Shown here: positions 1-32,305 of the stretch, in pieces
Position numbering within the stretch: the stretch's first letter is position 1
Layout: the number at the start of each line of letters is the position of its first letter
Virus record (IMG/VR): IMGVR_UViG_3300025874_000046
Span: 1 to 32,305 of that record
Length of the DNA stretch: 32,305 bases
Source: a virus
Lineage: Duplodnaviria > Caudoviricetes
Direction: 5' to 3' (one strand)
The notes under the pieces: model-generated
Databases searched by the model: none
Seen by the model: only the letters and a program-made list of their open reading frames with translations
Told to the model about the DNA's origin: nothing
Program-made: the position numbers and the translations under genes

Positions 1-150
1 GATACCGATGCGAATCTAAAAAACCGTGCCAATCACAGTGGTACACAAGCCATAGCAACCGTCACAGGTTTGCAAGACGCTTTAGACAGCAAGAGTGGCA
101 ATGATACCGATGCTAATTTGCAAGCCAGAGCCAATCATACAGGTACCCAA
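1..150 (+). repeat. 102-bp-period coding repeat (DTDANL..RANHxGTQ)
   Basis: gataccgatgcgaatcta at 1 and gataccgatgctaatttg at 103; each is followed by gccaatca and gg(t)ac(a/c)caa. Confidence 0.8.
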
Positions 151-1020
151 GGGCAAAGCACTATTGATAATCTTGTGGCTGATTTAGCCGGCATGCAAGC
201 TGCTCTAACTTTTGGTATTAACGACACAAATTCAGTGAAAATGAATGGCTCTGCTACCCCGGGAGACTATGTTAAATTTACATCTACCGGAGTTGAGGGT
301 GTCAGTACGAGTACCCTCGTGACAGATTTGGATTCGGGACTGTCAAAATCCACAACTCCTAGACTGTCCGCGACAGATGTTCGAGTAACAATTTCGAATT
401 GGGCTGACTATTCATCTCCCACTGTCCATGTGACGGGCGATGGATTTCAGCCGATTTACACGCAAGCGGGCTCAGTACTTTACATAACCAATGCTGGAAT
501 TGGTGCGCATAAAATTTACGTGCAAATTAATGAAAATGGGAAGATTTCTAGCGACACTGCTGCTGCATCATTGACATTGCCGACCTATCGGTATTACCGG
601 ATGACTTTCGAAACTGGATACCTCGGAGGTGGATCAATTGTAAATGAAATTAAATTTTATACAGGTGCGGGACAGACTGGAACGGCATATCCGTCGAATA
701 TGACGTCAAATACCACTCCAAGCCCATTCACTGCTACGCAAAGTGGTTCAACAACGCCCCCTTATAAAGCTTTTGACGGAGCATCATACAACCTGGGCTG
801 GTGGTCCGGCAACGGGGCCGCTGGGTTGAGCAGTGACTATTTGCAAATCGATCTAGGCGCTTCGGTTGAGATTAAATCGATGAAAATGGTTTTTTATGCT
901 TCCTATAATCCGGCTCGAATTACCGTGAAAGGCAGCAAAACAGGGGCTTTCACTGGCGAAGAAATTGTTCTTCTCAGCATGGCGGGACTAGAGGGCGGAT
1001 CAGACATAAACGTTGGATAA
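1..1020 (+). CDS. Virion fibre/decoration protein, 5'-truncated by the window edge, with RANHxGTQ repeats and a C-terminal discoidin (F5/8 type C)-like domain
   Basis: The frame is open from base 1 (DTDANLKNRANHSGTQ...), so the TTG at 70 is not the real start. The 34-aa repeat recurs at 103 (DTDANLQARANHTGTQ). C-terminal motifs YRYYRM...EIKFY, KAFDG, WWS and YLQIDLG are typical of F5/8C domains. Confidence 0.7.
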   Translation, partial: DTDANLKNRANHSGTQAIATVTGLQDALDSKSGNDTDANLQARANHTGTQGQSTIDNLVADLAGMQAALTFGINDTNSVKMNGSATPGDYVKFTSTGVEGVSTSTLVTDLDSGLSKSTTPRLSATDVRVTISNWADYSSPTVHVTGDGFQPIYTQAGSVLYITNAGIGAHKIYVQINENGKISSDTAAASLTLPTYRYYRMTFETGYLGGGSIVNEIKFYTGAGQTGTAYPSNMTSNTTPSPFTATQSGSTTPPYKAFDGASYNLGWWSGNGAAGLSSDYLQIDLGASVEIKSMKMVFYASYNPARITVKGSKTGAFTGEEIVLLSMAGLEGGSDINVG

Positions 1021-1100
1021 GGAACTCAAACAAGGACTTTAGCGGGTAAAAAAACTATCGGCTACATTACAAAGTTTTTTATAATTAAACAGGATTCACT

Positions 1101-1457
1101 ATGTCACAAGTTCAAATTAATAGATCAAATGCGGCTGGCTTTATCCCTGACTCACTTCTACCGGGCGCACTATTTTATAACTCAAAGGATAATAAGTTAT
1201 TTGTAGGCGTTGCAGGAAGTGCCCCTGTGCTTATTACTACAAAGCCAGATGAAATCGCTATTCAGCTAAATGCTGCCCAAGCTATTACAGACACACAAAC
1301 TGCAACTATCGACTCTTTAAAAAGCACGAAGCGTCAAACCATAGTAAGCACTACTGCACCTCAAAACGCGCAATCTGGTGACTTTTGGTTTGATAGCCGT
1401 CGTAAAAAGTTGCATGTGTTTTCAACAGAATGGGTGGCTATGAATAGTATGTCTTAA
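1101..1457 (+). CDS. Small fibre/whisker-like virion protein, paralog of the N-terminal domain of the next gene
   Basis: RBS agga. MSQVQINRS..P..L..G.(L/M)FYNS.DNKL.VG, a short coiled coil and GDFW...STEWV align with residues 1-113 of 1480..2418. Confidence 0.7.
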   Translation: MSQVQINRSNAAGFIPDSLLPGALFYNSKDNKLFVGVAGSAPVLITTKPDEIAIQLNAAQAITDTQTATIDSLKSTKRQTIVSTTAPQNAQSGDFWFDSRRKKLHVFSTEWVAMNSMS

Positions 1458-1479
1458 CTTTCAAATACAGGAAGCCCCC

Positions 1480-2418
1480 ATGTCACAAGTACAAATTAAT
1501 AGATCTGACGTTGCTAATTACGTCCCGGCAACATTGCTGGTCGGCTCCATGTTTTATAACTCAGCCGACAACAAGCTATATGTTGGCGGAGCAAACAACC
1601 AACCAGTTCTGGCATCAAGCACGCCTGCAGCAATTGCAGCACAGCTTTCAGCCATTGAATCGGCCAACAGCGCCCAAGCAGCAGAAATTGCAGCGCTTCA
1701 AGCTGACCAACAAACAACAACAGTAGCAGCACAGCCCCATAGTGCTCCTCAAACCGGAGACTTTTGGCTTAATACTGTAACTACAAAGCTACAGATTTAT
1801 ACTACGGAGTGGGTTGATGTAACGCAAGCTGAGGCAACCAATTGTGGCGCAGGTAGTAATTACCCGGTAAGCACGGACGAGCTATTTCAGCACTTAGTCT
1901 TTACACCGGATGTAGATGAAGTTGCACAAGGTTTGGCTATGCTTGCAACTGCAACAACTTATGCAGAGCAGTATACGGGCCGCTATTTTGTAGAGCGAGA
2001 TATTACGCAGTACTTTAATGATTTCCCTTTCCCGGTTAAAAATAAAAAGCAGCCATTAGCATTGTTTGGTGGTATTACCAGCGAAGTTAAAACCATTACA
2101 TACCATGATGATACTTACACAAATCAACTGCTTGACTCACAGTCTTATCGAGTTGTAGATAAAAATTCAAAAACATATATCTACCCGGCAATGGGCCAAG
2201 ACTGGCCGAATGCTGTAGCAACCGATGAGCCTGGGCATATTGCAGTTACGTATACTACCGGCACTTCTGGCGTGCCAAGTTCAGTTAAATCAGCCATATT
2301 CTTAATAGCCGCATCACTTTGGGAAAACCGAGAAAATGAGCATGTTGGTTCACGAATAATTGCTATTAAATCAAGCCTTGCAGCAAAAGACTTATTACAC
2401 CCTTACAAGTTGAGGTAA
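1480..2418 (+). CDS. Head-tail connector (HK97 gp6/SPP1 gp15-like) with an N-terminal fibre-like domain
   Basis: The C-terminal part has gp6-type motifs PVSTDELFQHL, ATTYAEQYTGR, VPSSVKSAIFLIAASLWENRE and LLHPYK. It lies directly before the head-closure gene. Confidence 0.85.
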   Translation: MSQVQINRSDVANYVPATLLVGSMFYNSADNKLYVGGANNQPVLASSTPAAIAAQLSAIESANSAQAAEIAALQADQQTTTVAAQPHSAPQTGDFWLNTVTTKLQIYTTEWVDVTQAEATNCGAGSNYPVSTDELFQHLVFTPDVDEVAQGLAMLATATTYAEQYTGRYFVERDITQYFNDFPFPVKNKKQPLALFGGITSEVKTITYHDDTYTNQLLDSQSYRVVDKNSKTYIYPAMGQDWPNAVATDEPGHIAVTYTTGTSGVPSSVKSAIFLIAASLWENRENEHVGSRIIAIKSSLAAKDLLHPYKLR

Positions 2419-2422
2419 TACT

Positions 2423-2749
2423 ATGAGAGCCGGTAAATTAAGAAATAAGGCAACCATATATGTACCTACAACAGCGACTAATGATTGGGGCGAGATTGAA
2501 CAAGCCCACACCGCGTTAGGTACCTATGCCTGTAGCATTACAACCAAACCAAAACGAGAGCTTTTAGAAGACGATACAGCAGTCTCCAAGACTGAGTTTG
2601 ACTTGCGTTTCAGATACTATGCAGACCTCGCAAGCCTACCCCGCAGTGCCTATATTGTAGTGGCCGGGCTGACTTTAGAAATAAACTCTATTGCTAACAT
2701 TATGCTTAGAAATAAAGAAATACAAATGGTATGTGAGGAGCGCACATGA
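2423..2749 (+). CDS. Head closure / head-tail adaptor (SPP1 gp16-like)
   Basis: The MRAGKLR start, NDWGE and RFRY motifs, 108-aa size and position after the connector fit this family. Confidence 0.85.
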   Translation: MRAGKLRNKATIYVPTTATNDWGEIEQAHTALGTYACSITTKPKRELLEDDTAVSKTEFDLRFRYYADLASLPRSAYIVVAGLTLEINSIANIMLRNKEIQMVCEERT

Positions 2750-3129
2750 TTGATATTGATTTGCGTACCCATCTGCTTAGTAACTCAAACATTTGTAATA
2801 TGATTGGCACATCAGTTTATGCTTTGCGCCTACCTCAAAACACAAACGCTTCAGCCATTGTATATGACATGGGGGAGGGCTTTGCTGAAACACAAGTTGG
2901 TAGCTTAGAAACTGTGGTCCGACATAGCGTAACTTTATCTGTATATAGCCCAAGCTACGGCAGTATGCGCCAACTAACAAAGCACGTAACAGATCATATA
3001 AACGGCTTTAATGGTGCTATGGGCTCGACCAACGTAACCGGAACCTATTTAGTTTCCACTATTAATACCTACGAAGAAGAGTCAAAGCTCTACCGCACAC
3101 TAATTTTATTAAACATATTCACAAATTAA
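2746..3129 (+). CDS. Tail terminator/completion protein (DUF3168-like)
   Basis: ATGA overlap with the previous gene. Motif VYALRLPQ...AIVY...SVYSPSY, 127 aa, immediately before the tail tube gene. Confidence 0.75.
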   Translation: MIDIDLRTHLLSNSNICNMIGTSVYALRLPQNTNASAIVYDMGEGFAETQVGSLETVVRHSVTLSVYSPSYGSMRQLTKHVTDHINGFNGAMGSTNVTGTYLVSTINTYEEESKLYRTLILLNIFTN

Positions 3130-3139
3130 GGAATAAACA

Positions 3140-3586
3140 ATGAGCAATATTGCATCCCCATTCCATGGCCTAGCTACTGAATTACACATGACAACTGCTA
3201 TTGATGGCACTATCGACGCATCAACTAAAGTTGCTGAAGTTTCATCAGTTGGAACACTCGAGCTGTCAGCTAACATTATAGAGTACAACAGCTATGGCAA
3301 CGCCTATAAGCATAAATTAGTGGGCCAAAAAGACGCAGGCACTTTGAGCTTAACCCTAAACTGGGAGCCAGGTGACGCTTCACATACTGCTTTAAAAGCC
3401 AAGTACGACAACGGCGGCGAGCAAACCTTTGCTGTTCGTTGGGTATCTGGCAGCGAAAATGCCACAGCGCAATTTACAGGCTACATTTCATCTTATTCAA
3501 TTGATACGCCTGTCGAAGACGTTGTAACTGCTAACGTAGAAATTGCTATTGATGGCGCAGTCGCCTTTAACTTAACAACAGCTTAA
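3140..3586 (+). CDS. Major tail tube protein (non-contractile tail)
   Basis: RBS taagga. Motifs GQKDAGTLSLTLNW.PGD and FTGYISSYSIDTPVEDVVTANVEIAIDG are typical of siphophage tail tubes. Followed by a terminator and the chaperone gene. Confidence 0.9.
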   Translation: MSNIASPFHGLATELHMTTAIDGTIDASTKVAEVSSVGTLELSANIIEYNSYGNAYKHKLVGQKDAGTLSLTLNWEPGDASHTALKAKYDNGGEQTFAVRWVSGSENATAQFTGYISSYSIDTPVEDVVTANVEIAIDGAVAFNLTTA

Positions 3587-3599
3587 GTTTTTACACTAT

Positions 3600-3627
3600 G
3601 GCGGCACCCTTTCTGGGTGTCGTCTTT
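3600..3627 (+). terminator. Intrinsic terminator/attenuator after the tail tube gene
   Basis: GGCGGCACCC-tttct-GGGTGTCGTC stem followed by TTT (short U tract). Confidence 0.65.
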
Positions 3628-3658
3628 AATTGTTTAACTATTATTGGAGACTAATGTA

Positions 3659-3994
3659 ATGTTAGATCGTAAAGCTATTTTTCAGGCGGTTGACCTGGAC
3701 ATTAAAGAAGTACCTGTTCCTGAGTGGGGTGGTGATATTTGTATGCGTGGGCTAACTGCACGTGAGCGTGACCACTTTGAAGCCTCAATTGGGCAAGCTG
3801 CTAATCTTGAAAACCTACGGGCACGACTCGTTGTTTTGTGTGTATGTGATGACAAAGGTACACGCACTTTTAAAGATTCAGATGCTGTTGAGCTTGGTAA
3901 AAAGAATGCCCAAGTTGTTAATCGTTTATTTGACCTTGCCCGCAGCATGTCTGGAATGTCGGACGAAGATGTCCAGGAGCTTGAGGGAAACTAA
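3659..3994 (+). CDS. Tail assembly chaperone (lambda gpG-like)
   Basis: ATG at 3659 after GGAG. Motif VPVPEWGGDICMRGLTARERD. Ends in the slippery GGGAAAC-TAA, between tail tube and tape measure genes. Confidence 0.85.
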   Translation: MLDRKAIFQAVDLDIKEVPVPEWGGDICMRGLTARERDHFEASIGQAANLENLRARLVVLCVCDDKGTRTFKDSDAVELGKKNAQVVNRLFDLARSMSGMSDEDVQELEGN

Positions 3995-4042
3995 AACGAG
4001 ACCCAACCCGCAGGTTTAAATTTAGGCTTGCGGGTCACCTCG
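3985..4042 (+). other. Programmed -1 ribosomal frameshift signal (G GGA AAC plus downstream hairpin)
   Basis: The X XXY YYZ heptamer is at 3985-3991. The -1 frame is open into the 4045..4320 ORF. Hairpin ACCCGCAGGTTTA-aatt-TAGGCTTGCGGGT at 4006-4035. Confidence 0.85.
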
Positions 4043-4320
4043 GCATGACCGTGCGCGAATTAGAGAACCGACTATCCTCCAGAGAACTTGCTGAATGGAT
4101 AGCGTACTTCTCAATTGAGCCCTTCGGTGAAGCTCGAGCTGATTACCGGGCAGGTCTCGTAGCTGCAACAGTGGCAAATTGTGCTGGTTCTAAGAAGCCC
4201 CTCCAGCCAACTGATTTTATAAATATATACCAACAACCCAAGACTTTATCTTATATAGATAGACGTCAAGAGCAGGCCGCACAAATGGCTATCTTTAAAC
4301 AACTTGCAGGGAAATCGTAA
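3985..4320 (+). CDS. Tail assembly chaperone frameshift extension (gpGT-like C-terminal part)
   Basis: The -1 frame reads KLKRDPTRRFKFRLAGHLGMTVRELENRLSSRELAEWIAYFSIEPFG, a typical gpT-like motif. Confidence 0.8.
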   Translation, partial: GKLKRDPTRRFKFRLAGHLGMTVRELENRLSSRELAEWIAYFSIEPFGEARADYRAGLVAATVANCAGSKKPLQPTDFINIYQQPKTLSYIDRRQEQAAQMAIFKQLAGKS

Positions 4321-4799
4321 TGGCTAAAAAAGATTTACTAACAGTAAAGGTTAGCGGATTGCGTGAACTTGAAAAGGCGTTAAATGCCATAGATCTTGAT
4401 CTAAGAGAAAACACTCTCAAAGCAGCAGGTAAGCAAGCTATGGAACCTGTTGCCGCGAGGGCTCGCCAGAACGTCACACGTGACACCGGTGGCCTCCGTG
4501 AGACCATCAAAGTACAAGCAACAACAAACGTAAAGCGACTTGCTAAAATGTCTAATAAGAAGGGCACAGCAATGATTGCTAGCGTATATGCGGGCCGTAC
4601 GCGCGTAAAAGCGGGTGTCTCAGGGCACCAAGCCTTGCAAGTCGAATATGGTACATCTAAAAGTAGGGCGCAACCATTCCTACGTCCTGCCATCAGTGGT
4701 AAACAAAAAGTGGTCTTTATGCACTTCCGCAAGCATTTGCGCAAGGGCATCGATGCTACAGCTATTAAACAAGCAAGGCGCAATCGCCGCCTTAAATAA
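4320..4799 (+). CDS. HK97 gp10-like tail completion protein
   Basis: Motifs VSGLRELEKAL, DTGGLRETI and VEYGTSKSRAQPFLRPA; basic protein. Confidence 0.85.
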   Translation: MAKKDLLTVKVSGLRELEKALNAIDLDLRENTLKAAGKQAMEPVAARARQNVTRDTGGLRETIKVQATTNVKRLAKMSNKKGTAMIASVYAGRTRVKAGVSGHQALQVEYGTSKSRAQPFLRPAISGKQKVVFMHFRKHLRKGIDATAIKQARRNRRLK

Positions 4800-4810
4800 A
4801 AGGAAGCACA

Positions 4811-7210
4811 ATGGCTACGATCACACGACTATCCGTGGATCTAGTAGCAAACTCTGCTCAATTCCGTAAAGACCTTAATAAGGCGGCTAAGTCTGCTGAT
4901 AAGTCTTTTGGTTCCATGATGAAAAAAGCTAAAGGCGCTACTGCCGCATTTGCAGGGCTAGGCCTCGCAGCTGGTAAAGTTTTCATGGACTCAGCTAAAA
5001 CTTATGGCAATTTCACGGAAGCATTAAGCGACGTAGAGGCAAAGACTGGCGCATCAGTTAAACAACTGGATCAGCTAGCAACCTCTATGCGTAATGCAGC
5101 AAAAGCTACTAAATTCACAGCAACACAAACCGCAGAAGCTGGTACATTCCTAGCACAAGCCGGGTTGAATGTTAAAGAAATAAATGATGCACTTAGGCCT
5201 ACATTAGATTTGGCAGCCGCCACTAAGACCTCGGTGCAAAACACTGCTGACTTCATGACTAACATTATGAAAGGCATGGGCATGTCTTCGGAAGAGCTTG
5301 GGCGTGCGTCAGATGTCCTAGCGACTACTACAGCAAGTGCAAACACTAACTTAACCGATTTAGCTACGGCTATGTCGTATGCCGCACCGTCCATGCGTGC
5401 AATGAATATGAGCATTGAAGAAACTTCCGCGTTAATTGGTATTATGGCTAACGCAGGTATTAAGGGCTCGATGGCTGGTACAGCTTTGCGTAGGACCTTT
5501 GTTGCGTTATCTACAACTGGTGGCGTAATGGCCTCACAGATTGCTGATGCAACCGGAACAATGACTCTACAAACAAAGACACTTCGTAAGCTAGGCGTCG
5601 CGTCATTAGATGCTAACGGCAAAGTACGTAACCTAACTGAAATGCTAAATGATCTTAAAGCTGCTGGCGCTGATGAAGGCGACATGATTAAGATCTTTGG
5701 TGCGCGTTCAGGTTCTGCTTTGATGCAGTTTATGAATGAAGGCTTGATGGACGCTGAGAGGCTTAGAGCTAAACTTGAAGAAGCTAAAGGCGCTGCTGAG
5801 CGTATGGCTGCCGTGCAGATGAATAATCTAAACGGTGATCTATTACTTATGAACTCGCAGTTCAAAGAAATGCAAATGATTGCTGCTGAAAGTGGTATTA
5901 ATGATTTGTTCAGATCAATGGCTCAAATGGCTACAAAGTTTATGAAAGACATAGAGCCATTCTTAAAGACCATTGCACCTGCCTTTGATGAGATTGCAAT
6001 CGCCCTTGGTGTTATTGGGGGTGCCGTTATATTAGGTGGCATAGTAGCCTTAACAGGTGCTATGTGGGGCCTTGCGGCTGCAATGCTTGCCAATCCAGTC
6101 ACATGGATTGTTGCAGCGTTTGCTGGCTTAGCTATTGTTGTCTATAAAAACATAGATGAAATAACTTTTTATTGGCACCGGTTTACCAAAAACATGGGTA
6201 TATTTGCCAATAACATTTCAGGTCTAGTTTCAAGTGCTTGGGCGAATATAGGCACAAACCTACAAATCGCGTTTGTTAAAATGCAGTTAGGCTTAGCGAC
6301 ATTTAAGCAGAAGTTTTTAAGCATTTTTAATGGGCTACTTTCAGAGCTTAACCCTTCGGTTAACAAGCTAATTGAAATGTATAATTCTATCCCGTTCCTA
6401 GATGATGCAAAGCCAATCACACTCAATATAGATACAAGTGCTGCTGATGCTAAAGTCACTAAACTAAAAGATGAGCTTGTTAATTTAAGTGCCAGTCTTA
6501 ATACATTTACACAGCAATCCTTGGATAATTCAGTGTTTACACCAAGCGCTGAAGAGGGCTTAACAGGCCCAGGCATTGAAGATGTTATTTCACCTGAAAG
6601 CAAAGCATTAACCGAGCAAGAGCAACTTCGTGCAGACCTTGAAGCTAAGGCTCAAATTGAAATGGGTCACCTTAAAAAGCTATTCAATATGAAAGCTGAT
6701 TGGGGGCAAAAGACAACTGACCTAGCAACAGGTGGTTGGGAAGATATTATTGATGCCGGCGCTAAGGGTTCAAAGAAATTAGCCATGATTCAAAAGGCAT
6801 CAGCCATTAGGTCAATCCTAACATCAACAGCAACAGGTATTGCAAAAGCACTCGAATTACCATTTCCGGCAAACATTGCCGCAGGCATTAAAGCTGCTGC
6901 TGCGGGTGCCATCCAACTGCAAAAAGTAAAAGGTCAATTCCATGACGGTATTGATAGTGTACCCGGTACTGGAACTTACCTACTTGAGCAGGGTGAGCGT
7001 GTAGTCGACAACAGACTAAACAAAGACTTGTCGTCATACCTTGCTGCTCAAAACTCAAGCAACTCTGTAACTAATAATCCAACACTTAACTTTAATGTAA
7101 GTGGGGGTGATGCAGAAAATGTTGAGCAAATGCTATTAAACCACCGTGGTAAATTTGAAGGAATGATTCGTGATATATACAACGAGTCTGCTCAAAACAG
7201 TCCATTTTAA
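4811..7210 (+). CDS. Tail tape measure protein (TP901-type core)
   Basis: 799 aa, Ala/Gly-rich and helical. Motifs LSVDLVANSAQF, TKFTATQTAEA, ANTNLTDL, GIKGSMAGTALR and MNNLNGD, an internal hydrophobic stretch, and C-terminal FHDG...GERVV. Confidence 0.95.
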   Translation: MATITRLSVDLVANSAQFRKDLNKAAKSADKSFGSMMKKAKGATAAFAGLGLAAGKVFMDSAKTYGNFTEALSDVEAKTGASVKQLDQLATSMRNAAKATKFTATQTAEAGTFLAQAGLNVKEINDALRPTLDLAAATKTSVQNTADFMTNIMKGMGMSSEELGRASDVLATTTASANTNLTDLATAMSYAAPSMRAMNMSIEETSALIGIMANAGIKGSMAGTALRRTFVALSTTGGVMASQIADATGTMTLQTKTLRKLGVASLDANGKVRNLTEMLNDLKAAGADEGDMIKIFGARSGSALMQFMNEGLMDAERLRAKLEEAKGAAERMAAVQMNNLNGDLLLMNSQFKEMQMIAAESGINDLFRSMAQMATKFMKDIEPFLKTIAPAFDEIAIALGVIGGAVILGGIVALTGAMWGLAAAMLANPVTWIVAAFAGLAIVVYKNIDEITFYWHRFTKNMGIFANNISGLVSSAWANIGTNLQIAFVKMQLGLATFKQKFLSIFNGLLSELNPSVNKLIEMYNSIPFLDDAKPITLNIDTSAADAKVTKLKDELVNLSASLNTFTQQSLDNSVFTPSAEEGLTGPGIEDVISPESKALTEQEQLRADLEAKAQIEMGHLKKLFNMKADWGQKTTDLATGGWEDIIDAGAKGSKKLAMIQKASAIRSILTSTATGIAKALELPFPANIAAGIKAAAAGAIQLQKVKGQFHDGIDSVPGTGTYLLEQGERVVDNRLNKDLSSYLAAQNSSNSVTNNPTLNFNVSGGDAENVEQMLLNHRGKFEGMIRDIYNESAQNSPF

Positions 7211-7220
7211 TCAATCTGAT

Positions 7221-7306
7221 CCATAAGTGATCCGTGTCGCACTAAGCCATAAACTTATATAAACATTAAGGGCTATAGCTTAGAGCGCGACACGGGTTAA
7301 ATATGG
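7221..7306 (+). other. Long imperfect intergenic stem-loop
   Basis: CCGTGTCGC (7232-7240) pairs with GCGACACGG (7287-7295). Inner CTAAGCCATA/TATAGCTTAG and outer CCATA/TATGG extend the stem. Confidence 0.65.
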
Positions 7307-7336
7307 GCTTCCTAATTCAAAATAAGGAGCATTTTT

Positions 7337-7810
7337 ATGTCATCTTTGTTACTCCCAGTGAGTCCAGAGCCCATTTCTTACAAGATTAGCTCCAAAGTAA
7401 ATACACTTCAGTCTGAAAGTTTATCAGGCAAAATACTAACTAGAAAAGTAGGTGGCCAGCGTTTTGAAGCTACCTTAGTTTTTCCGCCAATGCAGCGTGA
7501 AAGTTTTAGCGCAATACATGCATTCCTTATGGAGCGGGAAGGGGCTAATGGTATTTTTTACGTAAAAATTCCAGTGTTTGGTACTACGCCAGGGGCTGCT
7601 GGTGAATACATAAATTATAGCAACTCAACCAAACTGTACATGGTTAAGTCTGATGGTGTAAATACATACCCAGATCAATTAATTGCTGGTGGTACCGTTG
7701 AAATGAACAATGTCTCCTTACGCTGCTCTTTAAAAAGTAATGTCCAGATTATTGAGTATGGTACTGATGGTACTGTTCGAATTGAAATCGATGTTGTGGA
7801 GCGAATCTAA
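7337..7810 (+). CDS. Distal tail (Dit-like) protein
   Basis: RBS taaggag. First gene after the tape measure, with motif SLSGK..TR..GGQRFEATLVFPPM. Confidence 0.7.
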   Translation: MSSLLLPVSPEPISYKISSKVNTLQSESLSGKILTRKVGGQRFEATLVFPPMQRESFSAIHAFLMEREGANGIFYVKIPVFGTTPGAAGEYINYSNSTKLYMVKSDGVNTYPDQLIAGGTVEMNNVSLRCSLKSNVQIIEYGTDGTVRIEIDVVERI

Positions 7811-8352
7811 TGTTAAACGTTTCAAATACTTTACGCACCGCGCTTGCGGGCGACAACTTTGAGTATGCCTACATTGTAGACCTTCCAGTTGATTTACATT
7901 ATACAAATCATGGTAAGGACTTAGTTGTTAATAATACTAGTTATAACTCAAATGGCTTGCTTGTTAAGTTTGCACAAGTTAATCAAACCCAAGAATTGAG
8001 TCTTGCCACGTATTCCTTAGAGCTCTCAAATGTTGATAACTCTGTTGCTAAGGCTTATAGCTCAGGCAACTTTAGGGGGCTTACAGGCACCATTTCCCTA
8101 GCCGTCCTTGTAAATGGTGTTGTTCAAGGTATGCCTTTAATTATTTATAAAGGGACTATTGATTCATTTAGCATTCGTGAAACAAACAAAACCTCAGTAT
8201 TAGCAATTAAGTTAACTTCACACTGGGCAAGCTACAACCAAAAGGCAGGCAGGTATTCGTCAGATAGCTTACAACAGGATCTTTATTCCGGAGATCGCAT
8301 TTTTAAATATGCCCACAGTGAACAAAACAACATTGGGTGGGGTAAACGTTAA
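7810..8352 (+). CDS. Minor tail / hub protein (gpL-like position)
   Basis: TAATG overlap. Motifs IYKGTIDSFSI, SHWA...GR...Q...GDRIFKY and WGKR are typical of siphophage hub proteins. Confidence 0.7.
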   Translation: MLNVSNTLRTALAGDNFEYAYIVDLPVDLHYTNHGKDLVVNNTSYNSNGLLVKFAQVNQTQELSLATYSLELSNVDNSVAKAYSSGNFRGLTGTISLAVLVNGVVQGMPLIIYKGTIDSFSIRETNKTSVLAIKLTSHWASYNQKAGRYSSDSLQQDLYSGDRIFKYAHSEQNNIGWGKR

Positions 8353-8362
8353 GGAGTAGCCT

Positions 8363-11300
8363 ATGATCTTGTCAATTATTATTGCCGTTGTAGCCGTTGT
8401 CGGCTCTGTAGTAATGCAGAAAAAAATGGAACAGGATATGAAAGACCAGCAAGCTGGGTTTCTTGTATCAAAAAGTGGGGGGTCAAACCCACTGCGTATT
8501 ATTTATGGTAAGCGCCGTATTAGTACAGACACTATTTGGAAAGACTCATCGCATAAATACATGGCACAGGATCTTAGTGAAGCCGACTCATATCATGTAG
8601 CAAATAGCGAGGTAATCGTTCATGGTGGTACGTCGGCAACAGCAGGTAATAGAAGACATAAAGATTATTTGCACAGGCTAGATGCTTGGTGCCAAGGACC
8701 TATTGAGTCCATATTAAATATAAAAGTAGATGATGATGTAATTACGCACCCACGATTAAGCGTTGGTGGTCCTGCGCCTATACGCGTTCTAAACAAGCAT
8801 GGCGCAGATAGCCAGGAAATGTTTACATCATTAGTTACAAATCAAGATGAAATTTCTGCAGACATGAAAGGTCAAAACGTAGCATACTCCTGGTCAAGAT
8901 TTTATTATGATATTGAGTCACCTGAGTACCAGGGTGAGCCAACATTAACGGCTGAAATTAAAGGCACACTAGTATGGGATCCACGCGTTAACCCAAGCGA
9001 TCCTAGCATTAAAGCATGGTCCACTAACCCGGCACTATGTCTTTTAGATTACCTTACGGCCTCGTATGGTCGCAATTTAGATGTTGCTGATATAGAGCTA
9101 GATAGTTTTATTGCAGGCGCAAACTCTTGCGACGCGGTTGTGGCACTTCCTGCTGAAACTGTTGTGGTAACCGGAGGTGACTACTACAACCCAACAACCG
9201 GAGAATACCATACACTTGCTGAAGGCGACACATATACATGGCATCGCTATGGACAAGCTGTTAACTCTGCACCACGTTACTCTTGTAATGTAGTTTTAGA
9301 GTCAACCAACAGCACTAAAGATAACGCACAGGAAATTTTAAAGTGCATGAAGGGCTCTTTGCCGTTTATACAGGGTAAGTACAAGCTAGTGTTAGAGGAG
9401 CCTGGTAGCTCTGTTATGAGCTTTAATAACGACAATATACTTGGCACCGTCTCTATAGGTTTTGCAGATAGGGCTAAACGATTAGGCCGTTGTACTGTTA
9501 AATTCCCAAATGCAAACAAAGGTTATAAGCCGGATACAATAAGTTGGCCTGCTGCCTACAGCACTTTACATAATGCCTATATGGCTAACGACAATGGGGA
9601 CGATTTACACACGGAAGTTGAGCTGACAGGTGTAACTGACTTGTACCAAGCACGTGACCTTGCAGAATTTATGGTTCGGGATTCGCGCACCCAAGAGTTT
9701 ATTACATTTAAAGCACAACCCTCTGCATTAGTCTTGGAGTGTGGCGATCTTATTACAGTTACAAATGACATTTTAGATATAACTAATAAGGTTTACCGTG
9801 TTCGCACAATGACAATGAATGCTGATTTAACGGTTGATATTAAGGCCCAGGAATACGATCCAAGTGTATATCCTTGGAACCTTACCGACGAAGATTCCGA
9901 GGCTGTAGCACTTGAGCAAGCCCCAACTGCTTTTGATACACCAAGCCCAATTACTAGTTTACAGGCCATGTCAGTTACAGAATCAAACACAGATGGCACT
10001 GCAAGCGCACGTATAGTGGCTGTGTGGGAACAGCTTGAGTCAAATACGGCAGCCCCTGAGCTAATTGAAATTGGGTTTCAACAAGGCAGTGAATCTGTAA
10101 TTTCATGGGTAACACTGCCCCCAGAAGCACAGGCTTATGCATGGGTTGGGCTCCCAGACAACACGCCCTTTACTGTGTATGCTCGGTATAAAAACAGTTT
10201 TGGACGGTTTTCAGCAACTACTAGTGCGGCAGTTACAACACCAACTGCCAACACGGAAATTTCTGCAACTGACCAGACAGCACGAACTTCTGCCGATGAT
10301 GCGCTTTTAGCTGCAAGTGCTGCGCAAGCAACTGCTGGGGAAAAAATATATGCTTTTTATGAACCATCATATATCCAAAGCACCTCAGTTATAGGGCCAG
10401 AGCTTGTTGAAAACGGTTCTTTTACTGGTTCGTCTACCTACAATGGGGATGTGTCGACATTTACAGGGGTAGATGGCACTATTTCGTCATATTACACCTC
10501 TGCGCGTCTTGTTGAAGATGATAATATCAATCCAGTGTATGCCTACATTCCAATAACTACGGTACCTGGCAAAGACTATCAAATGAAAGTGGATAAGTAT
10601 TATGGCCAATTTTCGGTGAGGCTTTCAGTATCAACAACAAAGTCCAATGATCATGTATATGCATCAACACCCACTTCTAATAGTAACTCCATTGAACTTA
10701 GCCAGTACTTTACAGCACGAAGTGAAACTACCTATGTGTTATTTGAAGCGATTAATTCAAGTGTAGGCCAATACTGTGGTTTTGATAATGTTTCGGTAAA
10801 AGAGGTAAGTCCAACGCGCTGGCAGCCAACCGCCAATGCTATTGGTGACCTTTGGGTTGATACTGCTGATAACAATAAGTTGTTCAGATGGAGTGGTTCT
10901 GCATGGCAATCAGCCCAGGACGGTAGCACTTATGACGCACTTGTTGGTGCCGCCAGCGCAGCACAAACGGCGGTGCTATCTTCTGAACACGCTCAGGATG
11001 CACTTGTTGGTGCCGCCGCAGCAGAACAAGCGGCGTCGCTATCTTATGAATACGCTCAGTCTGCTCTTGGTACCGCCGACTCCGCAGAACAAGCGGCGTG
11101 GCGAGCTTCTCATGACGCTCAGACTGCTCTTAATGGTGCCTACAGCGCAGACCAAACGGCGTGGCAATCTTCTGAATACGCTCAGCAGGCACTTGACGCA
11201 GCCAAGGGCGCTGTAGCTGTAGCAGCTTTAGCGCAAACCGAGCAGGAAGTGCTTAGTGCTATTGCAGCTGACACTACCCAAATAAATGGCGCCCGCATTA

Positions 11301-11575
11301 TAACTGGTACTGTAAACGCTGCTGATATAACAGCAACGACAGAGTTAACTGTTGGAACAAGCCAGGATGTGGCTAAAGTATCAGGCTCAGATAGCAACTA
11401 CCGTATTTGGGTAGGGCACACGCAGCCTAACTCAGCACCATTCAAAGTAGCTAAAGATGGCGCGGTAACTATCAAAAGTGCTACTACGGGCGAGCGCTTA
11501 GAGATTGTAAGCGACCGAATAAAAGTCTATGACTCGACTGGTCAACTGCGAGTGCAGCTGGGTGATTTAAGCTAA
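8363..11575 (+). CDS. Tail tip / central fibre protein (lambda gpJ-like) with Fn3-like, carbohydrate-binding-like and coiled-coil regions
   Basis: 1070 aa. Motifs PLRIIYGKRR, GPIESI, KGTLVWDPR, WSTNPALCLLDYL, LECGDLITVT and GDLWVDT, ending in RIKVYDSTGQLRVQLGDL. Confidence 0.9.
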   Translation: MILSIIIAVVAVVGSVVMQKKMEQDMKDQQAGFLVSKSGGSNPLRIIYGKRRISTDTIWKDSSHKYMAQDLSEADSYHVANSEVIVHGGTSATAGNRRHKDYLHRLDAWCQGPIESILNIKVDDDVITHPRLSVGGPAPIRVLNKHGADSQEMFTSLVTNQDEISADMKGQNVAYSWSRFYYDIESPEYQGEPTLTAEIKGTLVWDPRVNPSDPSIKAWSTNPALCLLDYLTASYGRNLDVADIELDSFIAGANSCDAVVALPAETVVVTGGDYYNPTTGEYHTLAEGDTYTWHRYGQAVNSAPRYSCNVVLESTNSTKDNAQEILKCMKGSLPFIQGKYKLVLEEPGSSVMSFNNDNILGTVSIGFADRAKRLGRCTVKFPNANKGYKPDTISWPAAYSTLHNAYMANDNGDDLHTEVELTGVTDLYQARDLAEFMVRDSRTQEFITFKAQPSALVLECGDLITVTNDILDITNKVYRVRTMTMNADLTVDIKAQEYDPSVYPWNLTDEDSEAVALEQAPTAFDTPSPITSLQAMSVTESNTDGTASARIVAVWEQLESNTAAPELIEIGFQQGSESVISWVTLPPEAQAYAWVGLPDNTPFTVYARYKNSFGRFSATTSAAVTTPTANTEISATDQTARTSADDALLAASAAQATAGEKIYAFYEPSYIQSTSVIGPELVENGSFTGSSTYNGDVSTFTGVDGTISSYYTSARLVEDDNINPVYAYIPITTVPGKDYQMKVDKYYGQFSVRLSVSTTKSNDHVYASTPTSNSNSIELSQYFTARSETTYVLFEAINSSVGQYCGFDNVSVKEVSPTRWQPTANAIGDLWVDTADNNKLFRWSGSAWQSAQDGSTYDALVGAASAAQTAVLSSEHAQDALVGAAAAEQAASLSYEYAQSALGTADSAEQAAWRASHDAQTALNGAYSADQTAWQSSEYAQQALDAAKGAVAVAALAQTEQEVLSAIAADTTQINGARIITGTVNAADITATTELTVGTSQDVAKVSGSDSNYRIWVGHTQPNSAPFKVAKDGAVTIKSATTGERLEIVSDRIKVYDSTGQLRVQLGDLS
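10934..11185 (+). repeat. Four tandem 63-bp (21-aa) degenerate coding repeats in the tail tip gene
   Basis: DALVGAASAAQTAVLSSEHAQ / DALVGAAAAEQAASLSYEYAQ / SALGTADSAEQAAWRASHDAQ / TALNGAYSADQTAWQSSEYAQ; each unit ends in acgctcag. Confidence 0.9.
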
Positions 11576-11576
11576 C

Positions 11577-11608
11577 AAAAAAGGGCTCTTCGGGGCCCTT
11601 AATTATTT
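11577..11608. terminator. Hairpin with C(UUCG)G loop, possibly a bidirectional terminator
   Basis: AAGGGCTC-TTCG-GGGCCCTT, with an A tract upstream and an AT-rich tail downstream. Confidence 0.65.
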
Positions 11609-11620
11609 AAGGAGAAGCTA

Positions 11621-11893
11621 ATGAGTTTTGGCTTAAAAATTTATGATGAGTCTGGTAACACGCGCCTCGACGTTGCAGACCGCCAAATAAGGTTTCTAGG
11701 GACCTATAGGGGTACTCTTACTTATGGCACTCCTGCTGAAATCTTAATCCCTGGAATGACCAATGATGGTACGTGGGGTATCAATATTCTTAACGTAAGA
11801 GCGACTACGGATATTAGAATTGGTGAGGGCAAGGTTGAGCTTGATTCTACGTTTCCAAGTAGTAGCTATGCAGTGCAGGTGTTTCGGATATGA
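11621..11893 (+). CDS. Small tail-tip accessory protein
   Basis: RBS taaggag. The MSFGLKIYDESG start is typical of small proteins that follow gpJ-like genes. Confidence 0.65.
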   Translation: MSFGLKIYDESGNTRLDVADRQIRFLGTYRGTLTYGTPAEILIPGMTNDGTWGINILNVRATTDIRIGEGKVELDSTFPSSSYAVQVFRI

Positions 11894-12615
11894 GCTACGG
11901 ATTTAAAAGTATTAACAACGATGGTATTACCCAAATTGACGGTGCTAATGACAATATTGCAATTATTGCTACTGGTACAGCTGTTGCGCAAACAAAAGAG
12001 GGACCCTTAGATAATACGACAGTGCCGTACCCTGCAAATTTACCTGATGACATTTTAATCTTTGCAAAACCTTCAGATCCTGAAGCAGCAACAGGTATTC
12101 CGTTTACCTGTATCCAAAAAAGTACAGGGCTACAGTTTTTATTACCACGATACAACACAGCAACAATTGATATTGATTGGGCTATTGGTGTAAAGCACTC
12201 AGATATGCCCGCAGATACAAGCCCAGGTTGGGGTATTAAAATTTTTAATGACTCGGGTGGTGCCGCCTTTTCATCCAATAATAAAAATTTTAGGTGCCAA
12301 TACGCGGCATTTGAAATTGTAGAATACTTAAGATGGGACCCAGTGACCGTTTTTAATATTAATGATCTAACAACAACTTACTGCTTAATGACTGGCCATG
12401 GCACAGCAGGCTATGTCTGGAGTGGCCAATTGCGCCTAATTTATTCAATATTCATTGTCTACGATATTAATGCCGGTCCGGATGTGAACCAAGTAGATGG
12501 GACAATTGGGTTTTGGACAGGTGCTAGGCAAGCTATGGGCTTTAACATGGGTGGCAACTCTGGGGGCAGGTTTGGAAGTGGCTCGCTTGTGCATTTAGTT
12601 GGATCAATAGTCTAG
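11890..12615 (+). CDS. Tail-tip accessory / putative receptor-binding protein
   Basis: ATGA overlap. Repeated motif MSYGFKSINNDG / WGIKIFNDSG..FSS, related to the previous gene. Confidence 0.6.
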   Translation: MSYGFKSINNDGITQIDGANDNIAIIATGTAVAQTKEGPLDNTTVPYPANLPDDILIFAKPSDPEAATGIPFTCIQKSTGLQFLLPRYNTATIDIDWAIGVKHSDMPADTSPGWGIKIFNDSGGAAFSSNNKNFRCQYAAFEIVEYLRWDPVTVFNINDLTTTYCLMTGHGTAGYVWSGQLRLIYSIFIVYDINAGPDVNQVDGTIGFWTGARQAMGFNMGGNSGGRFGSGSLVHLVGSIV

Positions 12616-12627
12616 GAGGCTTTAACT

Positions 12628-13044
12628 ATGAAACATAAAACAAGTGCATTAGCACTTCTTAAGCAACATGAGGGCTTTGAGCAGTTCCCCTATGCAGATA
12701 GCCTAGGAACACTCACAATTGGCTATGGGCGCAATTTACAAGCCCGAGGGTTGGCTGAACATGAGGCAAGCTACTTATTAGAACACGATATTGATTTAGC
12801 TGAAAAGTACCTGGGTGCTTATGATTATTATGTAGAGTTAAGTGGTTATAGGAAAGCTGTTTTAATTGATATGATGGTTAATATGGGGCCTAGTCGTTTA
12901 GCAAAATTTATACGTATGCATGCCGCGCTTTTAAATAGAGACTACGAACTAGCAGCCCTAGAAATGCTTGATAGTAAATGGGCTGGGCAAGTAGGCCAAC
13001 GCGCCCTCACATTATCAAAAGTAATGAAGGCAGGTGTTTTATGA
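12628..13044 (+). CDS. Endolysin, T4-type lysozyme (GH24)
   Basis: HEG...YADSLGTLTIGYG gives the E-x8-D-x5-T catalytic triad. Also EMLDSKWAGQVGQRA. RBS aggagg. Confidence 0.92.
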   Translation: MKHKTSALALLKQHEGFEQFPYADSLGTLTIGYGRNLQARGLAEHEASYLLEHDIDLAEKYLGAYDYYVELSGYRKAVLIDMMVNMGPSRLAKFIRMHAALLNRDYELAALEMLDSKWAGQVGQRALTLSKVMKAGVL

Positions 13045-13451
13045 GCATAAACCCATTAACAGTCATTAAGGAAATATTTGCACCTGCTGCAGAGTTAGTT
13101 GATAACCTTCACACCAGTGATGAAGAGAGGCTTCAAGCCAAACAACAGCTTCTTCAGATACAAACTGCGGTTAGTTTGCAGCTACTGGAATACGAGCAAA
13201 ACATAATGGAAAGTAAGCACAGCGTAATTATTGCTGAAGCCACAAGTGATGGCTGGCTCCAAAAGAATTGGCGCCCTGTAACCATGATTACATTTCTAGG
13301 ACTTGCTGTTGCAGATAGCTTTGGTTGGCTTGCGTCGCCACTAGCCCCACAAGCATGGACTTTGCTTCAAGTGGGGCTTGGTGGCTATGTAATAGGCCGT
13401 TCGGCTGAGAAGGCAATTCCTAATATAATGAAAATTCTTAGCAGCAAATAA
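13041..13451 (+). CDS. Holin (GTA-type 3TM holin family)
   Basis: ATG at 13041 overlaps the lysozyme stop. Motifs HTSDEERL, AEATSDGWLQKNWRP and GLGGYVIGRSAEK, with hydrophobic segments. Confidence 0.8.
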   Translation: MSINPLTVIKEIFAPAAELVDNLHTSDEERLQAKQQLLQIQTAVSLQLLEYEQNIMESKHSVIIAEATSDGWLQKNWRPVTMITFLGLAVADSFGWLASPLAPQAWTLLQVGLGGYVIGRSAEKAIPNIMKILSSK

Positions 13452-13511
13452 GGTGTTGGTGCCACCTAAAAGCACTAGCACACTCCACTCACCACTAATA
13501 AGGAGTGTCTT

Positions 13512-13739
13512 ATGAGTAACTACTACACCTCTCTGATAGAAAAAATAGAAAAGCAAAATAGCTATTCTTTGAAGGACAAAATGGAAGTTCAATATCAACT
13601 CCGCGAAATCTCTCAAAAGCTACAGACGCTACTCACTAGAACCTCATACTTTTTTAGGATCATAATGGTTTTACAAATTATGAGCATTGGTGTGAGCAAT
13701 TTTGAAACCTTGCTACCATTACTTCGGCTGTTCTTATAG
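13512..13739 (+). CDS. Small coiled-coil protein with C-terminal hydrophobic segment (possible lysis accessory)
   Basis: RBS taaggag; last gene before the late terminator; hydrophobic C-terminus. Confidence 0.55.
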   Translation: MSNYYTSLIEKIEKQNSYSLKDKMEVQYQLREISQKLQTLLTRTSYFFRIIMVLQIMSIGVSNFETLLPLLRLFL

Positions 13740-13745
13740 CCTTTT

Positions 13746-13767
13746 GCCCCGCTTCGGCGGGGTTTTT
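13746..13767 (+). terminator. Intrinsic terminator ending the late operon
   Basis: GCCCCGC-TTCG-GCGGGGT followed by TTTT. Confidence 0.9.
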
Positions 13768-13882
13768 ATTGTAATATACTATGATAGCAATATGTTATTA
13801 ATCAATTTATTAATATATAATAATTAGGTTAGCAAAGAGCTAATATAAAGTAACGTAACTACAATTAAATAAGGCAACAAAA

Positions 13883-14206
13883 ATGCATAAGCAAGGGAAA
13901 AGAGACAATACGAGCATGGAGCTCAGAACACAGGCGGGGCTTTTTGTAAAAGCATTAAGAGCACACCAAGGTATAACCCAACGTGACATTGCGGTTGCTT
14001 TGAAGCTAAACTATTACACAATGATTTCACAGATTGAAAGCGGTTCAGCCCGCATACCCCCTGATCTTTATGTGGCCTATGCTAAAGTGCTTAAAGTAGA
14101 TTCTGCTTTGTTTGTTCAAAAACTTCTTCAGTATTATGACCCACACACTTACAAAGCGCTGTATGGTTCAAAACGCTTAACTGTTAATGACTTAATAGGC
14201 ATCTAA
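13883..14206 (+). CDS. XRE-family HTH regulator, probable repressor
   Basis: VKALRAHQGITQRDIAVAL...MISQIESG is an XRE HTH. It ends 3 nt before the integrase start, after an AT-rich promoter region. An alternative start exists at 13916. Confidence 0.85.
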   Translation: MHKQGKRDNTSMELRTQAGLFVKALRAHQGITQRDIAVALKLNYYTMISQIESGSARIPPDLYVAYAKVLKVDSALFVQKLLQYYDPHTYKALYGSKRLTVNDLIGI

Positions 14207-14209
14207 CTT

Positions 14210-15226
14210 ATGCGCGTTTTTAAACGCACCGATAGCCCTTTGTGGCAAATTGAGCTTTCTACACCAAAGGGCAAACAACGGTTTTCATCTAAAACATCTA
14301 TTAAAAGAGAAGCTGTTCGTCTTGCTACCTACAAACAACAGCAAGTTAATGACGCACAAAATTATGATAAAAAGATGAGCATTACGCTCAAAGAAGCCTG
14401 TGCCTTATATCTTGAAGAGCAGTTTCGAAAATCTGAAGCTACTTATTTAAACTCAAAATTCAATATAAGGCATTTATTAGATGAGGCTGTCTGGTCTCCG
14501 GAAGTACCATTCGAAACTATAACGGCTAAACAGGTTTTAAAACTACAAAAAGTTAAAGGCCATTTAAGCAATAATTCTATTAACCACATAACAACAGCTC
14601 TCGTAACTATGAAAAACCGTGCTGAAATTTGGGAGGTTCGAGCACCTACATTTAAAATTAAAAAACTAAAAGCGGTACAAAAGTTTAGATATTTAAGAGC
14701 CGGTGAGGAAGAGCAACTATTAGCGGCTTGTAAAGAACAGAATATTAAAGACCTTATTATTTTTTTAGTAGACACTGGCATGCGCATTGGTGAAGCAGTG
14801 GCTACTATGTGGTGTGATATAGAAGCAGGCAGTGTTGTAGTGTTCCGCAGTAAGACAGGCAATAGGACACTTCTTCCAATAACACCCAGGCTGCAAAAGA
14901 TCTTAAACGAGCGTGAGTTACGTTCGGTAAGTGCTTACATATTCCCACATGCCACTGTGTCAGGGGCCCACCGCACACCTGCAACAAAAGGTATTCGTTT
15001 AGCAGCCATGCGCGCTGGACTTAACACGCCTGAAATTGTTAAACGCTTTGGTAAGTTTACAGCGCATAGCTTAAGAGATACCTACGCAACACGCCTGGTT
15101 AAAGCCGGGCTTTCTTTGTACCAAGTTCAAATTATGCTTGGGCATGCTTCTACCCAACAAACTCAAAAGTACGCACATTTAACTACGGCAGATATAGGTA
15201 ATAAAGTTCTTGAGGCACTTTCTTAG
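14210..15226 (+). CDS. int: Tyrosine integrase
   Basis: Catalytic R (DTGMRIGE), K (SKTG), HxxR (HSLR), H (LGH) and Y (TQKYAH), with an N-terminal arm-binding-like region. Confidence 0.95.
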   Translation: MRVFKRTDSPLWQIELSTPKGKQRFSSKTSIKREAVRLATYKQQQVNDAQNYDKKMSITLKEACALYLEEQFRKSEATYLNSKFNIRHLLDEAVWSPEVPFETITAKQVLKLQKVKGHLSNNSINHITTALVTMKNRAEIWEVRAPTFKIKKLKAVQKFRYLRAGEEEQLLAACKEQNIKDLIIFLVDTGMRIGEAVATMWCDIEAGSVVVFRSKTGNRTLLPITPRLQKILNERELRSVSAYIFPHATVSGAHRTPATKGIRLAAMRAGLNTPEIVKRFGKFTAHSLRDTYATRLVKAGLSLYQVQIMLGHASTQQTQKYAHLTTADIGNKVLEALS

Positions 15227-15374
15227 CTTCTAATTATAGTTGCATAGTTTATGCATATAAGTATAATCAAAGACTATTAAGTTAAGTAACTTTATATATT
15301 GTAAGTACGCTAAATAAAATTATGCGGGCATACTTGTGACGTTTGGAATTTAATTTAAATAGAGGGTAAAGGGA

Positions 15375-15632
15375 ATGACTTGGTTATTAAAAGGGTTTAT
15401 TAAGAGCAAAGCAAAACCGGAAAGTTCAATTAGCTATGCGCACGAAGTAGTATCACTAGGGTCTTATGCTTTAAAAAAGTATGGGGCTGCAAACATTACG
15501 CTTTTTCAGTTAGACCAGGCAGAGGCGCTTGGTCACTTCGCTGACAATACCGGATTAACTGCAAACCCTACTGATTCAAAGGTTCTTTGTTTTGTAACTA
15601 CAAAAAAGGACACAAAAGAGACGCAGTACTAA
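15375..15632 (+). CDS. Hypothetical protein between int and the attP core
   Basis: 85-aa ORF with a purine-rich upstream region. No recognisable motif; its 3' end overlaps the candidate arm sites. Confidence 0.35.
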   Translation: MTWLLKGFIKSKAKPESSISYAHEVVSLGSYALKKYGAANITLFQLDQAEALGHFADNTGLTANPTDSKVLCFVTTKKDTKETQY

Positions 15633-15862
15633 TTTAGTAGTTAAGTAACTTTGTAAGGCTTACCCCTGTAAGCCAGTGGTAGCCTGCTTAATTTGGCTCC
15701 GCCTGCTGGGCTCGAACCAGCGACCCAATGATTAACAGTTGGTTGCAGGGGCCCCTACAACTACCTTACCTACGCCGAAAGGCTTGTAAATACTGACTTC
15801 CCAAAATCAAACCCTTTTAACTCTGGCTTAAAAAAGCCGGAAAGTGGACACGTTTTGGACAC
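15608..15862 (+). promoter_or_regulatory. Candidate integrase arm-type sites flanking the attP core
   Basis: Two direct pairs with 11-nt spacing: GGACAC (15608)/AGACGC (15619) and GGACAC (15846)/GGACAC (15857). Both pairs are followed by RGTAC. Confidence 0.6.
15694..15739 (-). mobile_element. attP core: 3' half of tRNA-Asn(GTT)
   Basis: The minus strand reads ACTGTTAATCATTGGGTCGCTGGTTCGAGCCCAGCAGGCGGAGCCA: anticodon loop CTGTTAA, T-arm GCTGG-TTCGAGC-CCAGC, acceptor strand and CCA. The 5' half of the tRNA is absent. Confidence 0.92.
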
Positions 15863-15863
15863 G

Positions 15864-15929
15864 GTACAGTAACTTTGCGTTAATTAATTGGTATTAAAGG
15901 TTTACGCAATATATGTATCACGACATTAT
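15864..15929 (+). promoter_or_regulatory. Operator plus sigma70-type promoter of the phage RNAP gene
   Basis: GTACAGTAACTTTGCGTTAA at 15864, then TTTACG(15901)-N17-CATTAT(15924), sharing the CGACAT(A/T)AT box with the cassette promoters. Confidence 0.65.
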
Positions 15930-15989
15930 CAGCTGTTAACGAATGGTAATTTTAGCAATCAAGTAACACAACTTGTCTAGGAGATAGAT

Positions 15990-18482
15990 ATGAGAGAGCA
16001 CACACAAGAGCAATTGATTAAGGAAATAATGTGGGAAAATCATCAGATAGAAGAGGGGGTGCGAAAGTACCGAGAGGCCTTAGAGGATAAAACACTTGAT
16101 GGAACAAAAGGGGGCATGCGGCTACTGCAAGAAGCAATGCCACACACGGTTGCCGGTATTAAAAAGGCTTACAAAGAGGCTGAAGCTACATTACTAAGTG
16201 GTAAAGCCGGTAATCAACCCAACTGGATGTTTTTGATTGGTATGGTATCGGCTGAGCAAGCAGCCGCTATTACTATTAATAAGGTAATGGCACACATACA
16301 AACAAATAAGGGGACTCAGGGGTCTTACGGTCAAAAGCAAATGAGCTTAACTGGTGTGGCTAAGTTAGTAGGCCAAGCGCTTCGCCAACAGTTAATGTTT
16401 GAAAACTGGAAGAAAAACGAAAAGATCAAACTTAAAGAGCATAACGAAACTGCTGATATTGATGACCAATATAGTAAATCGTATGCCGAACAACTTATTG
16501 AAAGGGCTCGAGGCAATGTAACACGCCCAAAGCTAGCTAGATGGAAGGCTAAGTTTGAAACTTACCAAAACATTGAATGGGGTCAAGATGAAGTCGTAAT
16601 TGGTATGAAGTTAATTGAAGTGCTTATTAGTACCAACCCTAATATTTTTACATACAAAATGATTAGTATTAAAGGTAAACGTACAAGATTATTAGAGTTT
16701 ACTGATGAAGCATGGGCCACTATTACTCAATGCAATGACAGTGCCGAATTACAAAGCCCCTTACTTCTACCAACATTAATCGAGCCGAAAGAGTGGTGCT
16801 ATGAAGATGGCAAAGTGGTTGGTGGGTATCATCACATGCAACAACCACTATTTACAAAGAAGCTATCAGCGCACACGGCCGCAGATGTAAATGCACCTTC
16901 TCAGCGCTTTTTAGAGTCTATTAATAAAGTGCAAGAAACAGCATGGAGTATTAATCCATATATCTTAATGGTTGTTGATATGATTATTGGCACAGATAAA
17001 GCACTTGGTGGTGTGCCTCGTATGTGTGAGCTACAAGCACCTAAATTGGACAAAGAAACTTTTGAGGCTTTAACAAAAGAAGAGCGCACTAAGTTTTTAA
17101 CAAAGCAAGCAGGTATTCGTGAAGACATTGCAAGTCAACGTGGGCGCCATTCAGCCTTTGTTCGTAAAGTGGCTATTGCTCGTAAAATGCTTACCCATGA
17201 TCGTTTTTACTTCCCACATTTTGCTGACTTCCGGGGCCGACTTTACCCAATGCCTGCAGAGCTAGCACCTCAAGGTGACCAGGTTGCAAAGGGTTTACTG
17301 CAGTTTGCAGAGAAACGTGAATTAGGTGAGTCTGGTTTGTTTTGGCTTAAAGTACATATTGCAAACACATTTGGAAATGATAAAGACAGCCTAAAGGATC
17401 GTGCTAAATGGGCTGAGGATAATATTAACATGCTAGCTGATTGTGTTATTGACCCATTAAATAACACTGAATGGGCAGGGGCTGATGCGCCTTTACCTTT
17501 TTTAGCTGCTGCCTATGATCTTGTAAATGCTTACGAACTTTCAGATCCAACTCAATATGAATCGCATATTGCTGTGGCTATGGACGGGACTTGTAATGGG
17601 ATGCAATTATTGAGCCTTTTAGGGCGCGATAATCTTGGTGCTGAAAAGACTAACTGTCGTCATTTTAACGAGCGCTTTGATTTGTATTCTGAAGTTGCTA
17701 CAAAGGTTATTGAAATATGCAAAAGAGAAACAACTAATAATGCTACAGCCGAAGAATGGTATAAGCGGCTTCATAACAACCCAAGCAAAGCTAGGAAAAC
17801 TGTTAAAAGGGCGGTAATGACAACTCCTTATGGTGTTACCGGTCGTGGAATAGCCCAGCAGCTAGTTAATGATCGGCACTGTAATGACCTAGGACAGGTC
17901 TCCCGGGCTACTGCTTCTGATTACATGAAAGAATGTATACTTGAGGCTATGTCTGAAGTTAATGGTAAGGCGGTTGAAATTATGGGTTACTTTCAAAATG
18001 TAGCAGGAGCCCTAGCATCAACTGAGCAACCCCTTTCTTGGTACACACCAATGGGACTCAAAGTAACTCAAGCCTATTATAAGATGGCCGATAAACGGGT
18101 ACAAACAGTATTTGGCACAGTTATCCTTTGGGCTGAAGATCATGAAATGGGATTAGATAGTCAGAAACAATTTCAATCAGCTGCTCCTAATGTGATTCAT
18201 AGCTTTGACGCTGCAATGTTGCAACTAACTGTAGAAAACCTTGCTAAAAAAGGACATACAGATTTTGCTATGATTCATGATAGCTATGGAATGCATGCTG
18301 GAAGCATTGCGGAGTTACATGCTACTTTAAGAGAAGCTGCTTACGAAATTTTTAGCACTGACAACTTAGCTGAGTTTCATGAATATACACAAGCACAGAC
18401 TGATACAGTGCTGCCAACATTACCAACCCAGGGTGATTACGATATAGCTGAGATACTTAGAGCGCCTTATTTTTTCTCATAA
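15990..18482 (+). CDS. T7-like single-subunit DNA-directed RNA polymerase
   Basis: 830 aa. Motifs DFRGRLY, A (MDGTCNGMQ), B (RKTVKRAVMTTPYG), APNVIHSFDA and C (IHDSYG), ending in YFFS. Confidence 0.97.
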   Translation: MREHTQEQLIKEIMWENHQIEEGVRKYREALEDKTLDGTKGGMRLLQEAMPHTVAGIKKAYKEAEATLLSGKAGNQPNWMFLIGMVSAEQAAAITINKVMAHIQTNKGTQGSYGQKQMSLTGVAKLVGQALRQQLMFENWKKNEKIKLKEHNETADIDDQYSKSYAEQLIERARGNVTRPKLARWKAKFETYQNIEWGQDEVVIGMKLIEVLISTNPNIFTYKMISIKGKRTRLLEFTDEAWATITQCNDSAELQSPLLLPTLIEPKEWCYEDGKVVGGYHHMQQPLFTKKLSAHTAADVNAPSQRFLESINKVQETAWSINPYILMVVDMIIGTDKALGGVPRMCELQAPKLDKETFEALTKEERTKFLTKQAGIREDIASQRGRHSAFVRKVAIARKMLTHDRFYFPHFADFRGRLYPMPAELAPQGDQVAKGLLQFAEKRELGESGLFWLKVHIANTFGNDKDSLKDRAKWAEDNINMLADCVIDPLNNTEWAGADAPLPFLAAAYDLVNAYELSDPTQYESHIAVAMDGTCNGMQLLSLLGRDNLGAEKTNCRHFNERFDLYSEVATKVIEICKRETTNNATAEEWYKRLHNNPSKARKTVKRAVMTTPYGVTGRGIAQQLVNDRHCNDLGQVSRATASDYMKECILEAMSEVNGKAVEIMGYFQNVAGALASTEQPLSWYTPMGLKVTQAYYKMADKRVQTVFGTVILWAEDHEMGLDSQKQFQSAAPNVIHSFDAAMLQLTVENLAKKGHTDFAMIHDSYGMHAGSIAELHATLREAAYEIFSTDNLAEFHEYTQAQTDTVLPTLPTQGDYDIAEILRAPYFFS

Positions 18483-18483
18483 A

Positions 18484-18594
18484 GTACAGTAACTTTGAGT
18501 TAAATAACTAAATATTGCATAAAGTAGTGTACGTGGGCTAAATACCTCGACATAATGTTTACATTAAATAACGAAACGCAAGGAAAAAACAATG
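18484..18594 (+). repeat. Cassette repeat copy 1 (operator, host promoter and RBS only)
   Basis: GTACAGTAACTTTGAGTTAAAT...TGTACG(18528)-N17-CATAAT(18551)...AAATAACGAAACGCAAGGA..ATG. Confidence 0.9.
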
Positions 18595-18795
18595 GAAACT
18601 ATTATTGGTAAGCAAGTAATCTTAAAGCCAGAGTACCAAGATCGATGGCAGTATTGCTTTAGTTATGACAAGCCAGTTTTTAGAGCGATCGACGAAATGG
18701 AAAAAGGGCGCGTGACTGTTGTCTGTGAACTCCCGGGCTTTAGCATTCCGCCAACATATGTAATTAAAGATTACATGATTGAAAGCATTAAATAA
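18592..18795 (+). CDS. Small early protein A1 (paralog of 19188..19376)
   Basis: RBS aagga. METIIGKQVILKPEYQD...GRVTVVCELPGFS...KDYMIESIK. Confidence 0.8.
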   Translation: METIIGKQVILKPEYQDRWQYCFSYDKPVFRAIDEMEKGRVTVVCELPGFSIPPTYVIKDYMIESIK

Positions 18796-18818
18796 ACAAA
18801 CACATTGAGGGCAATACT

Positions 18819-19034
18819 ATGACAGCGTTGACTGAAAAAGAAATATATGAGTTTCTAGATAATAATAGAACCTTAGCTGAAATAAAAAGTGACGAAATAT
18901 TTGTAAAATCGATTGAGTGCAACTTACCTGAATGGAAAAAAGACAACAAGTTAGGACACCTTCACTGGGAGCGTGTTGAGCGCCTTGAATATATTAAAGC
19001 ATTAAAATCATATAGTGACTTTTATAAATCCTAA
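18819..19034 (+). CDS. Small early hypothetical protein
   Basis: RBS gagg; 71 aa; ends at the repeat boundary. Confidence 0.75.
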   Translation: MTALTEKEIYEFLDNNRTLAEIKSDEIFVKSIECNLPEWKKDNKLGHLHWERVERLEYIKALKSYSDFYKS

Positions 19035-19190
19035 AAGCAATCCCTTCGCCCCTTAATTGGGGCTTTTTAGGTGAAAGGTGTACAGTAACTTTGAGTTAAA
19101 TGAGTTTATATTGCATAAAGTAGTGTACGTGGACTGAATACCTCGACATAATGTTTACATCAAATAACGAAACGCAAGGAAATAACGATG
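19030..19190 (+). repeat. Cassette repeat copy 2 (terminator, operator, promoter, RBS)
   Basis: CCTAAAAGCAATCCCTTC-GCCCCTTAATTGGGGC-TTTTT (19048-19068), GTACAGTAACT (19080), TGTACG(19124)-N17-CATAAT(19147), AACGAAACGCAAGGA. Confidence 0.92.
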
Positions 19191-19376
19191 GACAGCATAA
19201 TTGGTAAGCAAATAATCTTTAAGCCAGAGTATCAAGACGCCGGAGATGATGAGTTTATTTTTAGAGCACACAGTGAAATGGAAAATGGGCGAGTAACCGT
19301 TATTTGTGAAATACCAGGTTTTAGCTTTCCATCAATATCTGTAGCTAAAGACTACATGATTGAAAGTATTAAATAA
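19188..19376 (+). CDS. Small early protein A2 (paralog of 18592..18795)
   Basis: MDSIIGKQIIFKPEYQD...GRVTVICEIPGFS...KDYMIESIK. Confidence 0.8.
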   Translation: MDSIIGKQIIFKPEYQDAGDDEFIFRAHSEMENGRVTVICEIPGFSFPSISVAKDYMIESIK

Positions 19377-19399
19377 CGAAACGCACAGAGGATAACAAC

Positions 19400-19552
19400 A
19401 TGACATACGCAGAACGTAAAGTGGCAACTAAGTTAAAAAGCTTTCTTGACCAAGGCTGGACTAAAAGTCAGTTAATAAAGTTAATGAAAAACATGAGCTA
19501 CTGTGACGAGACAATTGTTCACTTAATTTATATCGCAAAACACAAAATTTAA
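19400..19552 (+). CDS. Small early hypothetical protein, 50 aa (not in the ORF track)
   Basis: RBS gagga. MTYAERKVATKLKSFLDQGWTKSQLIKLMKNMSYCDETIVHLIYIAKHKI. Confidence 0.75.
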   Translation: MTYAERKVATKLKSFLDQGWTKSQLIKLMKNMSYCDETIVHLIYIAKHKI

Positions 19553-19556
19553 AATC

Positions 19557-19716
19557 CCTAAAGCAATACCTTCGCCCCTTAATTGGGGCTTTTTAGGTGA
19601 AAGGTGTACAGTAACTTTGAGTTAAATAACTAAATATTGCATAAAGTAGTGTACGTGGGCTGAATACCACGACATAATGTTTACATTAAATAACGAAACG
19701 CAAGGAAATACAGATG
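19557..19716 (+). repeat. Cassette repeat copy 3 (terminator, operator, promoter, RBS)
   Basis: Terminator 19574-19594, GTACAGTAACT at 19606, TGTACG(19650)-N17-CATAAT(19673), AACGAAACGCAAGGA. Confidence 0.92.
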
Positions 19717-19887
19717 ATTTACTACACAGGTGTTATTAATAGTAAAGCTAAAGTTTGGCACTTCCAAACATGGGTCCAAGTGCTTGAATTTTTAGAGGCT
19801 TATAACGCTCACAAAGACTTTGACACAATACACGAAGTTGATGAGGCTACAGCTAAAGTGCTGTACAACGTAATCCACAAAATTTAA
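19714..19887 (+). CDS. Small early hypothetical protein, 57 aa (not in the ORF track)
   Basis: Starts at the repeat's RBS/ATG. MIYYTGVINSKAKVWHFQTWVQVLEFLEAYNAHKDFDTIHEVDEATAKVLYNVIHKI. Confidence 0.75.
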   Translation: MIYYTGVINSKAKVWHFQTWVQVLEFLEAYNAHKDFDTIHEVDEATAKVLYNVIHKI

Positions 19888-19923
19888 AACCCCTAAAGCA
19901 ATCCTTACAAGGAAGATTTTAAA

Positions 19924-20097
19924 ATGGAAAACTTAAACAAAACCCAAGTAATTGAGCACATCGCTAAACACGAGCTTTTTATTGAAACTTTAACTGAGCG
20001 CGGTTTAGACGATTTAGACTTCCACGATATATCAGTAACTTCTATTAAAAATGCTCTAGAACTTGCTTACGAAGCTGGAAAAAACGCCGGCAAATAA
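19924..20097 (+). CDS. Small early protein, 57 aa, DUF6900-like (not in the ORF track)
   Basis: RBS aagga. IAKHELFIETLTERGLDDLDFHDISVTSIKNALELAYEAG resembles the IETL..R..D.LDFHD.SV..LE.AYEAG pattern recalled for DUF6900. Confidence 0.75.
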   Translation: MENLNKTQVIEHIAKHELFIETLTERGLDDLDFHDISVTSIKNALELAYEAGKNAGK

Positions 20098-20108
20098 AAT
20101 GGAAAAAC

Positions 20109-20172
20109 CCCTAAAAGCAATCCTTTCGCCCCTTAATTGGGGCTTTTTAGGTGAAAGACGTACAGTAACTTT
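20109..20172 (+). repeat. Cassette repeat copy 4 (terminator and operator half only)
   Basis: CCCTAAAAGCAATCCTTTC, terminator 20128-20148, AGGTGAAAG and GTACAGTAACTTT (20160); the sequence then diverges and has no CGACATAAT box. Confidence 0.85.
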
Positions 20173-20200
20173 AAATTAAGCAAACAACTTGGAGAAATTT

Positions 20201-20398
20201 ATGTCTGATTTATATATTGCTGAAGTAATGGCTGCCGACGAGATTGTTGAAAAACTCTACAACACTAAACCAACACTAAACGACGTTATCTATTACGTGC
20301 AAACTGAAGCTAGACGCCTTAATCCTGATGACATTTTTGAGCGTATGCGTGCGGACGTTTGCATGCGGATACGTGTAATAGAACAACTTGGCTTGTAA
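20201..20398 (+). CDS. Small hypothetical protein
   Basis: ATG at 20201 after GGAG is preferred over the TTG at 20189. Confidence 0.7.
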   Translation: MSDLYIAEVMAADEIVEKLYNTKPTLNDVIYYVQTEARRLNPDDIFERMRADVCMRIRVIEQLGL

Positions 20399-20423
20399 CA
20401 CACACTATCAGCTTTGCGAAAAC

Positions 20424-20447
20424 GCCCCTTAATTGGGGCTTTTTTTT
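20424..20447 (+). terminator. Intrinsic terminator (same GCCCCTTAATTGGGGC hairpin)
   Basis: Hairpin followed by T8. Confidence 0.9.
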
Positions 20448-20449
20448 GG

Positions 20450-20483
20450 TGTAACGATTAACCTACTTAATAGGAAGAACTCT
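20450..20483 (+). promoter_or_regulatory. Probable phage RNAP promoter, copy 1
   Basis: TGTAACGATTAACCTACTTAATAGGAAGAACTCT is identical at 23666 and 23724. The 17+6 layout GATTAACCTACTTAATA|GGAAGA resembles T7/T3/SP6 promoters. Confidence 0.85.
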
Positions 20484-20493
20484 GGAGACTACC

Positions 20494-21006
20494 ATGAATA
20501 TTTTTGCACTTTCGCAAGACCCAATAACAGCTGCTCAACTTCAATGTGATAAGCATGTTGTAAAAATGATACTTGAAACCGCACAAATGTTGTCTACAGC
20601 TCATCGTGAGCTAGGTTCCAATATTAGTAGCAATTTACTTTATAAAAAAACGCATGTTAACCATCCTTCAGCTATGTGGATTCGTGAAACATCTGACAAC
20701 TACACCTGGGCTGTTCGACATTTTGAAGCCTTATGCGACGAGTACACCTTTAGATATGGCAAAACACATTTATCGGATACTAAGCTGCGCAAAGCCTTTT
20801 GCGAAAACATGCCACTAGCAATTTCATCCGGCAAACTTTCATCACCCCCACAGTGTATGCCTCCGCAATATCATGTGCGCAAAAGCCATGTGTTTGATTG
20901 GGCGGCATCTATTGCGGCATACACACAATATTACGGCGCAGAAAAATCGGCAATTGCTCGATACACCAAACGTCCAACACCTACTTTTATTGAGGCACAG
21001 GTATGA
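20494..21006 (+). CDS. Pyrimidine-dimer DNA glycosylase / endonuclease V-like family protein
   Basis: MNIF...DP..AAQLQCDKHVVKMILETAQMLST and YKKTHVNHPS..W. RBS ggag. Confidence 0.7.
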   Translation: MNIFALSQDPITAAQLQCDKHVVKMILETAQMLSTAHRELGSNISSNLLYKKTHVNHPSAMWIRETSDNYTWAVRHFEALCDEYTFRYGKTHLSDTKLRKAFCENMPLAISSGKLSSPPQCMPPQYHVRKSHVFDWAASIAAYTQYYGAEKSAIARYTKRPTPTFIEAQV

Positions 21007-21308
21007 ATGGCCAAAACCACGGCGGAAAAGGTTCCGCACAACGCCCAGGCAACCAAGCTGCTTTTGAAGCAAACTATGATGCAATTTTTCGTAAAGACAC
21101 AGCTCCAGTTGTTGAAGGCCCAAAATATTACTGCTACGACTGTAAAAAATGTTATGCCAAAGACGACATTGTATTAACGGAATTGGCTGACTCTTATGAT
21201 ATTGGCGATCAAACAGTATGGGCAACTATGTATGACGAGCAATGTGGTGTTTGTAACTCAAGCAACATCGTCGAAACGACTGAAGATGCTGATGCTTACG
21301 ATGCGTAA
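21003..21308 (+). CDS. Hypothetical protein with a GKGS..RP N-terminal motif and a C4 zinc-ribbon-like C-terminus
   Basis: ATGA overlap; GGKGSAQRP...NYDAIF; CYDC...CGVC. Confidence 0.7.
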   Translation: MNGQNHGGKGSAQRPGNQAAFEANYDAIFRKDTAPVVEGPKYYCYDCKKCYAKDDIVLTELADSYDIGDQTVWATMYDEQCGVCNSSNIVETTEDADAYDA

Positions 21309-21501
21309 ATATATTGTGCTTATTGAAAACCGGCATGATCTTTATGCCAGCTTGGATTCTTATTTTATAGAGGCCAAAAATATTGAAGCAGCTTATACCT
21401 TACTTAAGCAACAAGTTAATACTGACAATTACTATGTTTATGCTCAATCTATAGATTCAGTGTGGCTAAATCACCCAGAAAGGAAAAACAGAAATGTCTA
21501 A
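21301..21501 (+). CDS. Hypothetical protein
   Basis: ATG at 21301 overlaps the previous stop, and its own stop overlaps the next start. Confidence 0.6.
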   Translation: MRKYIVLIENRHDLYASLDSYFIEAKNIEAAYTLLKQQVNTDNYYVYAQSIDSVWLNHPERKNRNV

Positions 21502-21931
21502 ATGGGATACCCGATTTATAGAACTAGCAAGAGAAGTGGCCAGCTGGTCTAAAGATCCAAAGCATAAAATTGGTGCTGTCGCTATATCACCAAAAGGCCA
21601 AGTGCTTAGCCAAGGCTACAATGGATTTCCTAGAGGTTTTCCTGATAGCAAAGAGCTTTATGCCGATAAAACTAAGAAGCGCCAATTGGTTGTACATGCC
21701 GAGCAAAATGTAATTTATAACGCAACGTACACAGGCGTTTGTTTAAGTGGTGCAACTCTTTACATTTCAGGGCTACCACCGTGCCATGAATGCACAAAAG
21801 GTATAATTCAAACGGGTATTACACGCGTTGTAATTGATAGCACGGATGCACACAGTTGGCATGAATCCTGGCAGCTTAGTCAAGAGATGCTTGCCGCTTG
21901 CAATGTTAAATTAGACGTTCACTTAAATTAA
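21494..21931 (+). CDS. dCMP deaminase
   Basis: KWDTRFIELA...WSKDP, GYNGFPRG, and zinc motifs HAEQN and PCHEC. Confidence 0.92.
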   Translation: MSKWDTRFIELAREVASWSKDPKHKIGAVAISPKGQVLSQGYNGFPRGFPDSKELYADKTKKRQLVVHAEQNVIYNATYTGVCLSGATLYISGLPPCHECTKGIIQTGITRVVIDSTDAHSWHESWQLSQEMLAACNVKLDVHLN

Positions 21932-21970
21932 ACCCTAACACAAAAACCTATTGAAACAGGCTGAGTACCT

Positions 21971-22111
21971 ATGGAACATAAAATACCGCTACTACAACTT
22001 AGAAGTTGGCTTGCGCGTCAAGTCCATTCAAAATATAGGAATTGGATAACAACGTTAGAGGTAGTAACTTGCCTACATATTATTGCAAATGTTTGGTTGC
22101 ACTTCCCATAA
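21971..22111 (+). CDS. Small hypothetical protein, 46 aa, hydrophobic C-terminus (not in the ORF track)
   Basis: MEHKIPLLQLRSWLARQVHSKYRNWITTLEVVTCLHIIANVWLHFP; weak RBS. Confidence 0.5.
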   Translation: MEHKIPLLQLRSWLARQVHSKYRNWITTLEVVTCLHIIANVWLHFP

Positions 22112-22155
22112 AAAATGGGCGCAAAGACTACAAATTACAAACCTCAAAATAAAGC

Positions 22156-22193
22156 AAAAAAAAAGGGCTAACCGTAATGGAAAGCCCTTTTTT
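22156..22193. terminator. Bidirectional intrinsic terminator between convergent genes
   Basis: A9-GGGCT...AGCCC-T6. Confidence 0.85.
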
Positions 22194-22209
22194 ATGCCTT
22201 TTATTAAAA

Positions 22210-22857
22210 CTATCTAGCATTCACCTCCATAACATGTCTAACACGATGCTTACGACCAGCAGTCCAATCATGAACAACACCACCTTTAACACAAGCAACA
22301 TGACCTCTAACAAAAACAAGGTAGGTTTTAGTTTCATCTAAACGGCGATGAATAGTTGACATTGTGCCTGTATCAAGAAAGCCAGGAACAATTGATACAC
22401 TGAATCCTAGCTTATCAAGCGCATTTCTTATTTGAGTAGTCGAAACGCCTTTACCGTGCTTTCGGCCTAAGTCTTTAAATAAGTCATAGCACTTGTCATA
22501 CATTGTGTTAGTAGCAACTGCCGCCGCAATAACACCACACATGTTGTTGTCGCCTAAACGTTTAGCATCAACACAGGTGGTTTGGTAAGTTTCCTTGCCC
22601 TCACCTAAAATAAATTTAGCTGTAGGCTTAGCTTTAAACATTTTAGCTTGCTTGCTGCTGATCTTTTCAAAAAAGAATGGAGCAACCGGTTTTACATAAC
22701 GCTTATCAGTTGCCTTGCGCCCTGTGTTATAAACTTGAGTTGGTGACACTTGGTAGCTTTTAACAAAAGACGCCATTTCTTTATAGTCTTTAAATGTGAA
22801 TAGTCTTATTGACTCATTTACACATAGGCGCTCGTGTGTAGTGGTTATGTAAATCAT
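22210..22857 (-). CDS. Hypothetical protein with possible Cys-His-Asp papain-like C-terminal domain; the only credible minus-strand gene
   Basis: RBS ggag on the minus strand, with its own promoter and terminator. Motifs NMCGVIAAAV, RGHVACV and VHDW. Confidence 0.75.
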   Translation of the reverse strand: MIYITTTHERLCVNESIRLFTFKDYKEMASFVKSYQVSPTQVYNTGRKATDKRYVKPVAPFFFEKISSKQAKMFKAKPTAKFILGEGKETYQTTCVDAKRLGDNNMCGVIAAAVATNTMYDKCYDLFKDLGRKHGKGVSTTQIRNALDKLGFSVSIVPGFLDTGTMSTIHRRLDETKTYLVFVRGHVACVKGGVVHDWTAGRKHRVRHVMEVNAR

Positions 22858-22895
22858 AATATGCTCCGTTAAGTAACTATGTATTTAATAAGTAT

Positions 22896-22915
22896 ATTAT
22901 GTCGAGTTACTGTAC
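22896..22915 (-). promoter_or_regulatory. Leftward promoter -10 box with overlapping operator motif
   Basis: The minus strand reads GTACAGTAACTCGACATAAT, joining both conserved cassette motifs. Confidence 0.7.
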
Positions 22916-23006
22916 TTTCGGGAGCCCTTTTTTGAAAAATTACCTAAAATAATTAGAGTAAAACGGAATGGTTATCGCTTTATATATAGCAAATTGTTTT
23001 AAAAAA

Positions 23007-23060
23007 TACAGTAACTATTTAACTATTAACTGTGTACATAGTTGCAAAACACGACATAAT
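23007..23060 (+). promoter_or_regulatory. Rightward host-type promoter of the cassette family
   Basis: TACAGTAACT (23007), then TGTACA(23033)-N16-CATAAT(23055) with CACGACATAAT. Confidence 0.7.
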
Positions 23061-23098
23061 AGACGCATACAAACAAACAATTGATTAGGATTACTGTT

Positions 23099-23293
23099 AT
23101 GAAATATTTAGTTGAAGGCATTAAAGCTAACGAACAAGACTACAGTAAAGTCTTTGAAGTAAAGCACGTTTGCGAAAAAATGGGATTGACTAAATTTACA
23201 AGTGGACACTACGCACAATGGAATGGCTGCATGTGTCTATACACTAAAACTGGTCGACGTGTTGCCAAATACGTTGAATTGACTGAGGTTTGA
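23099..23293 (+). CDS. Small hypothetical protein
   Basis: ATG at 23099 after agga is preferred over the TTG at 23081. Confidence 0.7.
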   Translation: MKYLVEGIKANEQDYSKVFEVKHVCEKMGLTKFTSGHYAQWNGCMCLYTKTGRRVAKYVELTEV

Positions 23294-23296
23294 ATT

Positions 23297-23572
23297 ATGA
23301 AAAATATTAGAGACTGTAAAGTTGGTGATTTGTTAAAGCAGCACGAGGAAAGACTTTGGAATCATAAAAATGGTTCGTCTCATATACAGATTGTTAATAG
23401 TATTATACAAATTACTGCAATGTACGAAAACAGACTAGAGTGGAAAACTATAGAAATACTAGATACTAAAGATGTTTGCCCTATACAAACAGATCTACTA
23501 GGCGTAACAGGGGGCACAGCATTTAGAGCATTTGATAATCCACGAGCCGCCTTATTTTACACTATTCTTTAA
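23297..23572 (+). CDS. Small hypothetical protein
   Basis: RBS gagg; 91 aa; followed by the family terminator. Confidence 0.7.
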   Translation: MKNIRDCKVGDLLKQHEERLWNHKNGSSHIQIVNSIIQITAMYENRLEWKTIEILDTKDVCPIQTDLLGVTGGTAFRAFDNPRAALFYTIL

Positions 23573-23592
23573 TTAAAAATTAACCTCTCTTA

Positions 23593-23614
23593 GCCCCTTA
23601 ATTGGGGCTTTTTT
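23593..23614 (+). terminator. Intrinsic terminator (fifth GCCCCTTAATTGGGGC copy)
   Basis: Hairpin followed by T6. Confidence 0.9.
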
Positions 23615-23665
23615 ATGCCTATCAAAAAGTCTTCCTTCTATATATGGCCCCTCTCTCTTCTGAAA

Positions 23666-23757
23666 TGTAACGATTAACCTACTTAATAGGAAGAACTCTC
23701 CGCATAAGCACCTAGTTATAAGGTGTAACGATTAACCTACTTAATAGGAAGAACTCT
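23666..23757 (+). promoter_or_regulatory. Two tandem phage RNAP promoters (copies 2 and 3, 58 bp apart)
   Basis: Identical 34-mers at 23666-23699 and 23724-23757, both followed by CCGCA, upstream of the replication genes. Confidence 0.85.
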
Positions 23758-23830
23758 CCGCACATACCGCCTATAAGGCTAGCTGCGACCCAACCCAAAA
23801 CCTCAAAGTAAACCATAAGGAATTAAGACA

Positions 23831-23995
23831 ATGAATATAGTGAATGATTTAGGTAAAGCACTTGACCATGCCAATGAGCAGGTAGATCGCATGGCGGGTG
23901 TTAGTACGACAAAAGAATATAGTGACTCACTGACTAAAGACCACTGTGGCAAGTACCTAGTACGCCCCGACGGTTCAGTCGAGTTTATTAAGTAA
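23831..23995 (+). CDS. Small hypothetical protein, 54 aa (not in the ORF track)
   Basis: RBS taagga. MNIVNDLGKALDHANEQVDRMAGVSTTKEYSDSLTKDHCGKYLVRPDGSVEFIK. Confidence 0.7.
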   Translation: MNIVNDLGKALDHANEQVDRMAGVSTTKEYSDSLTKDHCGKYLVRPDGSVEFIK

Positions 23996-24080
23996 TCAAC
24001 CCCAACAACAAATGTAACACCCCTCTAAGTAACAACCCTCTAAGTAACAACCCCAACCAAAACTATTAATAAACCCCAAG
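23996..24080 (+). repeat. A/C-skewed intergenic tract with tandem CCCTCTAAGTAACAA repeats
   Basis: ...acccctctaagtaacaaccctctaagtaacaaccccaacc...; several AACCCC motifs and almost no G on the + strand. Confidence 0.7.
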
Positions 24081-24100
24081 GACACATGAGGAGTAACTCA

Positions 24101-24697
24101 ATGTCTAAAAAATCCCTATACGTAAATTTTGCCACATCAACTGGCCTTGCTAATTATGCATGGCTCAATAAACCAGATACTGGTTCCGAATATTCTGACG
24201 GCAAATATAAAGTCACCGTTGCTTGGAATAAAGACGACGCCTTTGTTGCTCAGTTAAAAGGCATTGTTAAAGATGCTGCACAACGTGAGTTTGGCGATAA
24301 GATTCCAAATGGCTTCAACAACCCATTAAAAGATGGTGATGCTGGTAACAAAGAACAGTTTGCCGGTAAAGTTTACGCAACCTTTAAGTCAACTCGTAAG
24401 CCCGTAGCTGTTGACGCTAAGAACCTGGAGCTGCCTGAAAATGTAATTATTATGTCGGGTGATGAAGTTCGAATTGCCGCAGCAGCAAAGGCCTATAACG
24501 GTGCGCAGCAGGGCGTATCGTTTTACCTTGATATGGTTAAGCTGATCTCTAAAAATAACGCCGGGGGTGGATCTTCCGCTGCTTCGTTGTTTGGTGAAGA
24601 CGAAGGTTTCTCAGCTGAAGGTATGGCTGCAGAAGCATTTGAGCCTGCTGCCGCCTCCGCGCCAACTGGTGCTGCAATCGACATAGACGACCTATAG
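24101..24697 (+). CDS. ssb: Single-stranded DNA-binding protein (T7 gp2.5-like)
   Basis: ATG at 24101 after GAGGAG. Motifs G.ANYAWLNKPD, GKYKVT, PLKDGD and GVSFYLDMV, with an acidic C-terminal tail. Confidence 0.85.
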   Translation: MSKKSLYVNFATSTGLANYAWLNKPDTGSEYSDGKYKVTVAWNKDDAFVAQLKGIVKDAAQREFGDKIPNGFNNPLKDGDAGNKEQFAGKVYATFKSTRKPVAVDAKNLELPENVIIMSGDEVRIAAAAKAYNGAQQGVSFYLDMVKLISKNNAGGGSSAASLFGEDEGFSAEGMAAEAFEPAAASAPTGAAIDIDDL

Positions 24698-24698
24698 C

Positions 24699-25160
24699 AT
24701 GACGGCCGCCGTTAGAAAGGCGGTTGCTAGTTCGGTTCGATTGATGCGCGAGCAGTCTGATGATGTCAGATTGTTCGTGCTCCCAGTAACCCCACGCCCG
24801 GCTTCAAGACCCCGTGTCACTAAGTGGGGTGTTTACTATGGAAAACCTTACACGCAATTCCGTCAACAAAGCCAACCATACGCCGATGCTTATGATTCGC
24901 ACCCCCCAATCTATGGACCCATTGCTATTTTAGTTGAGATTGTCTGTGAAAAACCAAAGACAGGAAAGCTAATCCACCCCCGCGGTGATGTCGATAACTA
25001 TGCTAAAGGTCCCCTTGATGTAATGACTAAATCAGGAAACTTTTGGAAGGATGATGTTCAAGTCGTTTCTATTCAGTGTGTCAAACGTTACGCCGACCCT
25101 ATTGAAGATGAGCAACCTGCTTGCAATATGTACTACTACGAAGTTTTCGAGGATAACTAA
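24699..25160 (+). CDS. rusA: RusA-like Holliday junction resolvase
   Basis: PRPASRPRV, GDVDNYAKGPLD and WKDDVQV match the DxDN..K..LD...DD catalytic pattern. Confidence 0.85.
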   Translation: MTAAVRKAVASSVRLMREQSDDVRLFVLPVTPRPASRPRVTKWGVYYGKPYTQFRQQSQPYADAYDSHPPIYGPIAILVEIVCEKPKTGKLIHPRGDVDNYAKGPLDVMTKSGNFWKDDVQVVSIQCVKRYADPIEDEQPACNMYYYEVFEDN

Positions 25161-25169
25161 GGACAAATT

Positions 25170-25439
25170 ATGGCTACACATACCCCAACAAAAATGAGTC
25201 AAGATGAAATGCTAACCCGGCATTTACTTGAAGTCGGTTCTATTACCGGTGTTGAAGCACAAACCATCTACAAGACTCGCTGTCTAACGAGCAACATCAG
25301 ACGACTTCGTGTCAATGGTTTAAATATCCACACCGAGTACAAAAAAGACTTATCAGGGCAACGCTATGCTCGCTACCACTGCTTAGATTCAAAAAACTGC
25401 AACCGTAATATACGGAAGGCGGCCGCTGATGCTAAGTAA
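25170..25439 (+). CDS. Small winged-HTH DNA-binding protein (HTH_39-like)
   Basis: MSQ..ML..HL...GSITGVEA...Y....LTSNIRRLR..G..I......RYARY. Confidence 0.7.
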   Translation: MATHTPTKMSQDEMLTRHLLEVGSITGVEAQTIYKTRCLTSNIRRLRVNGLNIHTEYKKDLSGQRYARYHCLDSKNCNRNIRKAAADAK

Positions 25440-25641
25440 AATTTATAATTTCCCCCGCAACGTTGTTGGCTACAGCTTAATTGCAGTTGGTTTTGTTATT
25501 GCTTGGACGGGTTCAATACTAACGCGTTTAGGTGCTTTTTGCTCTTCAATAGAAGTGGCTATTTATACCAAAGGCGAAGACATGACCGACGAAGAGTTTG
25601 AGCAAGCCATCGAAAAGCTACGCAAAGCACACAAAGACTAG
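25429..25641 (+). CDS. Small membrane-associated hypothetical protein
   Basis: Hydrophobic segment VVGYSLIAVGFVIAW; overlaps the previous stop. Confidence 0.6.
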   Translation: MLSKIYNFPRNVVGYSLIAVGFVIAWTGSILTRLGAFCSSIEVAIYTKGEDMTDEEFEQAIEKLRKAHKD

Positions 25642-25651
25642 GAGGTGCCCC

Positions 25652-26452
25652 ATGTATAAAAATGAAACTGGATACCAACAACTGTTATTAGATGTACTTA
25701 CAAATGGTGACAGTCGTCCTGATCGTACAGGAACAGGTACGCTTTCTATGTTTGGTCAACAGATCACATTTGAAGATATTGAAAACCACTTTCCGCTATT
25801 TACCAGCCGTAAGATATTTACTAAAGGTGTTATTGGTGAGCTATGCGGATTCTTACGTGGTGCAATGTCAACTCAAGAACTAGAAGCGTTTGGTTGTAAT
25901 TATTGGAATGCATGGGCATTGGATTGTCAAGAAGATAACTTAGGCCCAATCTATGGGGCGCAATGGCGAAACTTTAATGGCGATGGAACTGACCAAATTG
26001 CCGAGCTTGTTAGCAATCTAAAAACAGACCCTTACTCACGTCGGCATTTAGTCTCTTGTTGGAATCCTGTAGAGCTTGATGATATGGCACTTCCGCCATG
26101 TTTTGATTCGTTCCAGGTCTATGTTGCTAAAGGTGCTTTGCACATGATTGTCCGAATGCGATCAAGTGATTTAGCAGTAGGCTTACCTTCAGATGTCATG
26201 TTCCATGCGCTGTTATTAAAGTTATTAGCTAACGAAATAAATCTTGAATCAGGCAACTTAACTTTCTGGTTAGGTGATACCCACATTTACAACAATAACT
26301 TGGAGCAGGCTCGTTTAATTGCAAGTCGCGAGTTGTACCCGCCATGTACAGTAACTATAGAAGATGTACTTACTGTAGAGGTAGAGCCCAGCGACATAAC
26401 TATTAAAAACTATGAGCATGGGCCAAGAGTGCCTTTGGAGTTAGCACTATGA
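25652..26452 (+). CDS. thyA: Thymidylate synthase-family enzyme with Asp at the dUMP/dCMP specificity position
   Basis: ATG at 25652 after AGGAGG. Motifs DRTGTGT, LGPIYGAQWR, SRRH, MALPPC, RSSD and GDTHIY.N. It has GLPSD where canonical ThyA has GLPFN. Confidence 0.88.
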   Translation: MYKNETGYQQLLLDVLTNGDSRPDRTGTGTLSMFGQQITFEDIENHFPLFTSRKIFTKGVIGELCGFLRGAMSTQELEAFGCNYWNAWALDCQEDNLGPIYGAQWRNFNGDGTDQIAELVSNLKTDPYSRRHLVSCWNPVELDDMALPPCFDSFQVYVAKGALHMIVRMRSSDLAVGLPSDVMFHALLLKLLANEINLESGNLTFWLGDTHIYNNNLEQARLIASRELYPPCTVTIEDVLTVEVEPSDITIKNYEHGPRVPLELAL

Positions 26453-26634
26453 AAACCGCACTAATAGGTGATTACGATTCAGTCGAGGCTTTATATGACG
26501 ATTACCTTGATCTTTTAGACATATTAAAAGACCACGGCAACGAGGAAATACCAACGCTAGAGCAGTTTGCAATCTGGCGGGCTGAAGAATTTGAAGCCAA
26601 CGAAGTTGATGTCATAACCCCATCAATACACTAA
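26449..26634 (+). CDS. Small acidic hypothetical protein
   Basis: ATGA overlap; 61 aa; D/E-rich. Confidence 0.65.
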   Translation: MKTALIGDYDSVEALYDDYLDLLDILKDHGNEEIPTLEQFAIWRAEEFEANEVDVITPSIH

Positions 26635-26655
26635 CTATAAGTCTGAGGAGGCCCT

Positions 26656-28317
26656 ATGCAACATGAAGAATCTGAATTTGTAGAACATATAGCTTGTGAT
26701 GCATGTGGCTCATCCGATGGCAATGCTTTATTTAGTGATGGCCATACATTCTGTTATGTATGCAATACACACAAGCATGCCGATCAGGTTAACCCTGATG
26801 CCGCCCCAAGTCCAAAGGCTAAAACCGATCTTTTTAACGACAGTTTTATAAAAGGTGATTACCAGGACCTAGTGAAACGCAAGATCAGCGCTTCGACCTG
26901 TAAGTCTTTAGGTTATCAGGTAGGTGAGTACCAGGGCCAACCTTGTCACATAGCACCCATCTACAACGAAAAGAATCAACTAGTCGCCCAGAAGATCAGG
27001 ATGCCGGGCAAAGATTTCAGAGTAGTCGGGGATATGAAAGCAGGCGGTTTAATCTTTCAGCACAAATGCAAACCAGGTGGTAAGCGTTTAGTGATCACCG
27101 AGGGTGAGCTTGATGCCTTGAGTTATGCCACAGTCGCCCCAGGTTGGGAAGTTGTGTCATTGCCTAATGGTGCTTCAGGTGCCGCTAAGTCAATCAAACG
27201 TGCATTAGAGTTTGTTGATAGCTTTGAAGAAGTCTGTTTCATGCTAGATAACGATGAGCCCGGGCGTGCAGCCGCCGTTGAGTGCGCTGAGCTACTGTCT
27301 CCGGGCAAAGCTAAGATTGTGACGCTAGAGCTTAAAGATGCTAACGAGATGCTTATTGCAGGGCGCATCAAAGATCTTAAAAACAGTGTGTACAACGCGA
27401 AGCCATTCAGTCCTGAAGGCATTGTCCTAGGCAGCGAGCTAACAATTGCAGAGCTACAGAGCGTCACGCCTAAAGGTCACTGCATTCCCTATGTACAACT
27501 AAACAAAATGATTAGAGGTATCAGGAAGCGCGAGTTGATAATGCTTTGCGCCGGCTCCGGGATTGGTAAATCATCATTTGCCCGGGAGCTAGGTTATCAC
27601 TTAGCAGTTGAGCATGGTCAAAAAGTTGGCTATGTGATGCTAGAAGAGTCTGTTGCAAAGACAGCGCAAGCAATGATTGCTCTTGATAACAATGTGCCGC
27701 TCGGCGATCTAATGGAAGAGTCTGCAATCCTAACCCAAGAACAATGGGAAGCCTCGTTTAATAAGGTAGTTAAGCCTGCCGCGTTTTACGATTCATTTGG
27801 TAGCTCTGAAATCGATAATCTAATTGCCAAAATGCGTTACTTGGTAGTCGGGCTTGAGTGCGACTTTATTGTACTCGATCACGTTAGCATGGTGGTATCA
27901 GGTGGCACAGATGACGAGCGTAAAGCATTGGATATGTTGATGACTAAGCTGCGTCAAATGGTAGAAAACACCGGGGCCGGCGTTATTGCTATCTCGCATA
28001 TAAAACGGGGTAACAAGGATAAGTCTTATAACGAAGGCGCAACGATTTCACTAACTGATTTGCGTGGCTCAGCCGCTATTGAGCAATTAAGCGACATTGT
28101 AGTTGGGCTAGAGCGCGATCAGCAAGCTGAAGAAGAATCAAACGTTGCTAAATTAAGGTTACTCAAAAACCGCCCATTCGGTCACGTAGGCCCTGCAGGA
28201 CATATAGCTTATGACACTGAAACGGGCCGCATGAATCCTGTCGACTTTGAACCTACACAAAACCAACAACCCATGTCTCAAGACACACCTCCCTGGGATA
28301 CCTTAGCTGAAATTTAA
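26656..28317 (+). CDS. T7 gp4-like primase-helicase
   Basis: Zn finger CDAC...CYVC, TOPRIM ITEGELDA / DNDEPG, Walker A AGSGIGKS, LDHVS, LRGSAAIEQLSD and KNR. Confidence 0.96.
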   Translation: MQHEESEFVEHIACDACGSSDGNALFSDGHTFCYVCNTHKHADQVNPDAAPSPKAKTDLFNDSFIKGDYQDLVKRKISASTCKSLGYQVGEYQGQPCHIAPIYNEKNQLVAQKIRMPGKDFRVVGDMKAGGLIFQHKCKPGGKRLVITEGELDALSYATVAPGWEVVSLPNGASGAAKSIKRALEFVDSFEEVCFMLDNDEPGRAAAVECAELLSPGKAKIVTLELKDANEMLIAGRIKDLKNSVYNAKPFSPEGIVLGSELTIAELQSVTPKGHCIPYVQLNKMIRGIRKRELIMLCAGSGIGKSSFARELGYHLAVEHGQKVGYVMLEESVAKTAQAMIALDNNVPLGDLMEESAILTQEQWEASFNKVVKPAAFYDSFGSSEIDNLIAKMRYLVVGLECDFIVLDHVSMVVSGGTDDERKALDMLMTKLRQMVENTGAGVIAISHIKRGNKDKSYNEGATISLTDLRGSAAIEQLSDIVVGLERDQQAEEESNVAKLRLLKNRPFGHVGPAGHIAYDTETGRMNPVDFEPTQNQQPMSQDTPPWDTLAEI

Positions 28318-28387
28318 CGGCTTATTTTAACTAAAAATACCAGTAACTACCTGTTACATAACTTATTAATAATTAGAGGATCCATTA

Positions 28388-30280
28388 ATGCAAGACAATC
28401 AAATGACAGGCTACCAGCGCTACATAGCAATGAGCCGATATGCACGCTGGCTACCGGAACAAAACCGCCGGGAGTCCTGGGAGGAGACCGTTGATCGCTA
28501 CATGACAAACGTTGTCGGCGATAAAGTAGACCCTGGAACTTATAAAAGTATTGCTAAAGCAATTTTAAACCTTGAAGTTATGCCGTCAATGCGGGCAATG
28601 ATGACAGCAGGAGCAGCTATGGCTCGGGATAATACCTGCGCCTATAACTGTAGTTATTTACCTATTGAAGATCCTAAGTGTTTTGATGAGGCTATGTTTA
28701 TTTTGCTATGTGGGACAGGCGTTGGATTTAGCGTTGAAAGACAATATATTTCAAAGCTACCAGATATACCTAATAAGTTATTTGCCAGTGAATCTACCAT
28801 CGTAGTCCAGGACTCAAAAGAAGGGTGGGCTAAGGCATTAAGAAGTTTAATTAGTTTGCTTTATGCAGGCGAAATTCCAAAGTGGGATGTTAGCCGTGTT
28901 AGACCGGCCGGGGCAAAACTCAAAACCTTTGGTGGGCGTGCCAGTGGCCCGGGGCCTTTAGTTGATCTTTTTCAATTTACCTGCGAAACGTTCCAAGCCG
29001 CAGCAGGCACTAAGCTGTCATCAATTCAATGTCATGATTTAATGTGCAAAATTGGCGAAGTAGTTGTCTGTGGGGGTGTCCGCCGCTCTGCAATGATTTC
29101 ACTGTCTAATTTGTCAGATGATCGTATGCGCCATGCTAAATCTGGACGTTGGTATGACCTTGATGCACAGCGAGCCCTAGCAAACAACTCAGTGTGTTAC
29201 ACCGAAAAGCCTGACATGGAAACATTTATCCGTGAGTGGTCAGCTTTAGTTGAGTCTAAATCGGGTGAGCGTGGCATATTCAGTCGGGAAGCTGCTAAAA
29301 AACAAGCTGCTAAAAATGGCCGTAGAGATGCTAATCATGAGTTTGGTGTTAACCCTTGTGCTGAAATCTTACTGCGCCCTTATGGCTTTTGTAACCTAAG
29401 TGAAGTAGTGGCACGGCCGGACGATACGTTCGAAACACTTTCTGAAAAAGTTAGGCTAGCAACCATCTTAGGTACGATTCAAAGCACCTACACAGAATTT
29501 CCGTATTTGCGAGATATATGGCAGGACAACACAACCGAAGAGCGCCTACTAGGTGTGTCACTTACTGGCATTATGGATTGCCCGCTATTGACCTGTTTAG
29601 AGCAAACACCGGAAGTTTTAGATGCACTACAAAAAGTAGCTATTTCGACTAATGTAATTTGGGCCGGCGAGTTTGATATACCGACAAGCACAGCTATAAC
29701 AACAGTAAAACCATCAGGCACGGTTTCGCAACTAGTAGACAGTGCTTCAGGCATACACACCCGCCATTCAGATTACTACATTCGTACAGTACGCGGCGAT
29801 GATAAAGATCCATTAACATTGTTTCTCAAAGATGCCGGAGTGCCTAATGAGCCATGCGTAATGGGTGGCCCTACAACTGTGTTTAGCTTTCCAACTAAGT
29901 CACCTGAAGGTGCTGTTACTAGAGATGATGTTGATGCAATTAAGCAGCTAGAGATCTGGCTCATGTATCAACGCAAATGGTGTGAGCATAAGCCTTCAGT
30001 AACTATATCAGTGCGGGATAACGAGTGGCTAAAGGTTGGCGCCTGGGTATTTGAGCATTTCAACGAGGTGTCTGGAGTATCGTTCCTACCACATAGTGAC
30101 CATAGCTATAAGCAAGCGCCTTATCAGGAATGTGCTGAAGACACTTATGAAGAAGCACTTTTAAACATGCCTGAAAACATTGACTGGAGCAAGCTACCGC
30201 AGTTCGAAAAAGAAGACACTACAAAAGGTAGTCAAACACTAGCCTGTTCGGCAGGCGTTTGTGAAATTGTAGACATTTAG
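28388..30280 (+). CDS. nrdJ: Class II (adenosylcobalamin-dependent) ribonucleotide reductase
   Basis: YNCSY, GTGVGFSV, GGVRRSA, NPCAEI, FCNLSEV, VKPSGT and C-terminal CSAGVC; no beta subunit gene alongside. Confidence 0.92.
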   Translation: MQDNQMTGYQRYIAMSRYARWLPEQNRRESWEETVDRYMTNVVGDKVDPGTYKSIAKAILNLEVMPSMRAMMTAGAAMARDNTCAYNCSYLPIEDPKCFDEAMFILLCGTGVGFSVERQYISKLPDIPNKLFASESTIVVQDSKEGWAKALRSLISLLYAGEIPKWDVSRVRPAGAKLKTFGGRASGPGPLVDLFQFTCETFQAAAGTKLSSIQCHDLMCKIGEVVVCGGVRRSAMISLSNLSDDRMRHAKSGRWYDLDAQRALANNSVCYTEKPDMETFIREWSALVESKSGERGIFSREAAKKQAAKNGRRDANHEFGVNPCAEILLRPYGFCNLSEVVARPDDTFETLSEKVRLATILGTIQSTYTEFPYLRDIWQDNTTEERLLGVSLTGIMDCPLLTCLEQTPEVLDALQKVAISTNVIWAGEFDIPTSTAITTVKPSGTVSQLVDSASGIHTRHSDYYIRTVRGDDKDPLTLFLKDAGVPNEPCVMGGPTTVFSFPTKSPEGAVTRDDVDAIKQLEIWLMYQRKWCEHKPSVTISVRDNEWLKVGAWVFEHFNEVSGVSFLPHSDHSYKQAPYQECAEDTYEEALLNMPENIDWSKLPQFEKEDTTKGSQTLACSAGVCEIVDI

Positions 30281-30285
30281 ACCTC

Positions 30286-30310
30286 AAGGGGGTGCAGACG
30301 TGCCCCCTTT
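30286..30310 (+). terminator. GC-rich hairpin, probable weak terminator
   Basis: AAGGGGG(T)GCA-gacg-TGCCCCCTT followed by a short T run. Confidence 0.55.
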
Positions 30311-30346
30311 CCTTAAAGCATCAATAAACCTAAATAGAGGCACAGC

Positions 30347-32239
30347 ATGAAGACTTTAATCTTCGACTTAGAGACAGATGGATTCGTTCCGGATATGACT
30401 ACAATCTGGTCGTGTGGCATTGGTGATCCAGTGACAGGCAAGATTATCACTTATACCGATTACGATGACAGCAGACCCTCACTACAAGAGGGCCTTGATC
30501 GGCTTAAAGCCTGTGACCGTGTTATTGCTCACAACTTAATAGGTTTTGATTACTGGGCGCTAGAAAAATTATACCCCGGCAGCCTACGGTTCGATCAACT
30601 ATGGGATTCTCTGATTGTTGCATCACTATTAGAGCCTGAGCGCCGCAGCCATGCGATTAAAGCGTACGGCCAAGAGTTTGGTGCAGAGAAGGGTGACTTC
30701 ACTAATTTTACAATGGAACCTGAGGACGGTAAGACTAGAGCACAGCAGTTTGAGGATATGTTCCTGTACTGTGAGCGCGACGTAGAAATCAACATGCGCA
30801 TTTATAAAGTGCTGCAAGACACCATGAAACAAGACCTAGTGCACAACAAGATTGATTGGCGGCCATCAATTGAATGTGAGCATAAAACTAATTGGTGTCT
30901 AGCACTTCAGCAAGCGCACGGGTTTAGGCTTGACCTAGAAAAATGCAGAGATCTTGAAAGTCTTTTAACTGAAGAGTCCATCTTAATTGAGCGCAACCTG
31001 GGCGAAGTGTTCCCACCTCAAGTAATACCTGATGGAGCTAACTGGGACCACAACGAACATCGCTGGGCAAACATTAAAGTAGCTGAGCCTAAGGTCAACA
31101 ATAAAACTCGAGGTATTACCAAAGGTGTCCCATATAGCAAGATCAAGATTGAAGTCTTTAATGCAGGTAGCCGAGCACAGATCGTACGTCGATTAACGGC
31201 TAAGTACCCAACATGGAAGCCTAGCAAGTTTACGCCAGGGGGAATGCCCCAAATCGATGAGACCGTGTTGTCTAACATGCGTGTCCCTGAAGCTGAACCA
31301 CTGAAACGATTCTTCCGCGTAAACAAACAACTCTCACAAATCAGTGAAGGTAAGAATGCTTGGTTGAGACTTGAGAAGAATGGCAGGGTGCACGGCAGAG
31401 TAAAATCTGTAGGCTGCCGCACCCATCGCATGTCACATTTCTATCCAAATATGGCCCAAGTCGATAAGCGCGATCATCGAATGCGTGAAGTCTGGGTGGC
31501 CGACCATGGTCATAAGTTAGTAGGTTGTGATGCTTCAGGCCTTGAGCTACGAATGCTTGCACACTATTTAGCTATTTGGGACGGCGGTGAGTACGGTCAA
31601 TCAGTCATTGAAGGTAAGAACGAAGATGGCACAGACGTACACTCACGCACTCAACGCATTGCTAAGTTACAGTCACGTAACAGTGCTAAGACTTTGATCT
31701 ATGGTTTTCTGTATGGCGCAGGCAATATGAAGCTCGCAGATATACATGCAGCTGATGCTAAAGATGCAGGCCTAAAGCCTATGGCAATCACGCATCCAAA
31801 TGGTAAAAAGATCCGCGACTCGTTGCTTAAGGGCATTACAGGTTTAGATAAACTAATCGAAGTATGCCAGGCGCGCGACAAATCACAAAAGTGGCTCAAA
31901 GGTCTTGATGGCCGAAAGATTGCTACTAATGGCCAACACTCAGCACTCAATACATTGCTGCAGGGTGCTGGTGCCATCGTGATGAAGCAAGCACTTGTAG
32001 AGTTTCACTTCAATATCCTACCTAAGCTAGGCCTAGTCGATAAGAACTATGTACCTGTGGGTTGGAACTATGTCGCTAATGTGCACGATGAAGCACAGAT
32101 GACTGCGGAGCCTCAAATAGCAGATCAACTTGGCAAAGCCTTTGCTAATGCAATTAAACAAGCAGGTAAATCCCTGGAACTACGCTGTGAGCTCGATGGT
32201 GAGCACATGGTAGGCGACTCGTGGGCTGATACCCACTAA
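30347..32239 (+). CDS. polA: Family A DNA polymerase (T7 gp5-like) with 3'-5' exonuclease
   Basis: ExoI FDLETDG, ExoII HNLIGFD, ExoIII YCERDV; motif A DASGLELR, motif B RNSAKTLIYGFLYGAG, LNTLLQGAGA, motif C VHDE. Confidence 0.97.
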   Translation: MKTLIFDLETDGFVPDMTTIWSCGIGDPVTGKIITYTDYDDSRPSLQEGLDRLKACDRVIAHNLIGFDYWALEKLYPGSLRFDQLWDSLIVASLLEPERRSHAIKAYGQEFGAEKGDFTNFTMEPEDGKTRAQQFEDMFLYCERDVEINMRIYKVLQDTMKQDLVHNKIDWRPSIECEHKTNWCLALQQAHGFRLDLEKCRDLESLLTEESILIERNLGEVFPPQVIPDGANWDHNEHRWANIKVAEPKVNNKTRGITKGVPYSKIKIEVFNAGSRAQIVRRLTAKYPTWKPSKFTPGGMPQIDETVLSNMRVPEAEPLKRFFRVNKQLSQISEGKNAWLRLEKNGRVHGRVKSVGCRTHRMSHFYPNMAQVDKRDHRMREVWVADHGHKLVGCDASGLELRMLAHYLAIWDGGEYGQSVIEGKNEDGTDVHSRTQRIAKLQSRNSAKTLIYGFLYGAGNMKLADIHAADAKDAGLKPMAITHPNGKKIRDSLLKGITGLDKLIEVCQARDKSQKWLKGLDGRKIATNGQHSALNTLLQGAGAIVMKQALVEFHFNILPKLGLVDKNYVPVGWNYVANVHDEAQMTAEPQIADQLGKAFANAIKQAGKSLELRCELDGEHMVGDSWADTH

Positions 32240-32248
32240 GGAGACACT

Positions 32249-32305
32249 ATGTCTGATTTAGATGACTTTGGAAACAAAGTAACCCCATGTGTTGCACTAT
32301 TGGAT
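32249..32305 (+). CDS. Start of the next gene (truncated), possibly a T7 gp6-like exonuclease
   Basis: RBS taaggag; MSDLDDFGNKVTPCVALLD... The function is a guess from position and the ALLD motif only. Confidence 0.45.
   Translation, partial: MSDLDDFGNKVTPCVALLD

Follow-up and report, generated by a model that had tools for sequence, protein, structure and literature searches.

Why should a run of tiny and mostly unrelated genes be parted by near-identical copies of one long regulatory sequence? The question is raised by the window, that is, the whole analysed stretch of 32,305 nucleotides of phage DNA (IMG/VR record IMGVR_UViG_3300025874_000046), in which seven small ORFs (67, 71, 62, 50, 57, 57 and 65 aa), each with a Shine-Dalgarno-like sequence upstream, follow the gene of a T7-like RNA polymerase (RNAP). 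The RNAP, an integrase and a siphovirus tail module are all present in the window (PHROG matches), and the phage, an uncultured marine siphovirus, is likely temperate; its genome size, ~43-45 kb, is taken from contigs of relatives. No cultured relative was found, the best RNAP match in a cultured phage being 31%, and a blastn search of positions 18400-20500 against 50,697 phage records gave no DNA match. The array (18484-20447) is a variable early region between the RNAP gene and a likely phage-polymerase promoter, a site which we take to resemble the T7 and T3 promoters (Table 1). Our answer is that the repeats, each a predicted terminator, repressor operator, host-polymerase promoter and RBS leader, separate the small genes, and that recombination between repeats likely deletes, inserts and swaps the blocks. 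We put the probability of this reading at about 0.72.

Table 1. Features of the early region and its surroundings (window positions)
Feature	Position	Strand	Basis
XRE-type HTH protein	13883..14206	+	PF01381 HTH_3 E 5e-7; PHROG repressors
Tyrosine integrase	14210..15226	+	phrog_1 E 3e-47; context: temperate phage
3' half of tRNA-Asn, likely attP core	15694..15740	-	47/47 identical in L003
Operator motif and promoter-like TTTACG-17-CATTAT before RNAP gene	15865..15929	+	motif and spacing comparison
T7-like single-subunit RNA polymerase	15990..18482	+	phrog_414 E 2e-181
Unit P1: operator 18485-18494, -35 TGTACG 18528-18533, -10 CATAAT 18551-18556, leader, RBS; without terminator	18484..18591	+	repeat families, motif, relatives
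Cargo A1, 67 aa; tentatively predicted as a small barrel of SH3/KOW-like type	18592..18795	+	Atlas TM 0.58-0.68, below naming bar
Cargo B, 71 aa	18819..19034	+	ORF and RBS
Full unit: terminator-like hairpin 19048-19063, operator 19081-19090, -35 19124-19129, -10 19147-19152, leader, RBS, ATG	19030..19190	+	
Cargo A2, 62 aa, A1 paralog	19188..19376	+	63% aa identity
34-nt leader/RBS/start copy, crossover interval	19371..19404	+	twice in L001, 1,012 nt apart
Cargo C, 50 aa; predicted three-helix protein, presence variable	19400..19552	+	distant homologs in other lineages of the phage group
Full unit: hairpin 19574-19589, operator 19607-19616, -35 19650-19655, -10 19673-19678, leader, RBS, ATG	19556..19716	+	
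Cargo D, 57 aa	19714..19887	+	ORF and RBS
Remnant: 5' part of terminator unit, hairpin missing	19888..19906	+	repeat family D10
Cargo E, 57 aa, DUF6900	19924..20097	+	PF21841 E 2.4e-20; phrog_2555
Half unit: hairpin 20128-20143, operator 20161-20170, without promoter	20104..20179	+	
Cargo F, 65 aa	20201..20398	+	ORF and RBS
Final terminator-like hairpin; 8 T in T run (5 T in internal copies)	20423..20447	+	
Likely phage-RNAP promoter, end marker of host-RNAP early array	20452..20478	+	identical copies at 23668 and 23726
A further, smaller early unit built of the same parts	22860..23615	.	promoter-like CGACATAAT sites in divergent orientation; operator motifs at 22869, 22905 and 23007; the hairpin of the array again near 23592

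The near-identical repeats lie where the original prediction had placed them, and they form two families. The 165-nt family (19026-19190 against 19552-19716, 93% identity) has its promoter half at 18484-18594, and the 70-nt family is found at 19030, 19556 and 20110 (93-96% identity). The hairpin with its T run, 22 nt in all, is 100% identical at 19047, 19573, 20127 and 20423, and identity among the three operator-promoter-leader units, each 100 nt long, is 93-98%. Self-comparison gave 11 repeat pairs within the early region against 0 within the RNAP gene. The pattern TWMAGTAACT, picked post hoc from the sequence itself, has 12 copies in the window where 0.52 would be expected, a count reached by 0 of 100 shuffles. 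When viral contigs were scanned for the repeat pattern, the contig of L001 was the sole match. The remnant at 19888..19906 is likely the scar of an older rearrangement.

Which signals do these repeats carry? A hairpin and T run stand upstream of the promoter (z -1.9 to -2.5). The promoter itself is assigned at TGTACG-17-CATAAT because the -35, the -10 and the 17-nt spacing are conserved, with differing spacers, in four related lineages (L009, L010, L046 and L050), and not from the sigma-70 consensus scan, which gave 5 sites against 10.9 expected and none at the CATAAT boxes. The -35 agrees with TTGACA at 3 of 6 positions; at the corresponding place the sister clade has the canonical TTGACA-17-TATAAT. 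Another candidate -35, TTGCAT, was rejected, as it has no -10 at a proper distance and is not conserved in L009, L010 or L050, and readings as LexA box, sigma-54 or sigma-28 sites were discarded after visual comparison with the known consensus sequences. The motif CAGTRACT is likely the operator for a conserved HTH repressor, and the XRE-type HTH protein is likely that repressor. Its homologs, at 54-69% identity, are found in 11 relative loci or genome pieces covering that side, a SAR92 prophage among them, and all 12 loci compared have CAGYRACT at +5 to +10 past the RNAP stop. In one clade the motif stands upstream of the -35 and downstream of the start; in another it is reversed inside the spacer. 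It had been proposed that every cassette is a self-contained transcription unit and that the cargo genes are mostly unrelated. Most blocks do have a promoter signature, but the F block has a terminator and an operator with no -35 or -10, and no terminator separates RNAP from A1; with F promoterless, the first claim goes too far. As to the second, A1 and A2 are paralogs.

Is there direct evidence that the cargo changes at the repeats? The contig G496/L001 is 100% identical to the window over 1-18480 and 7990-19404, and then carries 1,012 nt more. The extra DNA holds four more genes (G, H, I and J, of which H, as F does, lacks a promoter of its own) and two further repeat units, and it is flanked by the exact 34-nt leader repeat. 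L033 has the longer form like L001 over the part that its contig covers. The window shows one allele of the array, and a longer one exists. In two sequencing runs, X1 and X2, the cassettes differ in depth about fourfold: relative to A2, the values (X1/X2) are 1.02/1.02 for A1B, 0.76/0.83 for G, 0.26/0.23 for HIJ and 0.44/0.41 for C, with GC of 35-39% throughout. This pattern fits at least three coexisting alleles. A three-allele model predicts an A2 depth of 12.2/87.6, and 13.0/86.6 was seen; for D in X2 it predicts 87.6, more than the 75.6 seen, where the D depth comes from a joint row read as the D contig. Together with an RNAP depth of 0.84 of A2 in X2, this puts the depth noise at about 15%. 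The comparison covers A1, B, A2, C, D and the genes G to J; X1 may be the window's own source, and X1 and X2 may belong to one campaign. A DNA search listed eight runs, none of them of RNA; in two of these (X3 and X4), both too shallow or partial to count, HIJ and most of C are uncovered. In the NCBI source, A1, B, A2, G, D, E and F are present and C, H and J are absent, in agreement with the inferred major allele.

The sister clade, which includes the SAR92 prophage, has its own repeat and a P-X-H-Y scaffold. The outcome named in the original prediction as refuting it, the same genes in the same order in all relatives, is not what its members show: there are seven arrangements in seven genomes, and two genes stand in opposite order in L014 and L018. 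By eye, 13 distinct content changes could be told apart, with repeats at both ends in 6, at one end in 4 and at neither in 3. Taken together with the indel between the window and L001, the changes include clean deletions with exact flanking homology of 34 nt and 18 nt and deletions of 524 nt and 609 nt from one repeat to the next, and the crossover intervals vary among leader, hairpin-RBS and promoter. Replacements by unrelated genes are also among the differences within the sister clade, as is an isolate genome (L024). Among alignment block ends, 41 of 123 fall in repeats, against a repeat cover of ~13%, and 82 of 123 outside; this is a trend only, as the pairs are non-independent, many ends are mere divergence and the repeat set lacked two of the promoter copies in L014. 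The gain and loss of cargo at repeats that had been predicted is seen both between otherwise identical genomes and across the sister clade. Recent amplification of cassettes, predicted along with it, finds no support: only the old A1/A2 duplication is seen. Between P1 and P2, 7 of 100 sites differ; between A1 and A2, 13 of the 39 codons that encode an identical residue and could vary synonymously do so.

How might such an array work? Host RNA polymerase would start at TGTACG-17-CATAAT and stop, leakily, at the 5-T hairpins, and the HTH protein would bind CAGTRACT. With the protein bound, the RNAP gene and the early cassettes would be silenced in the lysogen. Crossovers might be ordinary homologous events, carried out by host RecA or by a phage gp2.5-like annealing protein together with a RusA-like resolvase. 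A gene that enters between two repeats would take on their early timing and their repression, and we propose that this gives viable products and hence coexisting alleles. The repeats are 91-98% alike inside a lineage and 64-80% to the same-position unit of relatives; the same exchange may keep them alike within a lineage, or their conservation could come from purifying selection instead.

One alternative is that selection makes the pattern: illegitimate or microhomology recombination would strike anywhere, only products with junctions at repeats would keep expression, and the repeats would be many copies of a promoter that is needed. The three repeat-free events, one of them with a 5-nt microhomology at overlapping stop and start codons, would fit this, as would the early genes of L019/L053, L046 and L059, lineages which have no long repeated unit and still differ in them. 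It would account poorly for clean deletions at exact homology and for repeat-to-repeat deletions, or for the 17-nt spacer, which is unconstrained and yet common to the copies within a genome and different between lineages, so that we consider it unlikely. Could the variation instead be made by assembly, with one long array in nature and the shorter forms, the window included, as collapsed paths? Two contigs terminate within the array, and ten cargo proteins were looked up, every one of which is recorded from a contig of 43,445 nt. Both other assemblies have an A2-G junction in place of A2-C, and since 31-mer contigs are unable to bridge the 34-nt repeat, the A2-C junction of the window rests on one assembly and on depth arithmetic. 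That this junction alone is a collapse is an appreciable, if minor, chance. For the array as a whole, collapse is quite improbable: equal depth would then be expected, yet HIJ and C stand at 0.23-0.26 and 0.41-0.44 of their neighbours in both runs at equal GC, and neither replacements by unrelated genes nor the isolate genome can be created by collapse.

Recombination between repeats might also be compared with site-specific shuffling of the integron kind, in which the integrase or another recombinase would act on the conserved CAGTAACT or on the hairpin motif. The integrase gene lies 3 kb upstream of the array, the motif is conserved across lineages, and the swapped gene order of L014 and L018 would suit such an enzyme. 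The crossover intervals differ, however, the best-mapped one is without the motif, the SAR92 prophage has an array without a match to this integrase, and the motif moves and flips relative to the promoters in the fashion of an operator; we regard a recombinase of this kind as very improbable. Most improbable of all is that a single promoter matters and drives one long early transcript, in which the hairpins would serve for RNA processing or stabilisation. RNase III sites are present in the T7 early region, the internal hairpins here have 5 T only and can be extended to 13 pairs using upstream bases, the H hairpin of the sister clade has no T run and lies directly 5' of an RBS, and neither F nor H has its own promoter. 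Against this, a complete promoter signature follows 3' of the hairpin in 3 of the 5 hairpin-operator units of the window and L001, and the stems, besides being short, contain a bulge of 10 nt.

Are there known systems of this type? Beside the RNAP gene of T7, and ahead of the first phage promoter, lie small dispensable genes that host RNAP transcribes. The array resembles that early region in having small, predicted host-RNAP early genes that adjoin the RNAP gene before the first phage promoter. T7 is lytic, with clustered promoters and one processed transcript and, to our knowledge, no repeated terminator-operator-promoter unit, whereas here such units are repeated in a likely temperate phage. 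Integron cassettes are promoterless behind one upstream promoter; here most blocks have their own promoter signature. Integrons also have a single attC crossover point with a linked IntI, a point on which the array may differ as well: its crossover intervals vary, and it also occurs with an unrelated integrase.

The closest likeness is to the promoter-early stem-loop (PeSL) cassettes of T4-type phages (Arbiol et al. 2010, PMC2839356; Comeau et al. 2014, PMC4122927), an analogy drawn in the original prediction that fits both papers. In both systems small orphan genes of a hypervariable region are parted by copies of an intergenic unit that combines stem-loop, sigma-70-like promoter signature, Shine-Dalgarno sequence and ATG, degraded half units occur, and indels between close relatives end in units, as the 1,012-nt indel does at the 34-nt repeat. 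Where PeSL crossovers have been mapped, they fall in the stretch from the -10 to the SD or ATG (PMC2839356; PMC4122927), as with the 34-nt interval here, and the PST/T4 consensus TTTACW-17-TAYWAT resembles TGTACG/TTTACG-17-CATAAT. The differences are that the array has no DNA similarity to any of the 50,697 phage records, that its units form one compact tandem array right behind the RNAP gene of a siphovirus with an integrase, and not of a lytic T4-type myovirus, and that the unit gains a likely repressor operator. Promoter activity and mini-circles have been demonstrated in T4-type phages (PMC2839356; PMC4122927); the promoters here are sequence signatures. We conclude that the array probably works like PeSL cassettes but is not homologous to them. 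The shuffling principle itself is already known, having been reported from isolate pairs of lytic T4-type phages (PMC2839356; PMC4122927). The present case extends it to a siphovirus group with a T7-like RNAP that is unrelated to those phages and likely temperate, and suggests variation within near-clonal wild populations while the rest of 19 kb is unchanged.

As summarised in PMC2839356, lambdoid linker-sequence modules and morons share with the array a temperate siphovirus, accessory genes with their own promoter and terminator, and exchange via conserved flanks; morons are described there as having no conserved flanks and being mostly inserted against local transcription, whereas the flanks here are unidirectional paralogous repeats and are likely under early-gene repression. 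In archaeal viruses, early regulons of candidate anti-defence genes also group small accessory genes of unrelated kinds behind a strong early regulatory sequence that is conserved, a shared promoter motif, but in another domain of life and with another promoter type, and anti-defence activity was demonstrated for two of their genes; the abstract and Discussion of that study do not treat recombination at the motif (PMC11065993). A literature search that left out most subscription papers turned up no account of the phage group or of DUF6900, and none of PeSL-like arrays in siphoviruses with a T7-like RNAP.

What is the cargo for? When 11 cargo proteins of the window and L001 were compared with Pfam, PHROGs and NCBIfam, only E passed a family cut-off (DUF6900), with no family of known function. 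Homolog searches for A1 and E indicated no function, those for A1 giving only A2-type homologs; an Atlas search for A1 and D gave scores under 0.9 and no function, and a fold and profile search for C gave no fold match at E<=0.001 and no function. From its position and turnover one might guess at a role in host interaction, anti-defence included. About 40 families of tiny early genes were distinguished, which are candidates for host-interaction screens. A wider scenario is that a temperate marine phage group keeps the array as a standing contingency locus, with at least three cargo alleles kept in an otherwise clonal population, incoming genes placed under the lysogeny repressor through the operator, lineage-wise concerted evolution of the repeats, and cargo that forms a pool of new small inhibitors of SAR92-type host defences; all of this jointly is tentative, and we would sooner doubt it than accept it.

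As to the host, the candidate attP core has a counterpart in the SAR92 H921 genome that agrees with it at 44 of 45 positions. The core is matched at <=1 mismatch in 89 of 301 genomes of the order of SAR92 H921, and so is not host-specific; the RNAP of the window is present in only 1 of 202 SAR92-family genomes. The H921 prophage would offer a system for the study of promoters, operator binding and circles.

The repeats and small genes that the original prediction placed directly after the RNA polymerase (RNAP) gene, with cargo in the order A1, B, A2, C, D, E and F, were confirmed in position in the window sequence. Identity among the three operator-promoter-leader units is 93-98%, the four hairpin-plus-T sites have 22 identical nt in common, and self-comparison gives 11 repeat pairs in the early region versus 0 in the RNAP gene. 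The idea that each cassette is self-contained has to be given up for F, which has no promoter, and for P1, the promoter half unit before A1, which has no terminator. A remnant unit without hairpin lies between D and E. The array is closed by a 27-nt sequence that has three exact copies in the window and that, from its likeness to T7 and T3 promoters, we take to be a promoter of the phage RNAP. Relatives have lineage-specific versions of this likely promoter at matching sites; often two of them stand in tandem ahead of a conserved 54-aa ORF, which itself lies upstream of the ssb gene.

Is there any variation of the array within this phage? The relative contig L001 (record G496) is 100% identical to the window over 1-18480 and 7990-19404. 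Past window position 19404 it carries 1,012 extra nt, namely genes G, H, I and J with two further repeat units, and then rejoins at C; this insert is flanked by an exact 34-nt copy of leader, RBS and start. L033, up to the point where its sequence stops, shows this longer form too. Along L001, the contig depths relative to A2 in two sequencing runs (X1/X2) are 0.76/0.83 for G, 0.26/0.23 for HIJ and 0.44/0.41 for C, with uniform GC along the segments compared. That cassette content is unequal is well supported. The depths fit a model of three alleles, in which A2-C would make up about 18-24%, A2-G-HIJ-C about 25%, and A2-G without HIJ and C 50-60%. The model predicts A2 depths of 12.2 and 87.6, versus 13.0 and 86.6 seen, and is looser for D (12.2 predicted and 13.6 seen; 87.6 predicted and 75.6 seen). 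The NCBI source has all seven proteins expected from the inferred major allele and lacks C, H and J; all ten cargo proteins looked up are recorded on a 43,445-nt contig, probably a single one. Because the depths come from contigs built with 31-mers, too short to bridge the 34-nt repeat, and because X1 is possibly the window's own source and both runs possibly belong to one campaign, the exact A2-C junction of the window is graded as likely to be real.

The relatives compared are 15 and 14 loci on viral contigs, 37 loci in metagenomes and 1 locus among genomes. As predicted, cargo differs among relatives: in the sister clade that includes a SAR92 prophage (L013-L018 and L024; 88-99% nucleotide identity in the RNAP 3' part, 74% for L013; identical duplicates L040 and L041 excluded), all seven genomes differ from one another in how a promoter-X-hairpin/RBS-Y scaffold is arranged. 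Pairwise alignments of six of these genomes, read by eye, gave 13 distinct content changes, with a repeat at both ends in 6, at one end in 4 and at neither in 3. Changes with both ends in repeats include hairpin to hairpin (609 and 298 nt), promoter to promoter (524 nt) and promoter-hairpin gene replacements. The repeated hairpin of this clade (L014 8396-8426 and relatives) has no T run and is fused to a ribosome-binding site, so its role may be in mRNA stability or processing instead of termination. A third group (L047, L049, L038, L055) has a separate terminator-promoter-leader repeat of 53-134 nt, and no long repeated unit was found in L019/L053, L046 and L059, of which L046 and L059 are truncated sequences. 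Repeat types track the RNAP tree. Repeat identity, spacer included, is 91-98% within a genome versus 64-80% between lineages, and P1 differs from P2, the unit before A2, at 7 of 100 sites, versus 13 of 39 synonymous-capable codons in their paralogous cargo. This likeness would fit concerted evolution, to which purifying selection may contribute.

How might the observed repeats, the differences that end in them and the uneven depths of the cassettes come about? The cassettes would be transcribed by the host polymerase, with leaky termination at the hairpins and repression by the XRE-type HTH protein (13883..14206, + strand), and they would be exchanged by homologous crossover through RecA or the phage's gp2.5-like and RusA-like proteins. 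Site-specific action of the integrase on the cassettes is unlikely, since the crossover intervals differ between events and the prophage of the SAR92 clade bacterium H921 has an array alongside an unrelated integrase.

Window features referred to in the text (nt)
Feature	Position	Remark
Siphovirus head-tail and tail genes, lysis genes, HTH protein, tyrosine integrase, T7-like replication genes		Gene content
Tandem repeats, ~63 nt	10934-11195	C-terminal part of central tail fibre gene; copies 77% alike
Two TTAAGTAACTTT operator-motif variants	15280-15296, 15639-15655	Either side of 85-aa ORF
85-aa ORF	15375-15632	After integrase, before att core
T7-like RNA polymerase	15990-18482	
tRNA-Asn 3' half	Between integrase and RNAP gene	Likely attP
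27-nt sequence	20452, 23668, 23726	Presumed phage promoter
Pyrimidine-dimer-glycosylase-like protein (PF03013)	20494-21006	First gene past presumed phage promoter; intact in L010, partly deleted in L009
215-aa gene (phrog_3754)	22210-22857 (-)	Own CGACATAAT promoter-like site overlapped by operator motif
Conserved 54-aa ORF	23831	
gp2.5-like and RusA-like proteins	24086-25160	

A consensus promoter scan of the window did not pick up the array promoters. The form TGTACG-17-CATAAT, preceded by CGA, is retained with exact spacing and differing spacers in L009, L010, L046 and L050, and TTGACA-17-TATAAT occupies the corresponding slot in the sister clade. The motif CAGYRACT lies 5-10 nt past the RNAP stop in 12/12 loci examined and also upstream of the RNAP gene; it stands on both sides of the promoter in one clade and reversed within the spacer in a third. 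Such placement matches the behaviour of a putative operator, and the HTH protein, conserved at 54-69% identity in relatives, is the obvious predicted binder. Homologs of the 215-aa reverse-strand gene take varied early positions in both orientations in L009, L010, L047 and L049.

Only one of 11 cargo proteins, E (DUF6900), reached the family cut-off, and DUF6900 was not named in the literature searched. The homolog search for A1 gave A2-type proteins only, and its structure points weakly to an SH3-like fold. C, predicted to form three helices, has few homologs, and its predicted fold had no significant structural match. For the predicted anti-defence role of the cargo, these results speak neither for nor against. 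The analogy for the cargo comes from early regulons of anti-defence genes, as far as the text available of PMC11065993 describes them.

The closest system is the promoter-early stem-loop (PeSL) cassettes of T4-type phages, going by the available parts of PMC2839356 and PMC4122927. All five sequence-level features of PeSLs described there are found in the array, but it has neither homology to PeSLs nor a T4-type phage as carrier; judged from sequence, it would therefore function like a PeSL array without being one. PeSLs were rejected as explanation for a cyanophage region in the accessible portion of PMC4503421. In the literature searched, no account of such an array was found for phages of this kind.

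The window, 32,305 nt, is an entire virus contig, and by sequence comparison the phage has no close cultured relative: the top RNAP match among cultured phages has 31% identity, and the array DNA gave zero matches among 50,697 phage records. The sole genome locus, the H921 prophage, has an RNAP 53% identical to the window's, the same tail genes and HTH protein, and ends in an intact tRNA-Pro on one side and a partial tRNA-Pro on the opposite side. In the att core of the window, 44/45 nt agree with H921, but this core also matches 89/301 genomes of the order; therefore the host is likely a related marine gammaproteobacterium, not necessarily SAR92. A SAR92 virus has been reported and, in the part of PMC4611503 available, classed as a podovirus.

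The group formed by the window, L009-L024 and L074-L075 joins a lambda-like siphovirus tail module, integrase, XRE repressor and tRNA att site to a T7-like RNAP/replication module; one member is the H921 prophage, of about 45 kb and located in tRNA-Pro. RNAP identity of the group to cultured phages is 31% at most, and no description of a phage group with this tail and RNAP was found in the literature searched. The integration module has been exchanged between lineages (L024 8400-9690 versus window 14210-15226), with the HTH gene and operator motif retained. The window, L009 and L003 have a tRNA-Asn site with one integrase, whereas in L014, L015, L018 and L024 the site is tRNA-Pro, the integrase is unrelated and the HTH gene runs in the opposite direction. 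A complete tRNA-Asn(GTT) lies at the att position in L009 (6586-6661) and L010 (6592-6667), versus the 3' half in the window.
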